Source: Thermoplasmata archaeon | GTDB lineage: Archaea; Thermoplasmatota; Thermoplasmata; Lutacidiplasmatales; UBA184 | Reading direction: 5' to 3' | DNA length: 64,000 nt | Assembly (NCBI GenBank): GCA_050011355.1 | Contig: JBEKJG010000006.1 | Span: forward strand, 30,640-94,639 | In this document: positions 1 to 64,000 of the stretch, one piece after another | Layout of the letters: each line of letters begins with the position of its first letter | Position numbering within the stretch: the stretch's first letter is position 1 | Program-made: the position numbers and the translations under genes | The notes under the pieces: generated by a model | Database searches by the model: none | Told to the model about the DNA's origin: nothing | The model's input: only the letters and a program-made list of their open reading frames with translations

Positions 1-75
1 GGGCCAAGATCCGTCGGGACCTCGACGCGGCGGCCGATACGCTCTGGGCCGCGCGCCCGAAGTGACCTCGATCGG

Positions 76-750
76 TCAGCCGAATCCGAGGTCGTCGGCC
101 AGTTCCCGGGCGACCGCGTCCGCGAGCCGCTTCGGGGGGAGGTCGATCCCCCGCTCGGCCAACCCGACCAGGCGCTCGGCGATCGACGGGTCAGGGAATG
201 CGAAGAGTCGGCGCACGAGTTCCCGATCCGTGCTCACGGAGAGGGTCCCGTGGTGCAGGAGCGCGGTTCCGGTCAGGTGCTGCGCCGCGGCACCCATCAC
301 GCGGCCGCCGACCTCCAGCACGTGTCCTCGCGAGCTGAGTGGGCAGTACTCCGTTGACAGGCCCGGGGCCGGCACCCACGCGGCGGAGACGTAGTGGACC
401 GCGAGGGCCTGCACGAGGCCGGCACCGAACCGGCCGTACCCCTGCACGAAGTCCCGGCCCACCCTCGGGTCGGACCGGGGCAGTACGATCGCCCACACGA
501 GGTCCCCGTCGAGATGGAGGATCCCGGTACCTCCCGAAGACCGGCGGACGGTCGGAACCCCCTGCTCGCCGGCACGGCGCAGGTAGGGGGCCGTCTCCGG
601 TACTCCCACTCCGACGGAGAGCGCCGTCCCCCGGACGACGGCGACGTGCACGGCCGGGAGGCCGTCCCGCAACAGCTCTTCCTGGGCCCCCAGCGCCTCG
701 GCGAAGGTGGTGGGCGTCTCGACCTCGACCACGCTCGCCCGCGGAGCCAA
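76..750 (-). CDS. Lipoate/biotin protein ligase family protein (LplA/LipM-like catalytic domain)
   Basis: 224-aa ORF. RRSSGGTGILHLDGDLVWAIVLP resembles the RRxSGGGAVxHDxGNL pocket motif of the BPL_LplA_LipB family. Confidence 0.65.
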   Translation of the reverse strand: MAPRASVVEVETPTTFAEALGAQEELLRDGLPAVHVAVVRGTALSVGVGVPETAPYLRRAGEQGVPTVRRSSGGTGILHLDGDLVWAIVLPRSDPRVGRDFVQGYGRFGAGLVQALAVHYVSAAWVPAPGLSTEYCPLSSRGHVLEVGGRVMGAAAQHLTGTALLHHGTLSVSTDRELVRRLFAFPDPSIAERLVGLAERGIDLPPKRLADAVARELADDLGFG

Positions 751-818
751 TGTTCCCTCCGTCGACCCGAGGACGCCGGCGCTCTAAACCGTAAAGACCT
801 CCGGCCGTTCGTGCCGCC

Positions 819-1370
819 ATGGCCGAACTGGGAGCCTATCAGCTGCATCCGGGCGACGCCGCCCCGGACTTCCAGCTACCGGGCGTCGACGGGAAGACGT
901 ACCGGCTCGCGGACTTCGAGAAGTTCCCCCTGCTCGCCGTCGTCTTCTGGTGCAACCACTGCCCCTACGTCCAGGCCTGGGAAGGTCGGATGATCGAGAT
1001 CGGCCGCCGGTACGCACCGCGGGGAGTGGGGGTCGTGCTGATCAACTCGAACGATGCGCGGGCCTACCCGGAGGACCGGATGGAGGCGATGGTCGTCCGC
1101 GCCCGAGAGAAGGGCTACCCGTTCCCCTACCTGGTGGACGAGTCGCAGGCGACCGCCCATGCCTACGGCGCCCTCGTGACCCCCCATCCGATGCTGTTCG
1201 GTCCGGACCGGAAGCTACTGTTCCAGGGTCGGATCGACAACGACCATCAGCATCCGGAGCGGGCGTCCGAGAAGTACCTCGAACGGGCGATCGAGCAGGC
1301 GCTCGCCCACACTCCCGTCGCCCCGGCCGAGCTAACGGTCGCGGGATGCACCGTCAAGTGGCGGTCCTGA
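819..1370 (+). CDS. Thioredoxin-fold thiol-disulfide oxidoreductase (redoxin / AhpC-TSA family)
   Basis: 183-aa ORF with PDFQLPGVDGKTYRLADF and a WCNHCP CxxC centre. Its 3' end overlaps the convergent nop5 gene by 39 nt. Confidence 0.8.
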   Translation: MAELGAYQLHPGDAAPDFQLPGVDGKTYRLADFEKFPLLAVVFWCNHCPYVQAWEGRMIEIGRRYAPRGVGVVLINSNDARAYPEDRMEAMVVRAREKGYPFPYLVDESQATAHAYGALVTPHPMLFGPDRKLLFQGRIDNDHQHPERASEKYLERAIEQALAHTPVAPAELTVAGCTVKWRS

Positions 1371-2378
1371 GTGGCGCGCCCGAGGCGGTCCGTGACCAGC
1401 CCCCCGACGGGCCTTGAGGACGCTGCGCCGCGCGTCGAACGACTGGGCCAGCTCCGGATGGATCGGCGCGCCCCCGACGTCCAGCCGGGCGGCGATCGAG
1501 ACCTTCCCGGCCAGCGCCCGCGCGAGCTTGCCGCGCTCCCCCTTCGGCGCCGACTGGATCGCCGGATGCAGAAAGAGCAGGCCGTGGCGGGGGGGCGGCG
1601 CCCGGCCCCGGAGATGCTCGAAGAAGGCCCGCTCCGCGCCGAGGACCTGGACCGTGCTGGACGGGAGGCGGGCGAGCCGCTCGAGACCCCCCGCCTGCGC
1701 GATCATCCGGGCCGATAGCTCCGGTCCGAGGAGCGCGGAGACGTTCGGCGCCCGGACCGGAGCCGTCGCCTCGATCGCCTTCGTCAGGGCATGACGTGTC
1801 CCTTCGACCGCACGGAACAGCTCGGCGAGCTTGCGGCGCGCCTCGGTGAGGGACGGGTCCTGGGGGGACAGCGCCGAGATCACTCCCGGGGCCATCGCCT
1901 CCCGAGCCGCGCGGTCGTGATCGCCCGGATCCACCTCGGGGCGGTCCCGGGAAACCCAGGTGCCGAGGCGCTCGCCGATCAGGTTGCGCACGCGGTCGAG
2001 GTCCGCCGCCGCGCGGACCGCCTCCTGGACGTGAATGCTGGGGTCCCACGCGCGCTCGAGCGCATGCTCCGCTTCGGACAGGAGAGCCGTCCGCTGGAGC
2101 ATTGGGTCCACTCCGGACGCCACCGCGTCGATCGTGACGGCAGAGTCGGCGTCGAACCGAAGACCGTGCTCGGCGAGTCGTCGGTCCCGGGTGACCCACT
2201 CCGCGCTCCCCCGAGCTCCCAGCAGCTCTTCCTCCTCCGGCGTGAGGCCACCCTCGCGCCGACGGGCCGCCCGTTGAGCGAGAGCGTCCGGGTCCAGCGG
2301 GCAGGGAACCGCGCGGACCACCGTCCCGTCCGCGACCAGGAACGCGCCGAACCAGGTCGTGACGAAGGCGATGGTCAT
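1332..2378 (-). CDS. nop5: Nop5/Nop56-family C/D box sRNP core protein
   Basis: Nop domain: NVSALLGPELSARMIAQAGGLERLARLPSSTVQVLGAERAFF...HGLLFLHPAIQ...GKLARALAGKVSIAARLD. Start set at ATG 2378 (MTIAFVTTWFG). The 135 upstream codons of ORF 1332..2783 are S/A/R-rich read-through. Confidence 0.8.
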   Translation of the reverse strand: MTIAFVTTWFGAFLVADGTVVRAVPCPLDPDALAQRAARRREGGLTPEEEELLGARGSAEWVTRDRRLAEHGLRFDADSAVTIDAVASGVDPMLQRTALLSEAEHALERAWDPSIHVQEAVRAAADLDRVRNLIGERLGTWVSRDRPEVDPGDHDRAAREAMAPGVISALSPQDPSLTEARRKLAELFRAVEGTRHALTKAIEATAPVRAPNVSALLGPELSARMIAQAGGLERLARLPSSTVQVLGAERAFFEHLRGRAPPPRHGLLFLHPAIQSAPKGERGKLARALAGKVSIAARLDVGGAPIHPELAQSFDARRSVLKARRGAGHGPPRARHSGPPLDGASRDR

Positions 2379-2474
2379 GCGGGCCCCCGGTGACGATCGA
2401 GCGTGTCTGAGTTCCGGGCCCGCCGACGGCCCGCGGGAACTTGCAGGACCACGAACGTGGGGAAGCCGTCGCGC

Positions 2475-2481
2475 ATAAATA
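2475..2481 (+). promoter_or_regulatory. TATA-like box (ATAAATA) about 28 nt upstream of the ATG at 2506
   Basis: AT-rich heptamer in GC-rich DNA. The same spacing recurs at other genes in this window, suggesting leaderless or short-leader mRNAs. Confidence 0.4.
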
Positions 2482-2505
2482 GCCCGGCTCGGGTCGAGCC
2501 CCGTC

Positions 2506-3408
2506 ATGCCCGAAGACCCCGCCCACCCCCTCGTTCGATCCGAACGGTCGGGCCCCACGCTCCTCCTCACGATCGACCACCCCCCCGTGAACGTGCTCTC
2601 TCGGGCGGTACTCGAAGCGCTTCTCCGACGGCTGGACGAGGCCGAGGCCGATCCCCAGGTCCGTGTGGTCGTGCTCGCGAGCGCGGCCGCCAAGGCGTTC
2701 GCCGCCGGCGCCGACATCCGAGAGATGGCCGGCATGGGCCCGGAGGAAGCCCGAGTGCACGGGGCGCGCGGGCAGGCCGTCACCCGGCGGATCGAACGGC
2801 TGCCGCTCCCCGTTATCGCGGCCGTCCAGGGCGTGTGCCTTGGAGGGGGGTGCGAGGTGGCCCTCGCGTGCGATTTCGTGATCGCGACCCCGGACGCCCA
2901 GTTCGGTCAACCCGAGATCAACCTCGGCGTCACCCCGGGGTGGGGGGGCTCCCAGCGCCTTCCCCGACGGATCGGGGTCGCCCGGGCTCGGCGATGGATC
3001 TACACGGGCCGGTCGGTCGGGGCGGAGGAGGCCCGCTCCGACGGCTGGGTCGACCGGGTGGTTCCCCGCGAGGAGCTCCTTCCCGCGGCCCTCGCCTTGG
3101 CAGAGGAGCTGGCGGCGAAGCCGCCGTTGGCCCTCGCCGCGGCGAAGTACGAGATCCTACGCGCCGCCGACCCGGCGATCGATGAGTCGCTCGCGTACGA
3201 GTTGGACCTGTGGGCTCGCCTCTTCGGAACGCCCGACCAGCGCGAGGGAATGCGGGCGTTCCTCGAAAAGAAGCCGGTGCCTCCGCGCGACCGGACCGGC
3301 TGGGCAGAGGACTCGGTGGGGTTCCCCTGGAGCCATCCGGGAGCTCCGGGACGGGACGACGGCGCGGGCGGAAAACGGAAAAGGAAGGACGGGTCGGGTC
3401 AGGACTGA
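2506..3408 (+). CDS. Enoyl-CoA hydratase/isomerase (crotonase) family protein
   Basis: 300-aa ORF with crotonase motifs FAAGADIREM, IAAVQGVCLGGGCEVALACD and FGQPEINLGVTPGWGGSQRLPR, plus a basic C-terminal tail. Confidence 0.85.
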   Translation: MPEDPAHPLVRSERSGPTLLLTIDHPPVNVLSRAVLEALLRRLDEAEADPQVRVVVLASAAAKAFAAGADIREMAGMGPEEARVHGARGQAVTRRIERLPLPVIAAVQGVCLGGGCEVALACDFVIATPDAQFGQPEINLGVTPGWGGSQRLPRRIGVARARRWIYTGRSVGAEEARSDGWVDRVVPREELLPAALALAEELAAKPPLALAAAKYEILRAADPAIDESLAYELDLWARLFGTPDQREGMRAFLEKKPVPPRDRTGWAEDSVGFPWSHPGAPGRDDGAGGKRKRKDGSGQD

Positions 3409-3409
3409 C

Positions 3410-3482
3410 GCCGCGGTGGCTCAGCTGGCAGAGCGGCTCCTTGGTAAGGAGCAGGTCGAGGGTTCAAATCCCTCCCGCGGCT
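3410..3482 (+). tRNA. tRNA-Thr (anticodon GGU)
   Basis: Hand-folded cloverleaf. Acceptor GCCGCGG/CCGCGGC, D-stem GCTC/GAGC, anticodon stem GCTCC/GGAGC with loop TTGGTAA, T-arm GAGGG-TTCAAAT-CCCTC, discriminator T. Confidence 0.9.
3458..3482 (+). repeat. Left copy of direct repeat (T-arm stems plus 3' acceptor strand of tRNA-Thr)
   Basis: GAGGG..CCCTCCCGCGGCT. The 13-mer ccctcccgcggct recurs exactly at 5192..5204 and the 17-mer aaatccctcccgcggct recurs 16/17 at 5188..5204. GAGGG also recurs at 5167..5171. Confidence 0.7.
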
Positions 3483-3552
3483 TCGGGACGAGTCGCTCGT
3501 CGACACCCGGACGGGATTCGGTTCGAGCCAAGGCGGGTGGATTACAGCAGCT

Positions 3553-3873
3553 TCAATCTGCCGGAGGCCCCCGACTGTGCGGCTTAAAACCCTGGTACGT
3601 CCGATTCGTACGCAGTAGAATCCGCTCTATCACTGGACGCCCGTGACGGATTTGGTAGAGCGCCCGATATCCAACAACTTTCAGACGCCATCGCCTCGGA
3701 TCATTTCGAATGGGGCAGACGTCCAAAGTTTCGGACGGCCTTTGGGGGTATCGAGTGAACTCAGGGAATAGGGCCGCGAACTGCTCGATAACTTCCGGAG
3801 GAAGCGCCCAGAATTGGAGACGGGCACTGAACGTGAAGTCGGGCCAATCGTCCCGCGACCTACGTGCGGCCAC
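3553..3873 (-). CDS. RelE/ParE-superfamily toxin-like protein
   Basis: 106-aa ORF. RRWRLKVVGYRALYQIRHGRPVIERILLRTNRTY fits the RelE/ParE pattern (wRlRvGdYRaiYei...v.i..v.hR...Y). It overlaps the upstream antitoxin-like ORF by 14 nt. Paralog at 20307..20630. Confidence 0.65.
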   Translation of the reverse strand: MAARRSRDDWPDFTFSARLQFWALPPEVIEQFAALFPEFTRYPQRPSETLDVCPIRNDPRRWRLKVVGYRALYQIRHGRPVIERILLRTNRTYQGFKPHSRGPPAD

Positions 3874-4102
3874 GCTGGCGGCTCCACTCGGCGAACTCGC
3901 GCTTCATTTCGGCGCCCGGAATGATGCGCTCCGTACGGAGCCGCCGGTCCAGCTCGGACCGGAGGGATGGGGAAATGAAGTCATCCGCGAGCGCCAAGAG
4001 AAAGTCGTCCCACGTCTGATCGGCCATCTTGGTCCCGCGAAGTGCCTGCAGCGTGGATTGGTGAACGGGGATGCTCGTGACCGCGTCCGAAGTCGACATC
4101 AT
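3860..4102 (-). CDS. Antitoxin-like protein (PF02697/DUF217 VapB-like pattern)
   Basis: VTSIPVHQSTLQALRGTKMADQTWDDFLLALADDF aligns with the paralog at 20080..20310 (LTSIPVHADVVRRLRSLKTADQTWDEFLTEMAEDY). The track ORF begins at TTG 4108. ATG 4102 or 4099 fits the TATA box at 4123..4129 better. Confidence 0.6.
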   Translation of the reverse strand: MMSTSDAVTSIPVHQSTLQALRGTKMADQTWDDFLLALADDFISPSLRSELDRRLRTERIIPGAEMKREFAEWSRQRGRT

Positions 4103-4122
4103 TTGCAAAATGATTCAAATGG

Positions 4123-4129
4123 TATAAAA
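4123..4129 (-). promoter_or_regulatory. TATA box (TTTTATA on the minus strand) for the TA pair
   Basis: Lies 24-27 nt upstream of the ATG codons at 4102 and 4099, in a locally AT-rich spacer. Confidence 0.45.
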
Positions 4130-4387
4130 GAAGTGACTTGCCTGGCCGCGCGACCGGTTCCGCCGAGCATTCATCCTCCGCGACCCCGCTCCCATCTTAC
4201 TCGGAATCGCCGGGAGATTGGGTCTTCGCACCCCGGGACCTTGAACAGGTCACCGGAGCCCTCCTACGGCTGACTTCCCAGGTCGACGGCGTCTCCTCGA
4301 ACGGTACCGTTCCGCCCCTCAAAAGCCAAGGCTGCCGTCCACCGAAAATCTCCTATCGAGTATTCTACTACCCTTTACCGCGTTCCC

Positions 4388-5101
4388 ATGCGACTCCGAA
4401 CCGTCTTCTTCGACTGGGGCGGAACGCTCGCGCAGATTCCACCGCAGCTCAATCGACCCGAACTGGTCTGGGACTCGACCTGCTCGGGTTTCGACATCCG
4501 ACGCACGGAGGCAGAGATCCACCAGGCGCTCGTCGAGGTGGACCGGAGTCTAGGCCCCCAGATCTACAGGTACGTAGGGCGAACGCGCGAATACTGGGGA
4601 CTCTACGACGGGGCCATGATGGATCGATTGGATATCCAGTTCCGCCGGGACGAGATCGAAGCGGCCGTGCAGGCAAAGTTCGAGGACCCCTCGGTCGTGC
4701 AGCTCTTCCCCGAGACCTGGTCTGTCTTGGACCGTCTTCGGGCCCAGGGGTACCCGCTGGGCGTGATTTCGAATCACCACGACGGGCTATTGGACGTGTT
4801 GAGGTTTCACGGCCTCGACCAAGTCTTCAAGTCCGTCACTTACTCGCAGGAGGTAGGTGCGGAGAAGCCCTCGTCCGCAGTGTTCGAGCGGGCCCTGAAA
4901 CGGGCGGGATGTTCACCGGACGAAGCCCTGCATGTGGGAGATTCTCTTCGGGCCGACGTAGAAGGAGCCGAAGCCTGCGGGCTCAGCGCGGTCTGGCTGA
5001 ACCGGGATGGGCGGCCGGGGGTAACGACGGCGCGAACCATTCGGACTCTAAACGAACTGGTGCCCATTGTCGAGCAGCTGGCGGGCCCAGGCAAGGGATG
5101 A
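4388..5101 (+). CDS. HAD-superfamily hydrolase (subfamily IA-like)
   Basis: 237-aa ORF with motif I FFDWGGTL, motif II VISNH, and motif III/IV EKPSSAVF...HVGDSLRADVEGA. Confidence 0.85.
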   Translation: MRLRTVFFDWGGTLAQIPPQLNRPELVWDSTCSGFDIRRTEAEIHQALVEVDRSLGPQIYRYVGRTREYWGLYDGAMMDRLDIQFRRDEIEAAVQAKFEDPSVVQLFPETWSVLDRLRAQGYPLGVISNHHDGLLDVLRFHGLDQVFKSVTYSQEVGAEKPSSAVFERALKRAGCSPDEALHVGDSLRADVEGAEACGLSAVWLNRDGRPGVTTARTIRTLNELVPIVEQLAGPGKG

Positions 5102-5166
5102 GGTAGCTTCCCACCGCCCACCCTGGATCGCCTCCATTCTCTAAGGGTGTCGGAGTTCCTCGGACC

Positions 5167-5204
5167 GAGGGCTTTGAATCAAACGAGAAAGCCCTCCCGC
5201 GGCT
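5167..5204 (+). repeat. Right copy of the tRNA-Thr 3'-end repeat, with a T-arm-like hairpin and expanded loop
   Basis: gagggcttt(5167-5175) - 12-nt loop - aaagccctc(5188-5196), followed by ccgcggct. It keeps the GAGGG/CCCTC T-stem and the 3' acceptor strand of tRNA-Thr. No matching 5' acceptor strand (gccgcgg) lies upstream. Confidence 0.65.
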
Positions 5205-5346
5205 CGTCCGGGGACCCGGACCGGTGGACGCGAAACGTTCCGGTCGAGTGTGAACGCGAACGGCGGGGTCGATGACCCGCCCCCGCCTCCCGACCTTGTC
5301 CGTGGGACGTTAGGGCGAGCGTCGAAGGGGCCGGCGTGGCGGGCCC

Positions 5347-5871
5347 CTACGCCGTGATGCGTTCCCTCACCACCCTCCGAGCGATCGTCGCGACTTGCCT
5401 TTCGGTCCGCCCGTCGGTGTCGATCACAAACTCTCCGCGGACCGGGCGAGTGACCCAACCCTCGTGGCTCGCCCGGACATAGGAGGGCCGGAGGGTCGTC
5501 TTCCTTCGGACCGCCTCGGCGGTGGAGGTCGTCAGGCGGAAGAGCACCACCCGAGGGTCTGAGCGCGACCTTCCGACCTTGCGCAGGAAGCGGTCGACGT
5601 TCTTGGTCGAAAGCAGGAGTCCGGGGTCCATCACGAGGTTCAAGCCTCGCCCGAGGACGAGCCGTGCGTGGAGCGCCAGAAGGTCGATCTCCACATCCCA
5701 CTCCTGATCGAGGAACTCCCCCGAAGAGTCGGCCGGGTGGTACGAAGCTGCAGCGTCTGTGTCGAGGGCCCAAAACGGAACGCGACGGCCACGGGCGAGC
5801 GCGCGCATCAGCGTGGTCTTGCCCGCACCGATCGGGCCACGGATGATCGCGAGGAGCGGTCGTGCCTTCAT
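5347..5871 (-). CDS. P-loop NTPase/kinase (AAA_33 / zeta-toxin-like fold), function unknown
   Basis: Walker A IRGPIGAGKTTLMRAL. Start set at ATG 5871 (MKARPLLAII). The upstream part of ORF 5347..6039 carries no recognisable signal. Confidence 0.6.
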   Translation of the reverse strand: MKARPLLAIIRGPIGAGKTTLMRALARGRRVPFWALDTDAAASYHPADSSGEFLDQEWDVEIDLLALHARLVLGRGLNLVMDPGLLLSTKNVDRFLRKVGRSRSDPRVVLFRLTTSTAEAVRRKTTLRPSYVRASHEGWVTRPVRGEFVIDTDGRTERQVATIARRVVRERITA

Positions 5872-6132
5872 CGCCGGGTACCCATGTTCCACGCCGCTTC
5901 GGGCAAGAGAGGGTACACCTTTACTCCACCCCATCGTGGACACGTGGGGGGTGCACCGGACCGCCTCGGGAACAACGAACTTCGGACTCAACCACGCGGC
6001 CTCGCCACGGCCGATCCTCCCTCTCGGGCCGAACGTCAAACCTTCCCACCGGATCCTTCACTCTCGGGGCGGCTAGGTTCGCGGAGCGCTCGCGCTGAGG
6101 GAACGGCCGCCCCGCCAGCCATGGACTAAAGC

Positions 6133-7008
6133 GTGGGGGATGCCTTCGGTGGAGTGAAGGAAGCGAACGATCTGACCGGAGCCGAGGAGCTGGTTCGCCG
6201 CGCCCATCGGACCGAGATCGAGGCCAAGTGGGCGATCACCCAGATCGCACCACGACCCCGTCGTCGGGATTGGCCGGGGGCCACCGCTGTCGCCTGTGAC
6301 GTTCCCTCGTCCGTCGCCAACGTCCTCTTCGTGACCGAACGCCCCTCGGACCCGAACGGCCTCCTGGACGAGGCGAGCGGGTTCTTTGGGCCGAGCACGC
6401 CGTGGAAGATGATGGCCCCCCGGGAGCTCGCGCCCACCCTGGAGCGGGCCGCCCAGCGAGCCGTCCTCACACCCTCGGAGACGGTGCCGGGGCTCCTGTT
6501 GGACCCGGTGGCCACCCCTCCGGCACCGCCCCCGGGGTTTGCCGTCCGAGCGGTGACCGACCTCATGGACTTTCGACTCTTCCTGAAAGCCGGCGCGGCG
6601 GGATTCGGGATCCCGCACTGGATCCTTCGGGCGGCGTTCCGGGAGCTACCTTCTGCGCCGGCGAACGGAGACCCTCCTCTCCAGCTGTTCGTGGGCCTCG
6701 CGGGCGGGAAACCCGTCGCGACATCCGCACTGTTCGTGGGCCGGGAAATCTCGGAGGTCTCGTTCGTCAGCACGGTCCCCGGCGCGCGGAAGCACGGCTA
6801 CGGTGCGGCCATCACGTGGGCCGCCGTAGGGGCCGGACGAGGTCGGGGCGGACGGTCCGCGTATCTTCGGGCGACCGAGATGGGCCGGTCGGTCTACGAG
6901 CGGATGGGCTTCCGGTGGCTGGTCGACTACCAAGAGTGGCACTCTGCACTGTCTGGAGTGCACAAGCTCCGCGCCGTGCTCCGGGCTCTCCGCATCGCCC
7001 TCGTCTGA
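6133..7008 (+). CDS. GNAT-family N-acetyltransferase with an N-terminal extension
   Basis: C-terminal acetyl-CoA motif VSTVPGARKHGYGAAITWAAV...YERMGF. Start uncertain. Confidence 0.65.
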   Translation: MGDAFGGVKEANDLTGAEELVRRAHRTEIEAKWAITQIAPRPRRRDWPGATAVACDVPSSVANVLFVTERPSDPNGLLDEASGFFGPSTPWKMMAPRELAPTLERAAQRAVLTPSETVPGLLLDPVATPPAPPPGFAVRAVTDLMDFRLFLKAGAAGFGIPHWILRAAFRELPSAPANGDPPLQLFVGLAGGKPVATSALFVGREISEVSFVSTVPGARKHGYGAAITWAAVGAGRGRGGRSAYLRATEMGRSVYERMGFRWLVDYQEWHSALSGVHKLRAVLRALRIALV

Positions 7009-7056
7009 TCGAACTTCCCGACAGGGAGGTGTTCGGGTCGGGGCCCCTGTCTTGGA

Positions 7057-10000
7057 ATGTACCCGGTCCTGGGGGGTTGGGAACCGTTATCCTTGTGGTG
7101 GAAGAATGAGGCGACGGACGGAGAGGTCGACATGGAGGCGTGGGCGGAGTGGGTCCGGACCGGGTTTCGAGACGGTACTTTCGCCCCGCGAGTCGGGTTC
7201 GTCACCGCGGTGGTTGGCCTACTCCTCCTCTCATCAGTCCTCGTCGGGGTGGTCGCATCGGCAGGACCGTCGAGCTTCCCCACGGCTCGCTCGGCTCCGA
7301 CAGTACCGCTCGCTACGCACTCCCTGCCTCCGTCGGGGGGCCGAGCTACCCCGGCGTCGGGGGGCGTCGGGACGGTCATCGACACCCTGGACCTCCCGTC
7401 GAATCGGTTACTCGCCGGCAACCAAGCCCCGGCCCCACAGGGGACTCCCCAGATGCTACTTTTCGACCCCGGCAACGGCAACTTCTACGTTCGCGGGAAT
7501 GCGGGTCAGACGATCAGTGTCGTCAACGCGTCGACCGACGCCGTGCTGACCAGCCTGACCGTGGGCTACGGCGGGAGTGCCTACATTCCGAACGTCCCCA
7601 CGGTCGCCCTGGACCCGGCCACCGGTGACCTGTTCGAGACGAACCCCACCTCTGGGACGGTCGGGGTGATCTCGACCTCCACGAACCTATTGACGCATTC
7701 CGTCCCACTCGGCACGGGACCGGGAGGTATCGTATTCGACCCGGCGAACGGGAACTTCTACACCTCCAATTGGTACAGCGACAATGTCTCCGTCATCTCG
7801 GGTTCGACCGACCAGCTCCTGGGGTCCATCCACGTCGGAGGCGAGCCGGGCGCGATCCTGTACGACCCGAACAACACGGAGGTGTTCGTATCGAACTTCA
7901 ACACCGGCAACGTCTCGGTCATCAACTCGACGACCGAGTCGGTGGTGGCAAACCCCCGGACTGGCCTCAGCGGCTCTGAGCCGCTCGCACTGACGCTGAA
8001 CACGGCGAACGACCTGGTCTATGTCGTCAACTCGCTCACCAACAACATCACGGTGATCAACGGGACGACCAACAACGCGACTGCGACCGTTCCCGTGGGG
8101 TCGGTACCGACCTCCGCCACCTATGCCGTGTCGACCGACCAGCTCCTGGTCGCGAACGGAGCCTCGAACAACGTGACCGTGCTCCAGCTCCCCGCGAACA
8201 CTGCCGTGGCCAGCATCGCCATCGGACACGGCGCCCAGGGCGCGGTCTACGACCCCCACAGCGGTGACGTTTACACGGCGAACTATGGGTCGAACAACGT
8301 CAGCATCCTCGACCCGTCCACCGACACGTGGGTCGGGGCGGTGACGACCGGCAATTTCCCGGAAGAGATCGCCGTCGACCTGCATGACGGCAACGTGTAC
8401 GTGGCCAACCTCGGGACGGACGCCGTCGACTCGAACCTCACGGTCATCTCCGGCACGACCTCCCTTTCGATCGGTTCGGTCGGACTGACCGCGATCCCGA
8501 CCTCCCTGACCGCGGTCCCGGGCGGCAACCTCTACGCCATCGACTACGGCGGCTCGGACGCCTACATCATCTCCGAGTCGACCAACCACGAGACGGGGGT
8601 CGTTCCCGCCGCGTCGCCGGAGCCGACCTACTCGGCGTTCGACACCGCGACGGACGACCTGTACATCACGAGCGAACCCACGGGGGCGGTCAACGTCGTC
8701 ACGACGACCGGAACCGTGGTGGCGACCCTCAACCTGGGATTCGGCTCGGACGGCGTCGCCTACGACCCCTCGAACGGCGAGGTCTACGTCTGCAACTACT
8801 ACAGCGGAAACGTCACCATCATCGACGGGACGACCGAGACGGTCCACTCCGTGATCACGGTCCAGACATTCGACAGCCTGGGCGCCGAGATCTACGACCC
8901 GGCCGATTCCTCGGTCTACGTGGCGGACTATCTCGACCACAACGTGACCGTGGTCAGCGGGGGAGCCACCGACGGCTCGATCCAGGTCGGGACCGACCCC
9001 TCCTCGTTCGCCTACGATCCCCAGAATGACACCATCTTCGTCGCGAACTACGGTTCGAACAACATCAGCGTGATCAACGCGACGACCAACCAGCTCGTCG
9101 GGACGGTCTCCGGATACTACCCCGACTACCTGGCGTACGACTCCGGAACCAACTCGGTCTACGTGGCGTCCGCGGAGAACGGGGAGGTCGATGCGTTCAA
9201 CGCTTCGACGTACCTCACGCTCGGGTCGCCGTTGATGATCAACTCCTCCGTCCGTTCGGGCGGGATCGCCTACGGCGCCACCTCCGGCGACATCTACGTG
9301 ACGAACGAGTTCGGCGGTTCGCTCTCGGTCATCTCAAGCTCCAACGTCTCGAGCTACCCGGTCACCTTCGTGGAGAACGGGCTCCCGTCCGGCACGAGCT
9401 GGGGCGTGACCCTCGGCGGAACACCGAACCTGTCGACCACCCCCGACGTCGGGTTCACCGAACTGAACGGCTCATACCCCTTCTCGGTCGGGAGCGTAAC
9501 GGGATACGTTGCGAACGTCACTTCCGGTAACGCGGTGGTCGCGGGCAAGGCCGTGACGGTGTTCATCGGATTCACGCCCAACTCCTCCCCGAATTCCTTC
9601 CCCGTCCAGTTCAACGAAACCGGCCTCCCGACGGGGACGCAGTGGGGAATCTCCCTGACGCCGTCCGGCGCGGGCTCCCTCGGCGAAGCCGCCCCCTCGC
9701 CCATCCTCTTCGAGCTGTCGAACGCAAGCTACTCGTTCCACGTCGGTGCGGTCAGCGGGTACACTTCCTCGCCGAGCTCGGGCCCTTTCACCGTCGCCGG
9801 ATTGCCGGTCTACGTAGACGTCACCTTCACGGCTGCTTCCACTACCCTCACGGCCTCGCTCACGATCGACCCCTCGAACCTGACCCTGGGTTCGAGCACC
9901 ACCCTCACGACGTCCGCCTCCGGCGGAGCGCCCCCCTACTCGTACGTGTACGCGGGCCTCCCGGCGGGCTGCACCTCCTCCAACGTCGCCACGTTCAGCT

Positions 10001-10293
10001 GCACCCCCACGGTCGATGGGACGTTCACGGTCGCGGTGACCGTCACCGACCACAACGGGACCCAAGCGGTGGCCCACGCTTCGCTGACGGTCCACGCGCC
10101 GGCGGTCGTCACGACGACGAGCGGTTCCTCCAGCCTGCTTTGGATCGTCGTCGCGGTCGTCGTCATCCTCGCCGTGCTGCTGCTGCTCTTCTTCTTCGCG
10201 TGGCGACGCCGAAAGAAGGACGACCAGCTTCCTCCGCCCTCCTCGTCGGCAGCTGTGCCCCCCCCGCCGACTCCGCCGCCCGGTTCCACCTAG
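7057..10293 (+). CDS. Large surface protein: YVTN beta-propeller repeats, Ig-like domains and a C-terminal TM anchor
   Basis: Many ~40-aa repeats of the YVTN type (G.P.GI.FDP.NGN.YV.N..S.NVSVI...T). One He_PIG-like module (GGAPPYSYVYAGLPAGC...FSCTP..DGTFTVAVTVTD). TM LLWIVVAVVVILAVLLLLFFFAW followed by RRRKK and a Pro-rich tail. Dense N-x-S/T sequons. Alternative start ATG 7132 (MEAWAEW) has an SD-like GGAGAGG upstream. Confidence 0.85.
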   Translation: MYPVLGGWEPLSLWWKNEATDGEVDMEAWAEWVRTGFRDGTFAPRVGFVTAVVGLLLLSSVLVGVVASAGPSSFPTARSAPTVPLATHSLPPSGGRATPASGGVGTVIDTLDLPSNRLLAGNQAPAPQGTPQMLLFDPGNGNFYVRGNAGQTISVVNASTDAVLTSLTVGYGGSAYIPNVPTVALDPATGDLFETNPTSGTVGVISTSTNLLTHSVPLGTGPGGIVFDPANGNFYTSNWYSDNVSVISGSTDQLLGSIHVGGEPGAILYDPNNTEVFVSNFNTGNVSVINSTTESVVANPRTGLSGSEPLALTLNTANDLVYVVNSLTNNITVINGTTNNATATVPVGSVPTSATYAVSTDQLLVANGASNNVTVLQLPANTAVASIAIGHGAQGAVYDPHSGDVYTANYGSNNVSILDPSTDTWVGAVTTGNFPEEIAVDLHDGNVYVANLGTDAVDSNLTVISGTTSLSIGSVGLTAIPTSLTAVPGGNLYAIDYGGSDAYIISESTNHETGVVPAASPEPTYSAFDTATDDLYITSEPTGAVNVVTTTGTVVATLNLGFGSDGVAYDPSNGEVYVCNYYSGNVTIIDGTTETVHSVITVQTFDSLGAEIYDPADSSVYVADYLDHNVTVVSGGATDGSIQVGTDPSSFAYDPQNDTIFVANYGSNNISVINATTNQLVGTVSGYYPDYLAYDSGTNSVYVASAENGEVDAFNASTYLTLGSPLMINSSVRSGGIAYGATSGDIYVTNEFGGSLSVISSSNVSSYPVTFVENGLPSGTSWGVTLGGTPNLSTTPDVGFTELNGSYPFSVGSVTGYVANVTSGNAVVAGKAVTVFIGFTPNSSPNSFPVQFNETGLPTGTQWGISLTPSGAGSLGEAAPSPILFELSNASYSFHVGAVSGYTSSPSSGPFTVAGLPVYVDVTFTAASTTLTASLTIDPSNLTLGSSTTLTTSASGGAPPYSYVYAGLPAGCTSSNVATFSCTPTVDGTFTVAVTVTDHNGTQAVAHASLTVHAPAVVTTTSGSSSLLWIVVAVVVILAVLLLLFFFAWRRRKKDDQLPPPSSSAAVPPPPTPPPGST

Positions 10294-10389
10294 AGGGGCC
10301 GGGGCGCGTCCCGAGCGAGCGGGTGGGGCGTTGCATTCGAGGCGTCGCCGGGTCCGCACGTTATACCGCGACGTCGGTTACCGGACCCG

Positions 10390-10884
10390 ATGGCCCTCAC
10401 CAAGACCGAACGTGAACTGCATCGCAAGATGGGTACCCGATGCTTCAACGAGGCGTGGGACTACCTCGAGAAACGTCACCGGACCGCCCGGGACGACCGG
10501 CAGTTGCTCCACCTCGTCCACGCTTCGCGCTACCACTGGGACCTCGCGGGGACGGCCCAGAACCGGGCGATCGCGGACTGGCAGGTCTCCCGGGCCTACG
10601 CCGCGCTCCGGTCCCCCACGCTCGCGATCCAGTTCGCCCGCTCCGCGCTCGACCTCTGCGAGGAGAACGACCTCGCGGAGTTCCTCGCCACCGCCTACGA
10701 GGCGATGGCCCGCGCGCACGCGACGGCGGGAGAGCTCCGTCCGGCCCGCCAGTTCCTCTCGAAGGCCCGGGCGCAGCTGGACGTGAGCCCCCTCGACGCG
10801 GAGGGACGCGAGGTCTACCGGAGCCAGATCCGCGAGACCGAACGTCTCGTTCAACGTGCGGCAAAGCGCCGCCGCCCGGCCTAG
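10390..10884 (+). CDS. Conserved-looking helical protein of unknown function
   Basis: 164-aa ORF with non-repetitive composition (NEAWDYLEK...HASRYHW...DWQVSRAYAAL). No family recognised by eye. Confidence 0.55.
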   Translation: MALTKTERELHRKMGTRCFNEAWDYLEKRHRTARDDRQLLHLVHASRYHWDLAGTAQNRAIADWQVSRAYAALRSPTLAIQFARSALDLCEENDLAEFLATAYEAMARAHATAGELRPARQFLSKARAQLDVSPLDAEGREVYRSQIRETERLVQRAAKRRRPA

Positions 10885-12857
10885 TCCGGGTCGTTATGGC
10901 GCCGGGTCGTCCGGCGCATTGCCCCGCGGCGAACGCCGATCCCCACGGCGATGAGAGCGACCGCTCCGAGGCCGGCCACCAGCAGGTACCCTTCCCCCGC
11001 GGGCAGTCCGAGGAACGTGGGAGCCGGCGGGCCCACGACCGCCGAAGCGGAGGCTGCCGGTCCGAAGTAGTGGTAGTTCAACGCGAACACCTCCACGGAG
11101 ACTCGGGCTCCGTCCGATAGTCCCGTGATGGTGTAGGAGTCCGCCCAGGGCATCAGCGGAACCCAATGTTCGCAGGCGGAGCCGTTCGTGGTCCAGCAAA
11201 GTGTCAGGTTGAGGAGCGGCCCCCCGGACGTGTTCTCGGCCCATGTGGCGGTCACCGACGTGGTGTTCGTCGATGTGAGCGTCAGGGCCGGCGCGGGCGG
11301 GGCCGAAGGCTCGGCCAGCGGGCTGGTCGGCGCGTAGGGGAATTCCGGGAGCGCGGTGTTCCACAACCACCACTCGGTACCGGGGACGCTCGCCCCGGCC
11401 GACCCGTGCAGGGAGCAGGTGATCTCGCACGACCCCGAACGGGGGGACACGAGGTAGCTGCCGTTGTGGAAGAGGTTCGCCGTGCTGAACGTCCCCGACG
11501 GCCCGAAGATCCCCGGGTTCGCTTCCGTCCCGAGCGTCGACCACTCTCCGGTGACGGGGTTCAGGATGGCGGAGGTGTTGTTCCAGGCCTCGGCGACGAA
11601 CGGCCCGGCCGCGGTGATCGGGACGCGGTCGGAGGCTCCCCCCTCGACCCCGAGGTTCCCGCCGGCGTTGAGCGGTGGATGGGGCGGTCCGTAGGGACAG
11701 GTATTGATGGTGTTCGGCGGACCGACCGGGACGAACCCGGTCGCGATGCCGCCGACGATCGGCAGGTAGCCGTTGACGATCTTTCCGGCCGAGCAGTTTC
11801 CCGCCGTGAGCGACCACTCCCCCGCCGTGATGTTGTATCCTCCCGCGTCCGCGAACGCCGACTTGATCCCGGACGCCCACGCCCCTGCGAATTCCTCCGA
11901 GAGGTTGTTCCCGTTCCAGACCAGCTGCTGCCACTGGTCGAGTCGGCTGCCCCCGGCCTGTTCGTTGATGAACGAGTCGATCGACGGCATCCAGTCGAGG
12001 TTGTTCGCCTCGAAGTAGACGAGGATCGCGAGCTCCCGGGGGATCGCCCGCGCCGGGCTGCCGACCGGCACGCCGTAGACGACACCGGTCTCGTCGACGA
12101 CGACCGCCTCGTCGTCGCTCCCGTTCTGCCCGATGAGCATCCCCTGGACGTTCTTCTCCGTGTTCCCGATCCCGCCGGCGTTCGAGAACGTGAGTCCGGT
12201 GAAGGTGTACGTCCACACCGCTCCCGTCGAGACGTTCGCCACCTCTATCTCGACGCTGGGTTCGGGGTCTGCTTGGCAGCTCGTCGGGCAACCGATCGCG
12301 TAGATCTCGCTGCCGTCCTGCGTGATGTACTCGGTGTTCGCGACCCCGTTGTACAGCATGAGGTCCTCGTAGAGCGGCGTCCAGGCGGCGACCCTCGTCA
12401 CCGCGCCCGACGCGAAGTTGTCGAACACCAGGTCGTCGGAGACGTTGACGTAGAACACCCCGTCGGCGGTCCAGGAGACGATCGGAACCTGGGCCCCGTT
12501 GGTCTCGTTGCTCGCGGCCCCGGGAACATCCACGTACGACGCCAAGGTCGTGTACCCCGGCAGCACGAAGGTGGCGTTGCCGTAGAGGGTCGGATCGGGG
12601 TTGACCGGTAAGTCGGTTGCCGTCGCGACCGACGTCCCCGCGGAATGGTGCGCTGCGGCTGGGGACAGCGGCAGGCCGCCAGATCCGATCCTCCGGACGT
12701 CGACCCCTAGGCTGACGGTGGACACGACCAGGAACGCGATCAAGGCGATCGCGGCGATCGGCACCTGTAGGGAGGGCCGGCTCGCCATGCGTGGTTTCGT
12801 CACGGGGCTCCGTAGGGACTGTGGTCCTGGGAGGGTACGAGGACCCATGCAGGACAC
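10881..12857 (-). CDS. Secreted or membrane-anchored glycoprotein with an FN3-like domain and C-terminal TM anchor
   Basis: N-terminal hydrophobic segment IAAIALIAFLVVSTVSL. FN3-like LTSTNTTSVTATWAENTSGGPLLNLTLCW...YTITGLSDGARVSVEVFALN. C-terminal TM YLLVAGLGAVALIAVGIGV followed by RR. Alternative starts at ATG 12848 (SD GAGGAG 8 nt upstream) and ATG 12788. Confidence 0.7.
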   Translation of the reverse strand: MSCMGPRTLPGPQSLRSPVTKPRMASRPSLQVPIAAIALIAFLVVSTVSLGVDVRRIGSGGLPLSPAAAHHSAGTSVATATDLPVNPDPTLYGNATFVLPGYTTLASYVDVPGAASNETNGAQVPIVSWTADGVFYVNVSDDLVFDNFASGAVTRVAAWTPLYEDLMLYNGVANTEYITQDGSEIYAIGCPTSCQADPEPSVEIEVANVSTGAVWTYTFTGLTFSNAGGIGNTEKNVQGMLIGQNGSDDEAVVVDETGVVYGVPVGSPARAIPRELAILVYFEANNLDWMPSIDSFINEQAGGSRLDQWQQLVWNGNNLSEEFAGAWASGIKSAFADAGGYNITAGEWSLTAGNCSAGKIVNGYLPIVGGIATGFVPVGPPNTINTCPYGPPHPPLNAGGNLGVEGGASDRVPITAAGPFVAEAWNNTSAILNPVTGEWSTLGTEANPGIFGPSGTFSTANLFHNGSYLVSPRSGSCEITCSLHGSAGASVPGTEWWLWNTALPEFPYAPTSPLAEPSAPPAPALTLTSTNTTSVTATWAENTSGGPLLNLTLCWTTNGSACEHWVPLMPWADSYTITGLSDGARVSVEVFALNYHYFGPAASASAVVGPPAPTFLGLPAGEGYLLVAGLGAVALIAVGIGVRRGAMRRTTRRHNDPD

Positions 12858-12945
12858 TCCTCTTCACGTTGAACCACGCTGGGCGCGGCCAGGCAGAGTG
12901 CTCTCCGGGCCCCTTGGCCACCCAGGTCGGAAGAGGGCGCGGAGC

Positions 12946-13842
12946 TCACCCTCCGAGGGCCTTGACTGGAGGAGAGGGAAGACCCCTCCGGACGAATCGG
13001 GCGGAGATCGCCTGGCCGACCCGGACCACGAGATAAACGGAGAACGCGATGGTGACGATGAAGAAGCTTGCGGGGTACTGCGCGTAGAATTGGACGAACA
13101 GCCCCACCCACGTGGCGAACAGCGCCACCGCGATCGAGACCAGGACCGCATAGAGTGGACGCCGGGTGAGCCGCACCGCCACTGCGGCCGGGGTGACCAT
13201 CAGAGCAAAGATCAGAAGCACACCAATCACCTGGACCGCGATCGAGATCGCGACGGCGAGGAGGAGCATGAACGTCAGGCCGAGCGCGAGCATCGGCATA
13301 CCCTTCGCCTCCGCGACGTCCTCGTCCAGCGAGGCGAACAGCAGCCGCCGGTAGATCAGCGCGATCACTACGAGGACGACCGCGCTCGCCTCGAGCGTGA
13401 ACAGGACCCCGCTGTCGCTGATGCCCAGTATTTCTCCGAACAGGATCGAGTACGCCTCGGTCGCATAGCCGTTGTAGAGGCTGATGAACAGCAGGCCCAA
13501 TCCCAGCATGAACGCCAACACGGTCCCGATCTCGATGTCCCGGTTCGCCGCCCGGGGCCCCAGCAGCGCCATCCCGGTCGCCCCGGTGGAGGTGAACAGA
13601 AGGAGACCGTAGACGGGGTTCACCCCGAGGAGTACCGCCGCGGCCGCGCCCGAGAACCCGACATGTCCGAGCGCGTGCGTCGCGAAGGCAGAGCGGCGGA
13701 TAATGACGAAGTAGCCGATGATGCCGGCAACGATCGAGATGATCGTGCCGGCTTCGAAGGCATTGCGCATGAACCCGAACTCCCACATCGTGCGGAGGTC
13801 GGTGATCAGGTTCCAGCTGAACGGAACCAGGTCGCCGGTCAT
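12946..13842 (-). CDS. Metal (Zn/Mn-type) ABC transporter permease, ABC-3 family
   Basis: 298-aa polytopic ORF (FMRNAFEAGTIISIVAGIIGYFVIIRR..THALGHVGFSGAA) typical of ZnuB/MntB/TroC. Overlaps the ATPase gene by 4 nt. Confidence 0.85.
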   Translation of the reverse strand: MTGDLVPFSWNLITDLRTMWEFGFMRNAFEAGTIISIVAGIIGYFVIIRRSAFATHALGHVGFSGAAAAVLLGVNPVYGLLLFTSTGATGMALLGPRAANRDIEIGTVLAFMLGLGLLFISLYNGYATEAYSILFGEILGISDSGVLFTLEASAVVLVVIALIYRRLLFASLDEDVAEAKGMPMLALGLTFMLLLAVAISIAVQVIGVLLIFALMVTPAAVAVRLTRRPLYAVLVSIAVALFATWVGLFVQFYAQYPASFFIVTIAFSVYLVVRVGQAISARFVRRGLPSPPVKALGG

Positions 13843-14666
13843 CCGTTCTCCCCCCCGTGCGGGTCCTCACCGCCGACGATCACGATGTTGTCGCGCGAGT
13901 CGTGGAGCACCTCGACCGGCACCCCGTAGAGTTCGGAGAGGGAGGCCGAGGTAAGAACCTCCTCCGGGGCGCCGGTGGCGACGTTGCCGTTGGCGATGTA
14001 GATCACCTTGTCCAGGCACTGGATCAGCGGGTTGATGTCGTGGGCCACGAGCAGGGTCGTGACGTGTCGAGTCTGCACGAGCCCGTGGATCACCTCCACC
14101 AGTTCGCGGCTGCGCCGGAGGTCCAGGTTGGACAGGGGCTCATCGAGGAGCAGCATCTCGGGATTTCCGACGAGGGCCTCGGCGAGGAAGACCCTCTGCA
14201 GTTCCCCTCCGGAGAGCGTGCCGAGCGGTTTCGGCCCAAGCTCGGCGGCCCCCACGGCCCGGAGCGCTCCGGCGGCCGCTTCCCGCTCGGGGCGGATCGA
14301 GAGGCCGGGCCCCCATTTTGTGCCTGACACACCGAGGCGAACCAGCGTTTCCGCGGCGACGTGCGTGTCGTTATCGATCGTATGCCGCTGGGGGACGTAA
14401 CCGATCCGCGAGTTCCCTCGCCGAGGGGTCGCACCGAATACCGTTAGCGACCCAGCCATGGGGTGCTGCAGTCCCAACAGGAGGCGAAAGAGCGTGGTCT
14501 TGCCGGCGCCGTTCGGTCCGATGACCGCCACGAACTCGCCTCGTCGGACGTCGAGCGTGGCGTCCTGCCAGACCACCTTCCCGCGATAACCGACCTCGAG
14601 ATGCTCGGCGCGCACGACCTCCGGCCCTTCACGGAGCTCGGCGGATCGTCGGTGCGATGCGTTCAC
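13839..14666 (-). CDS. Metal ABC transporter ATP-binding protein
   Basis: Walker A GPNGAGKTTLFRLL, signature LSGGELQRVFLAEAL, Walker B LLLDEP. Confidence 0.9.
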   Translation of the reverse strand: MNASHRRSAELREGPEVVRAEHLEVGYRGKVVWQDATLDVRRGEFVAVIGPNGAGKTTLFRLLLGLQHPMAGSLTVFGATPRRGNSRIGYVPQRHTIDNDTHVAAETLVRLGVSGTKWGPGLSIRPEREAAAGALRAVGAAELGPKPLGTLSGGELQRVFLAEALVGNPEMLLLDEPLSNLDLRRSRELVEVIHGLVQTRHVTTLLVAHDINPLIQCLDKVIYIANGNVATGAPEEVLTSASLSELYGVPVEVLHDSRDNIVIVGGEDPHGGENG

Positions 14667-14672
14667 GGTAGA

Positions 14673-15752
14673 TTATTGCCCGAGGGTCTTCGAGTTCAGC
14701 GCGTTCTGGAGGGCCACATACTCGGCTCCCATCCAGGCCTGGAAGCTAAGACTGGAGGGTTGGATGGTTTCGGTAACTCCGACGATCGAGACGTTGTTCT
14801 CCGCGGCGATGGCCTTCATCGAGGTCGTGATCGGGGTCACCGTCTGCTCGTTGTAGACCATAACCACTACGTGACCGCTCTCGAGCTGACACTGGAACTG
14901 CACGACGCTCTGAGCGGGCGGGTCGTTCCCTTCGGCGATCGCCTCCATGAAGGCCGGCGGGGAGACTAGGTCGAGGTTGGTGTAGTTCGCGAGGTAGACG
15001 AAGATGCTCTCGGTCGAGGCGACCTCCGTTCCTGCGAACTGGTGCTTGATCTCGGCCGCCTGACCGTACAGCTCTCCCAGGGAGACGTTCATGCTCGCAT
15101 AATTGGATTGAAAGTAGGCGGTGGAGGCCGGCTGTATCGCGACGAGGTCAGAATACATCGCCGCCAGCGTACGGTTCACGTACGTCGGGTTGTACCACAT
15201 GTGCGGGTTGCCGGACACAATTCCTCCTGACACGCTCACACCGTTCAATACCCCGACATTCAAGACCTCCTGCGGAGGGGCGCTCCGGGCGCCGATCAAC
15301 TGGAGCGCCCAGTCATCGTACCCCACCCCGTTCACGATGACGAACTCCGCGTCGTTGATCGCGATCGCGTCAGAGCTGTTCGCCTCGTATTCGTGCGGGT
15401 CGGCGTTGGGGTCGGTCACGATGCTGAGCACCGAGGTTTGGTTTCCCCCCAACTGAGAGACGAGACTCCCCCAGAAGTTTTCCGCCGCCACCACCGGAAT
15501 AACGGGGCCGGAACCCGTCACGCGGAACTCTCTATGGCCCGCAGGCGGGGCCGAGATTTCGGAAGACGGCAGGCTACTACCGGCCTCGACCGGTCGGACG
15601 GCAGACGGCCCGACACGGGGTACGACCTGGTTCGCATTGGTAGCGGCACAGGGGGAGTTGGGTGCCGAGCTGGAGTAGACCTCGTATCCGATCGCACTCG
15701 CCACCACGAGCACGACCGCCACGATCGCCACAATTCGCGTGGACTTCTGCAT
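14673..15752 (-). CDS. Metal ABC transporter substrate-binding protein (TroA/ZnuA cluster-9 type)
   Basis: VVAAENFWGSLVSQLGG...DPHEYEANSSDAIAINDAEFVIVNGVGYD. Start set at ATG 15752 (MQKSTRIVAIVAVVLVVASA, signal or anchor) rather than the ORF start at 15845, which would overlap the regulator gene. Confidence 0.8.
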   Translation of the reverse strand: MQKSTRIVAIVAVVLVVASAIGYEVYSSSAPNSPCAATNANQVVPRVGPSAVRPVEAGSSLPSSEISAPPAGHREFRVTGSGPVIPVVAAENFWGSLVSQLGGNQTSVLSIVTDPNADPHEYEANSSDAIAINDAEFVIVNGVGYDDWALQLIGARSAPPQEVLNVGVLNGVSVSGGIVSGNPHMWYNPTYVNRTLAAMYSDLVAIQPASTAYFQSNYASMNVSLGELYGQAAEIKHQFAGTEVASTESIFVYLANYTNLDLVSPPAFMEAIAEGNDPPAQSVVQFQCQLESGHVVVMVYNEQTVTPITTSMKAIAAENNVSIVGVTETIQPSSLSFQAWMGAEYVALQNALNSKTLGQ

Positions 15753-15790
15753 CGAGAACCCTCCTGTCTCCGCGACCTCGATCGGGCGGG

Positions 15791-16222
15791 TCACCCCGTC
15801 CGGCCTGGCGTGTGGCAAGGAGCAATCGGCTCTCCGTGCGGACACTCAACGGGGTGCCGCTGCGCGCGGCAAAGCTCCTCCACGGTCCTATGGGATAGGG
15901 CCAGGTCGATCTCCCGGGCCGCGGCGCAGGTCTTATCGGGCGCGAGCCCCAGACTGCCGAATAGGCTCTCGGCCACCCGGTGGTGGCGCTGATACTCGGT
16001 TAGTGTGCTCCGGCCCCGAGCGGTGAGGCGCGACTTCCCGCGGTGCCGCGCAATGAGGCCCAGGGCCTCCAGTGGCGTAAGGTGAGTCAACGCCGACGGG
16101 GCCCGGACGCCGAGGGCGGTCGCGGTGGCTTTGAGAGACACCCCTTGTTCAGGCGTCTCCCGGGCTCCGACCGCCCGCAGGGCGTCGACCTGACGACGGG
16201 TCAGCTGCTGGAGTGCCTCCAT
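15791..16222 (-). CDS. DtxR/MntR/SirR-family metal-dependent transcriptional repressor
   Basis: 143-aa ORF with a wHTH (VSLKATATALGVRAPSALTHLTPLEALGLI) plus a dimerisation/metal domain (YQRHHRVAESLF...EIDLALSHRTVEEL). It is the first gene of the metal-importer operon. Confidence 0.8.
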   Translation of the reverse strand: MEALQQLTRRQVDALRAVGARETPEQGVSLKATATALGVRAPSALTHLTPLEALGLIARHRGKSRLTARGRSTLTEYQRHHRVAESLFGSLGLAPDKTCAAAREIDLALSHRTVEELCRAQRHPVECPHGEPIAPCHTPGRTG

Positions 16223-16243
16223 GTTCCTTTCAGGTTCCGAGAG

Positions 16244-16250
16244 TATATTA
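16244..16250 (-). promoter_or_regulatory. TATA-like box (TAATATA on the minus strand) about 25 nt upstream of the repressor ATG at 16222
   Basis: Lies in the most AT-rich spacer of the window (16230..16290). Confidence 0.45.
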
Positions 16251-16257
16251 TCACATG

Positions 16258-16272
16258 TACTAATTATTAGTA
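16258..16272. promoter_or_regulatory. Perfect 7-1-7 palindrome TACTAAT-T-ATTAGTA, candidate DtxR-family operator
   Basis: Verified base by base. It sits immediately upstream of the TATA-like box of the repressor/importer operon. Confidence 0.5.
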
Positions 16273-16412
16273 ATTATGAAAATTCGAGAACTTCTCTTGG
16301 GTTGACTCCGTAGGAGTCGACCGGTTGCACTCGGCGACCCCATTCGTACCGGACGCCGGGAGGGGGACCCGGTGCGCTCTTCAGCCGGAGAGGAACTGAC
16401 CCTCGACGGGCC

Positions 16413-17228
16413 ATGACGATGATTCGGGAAGTTCGGGTGCCGGTCGAAGGACGCGAGATCGATTGCTTCCTCGCGTTCCCTGCCGATCACGGGTCACCTC
16501 GGCGGCATCCGGCGGTGATAGTGATCCACGAGATCTTCGGCCCGGATGCACACATCCAGGAAGTCTGCGGTAGGTTCGCCGCCCTGGGGTACGTCGCCGC
16601 GGCCCCAGATCTGTTCACGGGAGAGTTGCATCATCTCATGACCCCGGCCAACATCGGACTGGCCATGCAGGCGTTCGCCCAGGCCCCGGCCGACCTGCGG
16701 CGGGATCCCGCAAAGATGGCGGCGTTCGCTGAGTCCCAACCTCCGGAGCGGCGCCCAATCCTGGCGGCGTTCGGCAAGATCGGACAGCCCGCGGTCCAGG
16801 AGGGTTTCGCGAGAGACCTCCGAGGACTGGCCCAGTTCCTGCGGTCTGTCCCCGAGGTCGACCCTGCCCGGATCGGTTCGGTCGGATTCTGCTTCGGGGG
16901 CGCGATGTCCGCGAGGCTCGCGACGGTGGACCCGGACCTCCGGGCGGCCGTCATCTTCTACGGACAGAATCCGCCGCTCGAGTCCGTTCCTCACATCGGA
17001 GCCCGCGTATTGGGGCTCTACGGAGGCGAGGATCCGGGCATCACAGGGACCGTCCCTGCCTTCGCAACGGCGATGGCCGACGCGGGAAAACGCTTCGAAT
17101 ACCACGTGTACCCGGGTGCGAAGCACGCTTTCTTCAACAACACCCGACCCAACTTTCACGCCGAGAGCGCGGCCGATGCGTGGAACCGGGTCGTGGGCTT
17201 CTTCGCGGACACCTTAGGACCCTCGTAG
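16413..17228 (+). CDS. Dienelactone hydrolase family protein
   Basis: 271-aa ORF with PAVIVIHEIFG, nucleophile elbow GSVGFCFGG, and C-terminal YPGAKHAF. Confidence 0.85.
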   Translation: MTMIREVRVPVEGREIDCFLAFPADHGSPRRHPAVIVIHEIFGPDAHIQEVCGRFAALGYVAAAPDLFTGELHHLMTPANIGLAMQAFAQAPADLRRDPAKMAAFAESQPPERRPILAAFGKIGQPAVQEGFARDLRGLAQFLRSVPEVDPARIGSVGFCFGGAMSARLATVDPDLRAAVIFYGQNPPLESVPHIGARVLGLYGGEDPGITGTVPAFATAMADAGKRFEYHVYPGAKHAFFNNTRPNFHAESAADAWNRVVGFFADTLGPS

Positions 17229-17346
17229 GTCCGGCCCGTGGGCGGTCGGACCAGGTTCGATCCCGGGGCCCCACGCGGGCACCGCCCGTAGCCCTTGTAA
17301 CCACAGTGGGTTACGGCGGACGACCTGCGGGGAAGGTCCGGGGACC

Positions 17347-18267
17347 ATGGACCGGAAAGAGCTCATCCAGGCACTCGTCCGGTTCGGGCTGAACGACCGA
17401 GAGGCCCAGCTCTACCTCGTACTCGTCCAGCGGGGCCCTTCGACTGCTCCGGAGGCGGCCCGCGAAGCCGGTTCCGACCGGGTCGTTGCGTACCGTACCC
17501 TCGACGCCCTTCGAGCCCGAGGCCGAGTGACCGTGACGGCCGAGCGGCCGCGACGATACGTCCCGGTTCCGCCTCGCGCCCTGTTCGACGAGCACATCGC
17601 CGGGAGACGTACGGCGGTGGTCGAGGATGAGAAGCTGGCCTCCCTCCTGACCGAGTTGCTCCCGGCTCACCCCGGGACGGAGCAACGCGGCGCCCCCCGG
17701 TTCCAGGTCCTCCCGGGCGCACCGGGAATCTACCCGCTGCTGCGAGAGATGGTCAAGCGGGCCCACACGAGCCTCTCGGTCATGATCACGCACGGCGGGC
17801 TGCGTCGGTCGGTGGAGTACGGGATCCAGCAGGAGATCCCTCGTTTCCTCCGCGGCGGGGGCCACGTCCGGATGATCGTGGAATCCGACCCTCGAGTTCG
17901 CCAGGTGCTGCTAGGGTTCACCCGCTCCCAGCGACGGTTTCCGAACCTCGAGATCCGCCAACTCTACCCTCAATCGGCGCGCATGACGATCGTCGACGAC
18001 CGGGAGGTACTGGTCTTCCCCGTTCCCAACGGACAGGCGCGGGGTGTCCAGGAGGTCGCCATCTGGACGGACAACGTGGACTTCATCCGGAGCCAGGCAC
18101 TGCACTTCGATGGGATGTGGGAACGAGCGGGTCCGGCGACCTGGCGGATTCCAAGGGCCTCCGCTTCCCGCCGCAGCGGCCCGTCAGACCGCGGGTCGTC
18201 CCGTACGACCCCGAATCCCGGCCGAGCGGGCGGCGCGGCCCGCCTGCCGCGGTCGCCTTCGTTGTAG
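17347..18267 (+). CDS. TrmB-family transcriptional regulator
   Basis: N-terminal wHTH LVRFGLNDREAQLYLVLVQRGPSTAPEAAREAGSDRVVAYRTLDALRARG plus a C-terminal TrmB-type effector domain. Confidence 0.8.
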   Translation: MDRKELIQALVRFGLNDREAQLYLVLVQRGPSTAPEAAREAGSDRVVAYRTLDALRARGRVTVTAERPRRYVPVPPRALFDEHIAGRRTAVVEDEKLASLLTELLPAHPGTEQRGAPRFQVLPGAPGIYPLLREMVKRAHTSLSVMITHGGLRRSVEYGIQQEIPRFLRGGGHVRMIVESDPRVRQVLLGFTRSQRRFPNLEIRQLYPQSARMTIVDDREVLVFPVPNGQARGVQEVAIWTDNVDFIRSQALHFDGMWERAGPATWRIPRASASRRSGPSDRGSSRTTPNPGRAGGAARLPRSPSL

Positions 18268-18345
18268 CTCGACGCCACAACGAGCGTTCATATCCCGGGT
18301 CCGGCGTATCCTGTTCGCCCGCCAGCGGCGGGCGGAGTGAGTACC

Positions 18346-18504
18346 ATGGGATGCGGGCGGATGAAGGTCGAGTGCGCGGACGGGTTTGAGGTCGTGACGA
18401 AGGACAAGAACGAGCTGGTCGCGACGGTCGGCTGGCACCTCAAGCACACCCATCAGAAGGATCTCCCCGAGGCGGAGATCATGAAGATGGCCAAGCACCC
18501 GTAG
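18346..18504 (+). CDS. Small DUF1059-like protein (not in the ORF track, below 60 aa)
   Basis: Own translation: MGCGRMKVECADGFEVVTKDKNELVATVGWHLKHTHQKDLPEAEIMKMAKHP. It resembles small DUF1059 proteins (MK.EC.d.gfev....eeel...v..H.k..H). The start may be the second ATG at 18361. Confidence 0.5.
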   Translation: MGCGRMKVECADGFEVVTKDKNELVATVGWHLKHTHQKDLPEAEIMKMAKHP

Positions 18505-18550
18505 GAGGGGCCCCCCTCGCCACGGGCCAACTCCTTCCTTCTTTTCTCTC

Positions 18551-19585
18551 CTACCGGGCCGGCACGTTGCGGATCCATGCCGTCGGGGCCATGCTGGCGA
18601 GGGCGGCCCGTGCCAAGACCACCCGTCGCATCGAGCCGACGACCTCGTGGGCGGGAAGGTCACCGAGGTCGAACATCCCCAATACCTCGTCCACGCCCAG
18701 TCGCTCGAACTCGTGGAGGCGGGTGCGGACTTCGTCCGGAGAACCGAACACCGAGAACCCGGCCCGTTCGACGTCCGCGGCCGTCACCGTCGCCGGGGCC
18801 CGGCGGACCGACCCCTCATAGTACCCCCCGAGGGTCGCGGCGCGGCTTTGAAGATGGCGGTCCAGTGCGCGGTTCGCGCGGTGGGGGTCATCGCCGACGT
18901 AGATCGGGAGCGCCACGGAAATGCGTCCCGGGGCCCCCGGTGAGAGTTCCGCCCGGTACTCGCGGATCGCTGCCCCGAGGTCGGACGGGTCGCGGAAGGT
19001 GGCATACGGCAACAGAGCGATCGAAAGCCCAGCCCTCGCGACGTGGGGGACGCTCTCCCGACGCTGGACGGAGACCCAGATCGGCGGGTGGGGGAATTGG
19101 GGCGACCGGACGTTGATCCGGACCACGCCGCCTCCTTCGACCCCGACCGGCGACCCGGCGAACGCCGCGCGAACTTCTGCGAGGGTCCGTTCGAACCGTT
19201 CCCGTTTCGAGTCCGGCGAAACACCGAATCCCTCGAGCTCGAGCGGCACATAGCCGGATCCCACCCCGAAATTGAGCCGGCCGTGGAGGAGTTGGTCCAG
19301 CATCGAGTATTCCTCGGCAATGTCCACCGCACGGTGGAAGGGCAGGACGCACACCAGCGAACCGAGGCGGATCGCTGACGTCCGCTGGCCGGCCGCGGCG
19401 AGAAGGACCGGCGGAGACGGGCACATCCCCCCCGACTGGAAGTGGTGCTCTCCAACCCAGAAGGAGGAGAGCCCGGACCGCTCGGCGGTCTCGACCAGGC
19501 GGAGGAGTTCGTCGTAGCGCGAACCCGCCCCAGCGTCGACGATGTCCGGGCGCGGTTCGACGATCGAGAATGCACCCAGTTCCAT
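18551..19585 (-). CDS. LLM-class (luciferase-like) flavin-dependent oxidoreductase
   Basis: 344-aa ORF with SSFWVGEHHF, RLGSLVCVLPFH and RLNFGVGSGY, typical of the bacterial luciferase-like family. Confidence 0.85.
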   Translation of the reverse strand: MELGAFSIVEPRPDIVDAGAGSRYDELLRLVETAERSGLSSFWVGEHHFQSGGMCPSPPVLLAAAGQRTSAIRLGSLVCVLPFHRAVDIAEEYSMLDQLLHGRLNFGVGSGYVPLELEGFGVSPDSKRERFERTLAEVRAAFAGSPVGVEGGGVVRINVRSPQFPHPPIWVSVQRRESVPHVARAGLSIALLPYATFRDPSDLGAAIREYRAELSPGAPGRISVALPIYVGDDPHRANRALDRHLQSRAATLGGYYEGSVRRAPATVTAADVERAGFSVFGSPDEVRTRLHEFERLGVDEVLGMFDLGDLPAHEVVGSMRRVVLARAALASMAPTAWIRNVPAR

Positions 19586-19715
19586 GCGCCCAAATCCCGG
19601 CCCCGGGGGTAAATGGGATTGTGGTCACCGGGTGATTCCACAACCCGACCGGGGCGGGGTCGCGCGAGGGCCGCGCGCTCCTCGTCAGCTCGACTCCGCC
19701 GCTGAGGTCGAAGCT

Positions 19716-19723
19716 CATATACA
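19716..19723 (+). promoter_or_regulatory. TATA-like box (CATATACA) about 27 nt upstream of tRNA-Met position +1
   Basis: AT-rich octamer at the spacing expected for an archaeal tRNA promoter. Confidence 0.4.
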
Positions 19724-19745
19724 GCGCCCTCCATGGCCGCGCCGC

Positions 19746-19848
19746 AGCGGGGTAGGGTAGTCAGGAAAACGTCCGGGGACCCCGGCCGTCCTGAAATCCC
19801 GACGGGCTCATAACCCGTAGATCCATGGTTCAAATCCATGCCCCGCTA
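19746..19848 (+). tRNA. tRNA-Met (CAU), initiator-like, with a ~28-nt insertion in the D-loop region
   Basis: Acceptor AGCGGGG/CCCCGCT (A1:U72). Anticodon stem ACGGG/CCCGT (three G:C pairs) with loop CTCATAA (CAT at 19809..19811). T-arm CATGG-TTCAAAT-CCATG, discriminator A. There are 38 nt between the D-stem halves GGGT (19755-58) and TCCC (19797-800), against about 9-10 expected. Confidence 0.7.
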
Positions 19849-19870
19849 GCTTCTGGCGAGGCAGTCGCCA
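19836..19870 (+). repeat. Left copy of a 35-nt direct repeat (last 13 nt of tRNA-Met plus 22 nt downstream)
   Basis: ccatgccccgctagcttctggcgaggcagtcgcca versus ccatgccccgctagctactggcgaggcacacgcca at 21625..21659. Identity is 32/35 in the same orientation. Confidence 0.85.
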
Positions 19871-20048
19871 GCTCATACTCCGGCGCGACGGGGGTTCTAC
19901 ACTTCTCCACGGTACGTTGTCAAAAGCCCCACCCTCAGTTCGAGCGCCCGAGACTGACCTCCCTGCAGATCTAGCCCTGTCTGAGGGAGTCGAGAGGGAG
20001 GACGTCCCTTCCGGGCGGGGTCCGTCCCGGCCGGGCGATTCGCAGGGC

Positions 20049-20055
20049 TTATCAA
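20049..20055 (+). promoter_or_regulatory. TATA-like box (TTATCAA) 28 nt upstream of the ATG at 20080
   Basis: Same spacing as at other genes in this window. Confidence 0.4.
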
Positions 20056-20079
20056 TGGTGGTCATGTACCGTCACCAAC

Positions 20080-20310
20080 ATGGCGGGGGGCCCCCTAACT
20101 TCAATTCCGGTCCACGCCGATGTCGTCCGGCGACTTCGCTCGCTCAAGACCGCCGATCAAACCTGGGACGAATTCTTGACGGAGATGGCCGAGGACTACG
20201 TCCCCCCGGGGTGGTACGCGGAAATGGAACGGCGGCGGATTGAAGGACCCGACTTCGCTGGGACGGCGGTCCTCGCCCGCTCCCGGGAGCTCGCGACTCA
20301 CGGTCGTTGA
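20080..20310 (+). CDS. Antitoxin-like protein (PF02697/DUF217 VapB-like pattern), paralog of 3860..4102
   Basis: 76-aa ORF containing LTSIPVHADVVRRLRSLKTADQTWDEFLTEMAEDY. Its stop overlaps the start of the toxin ORF (GTTGA). Confidence 0.6.
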   Translation: MAGGPLTSIPVHADVVRRLRSLKTADQTWDEFLTEMAEDYVPPGWYAEMERRRIEGPDFAGTAVLARSRELATHGR

Positions 20311-20630
20311 CCGTGGCGCGTCGCTTCGTCTTCCGCGCGCCGTCGGACACGGAGTACCTCGAACTTCCCGTCTCCCTCCGCCGAACGTTCGAAGAGATCC
20401 TGCCCGCGCTCGTCCGTCAACCCTTTCGTTCGGGAGCTGGATTTACCGTCGGCAGTGTTCGGCGGCACCCGGGTCTGTGGAAGCTGAAACTGACCGACTT
20501 TCCCCCCCGAACATTTCGTGCCATTTACGAAGTCGACGGCGAGGTCGTGAGGTTTCTTGGCTTTGGCCCGCGACCGGACTTCTATCGCCGCCTCCGTCAG
20601 ACCAACCGGATCTCACGGGATCGATTCTGA
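20307..20630 (+). CDS. RelE/ParE-superfamily toxin-like protein, paralog of 3553..3873
   Basis: 107-aa ORF. GLWKLKLTDFPPRTFRAIYEVDGEVVRFLGFGPRPDFY fits the RelE/ParE pattern. TTG start overlaps the antitoxin stop. Confidence 0.6.
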   Translation: MTVARRFVFRAPSDTEYLELPVSLRRTFEEILPALVRQPFRSGAGFTVGSVRRHPGLWKLKLTDFPPRTFRAIYEVDGEVVRFLGFGPRPDFYRRLRQTNRISRDRF

Positions 20631-20672
20631 CGGCTGGGCGGAGACTGCTACTTCAACAAGACGCAGTCGTCT

Positions 20673-21455
20673 CTATTCCGCCGTAGACCCTCGGGCGCGG
20701 CGCGAGGCCGACGGGGAGGGACGATAATCTTGAATGCGGTCGAGCCAGTCGCGAGCCAAGGCAGCCGCAAGGGGGTTCCGGTCGGTCCACAGAGTGTGGC
20801 CGGCCGAGTCCAGGATGGCGTACGTCGCCCGCGGGAATCCATTCAATAGCCTCCAGTACGTTCTGTAGCGGAAAGGAGCGTCCTGCCGGCCGAACAAGAG
20901 CAGGGTCGGCGCCCGAAAATTTGATCCGGGGCGGTAGAGAGCGACGGAGAGGTCCCGGAACGGAAGGCCCTCCAGCCACTGCGTGTCTTCCGAGTACTCG
21001 GAGAGACCGGGGCCCTTCCCTCGGGGCGTCAGAATCGAGGGGGTGCCAAATCGACGGTCCCGCAGTTCCTCCCGGGGACTGTGATTGACTTCGGGAACGC
21101 TCAACATCAATCCCGCCACTTGGGGGCCACGTCGCCGAGCGACGGCCAGGGCGAGATACGCTCCGAACGAGATCCCTCCGAGCGCGAATCTTTCGTCGGC
21201 CGCCACGTCGTCGATAAATTCTAGGACGACGTCCAGGTAGTCGTCCATATCCCGAATCCTAGTCGCGCCCGGGCTCTTTCCATGCCCCGGCAGATCCGGA
21301 TAGAATCGCCTCCAACCCGTTCGGGACCGGAATGCCGGTTCGACCTGGACCATTGCCCGAGTATGGTCACTTGGACTACCGTGAAGCATCACGAAGGGTC
21401 GACCACGACCTCGAGCCTCGTAATATATCGAAACCCCGGGAAGGCGACAGTACAT
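20673..21455 (-). CDS. Alpha/beta-fold hydrolase
   Basis: 260-aa ORF with oxyanion region FVMLHGSPSD and nucleophile elbow LGGISFGAYLA. Lower GC than the flanking DNA. Confidence 0.8.
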   Translation of the reverse strand: MYCRLPGVSIYYEARGRGRPFVMLHGSPSDHTRAMVQVEPAFRSRTGWRRFYPDLPGHGKSPGATRIRDMDDYLDVVLEFIDDVAADERFALGGISFGAYLALAVARRRGPQVAGLMLSVPEVNHSPREELRDRRFGTPSILTPRGKGPGLSEYSEDTQWLEGLPFRDLSVALYRPGSNFRAPTLLLFGRQDAPFRYRTYWRLLNGFPRATYAILDSAGHTLWTDRNPLAAALARDWLDRIQDYRPSPSASRRARGSTAE

Positions 21456-21624
21456 AGTACCCCCTCAGGTTGCGGCAGCTAAGGTCCCTTTCCCCGCCGG
21501 TGGGGTCATCGTCCGGGGGCGGGGCCACTTCGGCATGGACGGTTTAACGGCATCGAGCGTTTCAAACAAGTCGGAACCCGGCTCCGACTCACACTATGCC
21601 AGGGATTTGAACGAAAGTGCGATA

Positions 21625-21659
21625 CCATGCCCCGCTAGCTACTGGCGAGGCACACGCCA
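21625..21659 (+). repeat. Right copy of the 35-nt tRNA-Met 3'-end direct repeat
   Basis: See 19836..19870. The stop codon (21639..21641) of the convergent membrane-protein ORF lies inside this repeat. Confidence 0.85.
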
Positions 21660-22364
21660 CCCCGTGCTAGCCGGGCCCGCACGACCCACCGCGGCCCCGG
21701 CCGGGTGGGTTGTCCAACGCGAGACACCTGCTCCGGAAGTGCCCTCGCGGCAGCGCGGTTCCGGTGCTAGACCGAACCGACTTTGCCGGGGTTCTCCCCC
21801 GAATGCACCACTCCGCGGGGAGGGGATGGAGCCGGGCTCGGGTTCGGGCTCGCCGGTGATCGAGGCCACGGCGCCCAGGGCGCCGGCGGCGGCCGCACTG
21901 GTCGAGCAGCACGCCCCGAGCGTCAGGAGCGCCACCATCGCCGGGGTCATCCCAGCCAGTAGCGGAACTTGGCCCTCCATCGTCCGAGCGGCCCGCCACG
22001 AGCGGAAGAATCGGATCGCGACGAGGAGGCCGGCCCCCATCCCCAGCCCCACGCCGATCGAGACGACCGCCATCGAGATTGTCGCAAGGAGCGGGAGCAC
22101 CAAGACCGCCCCAGGTGTGACAACGATCAGGGCAGGATAGTTCCACCACGCGGGAGAATAGGGATTGGTCAGGACGGCGACGGTCGGCGTGGAGGCGCCG
22201 GTCCGGACGAACTCCAGCATGTAGCCGGCCAGGAGCGCGACGAAACCGTAGCCCACGGCGATCGCCGTGACCGCCAGCTTGGCGCGCACGCCACGGACCT
22301 CGGCCCGGGTGCGGCGGAGTGTAAGGAGGGATCCGAGCGTGATCGCACGGGCGCGCTCCGTCAT
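21639..22364 (-). CDS. Polytopic membrane protein of unknown function
   Basis: 241-aa ORF with several hydrophobic spans (LAVTAIAVGYGFVALLAGYML, ALIVVTPGAVLVLPLLATISMAVVSIGVGLGMGAGLLVAI). The last ~70 aa are P/G/R-rich and may be spurious. 4-nt overlap with the upstream gene. Confidence 0.6.
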   Translation of the reverse strand: MTERARAITLGSLLTLRRTRAEVRGVRAKLAVTAIAVGYGFVALLAGYMLEFVRTGASTPTVAVLTNPYSPAWWNYPALIVVTPGAVLVLPLLATISMAVVSIGVGLGMGAGLLVAIRFFRSWRAARTMEGQVPLLAGMTPAMVALLTLGACCSTSAAAAGALGAVASITGEPEPEPGSIPSPRSGAFGGEPRQSRFGLAPEPRCREGTSGAGVSRWTTHPAGAAVGRAGPASTGWRVPRQ

Positions 22365-23014
22365 GGTCGGCCCTTCCGAGCGTAGATCAGAGCCACCACT
22401 CCGACGAGGACAAGGAGCGACACGCCGATGACGGCTGCTTCCTGGGTTACTGGGGTGAGCCTAGAGTTACCGGCCACCGACCCGCTTCCGTTAGAAGCAT
22501 CGGCTCCCGTGTTTTCCCATCCGGGGTTTTGTAACGTAACGGCCACGGAAGAGTTGGCATAGAGCGTCTGACCCCCGGTGGTCGCCGTGACGTGCAGAGT
22601 CCCGCTCATCGGGGCCAGGCAGGCCGAATAGGCGACGGCGCCCCCGGCGGTGGAGTTGAGCACGCCAAGGTACGTCGGGGTCAACCACCAGGAGAATACC
22701 GTCGCCTCGCCCGTCGAACTGCCGCAACCGTTCGATACGGTCGCCCAGAACACCTGGTCCTGGAGCGGAGAGACATTGACGTTTCCCGGGTGGATCGCGA
22801 GTACTGGCAGACCACCGCCGCTGCAATTCGAGCCAAGCTCCCGGCTCGCCCCGCTAGAGACATACAAGTTCTGGGGGGTTGAATCGCGGGCCCTGCCCGT
22901 AGCAGAGCTCGGCGCAAGCGACCCGCAAACTAGCAATGCCATCAACACGAGGAGGGCGAGGCCCATGCCGGGGGGTCGAAGTCTCCCCGACCTTCGCGCG
23001 TTCGCATCGGTCAT
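22361..23014 (-). CDS. Secreted Ig-like (Big_2-like) protein with a C-terminal TM anchor
   Basis: Start set at ATG 23014 (MTDANARRSGRLRPPGMGLALLVLMALLVCGSLA, signal-like). Beta-rich body with sequons. C-terminal TM AAVIGVSLLVLVGVVALIYARKGRP. Confidence 0.6.
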   Translation of the reverse strand: MTDANARRSGRLRPPGMGLALLVLMALLVCGSLAPSSATGRARDSTPQNLYVSSGASRELGSNCSGGGLPVLAIHPGNVNVSPLQDQVFWATVSNGCGSSTGEATVFSWWLTPTYLGVLNSTAGGAVAYSACLAPMSGTLHVTATTGGQTLYANSSVAVTLQNPGWENTGADASNGSGSVAGNSRLTPVTQEAAVIGVSLLVLVGVVALIYARKGRP

Positions 23015-23234
23015 GCGTCCCGCGGCACTATCGGGCCGGGGGGATGAAGCCAAGGTGAACCCAAATTGACACGGGACGCCGGCCTCAAGGGTGCGTGATT
23101 CGTGCTCGGGGGAGGGAGGGCGTCCTGGACCGAGGACACGGCTCAGGTCCGCCCCAGGGGTCCAGATTCCCAAACCCTCCCGTCGACCTGGACGGGCACG
23201 GCGCTTTTACCGAGTACCGGATGTCTGACCGACC

Positions 23235-23801
23235 ATGGATCCCCCCTCGTCCGATCCACCGCTCGGTCGACCCGCCGTCGCGACGCGAATCCGCCGATTG
23301 CGGGAATCGGACCTCGAGGAGTACCGAACCCTACGACTGCGATCCCTCCGGGAGGACCCCCTGGCGTTCGGAAGCACGCTCGCACGCGAACAGGCGTTCG
23401 AGCCCTCGCACTGGGCCGATCGGGTCCGCCAGGGCGCCTCCGGAACCCGCGAAGGGGTCTGGGTGGCGGAAGGACCGGGCGGTGCCCTGATCGGGATGAT
23501 CGGCGCCTTTCCGAAGGACGGGACGATTCACGTGTTTGGGATGTGGGTCGAGCCTGACATGCGACAGAACGGCCTGGGGGGTAAGCTGCTCGATGCTCTG
23601 CTCGATTGGGCCTCGACGGAGGATCCGGCGGCGGACGTCATGCTTTCCGTGAACCCCTCCCAATTGGCCGCGGTCCGGCTTTACCTCGGTCGAGGGTTTC
23701 AGCCGACCGGAGTGGTGGAACCCCTGGGTCACACGCCCGGAGCGGTCGTTCACGAAATGCGCCGCCCCCCAAAGGGGACCGCGCCGCCGAGCCGGGTCTA
23801 A
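23235..23801 (+). CDS. GNAT-family N-acetyltransferase
   Basis: 188-aa ORF. IRRLRESDLEEYRTLRL...MWVEPDMRQNGLGGKLLDALLDWA matches the acetyl-CoA (Q/RxxGxG/A) motif region. Confidence 0.8.
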   Translation: MDPPSSDPPLGRPAVATRIRRLRESDLEEYRTLRLRSLREDPLAFGSTLAREQAFEPSHWADRVRQGASGTREGVWVAEGPGGALIGMIGAFPKDGTIHVFGMWVEPDMRQNGLGGKLLDALLDWASTEDPAADVMLSVNPSQLAAVRLYLGRGFQPTGVVEPLGHTPGAVVHEMRRPPKGTAPPSRV

Positions 23802-23805
23802 GACG

Positions 23806-24411
23806 TTACGGCGGCGTATCGCCGGCCGGGGATTCGGTGGTCTTCGCCTTGGACTTCCGCCGACCGGACTTCCGCGGCGCACTCGCCGCATCCCCCGAGG
23901 AGACCGCCCCTTCCGAGCTGGTGCCCGAGGAGGACATGGACATTCCGGAGTCGTCCATCGGTTCGGGCGAGGAGGTGCTCGGAGCCATGTACGGCTCGGG
24001 AGGCGTTGGGGGTGGGGGCGGGGGAACCGGAACCGTCGGCGGCGGAGACGGGGCCATCGGCGGTGTCGGGGAAGCCGAAGGGGCCGGCGCCGCCATCGGG
24101 GGCCGGGGGTTCTCCCGGGCGGCCGGTGCCGGGGCGGGGGGGTTGGTAGCAGGGCTCGCCGGTCGGGAGGGGATGGGTACGAACTCGCCGGGCCTCCACG
24201 TGTGGGGCATCCGGAGGATGGAAGGGTCCTTCAGGAACAGGTCCGCGTGACCGCAGGCGCGGCAGAGCCGCGTTCCCATGGAGAGCTCGCCGCGAGCGCG
24301 CAAGGAGAGTGCGCCACCCCCGATCGAGCCGGTCTTGAGTTCATTCGCCCAGACGAAATCGGACGCGCCGCAATTGGAACAGACCGGGGCCACGAGGTCA
24401 CCGTCCTTCAC
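23806..24411 (-). CDS. Zinc-ribbon protein with a long Pro/Ser-rich low-complexity tail
   Basis: N-terminal CSNCG...36 aa...CRACG pairs, followed by ~130 aa of P/A/S-rich sequence and a basic end (RKSGRRKSKAK). Confidence 0.5.
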   Translation of the reverse strand: MKDGDLVAPVCSNCGASDFVWANELKTGSIGGGALSLRARGELSMGTRLCRACGHADLFLKDPSILRMPHTWRPGEFVPIPSRPASPATNPPAPAPAARENPRPPMAAPAPSASPTPPMAPSPPPTVPVPPPPPPTPPEPYMAPSTSSPEPMDDSGMSMSSSGTSSEGAVSSGDAASAPRKSGRRKSKAKTTESPAGDTPP

Positions 24412-24516
24412 GGTCAGGCGTCCTCTCGGAAAAAGGCTTGCGTACGCGGAGAGGAGCCGTGTCCCGTTCTGAGGGGGTGCGCAACGGAGATGTAATCGGC
24501 AGCCTTTCCCCGCTCG

Positions 24517-24984
24517 ATGTCACCTCCCGAGCTCAAGCACATCGCGGTCGCGACCGACGGTTCGGAACAAGCCGGCGTCGCCGTGGACACCGCGATCGAC
24601 CTGACCCTGCGGTACCAGGGACAGCTCACGATCCTCGCGGTCGCCCCGATCCAACCGGTGTATGTCGCGGCCAACGAGCCGTTCGTGGCCTCAAACGTGC
24701 CGGTGAGCGACCTGCCGCGCTACCAGAAGATCGTGGAGGAAGCGGTCCAGCGGGCCGAGAAGGCCGGACTCTCCGCGGTCACCGGGATCTGCGAGGACGG
24801 GGTCGTCGCGGACGAACTGCTCGCGTTCCTCGAGCAACACCCGACGGACCTGTTCGTAATCGGTTCGCGCGGCCTTTCGATGGCCAAGCGAATCCTGCTC
24901 GGCAGCGTGTCGACCGCAATCGTCACGCACGCACCGTGCCCGGTGCTGGTCGTGCGGACCCCGCCTACGACGCGTGCTCCGTAA
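24517..24984 (+). CDS. Universal stress protein (UspA family)
   Basis: HIAVATDGSEQA...LFVIGSRGLSMAKRILLGSVSTAIVTHAPCPVLVV. Confidence 0.85.
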   Translation: MSPPELKHIAVATDGSEQAGVAVDTAIDLTLRYQGQLTILAVAPIQPVYVAANEPFVASNVPVSDLPRYQKIVEEAVQRAEKAGLSAVTGICEDGVVADELLAFLEQHPTDLFVIGSRGLSMAKRILLGSVSTAIVTHAPCPVLVVRTPPTTRAP

Positions 24985-25471
24985 TGATCACGCGCGTCGG
25001 GCAGGGCAGCTTGTGGGATGCCTTTCGCAGCGCTTCCTTGGCCGCGGCCAGGTGCGCGACGGTCGTGTAGATCGTCAGCAACTCCCCTCCGATCTCGGTT
25101 CGGACAGCGTGGCCCACCGGTTTTCCGAACGCGCGCCGCATCCCATCCGAGATACGGTCGGCCCCGGCGCCCGTGGCCATCTTGTGCTCCCGGAGGATCT
25201 GGTGGGGGTAGCGTCGGATCTTGAGGTGGTATTCGTTGAGAGCGGCCTTCTCCATGACCCGAACCGCACTGATGCGCGCGGCTTCCAGCGCCACGTCCCG
25301 AACCTGGGCGGCCTCCTCCACGCCGAGCGAAAGCTCGAGCGCGAACTGGGTGCGCAAATCCCCGGTGTCGAACTGGGTCACCCGGAGGGCGGGAACCCCT
25401 CCCATGTACTCGCGGCGGGTGTAGATCTGCCCCTCGACCTTGCGGTACATTCGGGCCGGCTTCCGTGTCAT
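24965..25471 (-). CDS. rpl10e: 50S ribosomal protein L10e (uL16)
   Basis: MTRKPARMYRKVEGQIYTRREYMGGVP...LKIRRYPHQILREHKMATGAGADRISDGMRRAFGKPVG. Confidence 0.9.
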   Translation of the reverse strand: MTRKPARMYRKVEGQIYTRREYMGGVPALRVTQFDTGDLRTQFALELSLGVEEAAQVRDVALEAARISAVRVMEKAALNEYHLKIRRYPHQILREHKMATGAGADRISDGMRRAFGKPVGHAVRTEIGGELLTIYTTVAHLAAAKEALRKASHKLPCPTRVIITEHAS

Positions 25472-25534
25472 GGGAGTGGGCCTGACGGCCGTCCCGTTAA
25501 AATGGTTACGCAGCGCTCGGCGAGTCGCCCTCGG

Positions 25535-26464
25535 CTAGCCGGAGCCCCGACGCCGCACCGCCCCCTGCCGGGCGGTCGACAATTCGAGCGCAAGGACGTC
25601 CCGGCGCGCCAGGTCCCGGACGATCCGTCGGCGTGCATCTTGCGAGCGCGGAACGGCAAAGAAGCTCCGTCCGAACATCGCCTGCGCCGCCCACCCCCCC
25701 GCGGACCGGACGGAGCGAAGGGTCCGCTCGAGAGCGGGCGTCGTGAGGTGAAGGCGGTCGGTGAACCGCTCGCTGGCGTCAAGGAACTCTTCGGCGCCGG
25801 GGACCCTCCTCGTCCCCCACGCGGCCTCGAAGGCGGTGCCGATCTCTCCGAGGGTCTTCCGGTTCCGGAGGATCCGGGGAGAAGGGAGCGGCCCCCCAAC
25901 GACACCGAGGATCAGCGACCGACGGAACGGCCGGTGGAAGATCCGTCCGAACGGCGGCACGCCGGCCCGAGCTCGAAACTCGAGGCCACCACCCAGGATA
26001 GCGGCCACACCACCGAGGCCCCCTCGGCCGAACAGCTCGGCCAGATGGGCGACTTCGACCGCCTTCGCTCGCGAGCTCCCGGAAAGGGCAGCGACGGCGA
26101 GCGCCGTCGAGAGCGCACCCGCGGCGCTCATTCCGAACCCCTGCCCCACCGGCAGCTGGTGCGCCAGGTGGACCGAGAGGTGGCCCGGGCCGGCCGGGGC
26201 GAGGCGACGCGCCACCTCTTCCGAGATCGGGAGCGGACCGTCGATGTCGGCAACGACCGAAACTCGTCGCACGGTGGCGGGCTGCCACTCGGCATGAGCG
26301 ACCACCCCGAGCTCGAGCACGAGGCCCGCCCCCGTCGAGCCCCGGGCCCTCGGGTCCCGCGCGTCGAGGTCGGGGGAGAAGAATCCCGTGACGTGGCCCG
26401 GAGCGAAGGCGGTCGAGCGGAGTGTCCGCTTCGCGCGTCTCGGACGCGACACCGCATGTTCCAA
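25535..26464 (-). CDS. Pantoate kinase (archaeal CoA pathway, GHMP family, COG1829)
   Basis: AFAPGHVTGFF, GHMP motif GQGFGMSAAGALSTALA, and AHLAELFGRGGLGGVAAILGGGLEFR, which closely parallels Thermococcus pantoate kinase (AHEAEVKHKGGLGDVIGQLAGGIEVR, recalled from memory). Confidence 0.75.
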   Translation of the reverse strand: MEHAVSRPRRAKRTLRSTAFAPGHVTGFFSPDLDARDPRARGSTGAGLVLELGVVAHAEWQPATVRRVSVVADIDGPLPISEEVARRLAPAGPGHLSVHLAHQLPVGQGFGMSAAGALSTALAVAALSGSSRAKAVEVAHLAELFGRGGLGGVAAILGGGLEFRARAGVPPFGRIFHRPFRRSLILGVVGGPLPSPRILRNRKTLGEIGTAFEAAWGTRRVPGAEEFLDASERFTDRLHLTTPALERTLRSVRSAGGWAAQAMFGRSFFAVPRSQDARRRIVRDLARRDVLALELSTARQGAVRRRGSG

Positions 26465-26474
26465 GATGGACTAC

Positions 26475-26480
26475 TTATAA
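26475..26480 (+). promoter_or_regulatory. TATA box (TTATAA) in the divergent spacer, ~35 nt upstream of the PAN start
   Basis: Palindromic TTATAA in the 48-nt spacer between divergent genes. Confidence 0.4.
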
Positions 26481-26512
26481 GGCGCCACGCTTATTGAATC
26501 TCGGGATTCGAT

Positions 26513-27742
26513 GTGGCCAAGCCGGACCGGGTGAACATGAGCGAGCCGGAGACACCTGCAGTTCCGCACGAAGCCTTCGACCGGGTCAATTTCCTCGAAC
26601 TCCGCAACACCCAGCTCGCGGAGGCGATCAAGCGCGTCGAAAGCGAGCGGCACTACATGGAGGCCGAGATCCTCCGTCTGCAGCGCGAGGTCAAGCGCCT
26701 CAAGACCGAGCTGGACCGCCTGCGGTACCCTCCCCTCATCGTCGGAAGCGTCCGGGACGTGCTGACGGACGGTCGGGTCATCGTCAAGTCCTCCACCGGA
26801 CCGGACTTCGTCGTCAACTCCGCGGAGACCGTGGAGCACGGCAAGGTCACGGTCGGTTCTCGGGTCGCACTCAACAAGCAGACCCTCGCGGTCATGGGGG
26901 TCCTCCCTGCCTCGCTGGACCCGTTGGTCACCGCGAGCGAGATCGTCGACAAGCCCAGCGTGACCTACGCGGACATCGGGGGTCTCGGCGAGCAGATCCG
27001 CGAGATCCGGGAAGCGGTCGAGTACCCGCTCCTCCGCTCCGAGCTCTACAAGAAGGTCGGAGTCGACCCGCCGAAGGGGGTCCTCCTGATCGGTTCGCCC
27101 GGCACGGGCAAGACGATGATCGCGAAGGCGGTGGCCCACCACACCAACGCGACGTTCGTTCGCCTGGTCGGCAGCGAGCTCGTCCAGAAGTACATCGGCG
27201 AGGGGGCCCGCCTGGTCCGCGAGCTGTTCCAGCTGGCCCGGGAGAAGGCCCCGACCATCATCTTCATCGACGAGCTCGACTCCATCGGGGCGAAGCGCCT
27301 CGAGGTGGCCACCAGCGGGGACCGGGAGGTCCAGCGCACCCTCATGCAGCTCCTCGCCGAGATGGACGGTTTCGAGCCTCTGGCCAACGTGAAGATCATC
27401 GCGGCGACGAACCGCCCCGACATCCTGGACGACGCGCTCCTCCGGCCCGGGCGCTTCGACCGGATCATCGAGGTTCCCGTTCCGACCTACCAGGGGCGCG
27501 CCGAGATCTTCAAGATCCACTCCCGCGGCATGGCGATCCGCGACACGATCGACTTCGAGCTGCTCGCGAGCCGCTGCGAGGGCGCCACCGGGGCCGACAT
27601 CCGCGCCATCTGCACCGAGGCGGGGATGTGGGCGATCCGCGAGGAGCGCGAGACCGTGACCCTGGCCGACTTCGACCGCGCGGTCGAGAAGGTCATCGGC
27701 GAGGAAGAGCTCCGCAAGGAGTCCGTCACGATGTTCGCCTAG
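26513..27742 (+). CDS. pan: Proteasome-activating nucleotidase (PAN)
   Basis: N-terminal coiled coil, OB region, AAA+ Walker A GSPGTGKTMIAKAVA, Walker B IIFIDELD, and a hydrophobic-Tyr-X-like C-terminus (MFA). Confidence 0.9.
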   Translation: MAKPDRVNMSEPETPAVPHEAFDRVNFLELRNTQLAEAIKRVESERHYMEAEILRLQREVKRLKTELDRLRYPPLIVGSVRDVLTDGRVIVKSSTGPDFVVNSAETVEHGKVTVGSRVALNKQTLAVMGVLPASLDPLVTASEIVDKPSVTYADIGGLGEQIREIREAVEYPLLRSELYKKVGVDPPKGVLLIGSPGTGKTMIAKAVAHHTNATFVRLVGSELVQKYIGEGARLVRELFQLAREKAPTIIFIDELDSIGAKRLEVATSGDREVQRTLMQLLAEMDGFEPLANVKIIAATNRPDILDDALLRPGRFDRIIEVPVPTYQGRAEIFKIHSRGMAIRDTIDFELLASRCEGATGADIRAICTEAGMWAIREERETVTLADFDRAVEKVIGEEELRKESVTMFA

Positions 27743-27759
27743 GCGGGGACGCACCCCTC

Positions 27760-28704
27760 CTACGCGACGCCCGTCACCTTCGTTCGGCCCAGCACCCGTG
27801 GCCCGACGGGCACGTCGAGGTCGATGAGGACGGCGTGCTCGTTCGGCCCGAAGGCCACCGGCCGGTCCGGGGCGAGCAGGCCTCCGTCGGCCCCCATCTC
27901 CTCGAGGACGACCGGCACCACCTGCAGTCCGATCGCCAGGTGGAGGTGGGCACCGACCGAGGCGTCTCCCCGGTAGTATCGGCACCTCTCGAGCGGGCCG
28001 GACCGGAGGCGGGTTCCGACGAGGAGCGACCCCTCGGGCGCGAGGATTTGGCCCCGGGAGATCTCGTCCGCCTCGACGCCCTTCAGCGCGGCCCCGACGC
28101 GTTCCCCGCAGCCGGCCTCCTTTCGGTCCACGTCGTGGACCTGGAGCGAGCGGACCTCGACGACCTTGGGGGTCGGCCAGAGGCGGACCCGGTCGTGGGC
28201 GTGCAGGGTCCCCTGGCGCACGACGCCGAGCGCGACAGCGCCCACCCCCTTCACCGGGAAGGCGTGGTCGAGCGGGACGCGCGCCGTGCCGGCGAGGTCG
28301 GGCGCCGACCACCCGTCGACGAGCGTGCGGAGCGCGGGGAGGTCGAGAGGGGTCCGTGGCGCGGATTCGAGCCGACCCCCCTTGAGAAGGCGGGCGGAAT
28401 CCGCCTCGCCGACCGAAGGCCCGAGGACGACCGTGGTCGGGAGGTCGAAGATCTCGAGGGTCGCGATCGTCTCGGCCAGGGCCCGGTTCAGTTCCTGAAC
28501 GACCAGGAGGGCGTGGTCGGCCATGCCGAGGGCCGTCACGAGCGGCGGGAGCCGTTCGGGGAATTGCGTCGGCTCGACGAGGGTGACCGCGTGGCCGTCG
28601 CGGACGCTGTTGAACAGGGTGACATCGGAGGAGGTGCCCTTCTTGCCGAGCTCGCCGGCGATCGCTCCCGTCCCGACGACCGCGACCGTCACCGAGCCCG
28701 GCAT
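27760..28704 (-). CDS. EF-Tu/EF-1alpha-like paralog with a degenerate G domain (EF-Tu domain 2 present)
   Basis: Start ATG 28704 (MPGSVTVAVVGTGAIAGELGKKGT, no GxxxxGK[ST] P-loop). Domain-2 beta-barrel VPLDHAFPVKGVGAVALGVVRQGTLHAHDRVRLWP...GERVGAALKGVEADEISRGQILA. Begins 5 nt after the clpB stop. Confidence 0.65.
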   Translation of the reverse strand: MPGSVTVAVVGTGAIAGELGKKGTSSDVTLFNSVRDGHAVTLVEPTQFPERLPPLVTALGMADHALLVVQELNRALAETIATLEIFDLPTTVVLGPSVGEADSARLLKGGRLESAPRTPLDLPALRTLVDGWSAPDLAGTARVPLDHAFPVKGVGAVALGVVRQGTLHAHDRVRLWPTPKVVEVRSLQVHDVDRKEAGCGERVGAALKGVEADEISRGQILAPEGSLLVGTRLRSGPLERCRYYRGDASVGAHLHLAIGLQVVPVVLEEMGADGGLLAPDRPVAFGPNEHAVLIDLDVPVGPRVLGRTKVTGVA

Positions 28705-28709
28705 CGAAC

Positions 28710-31310
<2,601 letters not shown>

Positions 31311-31365
31311 GGGCGGCTGCCACCGGCCCGAGGCGATTTAAGGCCACCACTCGTCCCTCGGATCC

Positions 31366-32286
31366 GTGGCGGATCTCGGCGTCCGGATCGCAGGTCTGAA
31401 CCTCCGGAGCCCCTTCCTACTCGCCTCGGGCATCTGGGGGGAGAGCGGGGAGTCGTTGGCCGGCGCCTGGAGGGCGGGCGCGGGAGGCGTCATCACAAAG
31501 TCGATCGGCGAGGGCCCCCGACCGGGGTATCCGAACCCCACCATCGAGGTCTACGACCAGTGGGGCCTGCTGAACGCGATGGGGCTCCCCAACCCCGGGA
31601 TCGACGAGTATCCCCGAGAGATCGAGATCGCCCGACGCGCTGGGGCGACCGTGATCGGCTCGGTCTTTGCGGGCGATGCCGCGGAGTTCGCCCGCCTCTC
31701 CGAGCGGATCGAAGCGACCGGGGTCCTCGCGATCGAATTGAACCTGAGCTGTCCCCACGCCGAGGGGTTCGGGACGGAGGTCGGCTCGTTGCCGGCCGAT
31801 GTCGAGCGGATCGTGCGCGCCGTTGTCGAGCGGGTCCACGTCCCCGTGATCGCCAAGATCACCCCGAACACGTCCGATGCCGCGGCACTTGCCCTTGCGG
31901 CCGAGAAGGCCGGGGCGGCCGCGATCAGCGCGATCAACACCGTCCGCGGGATGGCGATCGACGTGACGCTACGTCGTCCCGTCCTCGCCCACGGGCTCGG
32001 CGGCCTCAGTGGAGCGGCGATCAAGCCCGTCGGGCTCGCGTGCGTCTGGCAGATCTACCGCCGAGTGAAGATCCCGGTGATCGGCGTGGGCGGTATCCGT
32101 ACCGGCACTGACGCGCTCGAGTACGTGATGGCGGGGGCGCGCGCGGTCGAGGTAGGGACCGCGATCACGTTCGACGGGGTCGCCGCCTTTGGCCGGCTGA
32201 ACCGAGAGCTGTCGGAGCGTTTGGACGCGCTCGGATACTCACGACTGGAGGACGCGGTCGGAGCCGCGCAGCCCCCCGCGGCGTGA
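31366..32286 (+). CDS. pyrD: Dihydroorotate dehydrogenase, catalytic subunit (class 1B)
   Basis: LRSPFLLASGIWG, ITKSI...GYPNP, NAMGLPNPG, IELNLSCPH, VIAKITPN, SAINT, GGLSGAAIKP, GVGGI. Confidence 0.9.
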   Translation: MADLGVRIAGLNLRSPFLLASGIWGESGESLAGAWRAGAGGVITKSIGEGPRPGYPNPTIEVYDQWGLLNAMGLPNPGIDEYPREIEIARRAGATVIGSVFAGDAAEFARLSERIEATGVLAIELNLSCPHAEGFGTEVGSLPADVERIVRAVVERVHVPVIAKITPNTSDAAALALAAEKAGAAAISAINTVRGMAIDVTLRRPVLAHGLGGLSGAAIKPVGLACVWQIYRRVKIPVIGVGGIRTGTDALEYVMAGARAVEVGTAITFDGVAAFGRLNRELSERLDALGYSRLEDAVGAAQPPAA

Positions 32287-32329
32287 GCTTCGGGGGCGCC
32301 GCTATATCTCGGGGACCGTAGCGGCCGGC

Positions 32330-33124
32330 GTGCGCACGGTGGTCCGGGTCACCGAGACGGTCGTGGAAACTCCGTCGACCGCCACGCTCCGTTTCCCCTA
32401 CGCGCCGGTCGCCGACCCCGGACAGTTCGTCATGGTATGGTTGCCGGGGGACGACGAGCTTCCGATGTCGCTCTCCTACACGGACGGCCCCTCCAAGGGC
32501 GTGACGATCAAGGCGATGGGAGATTCGAGCCGCCGGGTGCTGGCACTGCGGCCGGGGGCCGCGATCGGCATTCGCGGGCCCTACGGGAACCGCTTCGACC
32601 TCTCCCCTCGGCGGGTGCTGGTGGTGGGCGGCGGTTCGGGCACCGCCGTGCTCGCCCCGGCGGTCGAGCGTGCGCTCGCCCGAGGGTCCTCGGTAACGGT
32701 CGCCCTCGGAGCCACCCGCGCGGCCGAGCTCCTCTTCCGCGACCGACTCCGGGCCGCCGGCGCGACGGTCGAGGTCGCGACCGATGACGGGTCGGAAGGG
32801 ACGCGCGGTTTCGTGACAGGGGTCGCCTCCACCCTACTCGGGTCGCAGGCGTTCGACGCGGTCTGGACCTGCGGACCGGAAGTGATGATGAGCAAGGTGG
32901 CCGCCGCCGCGCGACCTTCGGGCGTCCCGGTGTTCTGCTCGGTCGAACGGCACATGAAATGCGCCCTCGGAATGTGCGACGCCTGCGCGCTCGGGCCGTA
33001 CCACGTCTGTGTCGACGGACCCGTGTTCCCCGCCGCACGGCTCGAGGCGACCGAGGACTTCTCCCGCTTCCACCGGGACCCGTCCGGTCGCCGCGTCCCC
33101 TTCGGCCCTCCGACCCCGGCGTGA
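32330..33124 (+). CDS. pyrK: Dihydroorotate dehydrogenase electron-transfer subunit
   Basis: FAD/NAD-binding fold (GQFVMVWLPG, VVGGGSGTAVL) and a C-terminal 2Fe-2S motif CALGMCDACALGPYHVC. Confidence 0.85.
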   Translation: MRTVVRVTETVVETPSTATLRFPYAPVADPGQFVMVWLPGDDELPMSLSYTDGPSKGVTIKAMGDSSRRVLALRPGAAIGIRGPYGNRFDLSPRRVLVVGGGSGTAVLAPAVERALARGSSVTVALGATRAAELLFRDRLRAAGATVEVATDDGSEGTRGFVTGVASTLLGSQAFDAVWTCGPEVMMSKVAAAARPSGVPVFCSVERHMKCALGMCDACALGPYHVCVDGPVFPAARLEATEDFSRFHRDPSGRRVPFGPPTPA

Positions 33125-33178
33125 GCCGGAAATCCGGCGCCACCCGCGCGCCGGTGTCGCAACCCTCCCGGAGCCTTT

Positions 33179-34849
33179 ATGCGAAAGGCTCCCTACGAGT
33201 CCGCGGGTGTATCGGTGAAAGTCATCGTGGTGAGCGGTGGCGTGATTTCCGGCCTCGGCAAGGGCATCACCACCTCCTCGCTCGGGCGACTCCTCAAGGC
33301 GCGGGGCATCCCCGTCACCATCCTCAAGATCGACCCGTACCTCAACGTCGACGCGGGCACGATGAACCCGTACCAGCACGGGGAAGTGTTCGTGCTGGAC
33401 GACGGCACCGAGGCCGACCTGGACCTCGGGAACTACGAGCGGTTCCTCGGCCAGAGCGTCTCCGGAACGCACAACCTCACCACGGGCAAGATCTACCGCA
33501 CCGTCATCGAGAAGGAACGCCGCGGGGACTACCTCGGGAACACCGTCCAGATCATCCCCCACGTCACGGGCGAGATCAAGCGGATGATCCGCGACGTCGC
33601 CCAGGCGGCCGGGGCCGAGGTGATCCTGGTCGAGGTCGGCGGGACGGTCGGCGACATCGAGTCGATGCCGTTCCTAGAGGCCCTCCGGGAACTTTCCTAC
33701 GAGCTCGGGGAGGGGCACATGGCCTTCGTCCACACCACCCTCGTGCCGGTCGTCGGTCCGGTGGGCGAGGCGAAGACGAAGCCGACCCAGCACTCGGTCC
33801 GGGAACTCCGCGCCATCGGGATCCGGCCCAACCTCATCGTCGCGCGCGGTCCCGCCCCCCTCACCCCCGAGATCAAGGCGAAGATCTCCCTGTTCTGCGA
33901 TGTGCCTCCCGAGGCCGTCATCTCCGTCCCCGACCAGCGCGTGATCTACGAGGTCCCGCTCGTCCTCGAGGCGCAGGGCGTCGGCCAGCTCCTCTCCCGC
34001 ATCCTGGGCCTGCCCGACCGGGTCCCCGATTACACCTCCTGGAAGGAGTTCCTCGCCACCTACCGGAGGAACGAGGGCTCGCTCGACATCGCCGTCGTCG
34101 GCAAGTACACCGAGCTGCGCGACGCCTACCTCTCCCACACGGAGGCGTTCAACCACGTCCAGGGTCACCTCGGCCGCGAGATCCGCCTTCACTGGTACGA
34201 CGCCGAGGACATCCCCACGAACCCGGGGCTGCTCGGCCGCGTCGAACGGTCGGACGCCCTGCTCGTCCCCGGCGGCTTCGGCGCCCGTGGGGTCGAGGGA
34301 AAGGTCCAGGCGATCGAGGTGGCGCGCCAGCACGGCATCCCGTTCCTCGGCGTCTGCTACGGGTTCCAGATGGCGGCCGTCGAGCGGATCCGGAGCGATT
34401 CCCACCTGCCGCGGGCGAACACCACCGAGGTCGACCCTACCACCCCCGACCCGGTCGTCTGCCTGCTCGAAGGGCAGGCGGGCCTCGGGGAGCTCGGCGG
34501 CACGATGCGCCTCGGCTCGCAACGCGTGCTCCTGACGGCGGGCTCCCGCATCGCCGAGATCTACGGGCGAACCGAGATCTGGGAGCGGCACCGCCACCGG
34601 TACGAGATCAACCCCGCGTACTTCGAGCGTCTCGAGGCCGCCGGTCTCCGGATCACGGGGCGCTCGGTCGACGGCCGCGTCGAGGTCCTCGAGTCGACCG
34701 ACCGACCGTTCTTCCTCGGGGTCCAGTATCATCCCGAGTTCCTCTCCCGTCCCGAGGCTCCCCACCCGCTCTACCTCGAGCTCGTGCGGGCGGCCATCGC
34801 CCGCAAGGAGGTCCCGAACCCTGTCGGCCCCTCGACGGCTGTCGCGTGA
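33179..34849 (+). CDS. pyrG: CTP synthase
   Basis: VIVVSGGVISGLGKGITTSSLG, and glutamine amidotransferase domain GVCYGFQ...HRHRYE. The likely true start is GTG 33215 (VKVIVVSGG), given TTTATG at 33176..33181 and the usual N-terminus of the family. Confidence 0.9.
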   Translation: MRKAPYESAGVSVKVIVVSGGVISGLGKGITTSSLGRLLKARGIPVTILKIDPYLNVDAGTMNPYQHGEVFVLDDGTEADLDLGNYERFLGQSVSGTHNLTTGKIYRTVIEKERRGDYLGNTVQIIPHVTGEIKRMIRDVAQAAGAEVILVEVGGTVGDIESMPFLEALRELSYELGEGHMAFVHTTLVPVVGPVGEAKTKPTQHSVRELRAIGIRPNLIVARGPAPLTPEIKAKISLFCDVPPEAVISVPDQRVIYEVPLVLEAQGVGQLLSRILGLPDRVPDYTSWKEFLATYRRNEGSLDIAVVGKYTELRDAYLSHTEAFNHVQGHLGREIRLHWYDAEDIPTNPGLLGRVERSDALLVPGGFGARGVEGKVQAIEVARQHGIPFLGVCYGFQMAAVERIRSDSHLPRANTTEVDPTTPDPVVCLLEGQAGLGELGGTMRLGSQRVLLTAGSRIAEIYGRTEIWERHRHRYEINPAYFERLEAAGLRITGRSVDGRVEVLESTDRPFFLGVQYHPEFLSRPEAPHPLYLELVRAAIARKEVPNPVGPSTAVA

Positions 34850-36131
34850 GCTCGCCACCCGGAACGGCGAGGCCGTCCGGGTCGCGGGCCATCTGGAGGA
34901 CTATCGGGCCCTCGGTGGGGTCGCCTTCGCGCTCGTCCGCGACCGGTCCGGCACGACCCAGGTCACGCTGAAGAAGGGGGTCGCCGACCCCGCCCTGTTC
35001 GCGCGGTTCGCCGAGCTCCCGCGGGAATCGGTGGTCGCCGTCGAGGGGACCGTACAGCTCTCGCAGAAGGCGAACCGGGGCGTAGAGCTCCTCCCCACCG
35101 GTGTGGAGGTGATCTCGCGCTCGGAGGTTCCGCTCCCTCTCGGGGTCGTCGACAAGGTCGGGGCCGACCTCGACACGCGCCTCGACCACCGGGTGATCGA
35201 CCTCCGGAAACCGGCCGTTCGGGCGGTCTTCGAGCTCCGCGCCTCCGTGCTGGCCGGATTCCGACGGGCGTTCGTCGGGCACGGGTTCCTCGAGGTCGAG
35301 ACCCCGAAACTGCTTCGCCAGGGTGCCGAGGGCGGTGCGACCCTCTTCCCGGTCGAGTACTTCGACCAGCAGGCCTACCTCGCCCAGAGCCCGCAGCTGT
35401 ACAAGCAGATGCTGATGGGCGCCGGCTTTGAGCGGGTCTTCGAGATCGCGCCCGCCTTCCGGGCGGAGCCGTCGGACACGGTCCGCCATATCACCGAGTT
35501 CACCAGCCTCGACGCGGAGATGGCGTACATCGAGGGGGCGGAAGAGGTGCGCGCCATGCTGGAAACGCTCGTCCGCGAGATGCTCACGAGCGTGAAGAAC
35601 GACCTCACCGAGTGGGGGAACCCCCTCGCGTCCCGGATCCCGGAGCTCGACCGACCGTTCCCACGCATCCCGTTCGAGACCTGCGAGGAGTGGCTGGGGC
35701 GGCCGGGGGCCGAGCAGGACTTCGGTACCGAGGACGAGAAGGCGATCGGCGTGCGCGCCGAGGCGGAGTTCGGCTCGCCGCTCTACTTCCTCATCGACTA
35801 TCCGACCGCGGTCAAGGAACGGACCTTCTACGCGCGGCGGGACGAGCTCCTCCCTCGGAAGACCGGCTACTTCGACCTCGGGTTCCACGGCCTCGAGATC
35901 GCGAGCGGAGGCCCCCGCGAGCACCGGATCGACCGGCTGGAGGCGAACATGCACGCCGGTGGCTTCGACCCCCGGAAATTCTCCGGTTACCTCGAAGCGT
36001 TCCGGTTCGGGATGCCGCCGCACGGCGGATGGGGCCTCGGCATCGACCGCGTGGTGTGGATGCTGGCAGGGCTCTCCAATATACGGGAGGCCCGCCTCTT
36101 CCCCCGCGACCGCTACCGCCTGGACCCGTAA
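34821..36131 (+). CDS. aspS: Aspartyl-tRNA synthetase, archaeal type
   Basis: Class II motifs (FRAEPSDTVRHITEFTSLDAE, GLEIASGGPREH, PPHGGWGLGIDR). The OB-fold N-terminus (GEAVRVAGHLEDYRALGGVAFALVRDRSGTTQVTL) lies upstream of the first in-frame ATG/GTG/TTG at 35031. The start is provisionally placed at CTG 34821, 8 nt after GGAGGT. Start uncertain. Confidence 0.8.
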   Translation: MSAPRRLSRELATRNGEAVRVAGHLEDYRALGGVAFALVRDRSGTTQVTLKKGVADPALFARFAELPRESVVAVEGTVQLSQKANRGVELLPTGVEVISRSEVPLPLGVVDKVGADLDTRLDHRVIDLRKPAVRAVFELRASVLAGFRRAFVGHGFLEVETPKLLRQGAEGGATLFPVEYFDQQAYLAQSPQLYKQMLMGAGFERVFEIAPAFRAEPSDTVRHITEFTSLDAEMAYIEGAEEVRAMLETLVREMLTSVKNDLTEWGNPLASRIPELDRPFPRIPFETCEEWLGRPGAEQDFGTEDEKAIGVRAEAEFGSPLYFLIDYPTAVKERTFYARRDELLPRKTGYFDLGFHGLEIASGGPREHRIDRLEANMHAGGFDPRKFSGYLEAFRFGMPPHGGWGLGIDRVVWMLAGLSNIREARLFPRDRYRLDP

Positions 36132-36146
36132 CGGAGAAGCTCAATC

Positions 36147-38267
36147 ATGGTCGCTGCACGGAGGACGCTCCCCGCGCCGCCCGAGCTCCAGAGCCGCTGG
36201 GCGGCCGTGCTGGAGGAGGCGGGTCTCCGTCCGGCCATCCTGGCCATTTCCGACGGATATCCGGAGCAGCGCTCGCTCGAGGTGCCGTTCTCCCTCCTGG
36301 ACGCTGCGGACACGAGCCTCGCCGACCTGCTCCTGGAACGTCCGGAGGAGGTGCTGGACGCGGGCCGCCGGGCGATGCGGGAGCTCCTCCCGGTGGCCGG
36401 ACCGGACGCCGACGGCCTCCGACTCCGCCCGTTCGGGCTCCCGCTCACGGCCCACCGGTCGATCCGGGAACTCCGGGAGAACGACCTGAACCATTTCGTC
36501 GCGCTCGACGGGATCGTCCGCCGGGTCACGGAGGTCCGACCCCAGATCCGGGACGCCGTCTTCCAGTGCGTCGCCTGCCGCGTGGAGTTCCACGAACCCC
36601 AGGATGACGCGTCGATGGTGTTCCGGGAACCGCTCGAATGCCCCGAGTCCCAGGGCGGATGCGGTCGACCCCAGGGACGGACACGGTTCCGCCTCCTTCC
36701 CGAGAAGTCGAGCTACGTCGACGCCCAGCGGATCGAGATCCAGGAGAACCCGGAGAACCTCCGCCGCGGGGCCCACCCGCAGGGGATCGCGGTCCTCCTC
36801 ACGGAGGACCTCACCGGACACGTGCTGCCGGGCAACCGGGTCGTCCTCAACGGAATCCTGAAGAGCTACCAGCGGGCCTCCCCCGGACGCGGAGGCGGCG
36901 CCGTTCGGAACACGACCTTCGACCTGCTGATGCTCGGCACCTCGGTCGAATCGAAGGTGATCGAGTACGACGAGATCGAGATCTCTCCCGAGGAGGAGGC
37001 GCTCATCCTCGCGTTCCGAGGCGACCCGACCGTCGTCGACAAGATCGTGCTCTCGCTCGCCCCCACCATCAAGGGGATGGAACAGGAGAAGGAGGCGATC
37101 GCGCTCCAGATGTTCGGAGGCCTCGAGAAGCGGCACTCGGACGGCGTCCGCACCCGGGGCGACATCCACACCCTCCTTGTGGGCGACCCCGGCACGGCGA
37201 AGAGCCAACTGCTGCGCTACGTGGCCGAGGTGGCGCCGCGCGCGATCTACACGAGCGGCAAGGGCGCCACCGCCGCGGGCCTGACGGCGGCGGCGGTCAA
37301 GGACGACTTCGCCGGCGGACGCTGGGTGCTCGAGGCCGGGATGCTGGTCCTGGCCGATGGCGGGATGGCCGTCATCGACGAGCTCGACAAGATGAGCCCC
37401 GAGGACCGCTCGGCGATGCACGAGGCCCTGGAGCAGGGCTCGGTGTCGATCTCGAAGGCCGGGATCGTCTCGACCTTGAACGCCCGGTGCCCCGTGCTCG
37501 CGGCCGCGAACCCGAAGTGGGGCCGGTTCAGCCCCGACCGGACGATCGCCGAGCAGATCGACCTGCCGCCGACCCTGCTCTCGCGCTTCGACGTCATCTT
37601 CTCCATCCAGGACCATCCGAACGCCGAGCGGGACCGGCGGATGGCCAACCACATCCTAGCGTCGCACCGGGAGGGGGAGGTCGCCGGACTGCCCGGTGGC
37701 TCGAACCTGGTGGAGACCGCGCCCTTCCCGACGGAGTTCCTCAAGAAGTACATCGCCTACGCCCGTCGGACCGTACGGCCCGTACTGACCGCCGGCGCCC
37801 TCGCGGAGCTCGAGGACTTCTACGTGAAGGTCCGGCGGCAGGGGGAGGAGCCGAACTCCCCCGTCCCCATCACCGCCCGCCAGCTGGAGGCGCTGGTGCG
37901 CCTGACCGAGGCGGCCGCCCGGGCGCGACTCTCCCCGGATGCCGACGTCGAGGACGCCCGTCGGGCCATCCAGATCATGGAGAACTTCCTCAAGCGGGTC
38001 TCCACGTCCGAGGACGGGAAGCTCGACATCGACCTCGCCCAGTCCGGCGTCAGCCACAGCCAGCGGGAGCGGCTCGACATCGTCATGCGCGTGATGCGCG
38101 AATTGCAGGAGGAGGGCGGCGGGACGTTCACGATGGAGATGTTCCGCGCCGCGACCGAGCGGGCGGGCATCGCGGGCCCGAAGGCCGAAGCGCTGCTCCT
38201 CTCCCTGCGGAACCAGGGCGAGGTCATCGAGCCCCGCGCGAACCAGTACCAGCTGGTCCGATTCTAG
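36147..38267 (+). CDS. mcm: MCM replicative helicase
   Basis: Zn motif CVACRVEF...CPESQGGC, Walker A LLVGDPGTAKSQLL, Walker B AVIDELDKM, arginine finger SRFDVIF, and a C-terminal wHTH. No intein. Confidence 0.9.
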   Translation: MVAARRTLPAPPELQSRWAAVLEEAGLRPAILAISDGYPEQRSLEVPFSLLDAADTSLADLLLERPEEVLDAGRRAMRELLPVAGPDADGLRLRPFGLPLTAHRSIRELRENDLNHFVALDGIVRRVTEVRPQIRDAVFQCVACRVEFHEPQDDASMVFREPLECPESQGGCGRPQGRTRFRLLPEKSSYVDAQRIEIQENPENLRRGAHPQGIAVLLTEDLTGHVLPGNRVVLNGILKSYQRASPGRGGGAVRNTTFDLLMLGTSVESKVIEYDEIEISPEEEALILAFRGDPTVVDKIVLSLAPTIKGMEQEKEAIALQMFGGLEKRHSDGVRTRGDIHTLLVGDPGTAKSQLLRYVAEVAPRAIYTSGKGATAAGLTAAAVKDDFAGGRWVLEAGMLVLADGGMAVIDELDKMSPEDRSAMHEALEQGSVSISKAGIVSTLNARCPVLAAANPKWGRFSPDRTIAEQIDLPPTLLSRFDVIFSIQDHPNAERDRRMANHILASHREGEVAGLPGGSNLVETAPFPTEFLKKYIAYARRTVRPVLTAGALAELEDFYVKVRRQGEEPNSPVPITARQLEALVRLTEAAARARLSPDADVEDARRAIQIMENFLKRVSTSEDGKLDIDLAQSGVSHSQRERLDIVMRVMRELQEEGGGTFTMEMFRAATERAGIAGPKAEALLLSLRNQGEVIEPRANQYQLVRF

Positions 38268-38359
38268 GGGCCCCCGGGGCAATCGTCCTATATCCCCGCT
38301 CGTCGCCTCTTCCCTGGAGGACTCTCGTGGCAGAAGCAACGACCGAGCCGGGATTCGTG

Positions 38360-38656
38360 ATGCGCGTCCATCGGGTGCGCACCGAGTTCGTGGTCGCCGC
38401 CTGCGACGCGGAGCTATTGGGACGCGAGCTTCCGATCGGGGACTCCGGACGGACGGTCAGCGTGACCTCCCACTTCTACGGCGAGCGCCGGGTCTCGCGG
38501 GAGGAGCTCCTCTGGGCGCTCCAGCGCGCGACGATCGCCAACCTGCTCGGCGAGCGGGTCACCCGCCTCGCCGAGGAGGCGGGGTACATCGAGCCCGGCG
38601 GTACCGGGGAGCTGGGCGGGGTCCCGCACGCCGAGATCTTCGCCATGATGGGGTGA
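38360..38656 (+). CDS. DUF424-family protein
   Basis: VAACDAELLGRELP...SHFYGERRVSREELLWALQRATIANLLGERV...GVPHAEIFAM. An alternative GTG start lies at 38327. This ORF is hidden in the tail of track ORF 36638..38656. Confidence 0.7.
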   Translation: MRVHRVRTEFVVAACDAELLGRELPIGDSGRTVSVTSHFYGERRVSREELLWALQRATIANLLGERVTRLAEEAGYIEPGGTGELGGVPHAEIFAMMG

Positions 38657-38665
38657 TCGGGGCCC

Positions 38666-39427
38666 ATGCCGTACGAGGAGTTCTGTGTGGTCTGCGGCAC
38701 GACCGGCCGAGCCCTGGTCGACGGGGTCTGCTCGGAATGCGCCGCCGACCGCGCCGTGCTCGCCTCGGCCCCCCAGCGGGTCGTGGTCACCATCTGCCCG
38801 ACCTGCGGCGCACGACCGGTCGGGATGCGCTGGGAGGGTGCGGGTTCGAGCTCGGTCCTCACCGCGACCGACCTGAGCCCCCACGTGAAGGTTCACCCCG
38901 AGGCGGGGCTCCGACGGGTCGACTGGGAGGAGGTCTCGTTCACGCCGACCGTCCGGGAGTTCGAGGGCCGGGCCCACGTCGGGTTCCGCGGCGCCGAACG
39001 GACCGTCGTGATCCCGATGTCGGTCCGGATCGACCACCGGACCTGCCCCGATTGCAGCCGGAAGAGCGGGAAATACTTCACCGCGACGATCCAGCTCCGG
39101 GGCCCGGCCGAGGGCCCGTTCGAAAAGACCCCCGTCCTGCGCGACCGCCTCGAGACCCAGTGGAACCGCCTCCTCAACGAGGCCCGCCCGGATTGGAAGC
39201 GCGCCGTCTCCTGGCTCGAGCCGCTCCCGGAGGGGTTCGACTGCTTCTTCACCGACACGCTCGCGGCCCGCGCGATGGCCCGGCTCGCCAAGCAGCGGTT
39301 CGGCGCGTCGCTGAAGGAATCCGCGACCCTGTTCGGGCGCAAGGACGGCCGGGACGTCTACCGGGTCACGTTCTGCCTCCGGTTCCCTCGTCCCCCAAAG
39401 CCGGCGCGCCCGTCCGTGGAACAGTAG
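38666..39427 (+). CDS. NMD3-family (60S subunit export/biogenesis factor homolog) protein
   Basis: Cys clusters CVVCG..10..CSEC, CPTCG and CPDC. RVTFCLRF end. Length is typical of archaeal NMD3. Confidence 0.7.
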   Translation: MPYEEFCVVCGTTGRALVDGVCSECAADRAVLASAPQRVVVTICPTCGARPVGMRWEGAGSSSVLTATDLSPHVKVHPEAGLRRVDWEEVSFTPTVREFEGRAHVGFRGAERTVVIPMSVRIDHRTCPDCSRKSGKYFTATIQLRGPAEGPFEKTPVLRDRLETQWNRLLNEARPDWKRAVSWLEPLPEGFDCFFTDTLAARAMARLAKQRFGASLKESATLFGRKDGRDVYRVTFCLRFPRPPKPARPSVEQ

Positions 39428-39450
39428 TCTTAAGAACCGAACCCTCCTCG

Positions 39451-39858
39451 ATGCCCCCGGTAGCGGGGCTCGCGTCCATGATGAAAAAGAGCGGTATTCT
39501 CCGGCGGCACCACGGTTCGGACACACTCGAAGAGGGGTCCTTCCTCGACCTCGGCGCCATGTCGTTCGAGGACGAGGCGGGTGCGCTCGCCGGCACCAAG
39601 GGGACGGTCCGCCTCGCCGAGATCCTTCGCTTCGAGGACCTCCACCAGATCTCGAAGCTCGCCTACCAGGGCGACATCGTGCTGCTCGACTACACGTCGA
39701 TCGCGAACGACCAGATCGCGGTCAAGCGGATGAGCATCGATCTCAAGAACGTCACCAAGGACACCGGCGGTGACGTGGCGGGGATCGCCAAGAACCTCAT
39801 CGCCATCACCCCCGCCGGCATTCGGATCGACCGGAACAAGATCCGGCCGTCGTTCTAG
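39451..39858 (+). CDS. sepF: SepF-like cell-division protein (DUF552)
   Basis: VRLAEILRFEDLHQISKLAYQGDIVLLDYTSIANDQIAVKRMSIDLKNVTKDTGGDVAGIAKNLIAITPAGIRI matches the SepF core pattern. Alternative ATG starts at 39478 and 39481. Confidence 0.7.
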   Translation: MPPVAGLASMMKKSGILRRHHGSDTLEEGSFLDLGAMSFEDEAGALAGTKGTVRLAEILRFEDLHQISKLAYQGDIVLLDYTSIANDQIAVKRMSIDLKNVTKDTGGDVAGIAKNLIAITPAGIRIDRNKIRPSF

Positions 39859-39875
39859 GTCCCGGGCTCGACCCC

Positions 39876-41402
39876 ATGAAGTTCGGCGTCGACCGTCGCG
39901 AAGCGACGTCGTCGTCCGCCGACGCCGTCGCCGTCGGGGTCTTCGAGGTCGAAGGGAAGGACGACCGGCTGCCCCCCTCCCTCGCCCTCGCCGACAAGGC
40001 CTCCGGCGGCCTCCTCTCCCCCGCGTGGAAACGCCGCGAGGTCCGCGGCAAGCGCGGAGAGCTCACGGTACTCCACCGACCGGACGGTCGGGGACGGATC
40101 CTGCTCGTCGGGCTCGGCGCGCACGCCCAGTTCACCGCCGACAGCGTCCGACGTGCCGCCGCCAGCGTGGTCCGAAGCCTCCGGGGCAAGGGCGCCCGGA
40201 CCCTCGCCTACCAGCTCGGGTCGTTCGTGGACGGGACGGTGACGGCCCCGCTCGCGGCCCGCGCGCTCGCCGACGGCTCGATACTGGGCGCGTACGAGTT
40301 CCTGCGCTACCGGACCTCCACCGAGGGCGGGGTCGAGGAGGCGTCGGTCCATCTCGGGGAGGAGCGGTCCGCCGAGGAGCGCAGCCTCACCTCGGACGTC
40401 GCGGAACAGACGATCATCGCCGAGAACGTCCTCTGGACGCGGGACATCGCGAACCTGCCGGCGGACACCGCCACCCCCGAACGCCTCGCCGAGGAGGCGC
40501 GGAGCCTCGGGAAAGCGCTCGGCATCAAGGTCACGGTCTTTGACGAGAAGCAGCTCGCCAAGATGGGCTGCGGAGGACTGCTCGCCGTCGGCGGTGGCTC
40601 GAGCCACCCGCCCCGGCTCGTCATCCTCGAGTACCCCGGCGGGACCCGACGCGGCCGCACGGTCGCGGTCGTCGGGAAGGGGATCACGTTCGATTCCGGG
40701 GGCATCTCGATCAAGCCCGCGCCCCGGATGTCCGAGATGAAGTTCGACAAGTCGGGGGCGGTCGCCGTCCTCGGCATCGTGCGCGCCGCGGCGACCCTCA
40801 AGGTCGCCCCGCGGGTCATCGGCGTGATGTGCTGCGCGGAGAACCTCCCGAGCGGCACGGCCTACCGGCCCGGCGACGTGGTCCGCACGTTCAACCAGAA
40901 GACGATCGAGATCCTCAACACGGACGCGGAGGGCCGCGTCGTGCTCGCCGACGGGCTCGGGTACGTCGTGGACACGTACCACCCCGACGAGGTGATCGAC
41001 CTGGCCACCCTCACCGGCGCGCAGGTCGTAGCCCTCGGGGACGACATGGCGGGACTCGTGACCCCGGAGGACCGCCTCGCGGAGGGCCTCCTCGCCGCCT
41101 CCGCGGCGACGGGCGAGCCGCTGTGGAGGATGCCGCTCACGGACACGCACCGCGAGATGGTGAAGAGCGAGCTCGCGGACGTGCGCAACTCGACCGAGAT
41201 CGCCGTGGGGGGCATGCTGACCGCCGCGGCGTTCCTCGAGACGTTCGTCGGGAAGACGCCCTGGGCCCACATCGACATGGCCGGCGTCTCCTGGGTCAAC
41301 CCCGTGACCCGGAAGTACCAGCCCTCGTACCAGAGCCTCGGCGCGACGGCCTACGGGGTCCGGCTGATCACGCGCTACCTGCAGGAACTCGGCCGCAGCT
41401 GA
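39876..41402 (+). CDS. pepA: Leucyl aminopeptidase (M17 family)
   Basis: VGKGITFDSGGISIKP and the signature NTDAEGRVVLADGL. Confidence 0.9.
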   Translation: MKFGVDRREATSSSADAVAVGVFEVEGKDDRLPPSLALADKASGGLLSPAWKRREVRGKRGELTVLHRPDGRGRILLVGLGAHAQFTADSVRRAAASVVRSLRGKGARTLAYQLGSFVDGTVTAPLAARALADGSILGAYEFLRYRTSTEGGVEEASVHLGEERSAEERSLTSDVAEQTIIAENVLWTRDIANLPADTATPERLAEEARSLGKALGIKVTVFDEKQLAKMGCGGLLAVGGGSSHPPRLVILEYPGGTRRGRTVAVVGKGITFDSGGISIKPAPRMSEMKFDKSGAVAVLGIVRAAATLKVAPRVIGVMCCAENLPSGTAYRPGDVVRTFNQKTIEILNTDAEGRVVLADGLGYVVDTYHPDEVIDLATLTGAQVVALGDDMAGLVTPEDRLAEGLLAASAATGEPLWRMPLTDTHREMVKSELADVRNSTEIAVGGMLTAAAFLETFVGKTPWAHIDMAGVSWVNPVTRKYQPSYQSLGATAYGVRLITRYLQELGRS

Positions 41403-41446
41403 GCCGCACCGGCCGCGCGTCGCGACCGCCGCACGAGTTTCGGTCG

Positions 41447-43927
41447 ATGGGCTTTATACACCGGACCCGAATCTGCGGGCCCGTGCTCTCCCACGGACCG
41501 ACCTCGGCTCTCGGTGCGCGAGGTTGGACCGTGGTCGTAACGATCGGGATCCTGCTCGCCATGACCCTCTCCGGGGCGAGCCCGACCGCCCGGGCGGTGA
41601 CCCCGCCCACCGTAGCAAGGGCCCCGGTCGCCTCGGCGGCCTCTCCGTCCCCGTCCGCGCTACCCCCGATCCGGGAGGGCCCGAACCCGGCGTCCGGCGG
41701 GACGTCCGCGTGGGTCAACATCACTCCCGCGAGCGGACCCAGCCCCCCCTGCGGGGGAGACCAGGCGCTGGCCTACGACCCCTTGCTGTGGGAGTTCGTC
41801 GCGTTCGGTGGGGTCATTCCGTGTTCTGGCCCAGGATTCGCGGGAGGCTCGACGTGGACCTTCTCCAACGGGACCTGGACCAACATCACCGCCAGCCTGC
41901 CCACCGCCCCGGCGCCCCGGTACGGAATGGCGATGGCCTACGATGCGGCCGACGGGTACATCGTCGCCTTCGGCGGCGCCACGTCGTCGGGCTCGGCGTA
42001 TGGGGACACGTGGACGTTCAACGGAACGTGGAACGACATCACGTCGAGCCAGACCGTCTCCCCGCCCGGGGTCTTCAATGCGGGCATCACCTACGACCCG
42101 GCCACCGGCTCCGTGATCCTGCTGGACGGTTCCACCGGCAGCGGGAATCCCAATGCCAACGGGACGTGGGCGTTCTCGGGAGGCCTTTGGGCGCAGGTCC
42201 CCGCGACGACGCTTCCGCCTCCGCTCCGATCTCCCGGCATGTTCTACGACCCCCTCACGTCGTCGATCCTCCTCTACGGCGGGGTCGGGGACGGCAGCAA
42301 CATCCTGGACGGGACGTGGAGCTACGCGGACGGGAACTGGACCCTGCTGACTCCGGCCACGTCCCCGCCGGCCGTGTTCGACGAAACGGCGTTCTTCGAC
42401 GGGGCCGGACAGCGCGCGATCCTCTATGGTGGGTACACGCTCCTTCCACCCGCCTACTCCCCCGTGGGCGGCACCTGGTCGTTCTCGAACGGGAATTGGA
42501 CCAACATCAGCTCTTCGATCGTCGGTTCTCCGCTCCCGCTCTCGTCGGCGCGGGCGGCGTGGGACCCGGCCCAGAACTGGACGATGGTCTTCGGCGGCCG
42601 AACCGACCAGGGCCTCTCGGACACGACCTGGGCGTTCCCCCAGTCGCCGGTCTGGGCCCTCGCTCCCCGGCTGACGACCTCCGCGACCTCCGTGGACCTC
42701 GGTCACTCGATCAACCTGACCGCCACACCGAACGGGGGGACGGGACCGTACACGTTCGTCTATACGGGCCTCCCCCCCGGATGCGGGAGTGCCAACTCAT
42801 CGACCCTGGCCTGCACCCCGACCGAGAACGGCACGTTCCCTGTGATGGTGAACGTCACCGACTCCACCGACCGTTCGGGGAGCGCGGAGGTCTCCCTCGT
42901 CGTGAACCCCGCCCTCGGCCTGTCGCTGAGTGTTTCGGCGACGCTCGTCGAGCCGGGGCAGAACGTGACCTTCCGGGCGACCGCGACCGGTGGGGCCGGG
43001 GGCAACGTGTACGAATTTCAGCCCACCACCCCGGACTGCCGTCAGTTCGTGTCCACCTTCGTATGCGACTCGTCCGCGCCGAGGACGTACAATGTCTCGG
43101 CTACGGTCGAGGACCTTCTCGGCGTGTCTGCCGACGCGGGGCCGATCACGGCGACCGTCCTGGCTGCGCTCACCGCCCAGCTCTCCGCGTCGGACAAGAT
43201 CGTGGACGTGGGCCAGAGCATCAATGTCTCGGTCGACGCCCTCGGCGGCACCGGCACCTACACCGTGAGCTACGCCGGCCTTCCGACCGGCTGTGCGACC
43301 GCCAATCTCACCACCTTGTCGTGTGCGCCGGACGCGCCCGGGAACTTCTCGGTGGTCGCCCACGTGCAGGACACCCTGGGGGCGAGCGCGCTCACGGCCG
43401 TCCTCCCGATCGGGGTGTATCCGACCCTGGTGGCCTCGTTCGTCACCCCATCTCCGCACCTGGTGGTCGGAACCGATTTCGACATGAACGCGACCGTTTC
43501 CGGCGGGGCCCCTCCGTTGCTCCTGACCTGGACCGGCCTTCCGGCGGGCTGCGACGGGGTCGGTGAGGAGCTCCGGTGCCTACCCACAACGCCGGGAACG
43601 TACTCCGTCCATCTGTCCGTGCTCGACCGGACCGGCGCGAGCGTCGAAGCGAACGCGACCGTGGAGGTCGCAGCGGCCCCGTCGCAGCCGTCGACCTCCA
43701 ACTCCCCGAGCCTGTTCTCGGACCCTCTCCTCTGGATCGCCCTGGTGGTCGTGGGTGCGGCGGTCGTCGTGGGGCTGGTCCTCCTGCTCCGCCGACGCCC
43801 ACCGCCCCCCGCGCCCGTGTCGCCGGTCGCGGCGACCGGACCTTCCGGAAGCTCCGGAGCTACCCCGACCGCGTCCTCTCCGGACGGATCCGGATGGGTC
43901 GTCCGCGGGGGTCCTCCGCCCGGCTGA
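41447..43927 (+). CDS. Surface protein: Kelch-type beta-propeller, four He_PIG-like Ig modules and a C-terminal TM anchor
   Basis: Signal-like WTVVVTIGILLAMTLSGASPTARA. Kelch-like blades (MAYDAADGYIVAFGG...GDTWTF, MFYDPLTSSILLYGG...DGTWSY). Four modules of the type GGTGPYTFVYTGLPPGC...LACTP..NGTFPVMVNVTD. TM LLWIALVVVGAAVVVGLVLLL followed by RRR. The 5' 200 codons of track ORF 40829..43927 are read-through over pepA. The start may be GTG 41483. Confidence 0.8.
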   Translation: MGFIHRTRICGPVLSHGPTSALGARGWTVVVTIGILLAMTLSGASPTARAVTPPTVARAPVASAASPSPSALPPIREGPNPASGGTSAWVNITPASGPSPPCGGDQALAYDPLLWEFVAFGGVIPCSGPGFAGGSTWTFSNGTWTNITASLPTAPAPRYGMAMAYDAADGYIVAFGGATSSGSAYGDTWTFNGTWNDITSSQTVSPPGVFNAGITYDPATGSVILLDGSTGSGNPNANGTWAFSGGLWAQVPATTLPPPLRSPGMFYDPLTSSILLYGGVGDGSNILDGTWSYADGNWTLLTPATSPPAVFDETAFFDGAGQRAILYGGYTLLPPAYSPVGGTWSFSNGNWTNISSSIVGSPLPLSSARAAWDPAQNWTMVFGGRTDQGLSDTTWAFPQSPVWALAPRLTTSATSVDLGHSINLTATPNGGTGPYTFVYTGLPPGCGSANSSTLACTPTENGTFPVMVNVTDSTDRSGSAEVSLVVNPALGLSLSVSATLVEPGQNVTFRATATGGAGGNVYEFQPTTPDCRQFVSTFVCDSSAPRTYNVSATVEDLLGVSADAGPITATVLAALTAQLSASDKIVDVGQSINVSVDALGGTGTYTVSYAGLPTGCATANLTTLSCAPDAPGNFSVVAHVQDTLGASALTAVLPIGVYPTLVASFVTPSPHLVVGTDFDMNATVSGGAPPLLLTWTGLPAGCDGVGEELRCLPTTPGTYSVHLSVLDRTGASVEANATVEVAAAPSQPSTSNSPSLFSDPLLWIALVVVGAAVVVGLVLLLRRRPPPPAPVSPVAATGPSGSSGATPTASSPDGSGWVVRGGPPPG
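41453..41458 (+). promoter_or_regulatory. TATA box (TTTATA) 28 nt upstream of the in-frame GTG at 41483
   Basis: It lies inside the first codons of the ATG-41447 gene model, which argues for a leaderless start at GTG 41483. Confidence 0.45.
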
Positions 43928-43952
43928 GTTGCGGGCGGGAACGGGGCCGGCG

Positions 43953-45401
43953 CTAGGCGGCCACGATCTGGACGCTCTCGCCGCCGTGCCGGGTGGCGCG
44001 CGGCCGGACCTCGCAGAACAGGGGCGTGTGGTACCCCCCGCCCGTCACGAGCGCGACGCCGACCGGCAGGGACTGGATCATGTCGGTCATGCCGGGCGTG
44101 AGTCCCTCGATCGACTGGGCGATCGCCTTGAGGTCGAGCGGGTTCGTGACCTGCAGGATCAGCTGCGTGTTGCACTGGGAGAGGACGGTCTTGTCGATCC
44201 GTGCCGCTCGCTGGGTCACCGCGCACAGGCCGAGTCCGAACTTCCGGCCCTCGCTCGCGATGTTCTTCAGGATGCGCGAGCAGGTGGCGCTGCCCTGCTG
44301 CGGGGCGAAGTTGTGCGCCTCCTCGATCACGAGGAACAGCGGGGGGATCTTGTTCTTCTTCCGGTTCTCGAAGAGGGTCGTGGAGATCCGGGCCACCACG
44401 AGCTCCTGAACGTCGGGAGCGACCCCGCGGAGGTTGATCAGCGTCGCTTCGCCGAGCTTCACCAGCTCGTTGAGGCTCGTCCCCTTGGGGCCGAGCAGCT
44501 TGGTCTGTTCCACGTACTCGAGCCGCTCGTGGAGCGTCTCCGCGACGGCCCCCTCGCCCGTCGCCGCGGCCCGGACGAGGTCCTGGACGGAGAAGTCGGG
44601 GTTCGTCGTGGCGACGTTCTCGATGATCTGCTTGAGCGGCGCGAGGAACGTCTTGATGTTCGTAAGGCCCATGAATACGAGCAGGTCCCGCGGGTCGGTG
44701 CTCCGGAGGCTGAACGTGAGCGGCTTCGCGGAGGGGTTCAGGCTGACGTCGGGCGAGTACTCCTGGATCTGGCGGGCGAAGCCCTGCGACTCCACGCCGA
44801 ACCGCGCGTGCCCCCCATTCTTCTCGGCGGGAACGCGCAGCGAGCCGTACTCGCCGTGGGGGTCGATGATGACGCACGTGACCTTGTGGCGGAGCAGCTC
44901 CTCGATGAGGACGCCGAGCAGGTAGCTCTTCCCGCCGCCGGTCTTCGCGAGGACGCTGACGTGGCGCTGGACGAGCTGGTTGATGTCCAGCTCGACCCGG
45001 AGGTTGTGGTTCCGGAGCATGCCGACGTACGCCCCGCTGTTCGCGCGGTGCTTCAGGCCCAGCACCTCCGCGATGAGCGGCTCCTCGGCCAGGAAGACGT
45101 GCGCCCCGGGGCGGAAGGGGATGGAGGGGATCTTCACGAGCCCCTGCTCGTCCCGGTATCCGACGATCCGCGCGGCCCCGAGCAGGCTCTCGTGGATCGC
45201 GCCCTCGTCCGTCGGCTGCATCGCGCCGGCGTGCTCGAGGTCGAGGTCGCTCTTCCGTTTCAGGTCGTCCAGCTGGCAGAGGACCTTGCCGTGGATCTCG
45301 TCGATGACCGTGAGGTAGTCGCCGCGCTCGACCGGGTGGGAGAGGCTCAGCTGGAACTGGCCGAGGCCGACGTCGCCGAAGATGCGGCCGACCTCCTCCA
45401 C
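43953..45401 (-). CDS. herA: HerA-like (DUF87) FtsK/HerA-superfamily ATPase
   Basis: N-terminal HAS-barrel-like region, Walker A VLAKTGGGKSYLLGVL, IIDPHGEY, and Walker B LFLVIEEAHNFAP. No NurA, Mre11 or Rad50 gene is adjacent. Confidence 0.75.
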   Translation of the reverse strand: MEEVGRIFGDVGLGQFQLSLSHPVERGDYLTVIDEIHGKVLCQLDDLKRKSDLDLEHAGAMQPTDEGAIHESLLGAARIVGYRDEQGLVKIPSIPFRPGAHVFLAEEPLIAEVLGLKHRANSGAYVGMLRNHNLRVELDINQLVQRHVSVLAKTGGGKSYLLGVLIEELLRHKVTCVIIDPHGEYGSLRVPAEKNGGHARFGVESQGFARQIQEYSPDVSLNPSAKPLTFSLRSTDPRDLLVFMGLTNIKTFLAPLKQIIENVATTNPDFSVQDLVRAAATGEGAVAETLHERLEYVEQTKLLGPKGTSLNELVKLGEATLINLRGVAPDVQELVVARISTTLFENRKKNKIPPLFLVIEEAHNFAPQQGSATCSRILKNIASEGRKFGLGLCAVTQRAARIDKTVLSQCNTQLILQVTNPLDLKAIAQSIEGLTPGMTDMIQSLPVGVALVTGGGYHTPLFCEVRPRATRHGGESVQIVAA

Positions 45402-45544
45402 GGGTCGATTGAGCCGGGGGGTCGGATATTAGTGTGACGCGGGAGACGCAATCGGGTTCCTCCGGCCGCCGGAAGTCTTTATATCACGCGGGTCGGTGGA
45501 AACTCTGCCCCCGACCGGGATAGGTCACGGCGGGGCGCAGGCCA

Positions 45545-46408
45545 TTGACGGACGCGTCAGAAGAGCTCGAACGCAAGCGGGCGGAATCGAACGCTCGAGC
45601 GGATGAGCACCGGGCAAAGCGCGACAAGCTCAACGGCGAGGCGCGCACGATCGCCGACGAACGCGGCCGGATCCTCGACGAACTCCATGCGCGCAGCGCC
45701 GAAGCTCAGGAGCACCGCCGGCACCGCGACCAGTTGAACTCGGACGTCCGGGAGGCGAAACGCCTCCGGGAGGAGTGGAACCGGAAGCTCCAGGAGCTCG
45801 GCGACAAGGTCCAGGAGCTGAAGCGCCACCGGGCACCCCGACCCGGCGCCGTGCCGGTGTGGCGGCTCCGCAAGGACCTGAAGGAGCTCGAGTTCCGCCA
45901 CATGACGACCGCCCTCACGGGCGAACAGGAGAAACGGCTCATCGAGGAGATGAAGCGCCTCGAGGCCGCGATCCGCGAGCAGGACCAGGAGCTCCGGCAG
46001 GACCCCGAGGTCGAGGCGACGTTGAAGGCGTTCCAGGAGGCCCGGGACGAGGCGGAGAAGCACCACGCCGCGGTCGGGCAGCTGGCGGAGGACGCCCAGC
46101 TCGAGCACGAAGCGATGGTCGGGCTCTACGAGCTCGTGGACGAGCTCCGACGCCAGGCCGACGAGATCCAGACCAAGCTCATCACCGTCAAGACGGCCGC
46201 CGATGAGGAACATCGGGCCCACATCTCCTCCATCGAGGAGGTGCGGGACCTCGAGAAGATGCTCTACGCGGCCCGCGGAGGGCGCGCCCCGCCCAACTGG
46301 GCCGATGCGGAGCCCCCGCGGGAGGAGGACTTCCTCGCCCGCCTGAAGAAGGGCGAGAAGGTCTCGACCGAGGACCTGCTCGAGTTGCAGAAGAGCGGTC
46401 GGGCCTGA
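45545..46408 (+). CDS. Archaeal coiled-coil protein (COG1340-like)
   Basis: 287-aa ORF (TTG start), almost entirely heptad-like E/R/K/L-rich helices. No enzymatic motif seen. Confidence 0.6.
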   Translation: MTDASEELERKRAESNARADEHRAKRDKLNGEARTIADERGRILDELHARSAEAQEHRRHRDQLNSDVREAKRLREEWNRKLQELGDKVQELKRHRAPRPGAVPVWRLRKDLKELEFRHMTTALTGEQEKRLIEEMKRLEAAIREQDQELRQDPEVEATLKAFQEARDEAEKHHAAVGQLAEDAQLEHEAMVGLYELVDELRRQADEIQTKLITVKTAADEEHRAHISSIEEVRDLEKMLYAARGGRAPPNWADAEPPREEDFLARLKKGEKVSTEDLLELQKSGRA

Positions 46409-46448
46409 GCCCGCCCCCGGTCCGGCCCGACCGCCGTCCGCGACAAGG

Positions 46449-46454
46449 TAAATA
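46449..46454 (+). promoter_or_regulatory. TATA box (TAAATA) 28 nt upstream of the ATG at 46480
   Basis: Spacing matches the other promoters in this window. Confidence 0.4.
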
Positions 46455-46479
46455 CTCCCCTCGGTGGTCCCCGCCCCGG

Positions 46480-46881
46480 ATGCGCCAGGTAAAGATCGAC
46501 CAGGAAGAGCTTCGCCAGATCAAGGAGCTCTACGAAGGCGTGATGTCCCACGCCTGCCACGGCCTGTTCTTCAAGGAAGGTTCCGTCATCGCCGCCCCGA
46601 TGGCCGAGGAGGCGCTCAAGGACCGGGCGCACTACTTCGAGCGCGCGGCCCACCAGCTGAAGGAGCACGGGTGGGTCGAGGAGGTCACGTTCTCCGAGCG
46701 CGAGGTCATCGTGAAGGGGTCGATCGAGGTCTCCCCGAGCGATATCCCAACCTGCCACCGGCTCCGCGGCATGCTTCGCGAGTTCTACGAACGTTTTAAG
46801 GGGGGGCGCGTTAAATGCACGGAGGAGATGTGTGCATCGACCGGTCACCCCGAGTGCCGTTTCCGAATCGAGGAACTTTAG
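46480..46881 (+). CDS. V4R (4-vinyl reductase-like) domain protein
   Basis: 133-aa ORF of V4R size. Cys pattern: C56, C122, C133, C138, C146-like spacing (SHACHG...TCHRL...VKCTEEMCASTGHPECRF). The call is by general resemblance only. Confidence 0.5.
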   Translation: MRQVKIDQEELRQIKELYEGVMSHACHGLFFKEGSVIAAPMAEEALKDRAHYFERAAHQLKEHGWVEEVTFSEREVIVKGSIEVSPSDIPTCHRLRGMLREFYERFKGGRVKCTEEMCASTGHPECRFRIEEL

Positions 46882-46897
46882 GGGGCAGGTCGTTTAG

Positions 46898-47257
46898 ATG
46901 ATGGCAACCGGGAACGTCGGCACCGTGATCAAGGACCTCAAGACCCGCATCGGGGGCACCGCCACCGCCCTCGTCTCGCGGGATGGGCTGGTCCTCTTCG
47001 CGGACGTGCCGGCCGGCGTCTACACCGAGACGTTCGCCATCATGTGCGCCACCATCCTCGGCGCCGCCGCCACGGCCAACACGGAGCTCAACCGTGCGCC
47101 GCCCGAGCGGATCATCATCGAGGGGAACGATTCCAAGACGATCATCGTCGGGAGCGGCAAGAAGGCCCTCCTGGTCGCGGTCGTCGACAAGACCGCCGAC
47201 GTGAACAAGGTCCTCGAGGAGGTCGGCAAGGTCGCCGAGCTCCTCAAGGCGAACTAG
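46898..47257 (+). CDS. Roadblock/LC7 (MglB-like) domain protein
   Basis: GGTATALVSRDGLVLFADVP...TFAIMCATILGAAATANTELNRAPPERIIIEGNDSKTIIVGSGKKALLVAVVD is the typical Robl_LC7 pattern. Confidence 0.75.
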   Translation: MMATGNVGTVIKDLKTRIGGTATALVSRDGLVLFADVPAGVYTETFAIMCATILGAAATANTELNRAPPERIIIEGNDSKTIIVGSGKKALLVAVVDKTADVNKVLEEVGKVAELLKAN

Positions 47258-47284
47258 GCCGCGCGTCGCGCGGGCAGGGCCCGC

Positions 47285-48127
47285 TCACCCGGTGAGACCG
47301 GTGTTGTCGAGCATGCGCCCGTCGACGCGATGGCCGGCGCCCGTGGCGACCCGGAAGAAGTAGCCCGCCAGGGCCCCGCAGAGCCGCGCCCAGGCGATCA
47401 CCGTCCGTTGGCCCGAGAGCAGGCTGCGGAGCCGGTAGTTCCCCCACAGGTTGCCGTGCTTCTCGGTCAGCTGCTTGCGACCGTACCCATTCCAGAACGC
47501 CTGGATCAGGAACCGCAGGAACCGGGTCCGGATGTGATGGTAGACGATCGCCTCGGCGTCGTACTGGATCGAGACGCCGGCCTCGACCGCCCGCAGGTTC
47601 AGGTCGATGTCCTCGGCGGTCACGAAGCGGGCGTCGAACCCACCGAGCCGGAGGAACAGCTTGCGCGAGTACGCGAGGTTGCACGAGGGGTACGTGACGT
47701 CGCTCCCCTTCTGGAACAGCTCGACGCGCTCGAGCTGCCCGTACCTCGGCTTGCCCACCGTGACCGTCCGGCCCGCGACGACCGCGGAGGACCGGAGGTC
47801 GCCCCGCAGCCGGTGGAGCCACTGCGGTTCCGCGAAGCAGTCGCCGTCGATGAACGCGATGAACTCTCCCCGGGCCGCCCGGACCCCGATGTTCCGGCCG
47901 ATCCCGCGCGACCCCGGCCGTTCGATGATGGTCAGGAGGTCCGGGTGGACCGCGGAAAAGCGGTGGGCGATCTCGACCGTACGGTCGCGGCTCTCCGAAT
48001 CGACCAGGACGATCTCGAACGGGGGTTCCTGGACCCGGAGGCTCTCGAGCAGCTGCCCGAGATGCAGCTCCTCGTTGCGGGTGGTTATGACGACGGAGAT
48101 CAGCCCGGAGGCGGGGTCACTTCCCAA
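47285..48127 (-). CDS. Family 2 glycosyltransferase
   Basis: ISVVITTRNEELHLGQLLESL, EIVLVDSESRDRT, and DGD (FIDGDCF). Confidence 0.85.
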   Translation of the reverse strand: MGSDPASGLISVVITTRNEELHLGQLLESLRVQEPPFEIVLVDSESRDRTVEIAHRFSAVHPDLLTIIERPGSRGIGRNIGVRAARGEFIAFIDGDCFAEPQWLHRLRGDLRSSAVVAGRTVTVGKPRYGQLERVELFQKGSDVTYPSCNLAYSRKLFLRLGGFDARFVTAEDIDLNLRAVEAGVSIQYDAEAIVYHHIRTRFLRFLIQAFWNGYGRKQLTEKHGNLWGNYRLRSLLSGQRTVIAWARLCGALAGYFFRVATGAGHRVDGRMLDNTGLTG

Positions 48128-48359
48128 TGTCCATCACGACAACGTCCTTGACCGCGCGCATGCTCTTGAAAGGGAGCACGAGCCGTCCCGATGTGTCGCT
48201 CTGGAAGAGGCGCTGCTCGACGTCCTCGCTGGGCGTGACGAGGACGTGGGCGATCCCGCCGGTCAGCGTGTCGACGACGAAGTTGTCGATGAGGCCGAGG
48301 ATCTGGCCATCGTTCGTCATCACCGTTTTGCCGCGGAGCTCGGTCAGGAACCTGCGCAT
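48117..48359 (-). CDS. PRC-barrel domain protein
   Basis: 80 aa from ATG 48359: LRGKTVMTNDGQILGLIDNFVVDTLTGGIAHVLV. The rest of track ORF 48117..49064 is antisense read-through of rpl18e and rpl13. Confidence 0.65.
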   Translation of the reverse strand: MRRFLTELRGKTVMTNDGQILGLIDNFVVDTLTGGIAHVLVTPSEDVEQRLFQSDTSGRLVLPFKSMRAVKDVVVMDIGK

Positions 48360-48507
48360 GGAGGAAGGCCTCGGGCGAGGATGGCGGAGGGCAGTATTTA
48401 ATCGTTCACGGGGAGGGGCACGAGAGAGCGCCGGCGACCGGAGCACCCCGCGACGGCGACGCGCCGGCCCTCGCCCGGCGCCCGAAAAACCGGCCACAGG
48501 CCAATGC

Positions 48508-48513
48508 TTATAT
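48508..48513 (+). promoter_or_regulatory. TATA box (TTATAT) ~33 nt upstream of the rpl18e ATG at 48543
   Basis: Supports the 48543 start over the ORF start at 48504. Confidence 0.4.
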
Positions 48514-48542
48514 CGGGCACCCGGGTCGGAGGCGACCCGCTT

Positions 48543-48908
48543 ATGCCTCGTCCTCACGTCAAGGGAAATCCGGAATTGCTCCGGGTCGTGCGCGAGCTCC
48601 GGCTCGCGGCCCGCTCGCACGACGCCCCCCTCTGGGCCTCGGTCGCGGACCGCCTCGAGAGGGCCCGGCACCTGAACCCGGGGGTCAACGTGGGCCAGCT
48701 CGAGCGGATCGCCCAATCGGACGAGACCCTGGTGGTTCCCGGCAAGGTCCTCGCGGACGGAGAGCTCTCGAAGAAGCTGACCGTCGCGGCGTTCGCCTAC
48801 TCGGCCGAAGCGCGGACCAAGATCCACGCTGCGGGCGGGACCGCGCTCACCCTGGACGATCTTCTCCACGCGAAGCCGAACGGGTCGGGGGTGCGTCTGA
48901 TTGCCTGA
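48543..48908 (+). CDS. rpl18e: 50S ribosomal protein L18e (eL18)
   Basis: NPELLRVVRELRLAAR...VNVGQLERI...LVVPGKVLADGEL..KLTVAAFAYSAEARTKIHAAGG. Confidence 0.85.
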   Translation: MPRPHVKGNPELLRVVRELRLAARSHDAPLWASVADRLERARHLNPGVNVGQLERIAQSDETLVVPGKVLADGELSKKLTVAAFAYSAEARTKIHAAGGTALTLDDLLHAKPNGSGVRLIA

Positions 48909-49344
48909 ACCCGCGTCCGACTCCAAGGCGACGCTCGTGGACGCGTCCGGGCTCATCCTGGGACGGGCGGCCAGCGTCATTGCGAAGCGCCTCATGAACG
49001 GCGAGTCGATCGTGGTCGTCAACGCCGAGAAGGCGGTCGTCACCGGCTCCCGCACGCAGGTCATCGAGTTCTACACGGCGGCCCGCGCCCGCGGCTCCGT
49101 CCGCAGCGGTCCCCACTTCCCCCGGTATCCGGACCGCATCTTCCGGCGGACCGTCCGCGGGATGGTCCCCCACCTCAAGACGCGCGGCAAGGAGGCGATG
49201 GACCGCCTCGAGGTCCACATCGGCGTCCCCGAGCCGTTCCAGGGCCAGAAGGGGGAGACGCTCCCCGCCGCCACTCCGCGGCCCGCCCTGCGCCCGCCGC
49301 TCACGCTCGCCGAGGTCACCCGACTCCTGGGGGCCAAGGTATGA
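48901..49344 (+). CDS. rpl13: 50S ribosomal protein L13 (uL13)
   Basis: LVDASGLILGRAASVIAKRLMNGESIVVVNAEKAVVTG...RTVRGMVP. TTG start overlaps the end of rpl18e. Confidence 0.9.
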   Translation: MPEPASDSKATLVDASGLILGRAASVIAKRLMNGESIVVVNAEKAVVTGSRTQVIEFYTAARARGSVRSGPHFPRYPDRIFRRTVRGMVPHLKTRGKEAMDRLEVHIGVPEPFQGQKGETLPAATPRPALRPPLTLAEVTRLLGAKV

Positions 49345-49748
49345 AGGCCCCCCAGATCGTCCTCGCGACCGGCAAGAGAAAGGCCGCGGTCGCCCGCGCC
49401 ACCGTGCGCAAGGGGATCGGCAAGGTCCGGGTCAACGACCGCCCGCTCGAGCTGGTCGAACCCGAGATCGTGCGCCAGAAGATCCAGGAGCCCCTCCTCA
49501 TGGTCGGGGACCGCTCCAAGAACATCGACATCGCCGTCCAGGTCCGCGGAGGCGGCATCGTCGGCCAGGCGTCCGCCGCCCGCACCGCGGTGGCGCGGGG
49601 CCTCCTGCTCTGGCTCAAGGACGACAGCCTGCGCGACATGTTCCGACACTACGACCGCTCGCTGATCGTCAACGACCCCCGCCGGAAGCTGCCGAAGCGC
49701 CCGGGCGGCCGCGGCGCCACCCAGCGCCGACAGAAGTCGTACCGTTAG
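49341..49748 (+). CDS. rps9: 30S ribosomal protein S9 (uS9)
   Basis: GKRKAAVARATV..GKVRVN...VRGGGIVGQASAARTAVARGL...DPRRKLPKRPGGRGATQRRQKSYR. Confidence 0.9.
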   Translation: MKAPQIVLATGKRKAAVARATVRKGIGKVRVNDRPLELVEPEIVRQKIQEPLLMVGDRSKNIDIAVQVRGGGIVGQASAARTAVARGLLLWLKDDSLRDMFRHYDRSLIVNDPRRKLPKRPGGRGATQRRQKSYR

Positions 49749-49763
49749 GGAGGTCCTCGAACC

Positions 49764-49961
49764 ATGACGATGATGGTGCCGGTCCGCTGCTTCACCTGCG
49801 GGGCCGTCATCGGCCAGCACTGGGACGAGTACCGGGAGCGCACCGCCCGCGGGGAGAACGCGGGCGAGGTCCTGACCAGTCTCGGACTCCAACGCTACTG
49901 CTGCCGCCGCATGCTCCTCACCCACGTCGACCTCCTGGACGAGGTCGGCCCCTACGGGTAG
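49764..49961 (+). CDS. rpoN: DNA-directed RNA polymerase subunit N (Rpo10)
   Basis: VPVRCFTCGAVIG...LGLQRYCCRRMLLTHVDL. Confidence 0.9.
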   Translation: MTMMVPVRCFTCGAVIGQHWDEYRERTARGENAGEVLTSLGLQRYCCRRMLLTHVDLLDEVGPYG

Positions 49962-50012
49962 GTCGACCCCGAACCGCCGCGACCGGCGAGTTCCCAGCAG
50001 ACCGAACGGTCC

Positions 50013-50033
50013 CGCCGCGGATGTTCCGCGGCG
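50013..50033. terminator. GC hairpin (9-bp stem, 3-nt loop) between convergent genes
   Basis: cgccgcgga-tgt-tccgcggcg, verified as perfectly complementary. It lies between the rpoN stop and the stop of the giant minus-strand gene. Confidence 0.4.
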
Positions 50034-50058
50034 CCACTCACGCGGAGATCGGCATAGT

Positions 50059-50077
50059 AAAAGAGGGAAAGGAAAAA
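50059..50077 (-). terminator. Oligo-T tracts on the minus strand just downstream of the giant surface-protein gene
   Basis: The plus strand reads aaaagagggaaaggaaaaag, giving T4 and T5 runs on the minus strand 27-45 nt after the stop at 50104. Oligo-T is the usual archaeal termination signal. Confidence 0.45.
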
Positions 50078-50103
50078 GTTCTCCCGGAAGGGAACGGACG
50101 AGC

Positions 50104-53100
50104 CTACTTGTCGTCGTCCTCGTCTTCGTCGTCCTCGTCCTTGTCCTTCGCCTTCTGGTCCTTGGCGGACCGGCTGCCGGAGGTCTTGGACGGCGCGCTC
50201 TTGCTCTTCGAGCGGCGGAACAGCAGGTAGACGATCGCCGCGATGACGATGATGACCACCGCCGCGATCGCGAGGTCGGTCAGCAGCGTCGTGGTCGGGT
50301 TGGGGTTCACGGTGATCGACTGCGTGACCGTCTGCGGCCCGTTGATGTAGTCCCCCGCGTACTCGTTCTGCGCCGAGATGTTGGCGTAGAGCACGAAGTT
50401 GCCGGTCGTGCCCGGCGACCACTGGATCTCGGCCCGTACGGTCTTGTTGTAGTCCAGCGTCGGGAGCACTCCGGTCGCGAGCGGGGTCGAGTTGACGACG
50501 CCGCCCGAGTAGGAGTAGAACACCACGGAACCGGGCGACCCGCCGACGGTGTTCTGGCTGCCGGTACCGGTCGGCGACAGGGTGTAGAACCGGACGGTCA
50601 CGTTCTTCGCGACCGCCAGGCTACCACCGCCGACCGTGACGTTGACCCAGATCGTCTCGGAGGTCCCGACCGTGTAGGTCGTGGGGGCCGTCAGGTTGTT
50701 CGCCGCCATGATGGGGCGGTAGGTGGTGTTCGGGGAGACCGTCAATGTCTGGTTGGTGAACGCCCGGTTCCCGTTGAGGTCCCAGACCGTGAGGTTGACC
50801 ACGTACGGCTTCAACTGGGGGTTCAGCCAGGTCGACGGGAGCGAACCGTTCGGCTTGACGGCGGTGTAGTTGGCCCCGATGTGGACGGTCGAGTTGGACG
50901 GGTTCGTGACCAGCCAGTAGTACTTGACGATCGAACCGTTGTGCGGGTCGCTCGCGTTCGCGCCGTTGAGGACGACCTTGACCGAGTCGTTCAGGCCGAC
51001 CTGGAGACCGCTGCCCGAGATCGGCTTGCCCGCCGCGTTCTGCAGCACGAAGGCCGGGGTCGGCTTCTCCGTGTCGTTCACGAGGACGTTGAACGTCGTG
51101 GTGGCGGACTGGCCCGTCCCGGACCAGACGGTGAGGCTGACGTTGTACTCCCAACCGGTGAGGGTGACGGGGCTGCCTCCGACCATCGCGGTCTTGGTGT
51201 AGTAGTTGCCCGCGCCGAGGAACGACGGGGTCCAGTTGCCGGGGACCGGCACGGCGCCCTGACTGGCGGTGAAGTTCTTCGTCTGCTTGTACCCCTTCGC
51301 GGTGATCGTCCACGAGGCGACCGAGATCACGTTGGGGACCGGGGCGGTCGGGGAGATCGTCGCGGTGCTACCGGTCGCGTTGACATTGATCGCGGTCGAC
51401 CAGTTGATGAGGGCGTACGGCGCCGGCGTCGTGAACGACCGGGTCCAGTTGCCCGTGATCTTGGCGGTGACCCCGCCCGAACCGGCGACCCAGACGCGGA
51501 AGATGGTGCTGTTGACCTGGCCACCCGAGCTCGTGATGTTCACGGTCCCGATGTAGGGCGTGCTTCCGCTCACCGTCGTGTAGGTGTGGTTGGAGGTCGG
51601 CGTGGTCTTCGTTACGGGGGAGCTGCCGTCCCCGAAGTTCCAGACGAACTTGGTCCCGTTGGTCCCTGCGGGGTACGTGGAGTTCAGCGTGCTGAACGTC
51701 ACGTTCTGGCCGACCCCGACGATGACGGTGTAGTTCCCGTGCGTGGAGTTCAGGACGTTGGACGAGGAGAACGCGAAGTTCTTGACCGAGGCCGAGACGT
51801 TCGCCTCCAGGTTCGCCGACTTCACGATCTGGAAAGTCGCGCTGCCGGACGCGGTGTTCGAGGGGAGCGACGAGAGGGTGAAGCTCGTCCAGGTGTGGTC
51901 GGGCCCGTTCGGGGTCAGCGTGCTGCGCGCCGGGGCCGAGGTGCCCGCTGCGAGGACGTACCCGCTGGGGAGAACGAAGCTGTAGTTGTAGACGTCCGCC
52001 GCGGTGGCCGGGTGGGCGAAGCCGAACGAGACGGAGTAGGAGCTCGCGTTCTTCGGGAGCGTGCCGTTGACCGCATACACGGAGTGCCACCCGTACGAGA
52101 TCCCGCCGCCGGTCGAAGGTCCGCAGGTCCCCGAGCAGGTGGAGGTGTAGTTGGCGATCGCCGGCGTGACCGTCGGGTTGAGCAGGGTGGTCCCGTTGAT
52201 CGCGAAGCCGGCCTGGGTCGCGGGGAAGGTCGGCCCGCTCGACGCGAGCCAGGCTCCCACGGCCGCGTTGTTGGCGGACGAATAGTTGATCGAACCGCCC
52301 CAGTCGAGGCCGAGCTGGGCCCAGATCTGGCTGACGGACGCGTTCGGCAACCCGGCGATGACCGAGTTGTTGCCGAGGTTCGCCGTCGAGATGACCGAGA
52401 CGTTGCCGGTGCCCGCGAGGGTGTTCACGGCGGTCAGGTTGATCGTTGTGCTGTAGACCCCGAGCTGGCTCGGCGCGACCGGGCTGACGTACACGTCGTG
52501 CCGGACCGATCCGGACGCCGCGAGGTAGTACCAGGTGGTGGTGTACCCGGACTCGGCCAGGATCACGTCAAACGTCTGGGTCCCGCTCGAGAAGCCGGCG
52601 GGGTAGGTGCCGATGGAGTAGTACCCTCCCGCGGTCCCGGCGGAGTAGATGTAGTGGTTCGTGGGGTCGACGAGGGTCACGTTGCCGGCGTTGGGCACGG
52701 GGTTGCCGGACGACGCGATCTTGACCCGCCCGTCCACGACGAAGCTGTTGAGCTTCGGGTTCACGGCGCCCGGGTTGCGCGAGGCGATCGTGACCTGCGT
52801 GAAGTTGTACGTGGTGGGGTACCCGTTGAACGTCGTCTGGAGCACCCACGTTCCGAACGGCGCCTTGATCGAATAGCTCCCGTTCACGTTCGTGGTGTTG
52901 TTGACGAGCGTGACGCCGTTGTAGTTCGCGGCGAGCAGGGAGACCGTGGCGCCCTGCTCCGGGTTGCCGGAGGAGGTCACGTTCCCCTTCAGGGTCGCGT
53001 TGTAGGGAAGGATCGCCACGTTCGGGATGACGATCGAGTAGCTCTGGGTGGTGAGCTGGCTCGCGCTCTGGTAGTAGTACGTGGGGGTCGTGTTCTGGGG

Positions 53101-53478
53101 GAGGACCGCGCAGCTGAACGGAGCGCATGCCCGGAGCGTCAGGTTCGTCTGGTCGGGGACGTATACGCCCCAGTAGCCGGGCTGCAGGGCCGAGCAGGCG
53201 TTGGAACCGGAGCTGTTGAACTTGAACTGGCCGCCGGAGAGCGTGCCAGTGCCGGTGACGGTCGTGGTGCAGATCGCACCCGTCGCCTTGGACACCAGGT
53301 CGACCTGCACACCGAGGGGCACCGGGGCCCCGCTGGGCGTCTGCGCGATCCCAGTCAGCGTGTACGTCGGCGACGAGGCGGCCGCGACCCCCACGAACGC
53401 GCCCAGCAGGCTCGCCAGGACCACGATCGCGAGGACCCACAAGGCGGCATGGGACCCAAACCGGACCAACTGCTTCAC
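50104..53478 (-). CDS. Giant (1124-aa) surface glycoprotein with a PKD domain, Ig-like repeats and a C-terminal TM anchor
   Basis: Start set at GTG 53478 (VKQLVRFGSHAALWVLAIVVLASLLGAFVGVAAA). A TATA-like element at 53536..53540 and the cdc48 3' end occupy the upstream part of ORF 50104..53808. PKD signature FVWNFGDGSSPVTKTTPTSNHTY. Very many N-x-S/T sequons. TM LAIAAVVIIVIAAIVYLLF followed by a basic then poly-acidic tail. Confidence 0.8.
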   Translation of the reverse strand: MKQLVRFGSHAALWVLAIVVLASLLGAFVGVAAASSPTYTLTGIAQTPSGAPVPLGVQVDLVSKATGAICTTTVTGTGTLSGGQFKFNSSGSNACSALQPGYWGVYVPDQTNLTLRACAPFSCAVLPQNTTPTYYYQSASQLTTQSYSIVIPNVAILPYNATLKGNVTSSGNPEQGATVSLLAANYNGVTLVNNTTNVNGSYSIKAPFGTWVLQTTFNGYPTTYNFTQVTIASRNPGAVNPKLNSFVVDGRVKIASSGNPVPNAGNVTLVDPTNHYIYSAGTAGGYYSIGTYPAGFSSGTQTFDVILAESGYTTTWYYLAASGSVRHDVYVSPVAPSQLGVYSTTINLTAVNTLAGTGNVSVISTANLGNNSVIAGLPNASVSQIWAQLGLDWGGSINYSSANNAAVGAWLASSGPTFPATQAGFAINGTTLLNPTVTPAIANYTSTCSGTCGPSTGGGISYGWHSVYAVNGTLPKNASSYSVSFGFAHPATAADVYNYSFVLPSGYVLAAGTSAPARSTLTPNGPDHTWTSFTLSSLPSNTASGSATFQIVKSANLEANVSASVKNFAFSSSNVLNSTHGNYTVIVGVGQNVTFSTLNSTYPAGTNGTKFVWNFGDGSSPVTKTTPTSNHTYTTVSGSTPYIGTVNITSSGGQVNSTIFRVWVAGSGGVTAKITGNWTRSFTTPAPYALINWSTAINVNATGSTATISPTAPVPNVISVASWTITAKGYKQTKNFTASQGAVPVPGNWTPSFLGAGNYYTKTAMVGGSPVTLTGWEYNVSLTVWSGTGQSATTTFNVLVNDTEKPTPAFVLQNAAGKPISGSGLQVGLNDSVKVVLNGANASDPHNGSIVKYYWLVTNPSNSTVHIGANYTAVKPNGSLPSTWLNPQLKPYVVNLTVWDLNGNRAFTNQTLTVSPNTTYRPIMAANNLTAPTTYTVGTSETIWVNVTVGGGSLAVAKNVTVRFYTLSPTGTGSQNTVGGSPGSVVFYSYSGGVVNSTPLATGVLPTLDYNKTVRAEIQWSPGTTGNFVLYANISAQNEYAGDYINGPQTVTQSITVNPNPTTTLLTDLAIAAVVIIVIAAIVYLLFRRSKSKSAPSKTSGSRSAKDQKAKDKDEDDEDEDDDK

Positions 53479-53535
53479 GTCTCCCGTTTTTCGCCTCCGT
53501 AGGGGGAGGCGGCGCGGCGAACTTGGCCCTGCTAC

Positions 53536-53540
53536 ATATA
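53536..53540 (-). promoter_or_regulatory. TATA-like element (CTATATG on the minus strand) upstream of the giant surface-protein gene
   Basis: Lies ~58 nt upstream of GTG 53478. GGAGG and GGGAGA lie between them on the minus strand. Confidence 0.35.
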
Positions 53541-53596
53541 GCTTGCTTGACGCGTTCGGAAGCCGGCGGCCCGAGGGCGGGTCGGCACGGGCCGTA

Positions 53597-55819
53597 TTAC
53601 CGGTAGATTCCCTGGACCGGCTCGGAGCGTTGGGCGCTCCGGTCCCGCTGCAGCCGCTTCTCGTACTCCTCGTACGACCGCAGGGTGTCGGCATCGCAGG
53701 AGGCGTGCACGGCGTGGAGCGCGGACTCGAAATGGGCGCGAGTGACCTTGGACGCCTTGACGTTCTCCCGCAGGGCCGAGAGCCCCGCCTCCCGGCAGAG
53801 CGCCGCAAGGTCGCTTCCGACGTACCCTTCCGTCCGGACCGCGAGGGCGTTCAGGTCGACGTCCTCCGCGAGGGGCATCCGCTTGGTGTGGACCTTCAGG
53901 ATCTCCAGCCGTCCGGGGACGGTCGGGGGCCCGACGTAGAGGAGGCGGTCGAACCGACCCGTCCGGAGCAGCGCCTCGTCCAGGATGTCGGGACGGTTGG
54001 TCGCGGCGATCACCAGCACCCGCTCGAGCGACTCGAGGCCGTCGATCGAGGTGAGGAGCTGGTTGACGATCCGTTCGGTCACGCCGCTCGAATTCTGGAG
54101 TCCGCGTCGCGGGGCGATCGAGTCGATCTCGTCGATGAAGACGATGGACGGGGAGGCCTGGCGGGCCTTCTTGAAGATCATCCGTATCGCTTTCTCGCTC
54201 TCGCCGACCCATTTGCTCATCACCTCGGGGCCCTTCACCGAGATGAAGTTCGCCTGGCTCTCGGTGGCGGCGGCCTTCGCGAGGAGCGTCTTTCCCACTC
54301 CGGGCGGCCCGTAGAGGAGGATCCCCCGGGGAGGCTCGATCCCGATGTGGCGGTACGCCTGGGGGTTCTTGAACGGCAGCTCGACGGACTCTTCGAGCAC
54401 CTTCCGGACCTTGTCGAGTCCGCCGACCTCCTCCCACCGGGTCGATGGGATCTCGATCGTCACGTCCCGCAGGCTCGACGGCTCGATCTGCTTCAGCGCC
54501 TCCCGGAAGTCCTGCTCGGTCACCTTCATCCGCTCGAGCAGCGAGAGGGGGATCGGCTGATCGAAGTCGATCTCGGGCAGGTAGCGCCGGAGGGCCCGCA
54601 TCGCCGCCTCGCGTCCGAGCGAGGAGAGGTCCGCCCCGACGAACCCGTGGCTCTGGGCGGCCAGGTCCTTCAGGAGGCGCTCGCGGTCCTTCTCGGTGCC
54701 TTCGATCGGCATCCCGCGAGTGTGGATCTGGAGGATCTCGAGGCGGCCTTCCTGGGTCGGGACGCCGATCTCGATCTCGCGGTCGAACCTGCCGGGGCGG
54801 CGAAGCGCGGGGTCGATCGCCTCCTCGCGGTTGGTCGCGGCGATGACGATGACGTTCCCCCGGCCGGAGAGCCCGTCCATAAGGGTCAGGAGCTGCGCCA
54901 CGACGCGCCGCTCGACCTCGCCGACGACCTCGTCGCGCCGCGGGGCGATCGAATCGAGCTCGTCGATGAAGATCACGCTCGGCGCGTTCTTCTCGGCCTC
55001 CTCGAACTTCTCCCGGAGCTCCTTCTCGCTCTCCCCGTAGTACTTCGAGATGATCTCGGGACCCTGGATCCCGATGAAGTGGGCCCCCGCCTCGTTGGCG
55101 ACGGCCTTGGCGATCAGGGTCTTTCCCGTTCCGGGGGGTCCGTAGAGCAGCACGCCCTTGGGGGGCGTGATCGCGAGCCGGTCGAACAGCTCGGGATGTT
55201 TGAGCGGCAGCTCGATCATCTCGCGGACGCGGCCCAGTTTCTCCTTCAGGCCGCCGATGTCCTCGTAGGAGATCCGCGGGGCCGCGACCTCGGTCTCGCT
55301 GACCGTCTCCTCCTTGATCGTGATCAGGGTCGCCGGGGCCACCTGGACGAACCCCTTGGGCTGGGTGGCGACGACCATGAACGGCAGCGAGCCGCCCATG
55401 AGGAACACTCCCGGGATGACGAACACGTCGCCGCGCACGAACGGGCGGCGGGCGAGCGCCTTGGCAACGAAGCTCTCGAGGCCGGGCCCGAGGTCCATCC
55501 GCGCGGACCCCGCGTAGATCGGCGCGATCGTCACCGAGTCGGCGTTGGGGCAATCAATCCGCTGGACCGAGATGCGGTCCCCGATGCTGACGCCGGCGTT
55601 GCGACGGACGACGGCCTCGATACGGACCAGCCCCTTGCCCTCGTCGTCGGGCTGCGCGCGGCTGACCACGGCCGGGGTCGCCTTACGGCCCCGGATCTCG
55701 ACCACGTCCCCGAGACCGACCTTCAGTCGCTGGCGGGTCTGGACGTCAAGCCGGGCCGAGCCGAGGCCGATGTCCTGCTGGAACGCTTCGGCGACGCGGA
55801 GGGTGACGGCCTCGCCCAT
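53597..55819 (-). CDS. cdc48: CDC48/VCP-type AAA+ ATPase
   Basis: CDC48 N-domain ([19 protein letters not shown]...GDVVEIRG). D1 [15 protein letters not shown] with FIDELD. D2 [15 protein letters not shown] with FIDEID. Confidence 0.9.
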
Positions 55820-55847
55820 CGACGGCGCGATTCACCCGTCCCCCGCC

Positions 55848-55853
55848 TAAATA
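55848..55853 (-). promoter_or_regulatory. TATA box (TATTTA on the minus strand) ~31 nt upstream of the cdc48 ATG
   Basis: AT-rich hexamer in the divergent spacer 55820..55958. Confidence 0.4.
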
Positions 55854-55958
55854 GGTGCGCCTCCGCCCGCACTCCTTCCTCGGCAGAAGGGGTCGGCCCG
55901 TCGCGCCGCGGCCTTACGAACGGAAGCGACATATGGAGGGGGGCGCGTCGAACCGGTC

Positions 55959-56879
55959 GTGCCCGCCGCTCCTCCGCCGGTGCCGGTGCTCCTCCGACTG
56001 CTGACGGCGGCCGGCTACCGGATCCAGGTCCGTGGCGAGGCCTCGTTGGCGGTGCGCGTACGGGACCGCCGGGCCGTCGTCCTGGTGGCGGCTACCCGCT
56101 CGCCCGGTGAGCTCGAGGGACTGTTTCCCCCCGACTCGGTCCATCGAACGATCGTCTACGACGACGACCCGGGACCCGTAGCCCGGACCCACGCGGCGGA
56201 CCGCGGCATCGAGATCCTCGACCCTTCCACCCTCGGACCCGCGCTGGGCGAGCTCCTCCTCCCGTCCGCCCCGCCGGACCCCGACCAGACGCCCGGGGGA
56301 CCGACCCTCGAGACCCCGTTCTCCATCCTCCCCGAAGGGAACCGGATCGTTCGGCCCCGCATCGGGCAGGCCGAGGCGGAGCTCCTGGTCGGCGCGGAAG
56401 GTCCGCGGTTCACTCTCCGCCTGGTCCCGTTCTACGTTGCACCGTACCGGGTCCGACCGGCCTCGGCGTACGGAGAACCGGTCAAGATCCTCGACCGCAC
56501 GGTCGCTGTGCACGGGGTCTCCGGGCGGGCGGAGGTCTGGGAGGAGGGCGACCGGGAACTGGTCGCCGAGCTCGACCTCCCACACCAGTTCGTCCCCCCG
56601 GAGGTCTCGGTCTCGGAGGCGGCGGGCCTCGCGCTGGAGGCGATCCGCCGGCACCACACGATCCATGTGGACCACACGGAGCAGCACGACGGGGCGCTCG
56701 TGATCGAGACTCGCCGGGTGCCCCCCGGCCCCGACGACGTGCGGGTCGGCCCGTTGCAGCTCATCTATCTTCCCCACTGGTACGCGGAGGGCCCGCAGGG
56801 ACGGGTCGTCCTGGACGCGGTCACCGGCCGCCGGAACGTCGCCCCGGCCGCACTCCACTCGGGCGCGCCTCCATCGTAA
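55959..56879 (+). CDS. Hypothetical protein
   Basis: 306-aa ORF (GTG start) with coding-like, non-repetitive composition. No family recognised by eye. Confidence 0.5.
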   Translation: MPAAPPPVPVLLRLLTAAGYRIQVRGEASLAVRVRDRRAVVLVAATRSPGELEGLFPPDSVHRTIVYDDDPGPVARTHAADRGIEILDPSTLGPALGELLLPSAPPDPDQTPGGPTLETPFSILPEGNRIVRPRIGQAEAELLVGAEGPRFTLRLVPFYVAPYRVRPASAYGEPVKILDRTVAVHGVSGRAEVWEEGDRELVAELDLPHQFVPPEVSVSEAAGLALEAIRRHHTIHVDHTEQHDGALVIETRRVPPGPDDVRVGPLQLIYLPHWYAEGPQGRVVLDAVTGRRNVAPAALHSGAPPS

Positions 56880-56904
56880 AATACGGTCCTCCGCTCGAGA
56901 CGCC

Positions 56905-57516
56905 GTGCTCCTCGACCAGTATCGCATCGGGCCGGCGCTGAACTTCACCTACCTCGTGGCCGACGCGGAGGGAGGGGAGGGCGTGGTCATCGACCCGTCC
57001 TACGGCATCGACCCGGTCCTGCGCGCGATCGACGCCAAGCACGTCAAGGTCCGGTACATCCTCAACACGCACAGCCACGCCGACCACACCGCCGGGAACG
57101 GGGACGTGAAGTCCCGGACCGGGGCCAAGGTCCTCGCCCACCGCGTCGCTCCGATCGGCCAGGACGTGTCGGTGGACGACGGCGATCGCTTCCGGGTCGG
57201 GCCGCTCTCGTTCGAGGTCGTCCACACGCCGGGCCACACCAAGGACAGCGTCCTCTACATCTTCGAGGGCAACGTCGCCACGGGCGACACGCTGTTCGTC
57301 GGGGAGTGCGGGCGCACGGACCTGCCGGGCGGCGACCCCTCCGAAATGTACGATTCCCTGCTCCACCGGGTGATCCGGTTGGACGACGCGCTGGTCGTCC
57401 TACCGGGTCATGACTACGGCGTCACGCCCACCTCGACGATCGGGCGGGAAAAGCAGGAGAACTACACGCTCCAGCCGCGGACCCGCGAAGAGTTCCTCGC
57501 CTTCCTGCGGGAGTGA
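56905..57516 (+). CDS. MBL-fold metallo-hydrolase (glyoxalase II-like)
   Basis: ILNTHSHADHTAGN (HxHxDH), TPGHT, and GDTLFVGECGRTD. Confidence 0.85.
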   Translation: MLLDQYRIGPALNFTYLVADAEGGEGVVIDPSYGIDPVLRAIDAKHVKVRYILNTHSHADHTAGNGDVKSRTGAKVLAHRVAPIGQDVSVDDGDRFRVGPLSFEVVHTPGHTKDSVLYIFEGNVATGDTLFVGECGRTDLPGGDPSEMYDSLLHRVIRLDDALVVLPGHDYGVTPTSTIGREKQENYTLQPRTREEFLAFLRE

Positions 57517-58090
57517 GGCCGCCCTGCCGCCCCTCCCCGGCCCCGAGGAACGCTCGCTGCGGGCCACGGGGGCCCGCCGCCCCGCCGAGGGCGCTCCACC
57601 CACCGCCGAACTCGTCCGGAAGCTCCGGGAACTCGGTCGGGATTCCGAGGCGCTGGTCGCGCTCTTCGACGCGGCGGCGGTCGCGGGAGAACGGCATCTC
57701 CTCTCGGCCTGGGCCCACCTCGGCCGGTCCCGGGGCCGCGGGGAGTCCCGCCTTCGCGAGCGGGGCGCCGAATTCGCCCTCTACGTCGCGGGGGAGGACC
57801 AGCTCCCGCGCGCGCTCGCCCGTGTCGGGGTCTCGGACGCGACCCGGCAGTTCGTGGTCGTCGCCGAGCGCCCGCTCGACCCGGCGGAGCTCCTCGTGCG
57901 GTTCGGTCTCACGCCCGACCCCACCGCCTACCCCCGGCCCGTCGATGCGGCGATGCTCGAGCGGCTCGGCGTGACCGAGGTCGAGCGGGCCACGGTGCCG
58001 CCCTCCGCCTGGGAGGGACTGGTGCTCGAGCGCGTGGCGCTCGTCGACCTGACCACGCCCTCCGGCCACGGGACGACGGCAAAGCATTAG
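57410..58090 (+). CDS. cgi121: KEOPS subunit Cgi121-like protein (start uncertain)
   Basis: LVALFDAAAV...AEFALYVAGEDQLPRALARVGVSD...QFVVVAE...LVLERVALVDL parallels archaeal Cgi121. ATG 57410 would overlap the MBL gene by 107 nt. The fold seems to begin near CTG 57557. Confidence 0.55.
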   Translation: MTTASRPPRRSGGKSRRTTRSSRGPAKSSSPSCGSEAALPPLPGPEERSLRATGARRPAEGAPPTAELVRKLRELGRDSEALVALFDAAAVAGERHLLSAWAHLGRSRGRGESRLRERGAEFALYVAGEDQLPRALARVGVSDATRQFVVVAERPLDPAELLVRFGLTPDPTAYPRPVDAAMLERLGVTEVERATVPPSAWEGLVLERVALVDLTTPSGHGTTAKH

Positions 58091-58130
58091 TCACGGAAGT
58101 CGGTCCGCGCGACCGTCCGCGGGCGTCCGT

Positions 58131-58232
58131 GCAGGTGTAATCTAGTGGCTAGGATGTCAGCCCTCCAAGCTGACCACCCGGGTTCGAATCGGCGGACCGT
58201 CCCGATCCGCCGCGGATCTCCCGGCACCTGCA
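58131..58232 (+). tRNA. tRNA-Gly (UCC) with a 30-nt insertion in the T-loop and C at position 33
   Basis: Acceptor GCAGGTG/CACCTGC (7/7). D-arm ATCT-AGTGGCTA-GGAT. Anticodon stem TCAGC/GCTGA with loop CCTCCAA (TCC at 58164..58166). T-stem CCGGG (58178-82) and CCCGG (58220-24). TTCGAAT is followed by 30 extra nt (58190..58219). Discriminator A. Confidence 0.6.
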
Positions 58233-58294
58233 CTCCCCGACGCCCGTGGGCCCCGGGCGAGGGTTTATTCCCGCCGGACCCGCTCGCTGTTCGC

Positions 58295-58378
58295 GCTGAG
58301 GTAGCCTAGCCCGGCAAGGCGCCAGCCTTGAAAGCTGGTGGCGTTCGCGCCACGGGAGTTCAAATCTCCCCCTCAGCG
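58295..58378 (+). tRNA. tRNA-Ser (UGA)
   Basis: Acceptor GCTGAGG/CCTCAGC. Anticodon stem CCAGC/GCTGG with loop CTTGAAA. Long variable arm TGGCGTTCGCGCCAC. T-arm GGGAG-TTCAAAT-CTCCC. Discriminator G. Confidence 0.9.
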
Positions 58379-59113
58379 TCCGCCGGGCGCGACCCCGATG
58401 AGCCAGCCCCGGTCCCCGTTCCGGCCCGGGGCCCGCGGCAGCCAGGTGGTCCGCAGTCCGGCCTCCGACAGTAGGCGACGGAGGCGCGCCGACGGAACCA
58501 GACGCAACGCCTCGACCTCGTGCACCCGCCGAACGCCGCGCCCGGCCTCCCCGATGAGGTGGTCGAAGACGATGGTGGAAGTGCTCCCCCGACGCACCGA
58601 GAACCCGGCCCGCACGATCTTGGTCGTGGCGTCCTCGTAGACGGTGAGGCTGATGTGACCGGGGCGGAACTCGCCGGGAGTGAGCCACGGGGAGATCACG
58701 ACCACCCCGCCGGGGAGGAGATGGCGCGCAAAGTTTCGGAAGGTCCGGCTCAAATCGCCGTCGGTCCGGAGGTATCCGATCGCGCTGAACAGACAGCTCA
58801 CGACGTCGAACCGCTCCCCGAGGTCGAACGTCCGCATGTCCCCGACGACCAGTCGGACACCGGGCACGCGCCGTCGCGCGGCCCGCAGCATCGCCCGACT
58901 CAGGTCGATCCCGGTCGCGTCGTAGCGCGATCGGAGGAACTCGAGGTGCCGGCCGGTCCCGCACGCGACGTCCAACCACCGGCGCCCGCGCGTCCGCCCA
59001 TACCGGCGGGCGAGAGCGACGACCCGGGCCGTCTCGCCACGGTAGTCCTTCCACGAGTAGATCCGGTCGTAGTAGGTGGCGAGGTCCCGGTACATCGGGC
59101 TCGATTCGGTCAT
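58373..59113 (-). CDS. Class I SAM-dependent methyltransferase
   Basis: Motif I WLDVACGTGRH, with DLSRAML and VVSCLFSAIGYL. Start set at ATG 59113 (MTESSPMYRDLATYYD). Confidence 0.8.
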   Translation of the reverse strand: MTESSPMYRDLATYYDRIYSWKDYRGETARVVALARRYGRTRGRRWLDVACGTGRHLEFLRSRYDATGIDLSRAMLRAARRRVPGVRLVVGDMRTFDLGERFDVVSCLFSAIGYLRTDGDLSRTFRNFARHLLPGGVVVISPWLTPGEFRPGHISLTVYEDATTKIVRAGFSVRRGSTSTIVFDHLIGEAGRGVRRVHEVEALRLVPSARLRRLLSEAGLRTTWLPRAPGRNGDRGWLIGVAPGGR

Positions 59114-59168
59114 TCGCCCACCGCGGGGGCCCGGCCCGCCCCGCGTTGCGGCCACCCCCGGTCCCGAT

Positions 59169-59174
59169 TATAAG
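59169..59174 (+). promoter_or_regulatory. TATA box (TTATAA) 28 nt upstream of the mutS ATG at 59199
   Basis: Supports the 59199 start rather than the ORF start at 59076. Confidence 0.45.
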
Positions 59175-59198
59175 CGCGGTCCCGCTCGCCGACCGGAC

Positions 59199-61829
59199 AT
59201 GCCCGATACTGCCGCCAGCACGCCGCTCATGGAGCAGTACGAGGGCGTCCGAGCGCGGTATCCGGGCCACCTCGTCCTCTTCCGGGTCGGCGACTTCTAC
59301 GAGACGTTCGGGGAGGATGCCGGCGTCCTCTCTCGGGCCGTCGACGTGGTACTGACCGCCCGCTCGGCGGACGCCCAGGGCGTGCGAATCCCGATGGCGG
59401 GTGTTCCGCACCACGCGATCGACACCTACCTCGGTCGACTGGTCCGCAAGGGGTTCAAGGTCGCCCTGTGCGACCAGGTCGAGGACGCGCGGTTCGCCAA
59501 GGGCCTGGTCCGACGGGAGGTCACGCGGGTCGTCACGCCCGGCACGGTCGTGGAGGACCGCATCCTGGGCGGGCCGGACCACAGCTTCCTCGCGGTCGCG
59601 CGCGAGGGGGAAGCCGCGCCCGGCGAGTTCGCTGCGGTCGACATCACGACCGGAGAGTGGTACCACGGTCGGGGCGACGGACCGGGACCCGAGGGACTCG
59701 CCTCCGCGCTCGCGCCGTTCCAGCCGAGGGAGATCCTGTGGTCGGTCGGTCCGGACGCTCCACCCACGCTGGCCCGGTTGCTCGCGCGGGAGTACCCCGC
59801 CGCCCGACTCGACGTCGCGCCCGCCCCGATGCTCCCCGACGAGCTTCCGGAGCGGGTCCGGGTCGGGTTCCGTGGCGAGGACGCGCTCACGAAAGCCGAC
59901 CTTCAGCTGGCCGCCTACCTTCGGGTGACCCAGCCCCGTCTCCTGCCGCACCTGGAACTAGTCCCCGGCGCGGCCGGCACCCGACGGCTTGCGTTGGACG
60001 CGAAGACGCTCCGACACCTCGAGATCCGTCGACCGATGAACCCGGACGACCCGTCCGGTCCGACCCTGCTCGAGACCTGGGACCTCACGGTGACCGCCCC
60101 CGGCCGGAGGACCCTTGCGTTCTGGCTGTCCAACCCGCTCGCCGATCTCGCCACCGTCCGGGAGCGTCAGGACGCCGTGGCGGCGCTCCTCGGTCGGGGC
60201 GCGTTCCTGGACGAGCTCCGCGCGAAGCTGCACACCGTCGCCGACCTGGCGCGGATCGCGTCGCGGGTAGCCGGCCGACGCGTGCGCCCCCCCGAGCTCG
60301 GGGTCCTGCGCGAAGGCCTCGAGGCGGCCGAGCGACTCTGGCCGCTCCTCGCCGAGGGGGCGGGCAGCGCGCGTCTCGACCGCGTCCGCGATGCGCTCCG
60401 TCCCCCTCCCGAGCTCCTCCAGCTGCTCCAGGTCACGCTGGCCGAGGCGTTGCCGGCCAAGGAGGAGGACGGCGGTCTGTTCCGGGCCGGCCACGCGCCC
60501 GAGGTCGACCGCTGGCGCGGGGCGGAGCAGGGAGCGCTCGCCGAGCTCGGGCAGCTCGAGCGGACCGAGCAGGAGGCGACCGGGATCAAGACCCTCCGCA
60601 TCGCCTACAACCAGGTCTTCGGCTACTACATCGAGGTCACCCGCCCCCATCTGGCCCGGGTCCCGCCGCATTTCCGCCGACGGCAGACCGTCGCCCAGGC
60701 GGAACGGTTCACGAGCGATCGGCTGGAAGAGATCGAGCACCGGATCCTCGAGGCCCGCGAGAAGGCCCGGGACGCCGAGGGGGTCGAGTGGGAGCGACTG
60801 CTCGCCGCGGTCGACGACCACGTACCGGCGGTGCACCGGGTCGCTCGGGCGCTGGGAGAGCTCGACGTCCTCGCGACGTTCGCCCACCTCGCCCAGACCC
60901 GGGGCTACATCCGGCCTACCGTCGACGAATCCGCGGCGCTCGTCATTCGGGACGGGCGTCACCCCGTCCTGGAACGGCTCGACAGTTCCGGGTTCGTCCC
61001 GAACGACACCGAGCTCGACCCCGAGCACGGCCGGCTGATCGTCCTCACCGGCCCGAACATGTCGGGGAAGTCGACCTACATGCGGCAGGTCGGGCTGATC
61101 GTGGTACTCGCCCAGGCGGGGTCGTACGTCCCGGCCCGGTTCGCCCGCATCGGGCTGGTCACCCGCCTGTTCACCCGCATGGGCTTCACCGACGAGATCG
61201 GACGCGGCAAGTCGAGCTTCATGGTGGAGATGAGCGAGGTCGCGGAGATCCTCCACGCCGCCGACGACCGCTCGCTCGTCCTCCTGGACGAGGTCGGCCG
61301 CGGCACGAGCACCTTCGACGGGCTCGCGATCGCGTGGGCCACGGTGCGTCATCTTCACGACCGGACCCGTGCCCGTTGCCTTCTCGCGACCCACTACCAC
61401 CAGCTCACCGAGCTCGTCGGATCCCTGGGCGAGGCACGCAACGCCCACCTCGCCGTGCGCGAGGGACCGGAGGGGATCGTCTTTCTCCATCGGCTGGTCC
61501 CCGGGAGCACCGACCGCAGCTACGGGATCCACGTGGCTCGACTGGCGGGCGTCCCCGAGGATGTGCTCGTCGAGGCGGAGCGTCTGCTTCGCCAACTCGA
61601 GACCGACGGCCTCGTCACAGCGGCCCCGGACCGCCGGTCGGGACGCTCGACGCCCCGGTACACCCAGGCGGTCCTCCTCGCCGAACCGGACCGGACTCCC
61701 GACCCCGTCCTAGCGGAGCTTGCGGCCCTCGACCTCGACGCCCTCTCGCCCGAAGCGGCGCGGCAACGCTTGCGGGAACTCCAAGACCGTGCTCGGCGGA
61801 GCACGACGCCCCGGAAGGACCGTTCATGA
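59199..61829 (+). CDS. mutS: DNA mismatch repair protein MutS (MutS1 type)
   Basis: TPLMEQYEGVRARYPGHLVLFRVGDFYETFGEDA (mismatch-binding F-x-E), Walker A GPNMSGKSTYMRQV, DEVGRGTSTFDG, and ATHYHQLT. Confidence 0.9.
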   Translation: MPDTAASTPLMEQYEGVRARYPGHLVLFRVGDFYETFGEDAGVLSRAVDVVLTARSADAQGVRIPMAGVPHHAIDTYLGRLVRKGFKVALCDQVEDARFAKGLVRREVTRVVTPGTVVEDRILGGPDHSFLAVAREGEAAPGEFAAVDITTGEWYHGRGDGPGPEGLASALAPFQPREILWSVGPDAPPTLARLLAREYPAARLDVAPAPMLPDELPERVRVGFRGEDALTKADLQLAAYLRVTQPRLLPHLELVPGAAGTRRLALDAKTLRHLEIRRPMNPDDPSGPTLLETWDLTVTAPGRRTLAFWLSNPLADLATVRERQDAVAALLGRGAFLDELRAKLHTVADLARIASRVAGRRVRPPELGVLREGLEAAERLWPLLAEGAGSARLDRVRDALRPPPELLQLLQVTLAEALPAKEEDGGLFRAGHAPEVDRWRGAEQGALAELGQLERTEQEATGIKTLRIAYNQVFGYYIEVTRPHLARVPPHFRRRQTVAQAERFTSDRLEEIEHRILEAREKARDAEGVEWERLLAAVDDHVPAVHRVARALGELDVLATFAHLAQTRGYIRPTVDESAALVIRDGRHPVLERLDSSGFVPNDTELDPEHGRLIVLTGPNMSGKSTYMRQVGLIVVLAQAGSYVPARFARIGLVTRLFTRMGFTDEIGRGKSSFMVEMSEVAEILHAADDRSLVLLDEVGRGTSTFDGLAIAWATVRHLHDRTRARCLLATHYHQLTELVGSLGEARNAHLAVREGPEGIVFLHRLVPGSTDRSYGIHVARLAGVPEDVLVEAERLLRQLETDGLVTAAPDRRSGRSTPRYTQAVLLAEPDRTPDPVLAELAALDLDALSPEAARQRLRELQDRARRSTTPRKDRS

Positions 61830-63598
61830 GTCGAATCCCCCGGCCGGCGCGCCGACCCATCCGACGGCTCGACCCCGCCACGGTCGAGCGGATCGCCGCC
61901 GGCGAGGTGGTCGAGCGCCCGGCCTCGGTCGTGAAGGAGCTGGTCGAGAACGCGCTCGACGCGGGAGCGTCCACCGTCTCCGTCACGGTCGAGGACGGCG
62001 GTCTCGCGCGCATCGAGGTTTCCGATGACGGCCAGGGGATCCCCGAGGACGAGCTCCCGCTCGCCGTCGAACGGCATGCGACCAGCAAGCTCGACCCCGC
62101 GGGTCCGGTCGACCGGATCGAGTCCCTCGGTTTCCGGGGAGAAGCCCTGGCCGCGATCGGCACCGTGAGCCGTTTGCGGATCGTCTCTCGCACCCCCGAC
62201 CGCGAGGAGGCGGCCCTCCTCACGGTCGAGGGAGGGGTGGTCGGTCGCCTCGCCCCCGCGGGCCGAGCCGTGGGTACCACCGTCGAAGTGCGTGACCTCT
62301 TCTACAACACGCCGGCTCGACGGAAGTTCCTTCGGAGCCCGGCGGCGGAACAGGTCGAGGTCGTCTCGACCGTCGAGCGGCTGTACCTCGCGCGCCCGGA
62401 CGCCACCTACCGGGTACGCGGTGCGGACCGGGAGCTCGCGGTCTATCCGGCCGCCGCGAGCCTGCGGGACGCCGCGGCGCGCGTGCTCGGCCCTTCGCTG
62501 CTCCGGGAATCGTTCGAGGTCGCAGGGGAGATCCCCGGCGGGCATCTCCGGGGGACGTTGGGCCGCCCGGCCACGGCGACCTCGACCTCGCGCGGGCTCC
62601 ACTTCTCGGTCAACGGACGGACGATCCTCTCCCGGCCGCTCGCGCAGGCGGTGCGCGCCGCCTTCGGAGACTACGTGCCCCGCTCCCGTTTCCCGGTAGG
62701 TGTACTGTCGCTCGAGTTTGCGAGCGACCGCGTCGATGTGAACGTGCATCCCACGAAGCGGGAGGTCCGCTTCGTCCGGGAGCGCGAGCTCGCCGAACGG
62801 ATCCGGGCGCTCGTCCGGGAGGCGCTCCTCTCCTCGCCGGCGGTGGCCGAGCTCGCGGAGAGCCCGCGCCCCGCCGCGCCGGTACGGGGCCGCCCGCCCG
62901 TACGGAGCGGTCCGACGTCGCCTCCCCTCACCCCGGGTCGTCCCGCCTCCCCACGCCAGCGCTCGCTCGTCCCCGCCGCGGACGCTCCCGCCGCTCGGAG
63001 CGTGCCCGCGCGCGGTGCCCATCCCGAGCTCGAGCTGATCGGATGCGTGGGTGCGATCTATTGGGTCGCGGAGTCGGAGGACGGGATCGTGCTCATCGAC
63101 CAACACGCGGCGAGCGAGCGGGTGGTGTACGAGGCCCTCCGCCGGAACGGGACCCTCGCGCGACAGACCCTCATGGCACCGGTCCTCCTCACGCTCTCCG
63201 GCGGGCAGCGGTCGGCGCTGGAGGAGCACGGGGCGGCGGTCCGCGCCGCGGGCTTCGACGTGGACGAGTTCGGACCCGGCACGCACCGCGTGCGCTCCGT
63301 CCCCGCCTACCGCGGCCGCACCGCTCGGCCCGAGGCGTTGGGCGAGCTGCTCACCGAGCTCGCCGAGGGAGGGCGGCCCACGCTCCCGGACGGCCTCGAG
63401 GAGCGCACCGCCGCCTCCATCGCCTGCCACGCGGCGATCCGTGCCGGAGACGTCGTCGAACGGGAGGAGTTCGCCCGCGTCCTCGAGGCGCTCCATGCCC
63501 TCCCCGAGGCCTCCTACTCCTGCCCTCACGGCCGTCCGATCCAGGTGCGGGTCCCGCGCAGCCGGATCGACCGATGGTTCCTCCGCTCGGGCACGTGA
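61826..63598 (+). CDS. mutL: DNA mismatch repair protein MutL with endonuclease motifs
   Basis: The ATG overlaps the mutS stop (ATGA). GHKL ATPase IAAGEVVERPASVVKELVENALDAGAS. Endonuclease DQHAASERVVYE (DQHAx2Ex4E, 63098..63133), ACHAAIR and CPHGRP. Confidence 0.9.
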   Translation: MSRIPRPARRPIRRLDPATVERIAAGEVVERPASVVKELVENALDAGASTVSVTVEDGGLARIEVSDDGQGIPEDELPLAVERHATSKLDPAGPVDRIESLGFRGEALAAIGTVSRLRIVSRTPDREEAALLTVEGGVVGRLAPAGRAVGTTVEVRDLFYNTPARRKFLRSPAAEQVEVVSTVERLYLARPDATYRVRGADRELAVYPAAASLRDAAARVLGPSLLRESFEVAGEIPGGHLRGTLGRPATATSTSRGLHFSVNGRTILSRPLAQAVRAAFGDYVPRSRFPVGVLSLEFASDRVDVNVHPTKREVRFVRERELAERIRALVREALLSSPAVAELAESPRPAAPVRGRPPVRSGPTSPPLTPGRPASPRQRSLVPAADAPAARSVPARGAHPELELIGCVGAIYWVAESEDGIVLIDQHAASERVVYEALRRNGTLARQTLMAPVLLTLSGGQRSALEEHGAAVRAAGFDVDEFGPGTHRVRSVPAYRGRTARPEALGELLTELAEGGRPTLPDGLEERTAASIACHAAIRAGDVVEREEFARVLEALHALPEASYSCPHGRPIQVRVPRSRIDRWFLRSGT

Positions 63599-64000
63599 GA
63601 GCTCCACCCCGGCCGCGGCCGTCCGAACGGGCGGTCGTCGAGGCGACGGCCCGGCATCTCGAGGCCCAAGGGTACCGGACCCGCATCGACCCGGACGGAA
63701 CGAACTACTTCGACCTGGTCGCCCGTCGGGGCGACGAGGTCGGTCTGGTCGAGGCGAAGGTCGCGGACTCGCGGGCCGTCCTCACGCAGGCGCTCGTCCG
63801 CCGGGCGTGGGGCGACTGGGTCGCGGTCGTGATCGCTTCGCGCCGGTCGGCGCTCGCGCTCGCGGAGCGGAGCCGGGGGACGCGCGCGGAGCCGGTGGGG
63901 GTCTGGTGGTGCGAGGGCGGAGGGGTCGAGGTCGTCCGCGCCGCCCGCCCGTGGGTCGCGCCGGGAGCCGAGGACCCGTACGCTCCGCTGCGGGCGCAGT
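63574..64000 (+). CDS. Hjc-like PD-(D/E)XK nuclease-fold protein (partial, runs off the window)
   Basis: Own translation: ..SERAVVEATARHLEAQGYRTRIDPDGTNYFDLVARRGDEVGLVEAKVADS..WGDWVAVVIAS. The E...D...ExK spacing resembles archaeal Hjc (AERELIKLLEKHGFAVVR...VDLVA...IEVKV). The start is ATG 63574 or GTG 63595 (GTGA overlap with the mutL stop). No stop before 64000. Confidence 0.55.
   Translation, partial: MVPPLGHVRAPPRPRPSERAVVEATARHLEAQGYRTRIDPDGTNYFDLVARRGDEVGLVEAKVADSRAVLTQALVRRAWGDWVAVVIASRRSALALAERSRGTRAEPVGVWWCEGGGVEVVRAARPWVAPGAEDPYAPLRAQ

Follow-up and report, generated by a model that had tools for sequence, protein, structure and literature searches.

A probable integron-like cassette array without an integrase gene at the 3' end of tRNA-Thr in a Thermoplasmata archaeon

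The end of a tRNA-Thr(GGT) gene recurs about 1.7 kb downstream in a Thermoplasmata archaeon of the Lutacidiplasmatales, which raises the question of what the DNA between the two copies is and how it arrived there. In the 64,000-nucleotide stretch of contig JBEKJG010000006.1 analysed here (the window), the original prediction saw a mini-element composed of a toxin-antitoxin (TA) pair and a HAD hydrolase, closed by a copy of the tRNA end. The best reading, with a probability of roughly 0.6, is an integron-like, tRNA-anchored cassette system whose recombinase acts in trans. The interval 3483-5204 is probably the tRNA-proximal part of a cassette array that lacks an integrase gene and is anchored at the 3' end of tRNA-Thr(GGT), the host being a high-GC archaeon of soil or peat. 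Its features, and the gene that follows them, are these:

3410-3482, plus strand: tRNA-Thr(GGT), the array anchor (ARAGORN; Rfam, 69.6 bits)
3483-4271, 789 bp: cassette 1, a RelE-type TA pair, running from the tRNA end through the site at 4235-4271; GC 0.605
3553-3873, minus strand: predicted RelE-family toxin, 106 aa (AlphaFold2 and Foldseek)
3860-4108, minus strand: antitoxin of about 79-82 aa, probably starting at the ATG at 4102 or 4099
4235-4271, plus strand: degenerate site GGGACCTTGAACAGGTCACCGGAGCCCTCCTACGGCT, closing cassette 1 (repeat search; nhmmer E = 0.0038, with a model from other genomes only and the whole window searched)
4272-5204, 933 bp: cassette 2, a HAD hydrolase bounded by two sites; GC 0.621
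4388-5101, plus strand: HAD hydrolase, 237 aa (Pfam Hydrolase 1.8e-20, HAD_2 1.3e-18)
5167-5204, plus strand: full site GAGGGCTTTGAATCAAACGAGAAAGCCCTCCCGCGGCT, closing cassette 2 (nhmmer E = 4.6e-8, other-genome model)
5347-5871, minus strand: P-loop kinase (AAA_33, 174 aa)

The terminal sequence of tRNA-Thr, AAATCCCTCCCGCGGCT (3466-3482), is indeed copied as AAAGCCCTCCCGCGGCT at 5188-5204, with 16 of 17 positions matching and 13 nucleotides exact. The interval 3483-5204, bounded by the tRNA-Thr 3' end and this copy, is inserted DNA, as had been proposed, and like a tRNA-integrating element it has an intact tRNA gene on one side and, on the other, a direct repeat of that gene's 3' part. The compositional shift reported earlier was reproduced (spot GC 0.55 at 3601-3720 against 0.683 at 2581-2640), and the interval as a whole has a GC of 0.613, compared with 0.722 in the upstream flank (1-3409) and 0.689 in the whole window. 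The tRNA-Thr gene is syntenic with an enoyl-CoA hydratase gene in 27 related Thermoplasmata loci. The anticipated synteny break is found in the relative L026, where tRNA-Thr directly precedes a P-loop kinase gene that in the window comes after 5204.

The closing repeat is more than the tRNA copy for which it had been taken. It belongs to a conserved family of sites of about 36-38 nt, GGGnCTTyGAAC-N9-13-AAAGyCCTCCCGCGGCT, whose upstream half is not tRNA sequence. The GAGGG noted at 5167-5171 is present, but as part of this conserved upstream motif rather than as a retained piece of the T-stem. The core of the site copies the 3' half of the T-stem, the acceptor 3' strand and the discriminator of the anchoring tRNA, and information content drops to about zero right after the base that matches the discriminator. 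The 32 unique full sites that were collected, all downstream of tRNA-Thr(GGT), yield the consensus GGGgcTTcGAaCtatCGct-AAAGtCCTCCCGCGGCT. Across 404 kb (the window and 28 related loci), matches at E ≤ 0.01 occur only downstream of tRNA-Thr and, except for one inverted copy in L023, in the orientation of the tRNA. Recognisable sites are present in only seven of the 28 related genome loci. A metagenome scan with a 16-mer returned at least 120 loci, most of them chance matches, with true sites in about 11 of the loci listed. The last 12-17 nt of tRNA-Thr (3466-3482) would constitute the resident recombination core.

A reading of the repeat as coincidence, or as a tRNA fragment duplicated locally and unconnected with mobility, in a stretch of ordinary chromosomal genes, is scarcely credible. 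On its own the 13-mer carries less weight and is not very unusual in this GC-rich window, since it finds at least two matches, with at most one mismatch, in 14 of 100 shuffles. The 17-mer with up to two mismatches, however, occurs in the 64 kb only at its two known places and is expected 0.01 times in shuffles; chance is therefore as unlikely as had been supposed, and within the 64-kb window tested the repeat is not frequent. A chance origin is also contradicted by the 32 occurrences of the 36-38 nt site in other genomes, each of them downstream of the same tRNA, and by the presence and absence differences among relatives described below.

The TA pair and the hydrolase, previously joined into one unit, are two separate cassettes, divided by the degenerate site between the antitoxin and HAD genes. 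The other-genome site model matches exactly three places in the window. The HAD hydrolase is present in the interval as predicted, and in L008 a HAD gene 69% identical to it lies directly after tRNA-Thr without a TA pair. TA-only cassettes occur in L021 and L232, and the first cassette at tRNA-Thr(CGT) in L232 is homologous to cassette 1 (72% DNA identity over 540 nt). Beyond 5204, the P-loop kinase gene is probably an older cassette with a decayed site: in L026, tRNA-Thr has a single cassette behind it, whose gene is 82% identical and precedes a site at 9630-9672. The site model detects no site after the kinase gene in the window, and a candidate decayed site at about 5968-6009, which the model does not pick up, resembles the family by eye only.

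The TA pair of cassette 1 is predicted to be of the RelBE type. The AlphaFold2 model of the toxin (pLDDT 82) has the archaeal RelE 3bpq_B as its best Foldseek match (E = 2.6e-5, TM 0.78), followed by 1wmi_A (E = 3.3e-4), and the modelled structure has the RelE/ParE fold of type II systems. Profile searches return RelE in the PDB at E = 0.01 and, weakly, Pfam ParE_toxin at E = 0.02. The antitoxin gene lies immediately upstream and shares 14 nt with the start of the toxin gene at 3873, as in RelBE-type pairs; members of the antitoxin family match DUF7557 and VAPB_antitox weakly, and the TA pair is kept in six loci. A TATA-like TTTTATA read on the minus strand (4129-4123), 21-27 nt upstream of the antitoxin ATG, may serve as the antitoxin promoter element. 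By analogy with chromosomal integrons, the TA cassette may plausibly stabilise the array through post-segregational killing. One TA homologue (L235) sits between ribosomal-protein operons without a tRNA or a site; a tRNA was looked for beside it and none was found.

The window holds a second locus of this kind, at a tRNA-Met gene:

19746-19848, plus strand: initiator-like tRNA-Met(CAT), the second anchor, read from the sequence, with a non-canonical intron of about 27 nt
19849-21637, 1789 bp: tRNA-Met cassette or cassettes; GC 0.63
20080-20310, plus strand: antitoxin
20307-20630, plus strand: toxin
20673-21455, minus strand: alpha/beta hydrolase
21602-21637, plus strand: site GGGATTTGAACGAAAGTGCGATACCATGCCCCGCTA, in which the upstream motif is the shared one and the core repeats the 3' end of tRNA-Met

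The tRNA-Met gene assumed earlier as an anchor holds up as a gene, but neither ARAGORN nor Rfam at the gathering score calls it. Rfam gives a partial match to the anticodon and T arms (23.6 bits, E = 0.0088), and 11 relatives have an almost identical 3' part of the tRNA, about 63 nt long. The TA pairs at 3553-4108 (minus strand) and 20080-20630 (plus strand) are paralogous and lie on opposite strands, as had been claimed, with antitoxins 49% identical (E = 2e-17) and toxins 26% identical (E = 3e-7). The core of the tRNA-Met site is CCATGCCCCGCTA, and those at tRNA-Thr(CGT) of L232 are CCTCCTGTGGCT and CCCTTCGGTGGCT. The arrays at tRNA-Thr(CGT) and tRNA-Met thus appear to represent retargeting, in which the upstream motif is kept while the core copies the end of its own tRNA. 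Among these retargeted sites, those of L232 and the window keep the TGAAC-type upstream motif, L026 has TTTGAGC in its place, and the L018 copy lacks it. A hidden site between the toxin and the alpha/beta hydrolase of the tRNA-Met locus was considered and set aside, the resemblance being weak and within coding sequence. Downstream of tRNA-Ser (58294-58381) there is no copy of its 3' end.

The repeated tRNA end could also be a target-site duplication, with the cassettes as non-autonomous transposons moved by a target-duplicating enzyme of the casposase or Cas1-like kind, much as when spacers are acquired beside a leader. Casposons target tRNA 3' ends, insertion here is polar and adjoins the tRNA, and the tRNA-identical segment covers just 12-13 nt and stops precisely at the junction. 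This explanation is nevertheless very improbable. The cassettes lack the casposon hallmarks of terminal inverted repeats and a Cas1 or other transposase: their left ends do not match the right-end motif in reverse complement, and no Cas1 or casposase appears in any Pfam result. Fresh duplications should moreover be exact, whereas the internal cores differ from the tRNA in a family-specific way (AAAG-T vs AAAT-C) that persists along arrays, and TA cassettes at two different tRNAs share the core variant with T at position 6.

The usual tyrosine-recombinase core, in which two inverted arms flank a spacer of 6-8 bp, is not seen in the site, and no conservation extends beyond the core. A hairpin, or an attC-like structure, was rejected as a general element of the site, and no conserved hairpin speaks for an attC-type single-strand mechanism. 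The copy in the window forms a perfect 9 bp stem (z = -2.26), yet RNAalifold gives no consensus structure among 15 sites, only three of 20 fold better than shuffles, and single-stranded DNA z-scores lie mostly between -0.9 and +1.6. The tRNA-Met site keeps its GGG motif though pairing with its core is impossible. At the gathering score, Rfam finds only tRNAs in the window.

Related Thermoplasmata, including several Lutacidiplasmatales metagenome-assembled genomes, carry arrays of one to five cassettes; most of the data come from such genomes and from metagenome contigs. The numbers of sites at individual loci are:

L017: 4 sites
L007: 3 sites
L205: 5 sites
L177: 4-6 sites
L189: 3 sites
L244: 4 sites
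L020: 2 sites
L021: 2 sites
L246: 2-3 sites

The cassettes are compact, with a median length of 906 bp (range 556-2977 bp, n = 32) and one to a few genes, usually a single one, and, as in integrons, each has one site at its end and entry is anchor-proximal. Their GC is 0.61, against 0.72 in the flank. The cargo includes enzymes (alpha/beta hydrolases, GNAT acetyltransferases, glyoxalase, cytidine deaminase, amidohydrolase, HAD and P-loop kinase), SnoaL, MarR, PNPOx and a cyclase-TPR protein, and TA pairs of the RelE, VapBC and HepT-MNT types. The family of mini-elements that the original prediction had proposed exists, but TA pairs are one of many kinds of cargo, among which hydrolases are common. 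Since cassette ORFs lie in both orientations (24 to 15), the cassettes probably carry their own promoters.

The arrays differ between close relatives as well as between distant ones. In L007 and L205, shared cassettes are 99.5% identical and the tRNA 100%, and the two differ only in their tRNA-proximal cassettes, with the junction at the core; to judge from the alignment, this is recent cassette turnover. Between L030 and L007, only the tRNA and one two-gene cassette align in 16.8 kb (84% over 1697 nt). Homology begins inside the core and the flanking genes no longer align, while the cassette is first in the array of L030, second in L007 and third in L205. On this comparison, the two-gene cassette has evidently moved horizontally between divergent lineages as a discrete unit. 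Empty or partial states are seen in L026 (kinase cassette only) and L008 (HAD only), so that, as in genomic islands, the same site is unoccupied or differently filled in relatives. Contigs L013 and L014 end at the tRNA, and most toxin homologues lie on contigs shorter than 5 kb; arrays break assemblies, and cassette variation is thus easily missed.

The main rival sees in the arrays what successive integrations of larger, integrase-carrying elements (viruses, plasmids or tycheposon-like islands) at one tRNA left behind as they decayed: the mobility genes were lost by deletion, while cargo and partial-tRNA scars stayed. Such elements are classically recognised by low GC and by direct repeats of a tRNA 3' end, some sites are degenerate (4235-4271, L026, L028, L030), and tycheposons offer a precedent for tandem integration at a tRNA that pushes older elements inward and leaves partial tRNAs behind (bioRxiv 10.1101/2020.12.28.424599). 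Elements that target tRNAs, such as tycheposons in Prochlorococcus and those of the SSV and pNOB8 types, likewise integrate at and regenerate the tRNA, and share partial-tRNA direct repeats, a compositional shift and newest insertions beside the tRNA. They are, however, several to tens of kb long and encode a tyrosine recombinase, in most cases together with replication or structural genes, whereas the units here have a median of 0.9 kb, cargo only and a conserved non-tRNA half-site. Decay is an unlikely source of such uniformly compact, usually single-gene cassettes, in which the 36-38 nt site with its non-tRNA half directly follows the cargo in every case. Nor does it easily yield contigs that are 99.5% identical in shared DNA and differ by whole small cassettes without an integrase, or the passage of a 1.7 kb cassette in one piece, bounded within the core, between lineages that have diverged. 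The same holds for the missing integrase: Pfam finds no tyrosine-recombinase family in about 45 cassette and flank ORFs, and no fragment of one was recognised.

The prediction that 3483-5204 has no recombinase is borne out, and none is found by Pfam among the called genes elsewhere in the 64-kb window. The search covered the window and about 8-10 kb on either side of the arrays, and a crude regular-expression scan for the box-II motif over all loci found no integrase. A 306-aa protein without a Pfam match (55959-56879) was considered as a candidate and dropped, as it has no RHRY-type motifs. Viral contigs were scanned twice for a helper virus or plasmid that carries the site; both the core pattern and the upstream-motif pattern gave only chance matches and no full site. 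Circular cassettes or excision junctions were not observed. As it is not encoded in the array, the recombinase would have to act in trans.

Integrons are the nearest parallel to the preferred reading of a tRNA-anchored cassette system. They too consist of arrays of small, mostly single-gene cassettes that each end in one recombination site, with insertion at the anchor-proximal end; their cargo is likewise rich in TA systems and acetyltransferases, and CALINs, like the arrays here, have no adjacent integrase (PMC9668308). Integrons differ in having intI beside the array. Their attC sites are imperfect palindromes with R''/L''-L'/R' boxes and a GTTRRRY junction, whereas the sites here have neither GTTRRRY nor a conserved imperfect hairpin. 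Unlike in integrons, the anchor is a tRNA gene, and the core, a copy of the tRNA 3' end, varies according to the tRNA targeted. Integron cassettes are promoterless, in one orientation and served by a common promoter, while those here lie in both orientations, probably with no single array promoter. Archaeal integrons and CALINs have been described in a paper that mentions neither tRNA nor Thermoplasmata (PMC9668308). CIMEs (cis-mobilizable elements, which a related ICE mobilises; PMC6323972, PMC5704250) also resemble the present interval, with att sites on both sides, no recombination genes of their own and a recombinase supplied from elsewhere; they are described from bacteria, as single decayed partners of a specific ICE, in contrast to multi-cassette, single-gene arrays with a shared dedicated site. 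No description of integron-like, integrase-less, tRNA-anchored cassette arrays was found in the literature. The pdif modules of Acinetobacter plasmids are small one- or two-gene units, often with TA or resistance genes, bounded by short sites for the host Xer tyrosine recombinase. Their sites are dif copies in alternating orientation on plasmids, whereas those here are chromosomal direct repeats that mimic tRNA 3' ends.

In the mechanism proposed for the cassette system, a cassette circle with one site would recombine with the tRNA 3' end. Exchange would probably take place within the acceptor strand CCGCGGC(T), a position that rests on few nucleotides, and insertion would regenerate the tRNA and push older cassettes distally. 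A wider form of this reading is tentative and, taken with all its parts, falls somewhat short of even odds. Soil Thermoplasmata might possess a dedicated gene-capture system, an integron analogue of independent origin, in which a chromosomal recombinase acting in trans would read a two-part site made of the constant upstream motif and the tRNA-end core. Promoter-bearing cassettes would be inserted, excised and shuffled at several tRNA genes and would move between lineages, with a cargo of detoxification enzymes, antibiotic-modifying-like enzymes and several TA families.

Neither integrases nor mobile elements come up in the Lutacidiplasmatales genome paper. The 36-38 nt site model provides a concrete tool with which to find such arrays in metagenomes, and the site poses a testable question about a recombinase that acts on a tRNA acceptor strand beside a GGGnCTTyGAAC motif. 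If the mechanism holds, it would be a second route to integron-like gene capture, one that is anchored at a tRNA and can be retargeted by copying another tRNA end. If true, it would explain the exchange of small accessory genes among abundant uncultured archaea of acid soils.

The DNA between tRNA-Thr(GGT) and the repeat of its 3′ end (3483-5204) divides into two cassettes of an array anchored at the tRNA. The relevant features of the window are as follows.

3410-3482, + strand, tRNA-Thr(GGT), called by ARAGORN and Rfam
3464-3482, + strand, site match at the tRNA end, core only (E = 0.0016)
3483-4271, toxin-antitoxin (TA) cassette, 789 bp
3553-3873, - strand, toxin of 106 aa, RelE-like by structure model
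3860-4108, - strand, antitoxin of 82 aa, overlapping the toxin gene
4235-4272, + strand, near full-length site match between antitoxin and HAD genes (E = 0.0038)
4272-5204, HAD cassette, 933 bp
4388-5101, + strand, HAD hydrolase (Pfam, 1.8e-20)
5166-5205, + strand, full-length site match (E = 4.6e-8)
19746-19848, initiator-like tRNA-Met(CAT) whose D-arm region contains ~27 nt of non-canonical insertion or intron
20080-20630, paralogous TA pair at the tRNA-Met locus

The last 17 nt of tRNA-Thr(GGT), AAATCCCTCCCGCGGCT, recur at 5188-5204 as AAAGCCCTCCCGCGGCT, as originally predicted. With up to two mismatches, the 17-mer matches the whole window only at the tRNA end and at this copy, and shuffles lead one to expect 0.01 matches. 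The 13-mer alone is unconvincing, because 14 of 100 shuffles give at least two matches at up to one mismatch. Likewise reproduced were the GAGGG (5167-5171) and both spot GC figures (0.55 and 0.683); across 3483-5204, GC is 0.613 vs 0.722 upstream.

In several relatives, two to four extra copies of the tRNA-Thr 3′ end lie downstream of the tRNA, and the copies have in common a non-tRNA sequence, GGGnCTTyGAAC, 9-13 nt upstream of AAAGyCCTCCCGCGGCT. An nhmmer model built from 13 such sites, all from other genomes, matches exactly three places in the window, all on the + strand. Since one of these lies between antitoxin and HAD genes, the interval resolves into a TA and a HAD cassette, a division that fits the TA-only cassettes of the related loci L021 and L232 and the HAD-only locus L008. 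At least 32 distinct full sites were gathered from genome and metagenome loci; their conservation sets in ~36 nt ahead of the base equivalent to the tRNA discriminator and is gone directly after that base. Across 404 kb (window plus related loci), matches at E ≤ 0.01 lie exclusively downstream of tRNA-Thr and share its orientation, bar one copy in L023. This sole inverted full site (8996-9031, - strand), 32 nt downstream of tRNA-Thr (8892-8964), could be the trace of an inversion between sites. In L017 and L020, conservation also covers the first ~40 nt of each cassette and of the DNA after the tRNA (GGCGGTCAnCTCGGGCGTnCGCCCGGCCCTTTGGCAACGG, with a small hairpin); cassettes in other arrays start with GATTCTC or TCGGG. 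A hairpin or attC-like single-strand substrate at the site was tested and found no general support.

ORFs and Pfam bear out the TA pair and HAD hydrolase as the content of the interval. The toxin model (pLDDT 82) best matches archaeal RelE structures, 3bpq_B (E = 2.6e-5, TM 0.78) and 1wmi_A, and a profile search against PDB sequences also returns RelE (E = 0.01-0.04). The antitoxin family matches DUF7557 and VAPB_antitox weakly. Kinship with the TA pair at tRNA-Met was confirmed, the antitoxins being 49% (E = 2e-17) and the toxins 26% identical (E = 3e-7). A TTTTATA box read from the sequence (- strand, 4129-4123) precedes the antitoxin ATG by 21-27 nt, a spacing that would be right for a leaderless archaeal transcript. 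Close homologues of the toxin fall into 52 clusters, most of them on short contigs. Four of the five contexts examined are site-bounded cassettes: those of the window, L232 at tRNA-Thr(CGT), L246 at tRNA-Thr(GGT), and L244/L245. The fifth, in L235, lies between ribosomal-protein operons, with neither tRNA nor site. An array-stabilising role of integron TA cassettes is documented in references cited by PMC9668308; by analogy, the window TA cassette would stabilise its array.

The window matches peat and soil contigs of uncultured Thermoplasmata. Among 28 Thermoplasmata loci gathered with the enoyl-CoA hydratase gene upstream of tRNA-Thr, tRNA-Thr(GGT) directly follows that gene in 27. The MAGs AcS1-36, SubAcS15-31 and SubAcS15-67 among them belong to the Lutacidiplasmatales, which have ~69% GC and occur in acid soils (PMC9287336). 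The DNA after the tRNA varies in nearly every locus, and the expected synteny break was found. In L026, the tRNA adjoins a P-loop kinase gene, 82% identical to a window gene located beyond 5204, and the locus thus lacks both TA pair and HAD; in L008, a HAD gene (69% identical) stands immediately 3′ of the tRNA, without the TA pair. The contigs of L013 and L014 end at the tRNA-Thr position, L014 precisely at the tRNA, and most toxin homologues are on contigs <5 kb. It thus seems that short-read assemblies break at the arrays, and that MAGs probably under-represent them.

Arrays of one to five cassettes occur in L007, L017, L020, L021, L026, L028, L134, L145, L177, L189, L205, L208, L221, L244/L245 and L246. 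The median cassette measures 906 bp (range 556-2977 bp, n = 32), and ORFs run in either direction with respect to the tRNA (24 to 15). By Pfam, the cargo includes at least five alpha/beta hydrolases, four GNAT acetyltransferases, glyoxalase, SnoaL/DUF4440, MarR, PNPOx, cytidine deaminase, an adenylate cyclase-TPR protein, amidohydrolase, a prenyltransferase-like protein, metal transporters, and VapBC and HepT-MNT pairs besides the RelE type. In relatives without recognisable sites, a survey of unknown ORFs found cargo of the same kind downstream of tRNA-Thr. A single tRNA-Thr(GGT) array in L246 (1-5074) holds at least three successive TA families, RelE-like, VapBC (PIN + RHH) and HepT-MNT, and the end of the contig may hold a fourth pair. 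Many cargo products resemble antibiotic-modifying or detoxifying enzymes, including GNATs and glyoxalase/bleomycin-resistance folds; L017 encodes a cytidine deaminase domain (11124-11567) of the kind known from blasticidin-S deaminases, and the window kinase at 5347-5871 weakly matches chloramphenicol-phosphotransferase-like kinases (CPT, E = 0.018).

Comparison of relatives indicates that cassettes move as units. L007 and L205 have identical tRNAs (100%) and two common cassettes at 99.5%, separated from the tRNA by one 2505-bp cyclase cassette in L007 and by two unrelated small cassettes in L205, which places turnover at the tRNA-proximal end. Near-perfect identity restarts exactly at the core, while the upstream half-sites differ. 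One of the two common cassettes, that for amidohydrolase, is broken up in L007 by an IS66-family insertion (14212-15764, 478-aa transposase) missing from L205. When L030 (SubAcS15-31) is compared with L007 over 16.8 kb, nothing aligns but the tRNA (92%) and one cassette with GNAT and alpha/beta-hydrolase genes (84% over 1697 nt), in which homology begins within the core. This cassette takes first place in the L030 array, second in that of L007 and third in that of L205.

No integrase was found among the genes called in the window, among cassette ORFs, among the large uncharacterised ORFs that follow tRNA-Thr in relatives with no recognisable site, or when all loci were crudely scanned for catalytic motifs, in keeping with the predicted lack of a recombinase in the interval. 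A 306-aa product (55959-56879, 1.4 kb upstream of tRNA-Ser, no Pfam match) was considered and has no recombinase motifs. The arrays could be what decay leaves of conventional integrative elements. This main rival seems rather unlikely to us. What is shown is that the arrays combine direct site repeats, precise core boundaries, polar turnover and cross-lineage transfer with no recombinase nearby. Under the favoured reading, a one-site cassette circle would recombine with the tRNA 3′ end by conservative site-specific recombination, presumably catalysed in trans. Internal sites retain AAAG-T and the tRNA AAAT-C, so exchange would fall 3′ of these positions, within CCGCGGC(T). A T at position 6 common to the window TA site core (CCTCCTACGGCT) and the homologous L232 cassette (CCTCCTGTGGCT) weakly hints that a moving cassette takes the left part of the core along.

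Other tRNAs also serve as anchors. In L232, the sites GGACCTGAAC...AAGTCCTCCTGTGGCT and GGGGGGACCTGAAC...ACGTCCCTTCGGTGGCT copy the end of tRNA-Thr(CGT), CCCTCCGGTGGCT, and the window site at tRNA-Met reads GGGATTTGAAC-N12-CCATGCCCCGCTA; the upstream motif thus changes little, and the core tracks the target tRNA. The tRNA-Met end is also copied downstream in L026, with TTTGAGC replacing the motif, and in L018, with no recognisable motif. The initiator-like tRNA-Met(CAT) of the companion cassette can be read from the sequence, but ARAGORN and Rfam at its gathering score miss it (partial Rfam match, 23.6 bits); over the ~63 nt of its 3′ part that were compared, 11 relatives are nearly identical. 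The distance from tRNA-Thr down to tRNA-Met, filled with variable DNA, is 0.9-7 kb in L026 (8872-9895) and most relatives, vs 16 kb in the window. The window segment 5205-19745, encoding the P-loop kinase, a GNAT (6133-7008), a 1078-aa NHL-repeat protein, a Znu-type ABC transporter, dienelactone hydrolase and TrmB, may represent old cassettes or a rearrangement. The tRNA-Met cassette is followed by a GNAT (23235-23801) and an overlapping pair of 137-aa and 82-aa genes (23837-24495), which has no Pfam match and looks like another TA module.

The original prediction of a mini-element family thus stands as to mobility and kinship, but the unit is a single cassette in a general array system rather than a TA-plus-hydrolase element. 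Searches of a full-text library turned up no account of integrase-less tRNA-anchored cassette arrays in archaea, which is not proof of novelty. Among known kinds, site-specific-recombination cassette arrays and tRNA-anchored islands are rated as kin. Tycheposons and other tRNA-targeting islands share the tRNA target and tandem growth, but encode an integrase of their own and are much bigger. CIMEs are att-flanked and integrase-less like these cassettes, but are single decayed partners of a specific ICE instead of cassette arrays. Casposon-like target duplication shares polar insertion at the tRNA 3′ end, whereas the arrays have persistent core variants and no terminal inverted repeats. With integrons, the arrays share their logic and cargo spectrum, but not intI, attC or a single orientation. 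The interest of the Thermoplasmata arrays lies in this integron-like design, built on a different site and a different anchor.

Follow-up and report, generated by a model that had tools for sequence, protein, structure and literature searches.

In the 64-kb window, the whole stretch of DNA analyzed here from an uncultured peat/soil Thermoplasmata archaeon, an initiator tRNA-Met (tRNA-iMet) gene is followed by 1.8 kb of DNA that we consider, at a probability of roughly 65%, to be a cargo-only, attP-bearing cassette that belongs to a family of such cassettes, has no integrase, was integrated site-specifically at the tRNA-iMet 3' end, and is mobilized in trans. The family occurs in uncultured Thermoplasmata of peat and soil, and the sole feature common to its members is an attP-like junction. 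The data consist throughout of contigs from MAGs and metagenomes, many of them short.

Positions 19746 to 19848 (+ strand) are a real tRNA gene encoding an archaeal initiator tRNA-Met (CAT), on the basis of exon conservation, structure, and ARAGORN. No tRNA was called there by ARAGORN, nor by Rfam at the gathering score, where a partial match alone was obtained (23.6 bits), because the gene carries a noncanonical intron of some 27 to 28 nt in the D-loop (19768 to 19795, +, ends ±1 nt, placed by orthologue variation and a bulge-helix-bulge). Indeed, ARAGORN calls tRNA-Met(CAT) after a 25- to 37-nt insert is removed in silico. The exons are fully invariant across nine orthologous tRNA genes, and variation among the orthologues is confined to the central hairpin of the intron, with compensatory changes at two pairs. 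The bulge-helix-bulge has a 4-bp helix (19762 to 19765 with 19790 to 19793) and 3-nt bulges at 19766 to 19768 and 19794 to 19796; together with the cloverleaf, it pairs 98% of cells versus 34 to 49% with the partners slid. As in other intron-containing archaeal tRNAs, the bulge-helix-bulge marks the borders between exons and intron, and removal of the intron leaves a canonical cloverleaf. The tRNA has an A1:U72 pair, the mark of an archaeal initiator. The gene would serve as attB, and its 3' end is the left copy of a direct repeat.

The original prediction was built on that repeat, a 35-nt copy of the tRNA-Met 3' end in the same orientation, and it was found as claimed, at 19836 to 19870 and 21625 to 21659 with 32 of 35 positions matching; the full direct repeat extends to 44 nt (19836 to 19879 versus 21625 to 21668, 84% identity). 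The left copy, attL (19836 to 19879, +), starts with a 13-nt core (19836 to 19848) that comprises the T-stem 3' strand and the acceptor 3' strand, and continues with cassette-derived, trailer-like sequence; a sequence model of the junction, R1, matches it at 19832 to 19872 with 23.9 bits. The right copy, attR (21625 to 21668, +), begins with a second copy of the tRNA 3' end (21625 to 21637), followed by trailer-like sequence. The insert is thus bounded by a duplicate of the tRNA 3' end and has the intact tRNA at one end, as is the case for tRNA-integrating elements. Directly to the left of attR lies the P arm of the junction (21588 to 21624, +), with an inverted T-arm motif, GGATTTGAAC, at 21603 to 21612 and a 13-nt spacer; the P arm and the start of the core form an imperfect 11-6-11 dyad, and model R1 matches the junction at 21588 to 21657 (46.3 bits, E value of 7e-13). 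The left end of the cassette (19849 to 20079, +) was assigned by homology to relatives as a P' arm and the promoter/leader region of a toxin-antitoxin (TA) operon. From position 19849 onward, the first 64 nt are homologous to the trailers of two related loci, L019 and L088, and the region upstream of the TA operon is conserved and common to the window and a third, L067.

Fold and domain matches agree with the cargo that had been proposed, a RelE-like toxin with its antitoxin and one alpha/beta hydrolase and nothing else. The antitoxin (20080 to 20310, +, 76 amino acids) is DUF7557-like by a profile match that is below threshold and recurs in 5 of 6 homologues. For the toxin (20307 to 20630, +, 107 amino acids), a profile comparison with Escherichia coli RelE gave an E value of 0.025, and an AlphaFold2 model (pLDDT of 78) gave Foldseek TM-scores up to 0.70 to 0.80 against archaeal and bacterial RelE proteins, from which a RelE/YoeB/ParE fold is predicted. 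Like RelBE/ParDE modules, and as expected of a RelE/ParE type II TA system, the pair combines this predicted toxin fold with an adjoining small antitoxin gene upstream that overlaps the toxin start by 4 nt. Unlike those modules, the toxin was matched by no Pfam or NCBIfam model, the antitoxin match stays below threshold, and the toxin family is small (28 clusters) and confined to a few Thermoplasmata lineages; the TA module occurs in several unrelated contexts. The alpha/beta hydrolase (20673 to 21455, −, 260 amino acids) was recognized by a domain match and is regarded as cargo. An apparent truncation of it elsewhere (191 versus 260 amino acids) was discarded: the DNA is identical and the start call alone differs. 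The lower GC content that had been suspected from spot counts was borne out by a windowed profile, with the insert at 0.630 against a window mean of 0.687 (standard deviation of 0.025), the 1.1 percentile. GC3 is 0.69 to 0.74 in the insert versus 0.81 to 0.87 in the flanks, and the lowest GC and GC3 values of the window are those of two tRNA cassettes, this one and one at tRNA-Thr.

The second attachment tRNA, tRNA-Thr (GGT; 3410 to 3482, +, from tRNA calls), does have the same architecture, as had been stated. The cassette behind it (3483 to 5187) has a GC content of 0.612, the lowest in the window, and holds a ParE/RelE-like toxin (3553 to 3873, −), a homologue of the tRNA-iMet cassette's antitoxin (3860 to 4108, −), and a HAD hydrolase (4388 to 5101, +). 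It ends in a junction (5167 to 5204, +) with a GAGGGCTTTGAA-TCAAAC-GAGAAAGCCCT dyad, 8 of 11 positions complementary, and then a copy of the tRNA-Thr 3' end (3466 to 3482 versus 5188 to 5204, 16/17). The junction motif is the one seen at tRNA-iMet; tRNA-Thr sites also have the same spacing and the same consensus in the spacer, with a stem that is adapted to the T-stem of tRNA-Thr. The window has a single cassette at each of the two tRNAs. The tRNA-Ser at 58294 to 58381, considered as a third attachment tRNA, is without a downstream copy of its own 3' end.

A repeat of this kind might in principle arise by chance or by misassembly, and the 17-nt tRNA-Thr repeat, taken alone, is indeed at chance level, no longer than chance families of the same region. 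The 35-mer is another matter. At up to 3 mismatches it is confined to its two sites within the 64-kb window, and two matches were obtained in 0 of 100 shuffles. More than 20 independent assemblies span the region at 99.3 to 100% identity, and many unrelated contigs show this design as well. The reading as chance or artifact is refuted.

An empty site was sought in related genomes, and one was seen. In L050, a syntenic relative in which the TrmB-LLM-tRNA order is kept, the tRNA is followed after ∼85 nt by a GNAT gene, with no cassette; the same GNAT gene is located 3.4 kb downstream of the tRNA in the window. Together with different inserts at the same tRNA in other relatives, bounded by the same tRNA 3'-end copy, this locus supports the reading of the repeats as attL and attR. 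The ∼1.6 kb 3' of attR (21669 to 23234), with genes for a 239-amino-acid membrane protein and a 270-amino-acid secreted protein, both on the − strand, is likewise missing from L050 and is possibly an older insert. A decayed junction before the GNAT gene, which would mark this DNA as a second cassette, was found neither by loose pattern matching nor by model R1.

The window copy is not recent. L088 contains this cassette too, with both the toxin and the hydrolase truncated and with an attR of its own, ATGGATTTGAACCAATCTGCGAAA|CCATGCCCCGCTA, and L019 retains the trailer and a toxin remnant alone. The cassette has diverged from the decayed copies in two other species to the same extent as the flanks (72% versus 71% at the nucleotide level), which argues that the window copy is old and vertically inherited; judging by these comparisons, integration would have preceded the split of the window species, L088, and L019, with vertical inheritance since then. 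The cassette is present in all of the at least 21 sampled contigs of the window species, with no presence/absence polymorphism or empty site among them. Strain-level differences near junctions (L090/L095/L104 and window/L009/L018) are not clustered at the core. The window junction is far from the family consensus, scoring 46 bits with R1 versus 64 to 84 bits for junctions of the L09x clade, and because it is so much more diverged, the window copy may no longer be recombination competent today.

The claim that the cassette contains no integrase or transposase withstood family searches of its three genes and of the ORFs crossing the repeat copies, and there was likewise no match to either among the ∼40 other genes of the window. 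The cassette borders are nongenic DNA alone (∼230 nt and ∼170 nt). A split SSV-type integrase at the borders was rejected, as the ORFs at 19808 to 20065 (−), 19917 to 20243 (+), and 21535 to 22140 (+) have no Pfam matches. Like a satellite, the element has attL and attR but no genes for recombination, replication, or transfer. In relatives, the ∼30 ORFs of ∼20 cassettes are all cargo, with no recombinase or fragment of one, and gene calling and scanning in the DNA examined around arrays revealed no tyrosine recombinase. We found no cognate integrase-bearing element or host recombinase for the same att site in IMG/VR, PLSDB, INPHARED, or the 64-kb window, and no circular form or attP-bearing replicon in those three databases. 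The tRNA-iMet junction pattern is absent from IMG/VR, and BLAST of a junction against PLSDB and INPHARED returned nothing. Other IMG/VR matches were set aside: those to the tRNA-Thr pattern are chance matches in phage coding DNA, at least 120 matches to the tRNA 3' end are CCA-encoding bacterial tRNA-Met prophage sites and not archaeal, and a fourth pattern gave a single match in an unrelated context.

The original prediction had offered either a decayed island or a small nonautonomous cassette. A heavily decayed virus or plasmid, once autonomous, could have integrated at tRNA-iMet, lost its integrase and replication genes, and kept its cargo and att scars. Consistent with this, the window copy is old, has counterparts in L088 and L019 at flank-like divergence that are visibly decaying, and is followed by DNA that L050 lacks as well. 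Integrase loss after integration and tandem integration have been documented in archaeal elements (PMC8371274), and in the tycheposon islands of Prochlorococcus, partial tRNAs left by old integrations are found scattered (bioRxiv 10.1101/2020.12.28.424599). However, decay would have to have removed the integrase completely and independently from ∼20 cassettes while sparing each ∼200-nt junction; the smallest cassettes, of 0.58 to 0.9 kb, hold a single intact cargo gene each; and no integrase fragment is present in the ∼30 ORFs or in ORFs that span the att sites. We therefore consider a decayed element unlikely. For the family, the ∼20 cassettes with a complete junction and the ∼30 ORFs without a recombinase favor the nonautonomous cassette; mobilization in trans we infer.

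The family is most apparent as arrays. In relatives, tRNA-iMet is followed by one to three cassettes of ∼0.6 to 4.7 kb each and tRNA-Thr by as many as four, and every cassette of the family ends in a junction made of the inverted T-arm GGATTTGAAC, a 13-nt spacer, and the tRNA 3' end. A metagenome scan yielded 16 further loci with one to three junctions each, and model R1 yielded more. Arrays of at least two cassettes include L094 and L098 (three junctions each), L101 (tRNA plus three), L090 (tRNA plus two), and L070 (tRNA-Thr plus four). L067 has a different upstream context, with PFOR genes; downstream of its tRNA come the TA pair and a degenerate junction, and then four further ORFs before a second junction. 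No junctions were found in the TA-rich locus L086, nor in L068 and L089. The cargo of the cassettes includes a PKD protein, a kinase, a cyclase, a CDF transporter, an esterase, and NHL, SnoaL, DUF3237, MFS, and hemerythrin proteins. Cassettes turn over: L090 and L101 have both flanks in common (87% and 81% at the nucleotide level) with unrelated cassettes between them, and the SnoaL and PKD cassettes recur beside different neighbors. The strongest evidence for arrays comes from a genus-level clade different from that of the window.

Conservation of the junction in the L09x clade reaches ∼85 nt leftward and ∼100 nt rightward from the core; junctions are ∼190 nt long and 70 to 90% alike. The right arms of internal junctions resemble the tRNA trailer, and those of the outermost junctions, that is, the last junction seen on each contig, some of which end soon after, are at the level of shuffled sequence; this pattern is a prediction of attP × attB integration at the tRNA. 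The imperfect 11-6-11 dyad of the junction has 6.1 of 11 positions complementary versus 0.8 to 4.0 in shifted registers, and such dyad symmetry is typical of tyrosine-recombinase core sites. With a resemblance to Xer/dif in mind, we found that the tRNA is without symmetry matching the dyad in that register.

Sites this long and this similar could also act as portable homology, and no dedicated system need operate today if DNA is taken up and cassettes are exchanged through ordinary homologous recombination, with the tRNA duplication as a one-off event of the past. Two observations fit such exchange. In the SnoaL cassette that L094 and L098 have in common, the homologous block does not start at a junction, which indicates that ordinary homologous recombination also reshapes arrays. 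L099 and L101, which are 99.7% identical, have 5 of their 13 differences within a single 10-nt patch that coincides with the boundary between core and P'; this seems to be a recent change at a junction, and it resembles gene conversion. Against this as the whole explanation, in the outermost junctions seen, the right arm bears no relation to the consensus from directly after the 13-nt core, which points to exchange at the core, and two different tRNAs have the same site design with the stem adapted to each. Moreover, the invariant motif, fixed 13-nt spacing, and dyad symmetry indicate that a protein recognizes the site. We regard homologous recombination alone as improbable.

Arrays of small, mostly single-gene accessory cassettes, some with TA pairs and none with an integrase inside, are also reminiscent of a classical integron or of an integrase-less attC cluster (CALIN), the form that most archaeal integrons in MAGs take (PMC9668308). 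Yet here the recombination site duplicates the 3' end of a tRNA, and it is a tRNA gene, not an attI beside intI, that anchors the array; no intI was found within 20 kb of any array seen. The junction consensus has no RYYYAAC...GTTRRRY box pair, its motif ATTTGAAC being without a direct GTTRRRY partner, and cassette genes occur in both orientations. RNAalifold on 21 junctions returned one 4-pair hairpin with no covariation, and with it neither a conserved RNA structure nor the long hairpin of attC. The paper on archaeal integrons makes no mention of tRNA (PMC9668308). An integron or CALIN is accordingly very hard to reconcile with these loci.

For the trans-mobilized tRNA cassette that we prefer, the following scheme is proposed. 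Site-specific recombination at the tRNA-iMet 3' end would bring the cassette into the chromosome. Its left (P) arm would present the inverted T-arm copy at the fixed 13-nt distance from the core; the core, identical to the T-stem and acceptor 3' strand, would rebuild the tRNA at attL; and the right (P') arm would mimic the tRNA trailer. Repeated integration at the intact tRNA would push older cassettes outward and thereby produce arrays at tRNA-iMet, and those at tRNA-Thr would arise in like manner from a form of the site that is adapted to tRNA-Thr. The recombinase, presumably of the tyrosine class, would be encoded elsewhere in the genome, outside the cassettes, and would have to act in trans, probably on a circular intermediate and with a crossover point predicted to lie at the 3' end of the 13-nt core. 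The RelE-type TA pair of the window cassette probably aids its retention. More tentatively, the loci may exemplify integron-like gene capture of a new design, a broader proposal that we hold as possible but short of probable: a tRNA gene (iMet or Thr) would be the fixed platform, the cassettes would carry sites of ∼100 to 200 nt that mimic the T-arm and acceptor strand, an unlinked recombinase, possibly a host enzyme, would insert, excise, and shuffle the cargo-only cassettes, and TA cassettes would stabilize the arrays.

Elements that integrate at tRNA genes are already known, and so are satellites without an integrase. The cassettes share with tyrosine-integrase elements (archaeal SSV-type and pNOB8-type elements, bacterial prophages and islands) a target in the 3' part of a tRNA, a tRNA regenerated at attL, a partial copy at attR, and an atypical GC content of the insert; an inverted tRNA copy on the attP side is found both here and in the bacterial tRNA-Met prophages of IMG/VR. 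Unlike those elements, the cassettes have no integrase, intact or split, are cargo-only at 0.6 to 4.7 kb, and duplicate 13 nt of the tRNA with the rest of the shared site outside it. CIMEs and bacterial integrase-less satellites are flanked by attL and attR, are without recombination and transfer genes, accrete in tandem, and use a recombinase in trans. The cassettes resemble them in their att flanks, absent genes, and tandem build-up, and probably in the dependence in trans; CIMEs derive from identifiable ICEs with the same att, whereas here there is no known parent, the host is archaeal, and each site holds more cassettes, which are far smaller. With integrons and CALINs, the arrays have in common small accessory-gene cassettes with one site per cassette end, TA cassettes, an integrase outside the cassettes, and new cassettes that presumably enter at a fixed platform site. 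They differ in the platform, a tRNA gene instead of intI-attI, in a site that mimics the T-arm and acceptor strand instead of attC, and in genes that lie in both orientations with their own promoters. Tycheposons have their own integrase and often replication genes, measure 10 to 20 kb, and push older material inward (bioRxiv 10.1101/2020.12.28.424599). Like them, these loci are variable islands by tRNA genes, with repeated integration at the same tRNA that displaces older material and scattered partial tRNAs; unlike in tycheposons, every unit is integrase-less and has the conserved junction. A search of the literature on archaea did not find arrays of single-gene, cargo-only cassettes joined by one tRNA-mimicking site described.

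Since the intron-containing initiator tRNA is missed by standard tRNA finders, automated island finders would miss such loci. The junction, GGATTTGAAC-N13-tRNA 3' end, provides a sequence handle for mapping arrays, for recombinase co-occurrence, and for reads from excised circles. If the cassettes are mobilized in trans, integron-like gene capture would have evolved a second time, independently, and this would account for the turnover of accessory genes in the abundant uncultured Thermoplasmata of peat soil.

The 1.8-kb insert behind the tRNA (19849-21624) is bounded by a 44-nt direct repeat, 19836-19879 and 21625-21668, with 84% identity. The first 35 nt agree at 32 of 35 positions, so the duplicated tRNA 3' end of the original prediction holds and could be lengthened. 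The 35-mer is not a common repeat within the 64-kb window, where only these two sites were found at up to 3 mismatches, and the pair arises in no shuffle. The tRNA (19746-19848) was not called by ARAGORN or by Rfam at gathering score, which report only tRNA-Thr (3410-3482) and tRNA-Ser (58294-58381); at a lax threshold, Rfam gave a partial 23.6-bit match to 19784-19840. It is an archaeal initiator tRNA-Met (tRNA-iMet) with a 27- to 28-nt intron in the D-loop. In silico deletion of the intron-sized insert leads ARAGORN to report tRNA-Met(CAT), and across nine orthologous genes on related contigs the exons are fully invariant, variation being confined to the insert's central hairpin, and two pairs there show compensatory substitutions. 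The cloverleaf and bulge-helix-bulge (4-bp helix 19762-65/19790-93; 3-nt bulges 19766-68 and 19794-96) are paired in 98% of cells, versus 34 to 49% with the partners slid. These results confirm the predicted tRNA-Met, which also bears the textbook hallmarks of an archaeal initiator: A1:U72 and, at the base of the anticodon stem, three G-C pairs.

Between the repeats lies the predicted cargo of a RelE-like toxin, its antitoxin, and an alpha/beta hydrolase. The antitoxin gene (20080-20310, plus strand, 76 aa) has a sub-threshold DUF7557 match (E 5e-4) that was seen again in five of six homologues, and the toxin gene (20307-20630, plus strand, 107 aa) overlaps it by 4 nt. Pfam and NCBIfam give no match to the toxin. 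A profile of its family has E. coli RelE as the best match, over the full length (E 0.025), and an AlphaFold2 model (pLDDT 78) gave target-normalised TM-scores of 0.70 to 0.80 to archaeal and bacterial RelE, YoeB, and ParE structures. The family is small, with 28 clusters, every one on Thermoplasmata-like contigs. The hydrolase gene is on the minus strand (20673-21455). The suspected low GC was borne out, at 0.630 for the insert versus a window mean of 0.687 (standard deviation, 0.025; 1.1 percentile), and GC3 is 0.69 to 0.74 in the insert genes versus 0.81 to 0.87 in the flanking genes for a luciferase-like monooxygenase (LLM), TrmB, and a membrane protein. The claim that no integrase is present also stood, for the insert ORFs and for the approximately 40 genes of the window (contig annotation and Pfam scans). 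Family searches with ORFs spanning either repeat copy gave no match, which rules out a split SSV-type integrase at the borders. Differences between the window and a 99.6%-identical contig, L009, cluster at 20033-20088, the antitoxin start and the DNA just upstream, which is likely the promoter/operator region of that gene.

Peat and soil metagenomes and the NCBI MAG GCA_964601065.1 supplied contigs with an identical LLM gene, and every one of these contigs carries the insert at 99.3 to 100% identity. This excludes an assembly artefact, and the insert is fixed in the sampled population of the window species. The search for an empty site was thus negative among the sampled contigs of that species and positive in a relative. 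Related LLM genes occur in GTDB representatives labeled 'Thermoplasmata archaeon', and three relatives, L050, L088, and L019, retain the TrmB-LLM-tRNA synteny. In L050 (LLM 62% identical in amino acids), a GNAT gene, which is at 23235 in the window, follows about 85 nt after the tRNA, with neither the cassette nor the 239-aa and 270-aa genes of the window. L088 has the same trailer after the tRNA, a 5'-truncated toxin gene, a shortened hydrolase gene, and its own attR 1294 nt downstream, and in L019 the cassette is reduced to a 64-nt trailer and a toxin remnant adjoining a relocated ZnuABC operon. Between the window and L088, nucleotide identity is 72.3% in the flanks and 70.8% in the cassette; since the two have diverged about equally, the insertion is older than these species and was inherited vertically.

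In L019 the ZnuABC/DtxR operon (5900-9760) separates GNAT from what is left of the cassette, whereas in the window it sits beyond TrmB (12946-16222); one breakpoint of this rearrangement is inside the decayed cassette. At 21851/21852 the window is short of a 122-bp stretch present in all other same-species contigs. This shifts the reading frame of the 239-aa membrane-protein gene, whose native stop is near 21766, so that its ORF extends to 21639 and overlaps attR.

The right-end copies share an inverted T-loop and stem, GGATTTGAAC at tRNA-iMet and GGGCTTTGAAT or similar at tRNA-Thr, placed 13 nt (14 in two tRNA-Thr copies) ahead of the tRNA-derived core. In an array-bearing clade from tropical peat, conservation of this junction extends about 85 nt leftward and about 100 nt rightward from the 13-nt core, with fixed spacing and with GAT-TGAA and most core positions invariant. 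Positions 16 to 35 of the junction model also hit each tRNA-iMet T-arm on its reverse strand. The junction contains an imperfect 11-6-11 dyad, ATGGATTTGAA-CNAAWC-GRGAARTCCAT, complementary at a mean of 6.1 of 11 positions versus 0.8 to 4.0 in shifted registers. At the window tRNA-Thr site, 8 of 11 are complementary and the stem is altered to fit the tRNA-Thr T-stem. Dyad symmetry of such size is typical of tyrosine-recombinase core sites. No conserved RNA structure was found in the junction. The window's own junction scores 46 bits, versus 64 to 84 bits in the tropical-peat clade.

Metagenome contigs were scanned with the pattern GATTTGAA-N(11-15)-CCATGCCCCGCTA, worded to leave out the window species, which gave 16 tropical-peat loci, each with one to three junctions; a sequence model trained on 21 junctions picked up additional, more degenerate copies. 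Across all loci, successive cores lie about 0.58 to 4.7 kb apart, and the intervening ORFs encode a PKD-domain surface protein, an AAA kinase, adenylate cyclases, a CDF transporter, an esterase, NHL-repeat proteins, SnoaL and DUF3237 proteins, an MFS transporter, a hemerythrin, a methionine-synthase-like protein, TPR proteins, and unknown proteins, with neither a recombinase nor a replication protein among them, and no recombinase adjoined any array seen. The right arms of internal junctions are similar to the same-clade tRNA trailer, and at the outermost junction, meaning the last on each contig (some contigs end shortly after it, so it may not be the end of the array there), similarity is at the shuffled level directly past the core. 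This is the pattern expected if P-core-P' circles integrate into the tRNA and leave the native trailer last. Exchange of cassettes by homologous recombination alone explains neither this sharp drop nor the protein-site-like features of the junction.

Cassette content differs between relatives. L090 and L101 have similar flanks (87% nucleotide identity upstream, 81% downstream) and unrelated cassettes; a SnoaL cassette is common to L094 and L098 (89%), and a PKD cassette occurs in L091, L094, and L105 behind differing neighbors. Over 4.1 kb, L099 and L101 show 13 differences (99.7% identity), 5 of which fall in one 10-nt patch at the core/P' boundary of a single junction, spanning core position 12 to +9 (L099 704-713, reverse-strand coordinates). 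In this patch L101 matches its own tRNA trailer and L099 another junction type, which points to a recent recombination or gene-conversion event there.

The predicted parallel at tRNA-Thr (3410-5204) proved sound. Its junction (5167-5204) has the inverted T-arm motif. The cassette, with GC below that of any other part of the window, encodes a ParE/RelE-like toxin, a homologous antitoxin, and a HAD hydrolase. Contigs L070 to L073 carry the toxin-antitoxin pair within an array downstream of tRNA-Thr(GGT), in which a 38-nt repeat that finishes with the tRNA-Thr 3' end occurs four times, at intervals of 578 to 3017 nt. In L070 (3137-8123) and L073, the cassettes are 578, 680, 3017, and 638 nt and include a SnoaL gene and small gene pairs (70 aa and 114 aa), which are possibly toxin-antitoxin modules as well. 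L067 has other genes upstream (pyruvate:ferredoxin oxidoreductase), yet tRNA-iMet again precedes the pair, followed by a degenerate junction, four small ORFs, and a second tRNA 3'-end copy. That junction (7420-7460) comes immediately after the toxin gene, so the pair alone is an approximately 0.8-kb cassette there. An IS110-family transposase gene (12408-13436) lies about 2 kb past the last L067 junction. Another contig, L086, has a 9-kb run of toxin-antitoxin-type genes (1-9220; MNT/HEPN, VapBC, Fic, PIN_3, DUF7557/RelE-like) with no recognizable iMet or Thr junction; this run may represent an array whose sites have diverged, or one that belongs to a different tRNA. No array was found at tRNA-Ser.

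Searches of IMG/VR, PLSDB, and INPHARED did not yield an archaeal attP. Many viral contigs in IMG/VR (L106 to L225; GC, 0.6) share a 20-nt tRNA-Met 3' end with CCA encoded, which identifies bacterial prophage att sites, and in several of them, such as L185, the phage side carries a comparable inverted T-arm.

The best reading of the insert is that it is an old member, passed on vertically, of a family of attP-bearing cassettes without an integrase. Such cassettes would integrate at the tRNA-iMet 3' end, and at tRNA-Thr via an adapted site, and would pile up into arrays; a candidate step is a recombinase acting on them in trans. The main rival, that these are autonomous elements that simply decayed, may well fit this copy as it is today, but it leaves unexplained about 20 small cassettes that each keep a full junction with no trace of an integrase. 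Of the two possibilities first proposed, a decayed island or a non-autonomous cassette, the latter is favored for the family. A classical integron is excluded, as the platform is a tRNA, gene orientation is mixed, and neither intI nor attC boxes were seen; the published account of archaeal integrons deals with IntI/attC systems and makes no mention of tRNA (PMC9668308). The closest known systems are tRNA-targeting integrative elements, bacterial cis-mobilizable elements and satellites, tycheposon islands, and integrons and CALINs. We found no account in the literature of tRNA-anchored, integrase-less cassette arrays in archaea, and the nearest archaeal reports are of recombinase-bearing elements (PMC3293823; PMC8371274). 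The locus brought to light a tRNA-iMet with a D-loop intron that standard calling had missed entirely, and its interest lies mostly in the array system to which the window cassette led.

What the first reader, a model, noticed from the sequence alone, without database searches (positions are those of the whole stretch)
58131..58232. tRNA-Gly(UCC) with a 30-nt insertion inside the T-loop and an unusual C33
All four stems pair perfectly, but only if 58190..58219 (cggcggaccgtcccgatccgccgcggatct) is removed between TTCGAAT and the 3' T-stem strand. The insert itself forms a 6-bp hairpin (cggcgg/ccgccg). This position (around 59/60) is a rare non-canonical intron site. In addition the anticodon loop reads CCUCCAA, with C instead of the near-universal U33. 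Together with the tRNA-Met case, 2 of the 4 tRNAs in this window carry non-canonical insertions.
Basis: partly seen in the sequence, partly recalled or inferred. Interest (0 to 1): 0.6.

Follow-up and report, generated by a model that had tools for sequence, protein, structure and literature searches.

The report
Glycine tRNA gene with T-loop intron
This is a working glycine tRNA gene of an uncultured soil archaeon (class Thermoplasmata). A 30-base intron of a known archaeal type splits its T-loop, and it carries an unusual C next to the anticodon; both features are conserved in relatives, so it is a further member of a known kind.

Summary
Removing 30 nt from 58131-58232 gives a clean 73-nt tRNA-Gly(UCC) with anticodon loop CCUCCAA (C33).

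**The insert.** It is a bulge-helix-bulge (BHB) intron at position 59/60, best placed at 58189-58218:
- T-stem as outer helix
- a 4-bp helix between the T-loop bases UUCG and the intron bases CGGA
- two 3-nt bulges
- a 7-bp inner hairpin

**Conservation and host genes.**
- All 24 same-genus genomes sampled keep the intron, with compensatory changes in the hairpin.
- The sister family has the same gene without it.
- The genome encodes a two-repeat (alpha'2) EndA and RtcB.
- This is the only Gly(UCC) gene, and GGA codons are in regular use.

**Wider pattern.**
- 14 of 46 tRNA genes in this genome carry a 59/60 intron.
- All 114 other genomes sampled in the family have 3-13 model hits each.

**C33.**
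- It is a real polymorphism: 62 genomes have C and 43 have U.
- It changed at least 3 times within a 22-genome sample of the genus.
- It is present in all 30 tRNA-Glu(UUC) orthologues examined.

**Known or new.** Introns at 59/60 are already published for ARMAN-2. I found no paper describing them in Thermoplasmata. This scan has already reported the same gene type and the same intron burst on other genomes.

The parts
58081..58090 (+). BRE/TATA-like promoter box (AAAGCATTAG), about 41-50 nt upstream of the mature 5' end; overlaps the stop codon of the upstream Cgi121-like ORF
   Evidence: An A/T-rich box of the form AAAG-NN-TTA-R is kept at the same distance in nearly all of 24 orthologous loci, in DNA that is otherwise 68% G+C. 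The promoter function is inferred.
58131..58188 (+). 5' exon, tRNA positions 1-59 (acceptor 5' strand, D-arm, anticodon arm, variable region, T-stem 5' strand, T-loop U54-A59)
   Evidence: ARAGORN on the spliced sequence; alignment of 24 orthologues; pair counts.
58163..58163 (+). C33, where nearly all tRNAs have U33
   Evidence: Sequence. C33 in 62 and U33 in 43 of 121 genomes of the order, never both in one genome. At least 3 changes on a flank tree.
58164..58166 (+). Anticodon UCC (reads GGA, probably also GGG)
   Evidence: It is the only Gly(UCC) gene in the genome census. GGA is used at about 14.5 per 1000 codons.
58178..58182 (+). T-stem 5' strand, which is the outer (exonic) helix of the BHB
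   Evidence: Pairs with 58220-58224; 100% paired in 24 orthologues.
58183..58186 (+). Central 4-bp helix, 5' strand: T-loop U54 U55 C56 G57
   Evidence: Pairs with 58213-58216 (CGGA); 96.9% of cells paired in orthologues; present in the MFE fold.
58187..58189 (+). 5' bulge (AAU); 5' splice site after its second base (58188|58189)
   Evidence: The third bulge base varies among orthologues and paralogues, so it is intronic. This is the canonical BHB layout (PMC4090602).
58189..58218 (+). Intron, 30 nt, between tRNA positions 59 and 60
   Evidence: Found independently by a genome-wide strict-BHB scan followed by ARAGORN.
58190..58196 (+). Inner (intronic) helix, 5' strand
   Evidence: Pairs with 58206-58212. 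Six of 7 pairs show changes on both sides among 24 orthologues, and 0 of 500 shuffles reach the observed covariation.
58206..58212 (+). Inner (intronic) helix, 3' strand
58213..58216 (+). Central 4-bp helix, 3' strand (intronic CGGA)
58217..58219 (+). 3' bulge (UCU); 3' splice site after its second base (58218|58219)
   Evidence: The third bulge base is T in all 25 orthologues and all 14 paralogues, which supplies U60.
58219..58232 (+). 3' exon, tRNA positions 60-73 (U60, T-stem 3' strand, acceptor 3' strand, discriminator A73); CCA is not encoded

Best explanation
58131-58232 is the single functional gene for tRNA-Gly(UCC) of a high-GC Thermoplasmata soil archaeon, most likely of the order Lutacidiplasmatales (TMEG/UBA184). 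The proposed pathway has four steps. (1) The gene is transcribed from a BRE/TATA-like box upstream, with a 30-nt intron between positions 59 and 60. (2) In the precursor the T-loop cannot form. Instead U54-G57 pair with the intron's 3' CGGA, so that T-stem, 3-nt bulge, 4-bp helix, 3-nt bulge and intron hairpin make a strict hBHBh' motif. (3) The genome's homodimeric two-repeat (alpha'2) EndA cuts after the second base of each bulge, and RtcB joins A59 to U60. (4) This restores the UUCGAAU T-loop, after which T-loop modification and L-shape folding can proceed. The mature tRNA keeps C33 and decodes GGA. Shown here: the anatomy, its conservation and covariation, that this is the sole gene for the anticodon, and that the enzyme genes are present. 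Inferred: transcription, splicing in vivo, the order of processing steps, and that C33 stays unmodified.
For: - Splicing in silico gives a canonical tRNA-Gly(tcc).
- The unconstrained MFE fold of the precursor contains the BHB with the acceptor, anticodon and T stems; z = -3.7.
- 24 of 24 same-genus genomes keep an intron of 30-34 nt at the same site with the BHB intact.
- 97% of pair cells are paired. Six of 7 inner-helix pairs show double-sided changes, and 0 of 500 shuffles reach the observed values.
- The exonic U60 is invariant, whereas the first intron base varies.
- The gene has the intron in all 7 genera of the family: model hits lie next to the Gly anticodon-loop pattern. The intron is absent from the sister family's otherwise similar gene.
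- After intron removal the genome has 46 tRNAs with only Pro(UGG) missing. Gly(UCC) occurs once, and GGA is used at 14.5 per 1000 codons.
- EndA is one reading frame with two catalytic domains. Its best solved relative is the A. fulgidus alpha'2 enzyme, E = 1e-30. RtcB is present.
- Published: alpha'2 and alpha4 enzymes cut strict BHB motifs irrespective of the mature tRNA domain (PMC3488258).
- Published: strict and relaxed BHB introns at 59/60 exist in ARMAN-2 (PMC3239211).
Against: - There are no RNA data, so splicing and the state of position 33 in the mature tRNA are not observed.
- C33 removes the N3-H donor of the U-turn and is very rare in elongator tRNAs. One might therefore suspect reduced function.
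- Reviews state that Euryarchaeota with alpha4 or alpha'2 EndA carry introns only at 37/38 (PMC4090602; PMC4033280). This lineage contradicts that generalisation.
- The assembly is a 93.8%-complete MAG, so a second Gly(UCC) gene in unassembled DNA cannot be excluded for this genome alone.
Confidence: 0.93

Rival explanations
1. The gene is a decaying pseudogene: a tRNA-Gly copy disrupted by a 30-nt insertion and a U33C mutation, with glycine GGA decoding done by another tRNA.
For: ARAGORN and Rfam do not call it as it stands. C33 is atypical.
Against: - There is no other Gly(UCC) gene in the genome.
- The exons are almost invariant, and the intron helices covary, across 24 species.
- The same architecture is seen in all 114 other family genomes sampled.
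- A promoter-like box is conserved upstream.
- C33 also occurs in intron-less orthologues of the sister family.
Confidence: 0.02
2. The 30 nt are not removed. The mature tRNA keeps an enlarged T-arm, or the RNA has a non-translational role.
For: No RNA evidence for splicing is available.
Against: - The insert prevents formation of the universal T-loop needed for the D/T-loop elbow.
- Its flanks form exactly the 3-4-3 substrate of EndA.
- Selection keeps the splice-site geometry and U60 but not the hairpin sequence.
- 14 different essential isoacceptors share the design.
Confidence: 0.03
3. This concerns why the intron persists, not what it is. The T-loop introns may be kept by selection because they break the T-arm-to-3'-end sequence that tRNA-targeting integrative elements use as an attachment site (the Randau and Soll idea), rather than being neutral relics of an old burst.
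For: - Earlier notes of this scan report integrase-less cassettes anchored at the 3' ends of tRNA-Thr and tRNA-Met in this window, and both genes lack a T-loop intron.
- The hypothesis is published for archaeal introns in general (cited in PMC3488258).
- The two att-like copies of tRNA 3' ends that my scan found outside tRNA genes belong to intron-less tRNAs, Gln-UUG and Pro-GGG.
Against: - My repeat scan was low-powered, gave only two such hits, and did not recover the Thr or Met repeats.
- The same tRNA set carries the intron across genera, which fits simple vertical inheritance.
- No experimental support exists.
Confidence: 0.15
4. C33 is converted after transcription (C-to-U editing or another modification), so the mature tRNA has a normal U-turn.
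For: C-to-U editing of tRNA exists in archaea: CDAT8 acts at position 8 in Methanopyrus (own knowledge). Frequent C/U toggling at the DNA level would be harmless if C were edited.
Against: - No cytidine-deaminase-fold (PF00383) gene was found in this 93.8%-complete genome, and only one THUMP protein.
- C33 elongator tRNAs are reported unedited elsewhere as gene features: Sulfolobales tRNA-Cys (PMC7668247) and metazoan and plant initiator tRNA (PMC8887486).
Confidence: 0.08

Closest known systems
ARMAN-2 (Candidatus Micrarchaeum acidiphilum) pre-tRNA-Pro(GGG) and pre-tRNA-Cys(GCA) introns at 59/60 (Fujishima et al. 2011, PMC3239211; Hirata et al. 2012, PMC3488258)
   Same: The intron lies in the T-loop between positions 59 and 60. 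In the Pro(GGG) case the motif is a strict hBHBh' built on the T-arm. Removal is by a protein endonuclease plus a ligase.
   Different: ARMAN-2 is a DPANN archaeon with a three-unit epsilon2 EndA of broad specificity, and many of its introns are relaxed. Here the host is a Thermoplasmata lineage with a plain two-repeat alpha'2 EndA. The intron is in tRNA-Gly(UCC), and the same site is used in about 30% of the tRNA genes.
Non-canonical and multiple tRNA introns of Thermoproteales (Sugahara et al. 2007-2009; Fujishima et al. 2010; summarised in PMC4033280 and PMC8450103)
   Same: Short BHB introns have spread within a lineage to non-37/38 positions in many tRNA genes. Orthologous introns are then inherited vertically.
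   Different: Those hosts have the heterotetrameric (alpha-beta)2 EndA and use many different positions, often with hBH or HBh' motifs. Here one position dominates and the enzyme is alpha'2.
Canonical archaeal 37/38 BHB introns cut by alpha'2 EndA (H. volcanii tRNA-Trp, A. fulgidus; PMC4090602, PMC3488258)
   Same: The same 3-4-3 motif, the same enzyme class, and the same cut after the second bulge base. The enzyme recognises the motif independently of the mature domain.
   Different: The exonic half of the motif is the T-stem and T-loop instead of the anticodon stem and loop.
C33 tRNAs: initiator tRNA-Met of multicellular eukaryotes (PMC8887486) and tRNA-Cys(GCA) of Sulfolobales (PMC7668247)
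   Same: A genomically encoded C replaces the near-universal U33.
   Different: Here it is in elongator tRNA-Gly(UCC), polymorphic with U33, and in tRNA-Glu(UUC), where all 30 orthologues examined have it. Both tRNAs have a C32-C33-U34 loop and read GNN codons.

Membership tests
Archaeal BHB (hBHBh') tRNA intron spliced by EndA and RtcB | Two 3-nt bulges separated by a 4-bp helix, flanked by an exonic and an intronic helix | tested here: met
   58178-58224 by inspection. It is the MFE structure, was found by a blind strict-BHB scan, and is kept in 25 orthologues.
Archaeal BHB (hBHBh') tRNA intron spliced by EndA and RtcB | Cutting after the second base of each bulge and joining gives a canonical mature tRNA | tested here: met
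   ARAGORN on the spliced sequence gives a 73-nt Gly(tcc) with a 7-nt T-loop. U60 is always supplied by the 3' bulge.
Archaeal BHB (hBHBh') tRNA intron spliced by EndA and RtcB | Helices are maintained by compensatory change while the loop sequence drifts | tested here: met
   6 of 7 inner-helix pairs changed on both sides. Shuffle and slide controls are far lower.
Archaeal BHB (hBHBh') tRNA intron spliced by EndA and RtcB | The host encodes the splicing endonuclease and the RNA ligase | tested here: met
   EndA with two PF01974 domains in one frame, most similar to A. fulgidus alpha'2 EndA. RtcB scores 579 bits.
Archaeal BHB (hBHBh') tRNA intron spliced by EndA and RtcB | The intron is actually excised in the cell | not testable with these tools
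   No transcriptome or tRNA-seq data are held.
Non-canonical 59/60 (T-loop) intron class | The intron lies between tRNA positions 59 and 60 | tested here: met
   The 5' exon ends with ..UUCGAA and the 3' exon begins with U60 followed by the T-stem 3' strand. The published site is described in PMC3239211.
Functional elongator tRNA-Gly | Cloverleaf with anticodon NCC; C35 and C36; discriminator A73 (archaeal/eukaryal GlyRS identity set, from own knowledge) | tested here: met
   anticodon UCC, A73, and G1-C72, C2-G71 invariant in 24 orthologues.
Functional elongator tRNA-Gly | U33 (U-turn nucleotide) | tested here: not met
   C at 58163. The deviation is shared by 62 of 121 related genomes, so it does not argue for a pseudogene.
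Functional elongator tRNA-Gly | It is needed: the sole gene for its anticodon, and its codon is in use | tested here: met
   Census; GGA at 14.5 per 1000 codons.

The most novel reading that the evidence does not exclude
The gene is one member of a family-wide burst of T-loop (59/60) introns affecting about 30% of tRNA genes in a Thermoplasmata family whose only EndA is the 'strict' alpha'2 type. Half of these introns have an imperfect central helix, usually an A57.G mismatch, yet sit in sole-copy essential tRNAs. If they are all spliced, two things follow: the textbook link between EndA architecture and intron position or motif strictness does not hold, and the universal T-arm serves as a portable exonic half of the splice motif that let one intron design colonise many tRNAs. 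In addition, C33 would be a working alternative to U33 in elongator tRNAs with C32-C33-U34 loops (Glu-UUC and, toggling with U33, Gly-UCC).
Probability: 0.3. Interest if true: 0.6.

Novelty: new member of a known kind. Interest (0 to 1): 0.4.

Why it matters
For annotation: standard finders without BHB-aware splicing miss or mis-call these genes. ARAGORN missed Gly(UCC) and 11 other tRNA genes with this intron in this genome. It called two more, Gln(CUG) and Glu(CUC), as intact using a false T-arm. tRNA complements of Lutacidiplasmatales-like MAGs will therefore look incomplete.

For biology:
- It extends non-canonical-position introns, in large numbers, to a euryarchaeal-type lineage with an alpha'2 endonuclease. 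That tests the published co-evolution rule between EndA type and intron position.
- It gives a natural series of C33 and U33 alleles of one elongator tRNA for studying how strictly the U-turn nucleotide is required.

Tried and rejected
- **Finders as they stand.** ARAGORN, with or without its intron option, and the Rfam gathering threshold did not find the gene. Only a partial Rfam match appeared.
- **Strict-BHB genome scan.** The scan followed by ARAGORN found only 3 of the T-loop introns with no intact call to compare (Gly, His, Arg-UCG), plus Glu-CUC among hits that overlapped intact calls. A position-specific scan was needed to find the rest.
- **Discarded candidate.** A Pro(UGG) candidate at C1:2340-2380 does not look like a tRNA on inspection.
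- **First covariance model.** R1, built from Gly orthologues only, was too gene-specific, and its automatic alignment A3 was noisy. It was replaced by R2.
- **Glu(UUC) pattern search.** Allowing 3 mismatches mostly hit tRNA-Val or missed divergent stems. It was replaced by a BLAST search with loci.
- **Test of the anti-integration idea.** A search for copies of tRNA 3' ends was inconclusive.
- **Test for sequence relatedness among the 14 intron hairpins.** It gave only weak signal: top-10 pair scores p about 0.01, overall mean p = 0.12. I therefore do not claim gene-to-gene copying from this genome alone.
- **Search for a cytidine deaminase** that could edit C33 found none.
- **Literature.** Sugahara et al. 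2007 (PMC1852824) is not held. Searches found no paper on T-loop introns in Thermoplasmata.

Full report
**1. Observation.**
Window 58131-58232 reads as a tRNA only if 30 nt are removed from the T-loop.
- ARAGORN finds two tRNAs in the window (Thr at 3410, Ser at 58294) and not this one.
- Rfam at gathering threshold agrees. At a permissive threshold it gives a partial tRNA match of 21.1 bits at 58136-58194 that breaks off in the T-loop.
ARAGORN calls it a 73-nt tRNA-Gly(tcc) with acceptor, D, anticodon and T stems paired and anticodon loop CCUCCAA.
- C33 is window base 58163 and the anticodon is 58164-58166.

**2. Anatomy of the insert.**
The flanks form a textbook archaeal bulge-helix-bulge motif:

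| Element | Window coordinates |
|---|---|
| T-stem (outer helix) | 58178-58182 with 58220-58224 |
| Central 4-bp helix (T-loop U54-G57 with intronic CGGA) | 58183-58186 with 58213-58216 |
| 5' bulge, 3 nt | 58187-58189 |
| 3' bulge, 3 nt | 58217-58219 |
| Inner helix, 7 bp | 58190-58196 with 58206-58212 |

- An unconstrained ViennaRNA fold of the whole 102-nt precursor returns this structure together with the acceptor, anticodon and T stems; the D-arm pairing is shifted (-46.2 kcal/mol; shuffles -34.5 +/- 3.2; z = -3.7).
- In the canonical motif the cut falls after the second base of each bulge (layout described in PMC4090602). That puts the intron at 58189-58218, exactly between positions 59 and 60.

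**3. Comparative evidence.**
- A BLAST of the locus against 40 relatives found a full-length match, intron included, in all 24 genomes of the same genus. Four genomes of a sister family and one further class member have the same tRNA without an intron.
- In the 25 intron-bearing copies the intron is 30-34 nt. The central helix is UUCR paired with CGRA, and the third base of the 3' bulge is always T. The third base of the 5' bulge is A or T. This is what is expected if the former becomes U60 and the latter is discarded.
- On an alignment of 24 orthologues (A1; I left out the unpublished genome G019), 97% of pair cells are standard pairs. Six of 7 inner-helix pairs have changes on both sides. 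None of 500 shuffles reaches the observed values, and sliding the partner by 1-3 columns drops pairing to 34-45%.
- A BRE/TATA-like A/T-rich box about 41-50 nt upstream of the gene is kept in nearly all orthologous loci, in DNA that is otherwise 68% G+C.

**4. Host and machinery.**
- The genome is a 2.10-Mb, 68% G+C, 71-contig assembly, 93.8% complete.
- Its AspRS is 80-83% identical to those of Thermoplasmata MAGs from acidic soils (AcS and SubAcS isolates). These are the genomes on which the order Lutacidiplasmatales was founded, described as about 69% G+C and 2.1 Mb (PMC9287336). That paper does not mention introns.
- The genome encodes one EndA with two catalytic domains in a single frame. 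Its best solved relative is the homodimeric alpha'2 enzyme of Archaeoglobus fulgidus (E = 1e-30). It also encodes an RtcB ligase.
- According to Hirata et al. 2012, alpha'2 and alpha4 enzymes need a strict BHB but recognise it independently of the mature tRNA body (PMC3488258). A strict motif in the T-arm is therefore a plausible substrate.

**5. The gene is needed.**
- After removing the T-loop introns described below, the genome holds 46 tRNA genes and lacks only Pro(UGG). Gly(UCC) occurs once, beside Gly(GCC) and Gly(CCC).
- GGA makes up about 14.5 per 1000 codons in a crude set of 496 long high-GC3 reading frames.
- The pseudogene reading is therefore not tenable.

**6. It is not an isolated case.**
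- A scan for any 10-120-nt insert at 59/60 that restores a T-stem, followed by ARAGORN, found the same design (26-38 nt introns) in 14 tRNA genes of this genome. They are His, Asp, Asn, Gly-UCC, Glu-CUC, Gln-CUG, Ala-GGC, Arg-UCU, Arg-UCG, Leu-UAG, Ser-GGA, Ser-CGA, Ser-GCU and Lys-UUU. The Lys gene also has a D-loop intron.
- Each is the only gene for its anticodon.
- Seven have four standard pairs in the central helix. The other seven have a mismatch, mostly A57 opposite G.
- A covariance model of T-arm plus intron (R2) recovers exactly these 14 sites in the genome and nothing else at E <= 1.
- Across 121 genomes of the order it hits all 114 other genomes of the family, in seven genera, with 3-13 hits each. 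It hits only one of six genomes of the two sister families.
- The weak hits outside the family are real 59/60 introns in Lys-UUU, Arg-CCG, Ala-CGC and Arg-UCU. The site therefore exists at low copy elsewhere in the class and expanded in this family. The model was trained on GC-rich sequences, so outgroup counts are lower bounds.
- In three other genera of the family the introns identified sit in largely the same tRNAs, which indicates old, vertically inherited introns.
- A test for sequence relatedness among the 14 hairpins of this genome was only weakly positive.

**7. C33.**
- Exact-pattern searches in the 121 genomes found the Gly(UCC) anticodon arm with C33 in 62 genomes: four genera of the family and all four genomes of one sister family. 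They found U33 in 43 genomes from five genera. No genome had both.
- On a tree of the 1.4-kb upstream flank of 22 same-genus genomes the state changes at least 5 times on the best tree. At least 3 changes are forced by well-supported branches.
- In this genome one other tRNA has C33: Glu(UUC), with loop CCUUCGA. All 30 orthologues fetched, from two genera, have C33 with covarying anticodon stems.
- No PF00383-type cytidine deaminase gene was found, so I expect C33 to persist in the mature RNA.
- Published precedents for C33 are the initiator tRNA of multicellular eukaryotes (PMC8887486) and tRNA-Cys of Sulfolobales (PMC7668247).

**8. Comparison with what is known.**
- Position 59/60 is a published non-canonical site. 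ARMAN-2 pre-tRNA-Cys(GCA) has a relaxed motif there, and pre-tRNA-Pro(GGG) has a strict hBHBh' there (PMC3239211).
- The present gene is thus a new member of a known kind.
- The host is what differs. Reviews state that Euryarchaeota with alpha4 or alpha'2 EndA have few introns, and only at 37/38 (PMC4090602; PMC4033280). This family has about 30% of its tRNA genes interrupted at 59/60, plus D-loop introns.
- My literature searches found no description of this for Thermoplasmata.

**9. Earlier notes of this scan.**
After I had reached the above, a look-up showed that the scan has reported the same things on other genomes:
- tRNA-Gly with a T-loop intron and C33
- tRNA-Glu with C33
- the T-loop intron burst with a plain two-repeat EndA

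Those notes agree with my results. They also gave me the ARMAN-2 citation, which I then read and confirmed.

**10. Unpublished genomes.**
G019, G050 and G061 are flagged as unpublished.
- They enter only the tallies.
- They also supply one of the 25 intron copies and one of the 30 Glu loci.
- They were not used in alignments A1, A2 and A4, in models R1 and R2, or in the tree.
- Removing them changes each count by at most three and changes no conclusion.

Noticed in passing
G000 contig C17:23351-23425 (outside the window): tRNA-Glu(UUC) also has C33 (anticodon loop CCUUCGA). All 30 orthologues fetched from two genera keep C33 while the anticodon stem covaries.
   Followed up: yes
G000 contig C1:80260-80404 (outside the window; locus L125): tRNA-Lys(UUU) is split by two introns, one in the D-loop and one at 59/60. 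ARAGORN mislabels it 'tRNA-Stop(tta)'.
   Followed up: partly
window 19747-19846: Initiator-like tRNA-Met with an insertion of about 28-30 nt in the D-loop (Rfam tRNA 42.3 bits; ARAGORN miscalls it Phe with an intron). This is a second class of non-canonical intron in the genome, also seen in Lys-UUU.
   Followed up: partly
G000 C34:6606-6682 and C10:53955-54027: ARAGORN reports tRNA-Gln(CUG) and tRNA-Glu(CUC) as intact genes by pairing a false T-arm. Both carry a 59/60 intron (Rfam scores only 24.2 and 22.6 bits unspliced). Automated annotations of these MAGs may hold wrong 3' ends.
   Followed up: partly
window 58081-58090: The conserved promoter-like box AAAGCATTAG overlaps the stop codon of the upstream ORF 57410-58090, a weak Cgi121 (KEOPS subunit) match (Pfam E = 9e-5, below the gathering score).
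   Followed up: partly
G000 C3:105463-105531 and C64:2309-2377: Two identical 69-nt tRNA-Arg(GCG) calls with similar flanks and a low Rfam score (32.7 bits). This is either a duplicated contig end or an oddly built tRNA, possibly with a further unrecognised interruption near the 5' end.
   Followed up: no
G000 C20:24274-24296: An exact 23-nt copy of the 3' end of tRNA-Gln(UUG), which is an intron-less gene, lies away from any tRNA. This is an att-like remnant that may mark an integration event.
   Followed up: no
window 59468-63598: Long ORF with MutL domains (HATPase_c, DNA_mis_repair, MutL_C) only in its C-terminal half; the first ~800 residues had no Pfam match. The start may be miscalled in this GC-rich DNA.
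   Followed up: no
G000 intron hairpins of His, Asp, Asn and Ser-CGA: These four T-loop introns share a CGGGG-N5-7-CCCCG hairpin core. The pairwise similarity of the top pairs is above shuffles (p about 0.01), hinting at common descent of some introns.
   Followed up: partly
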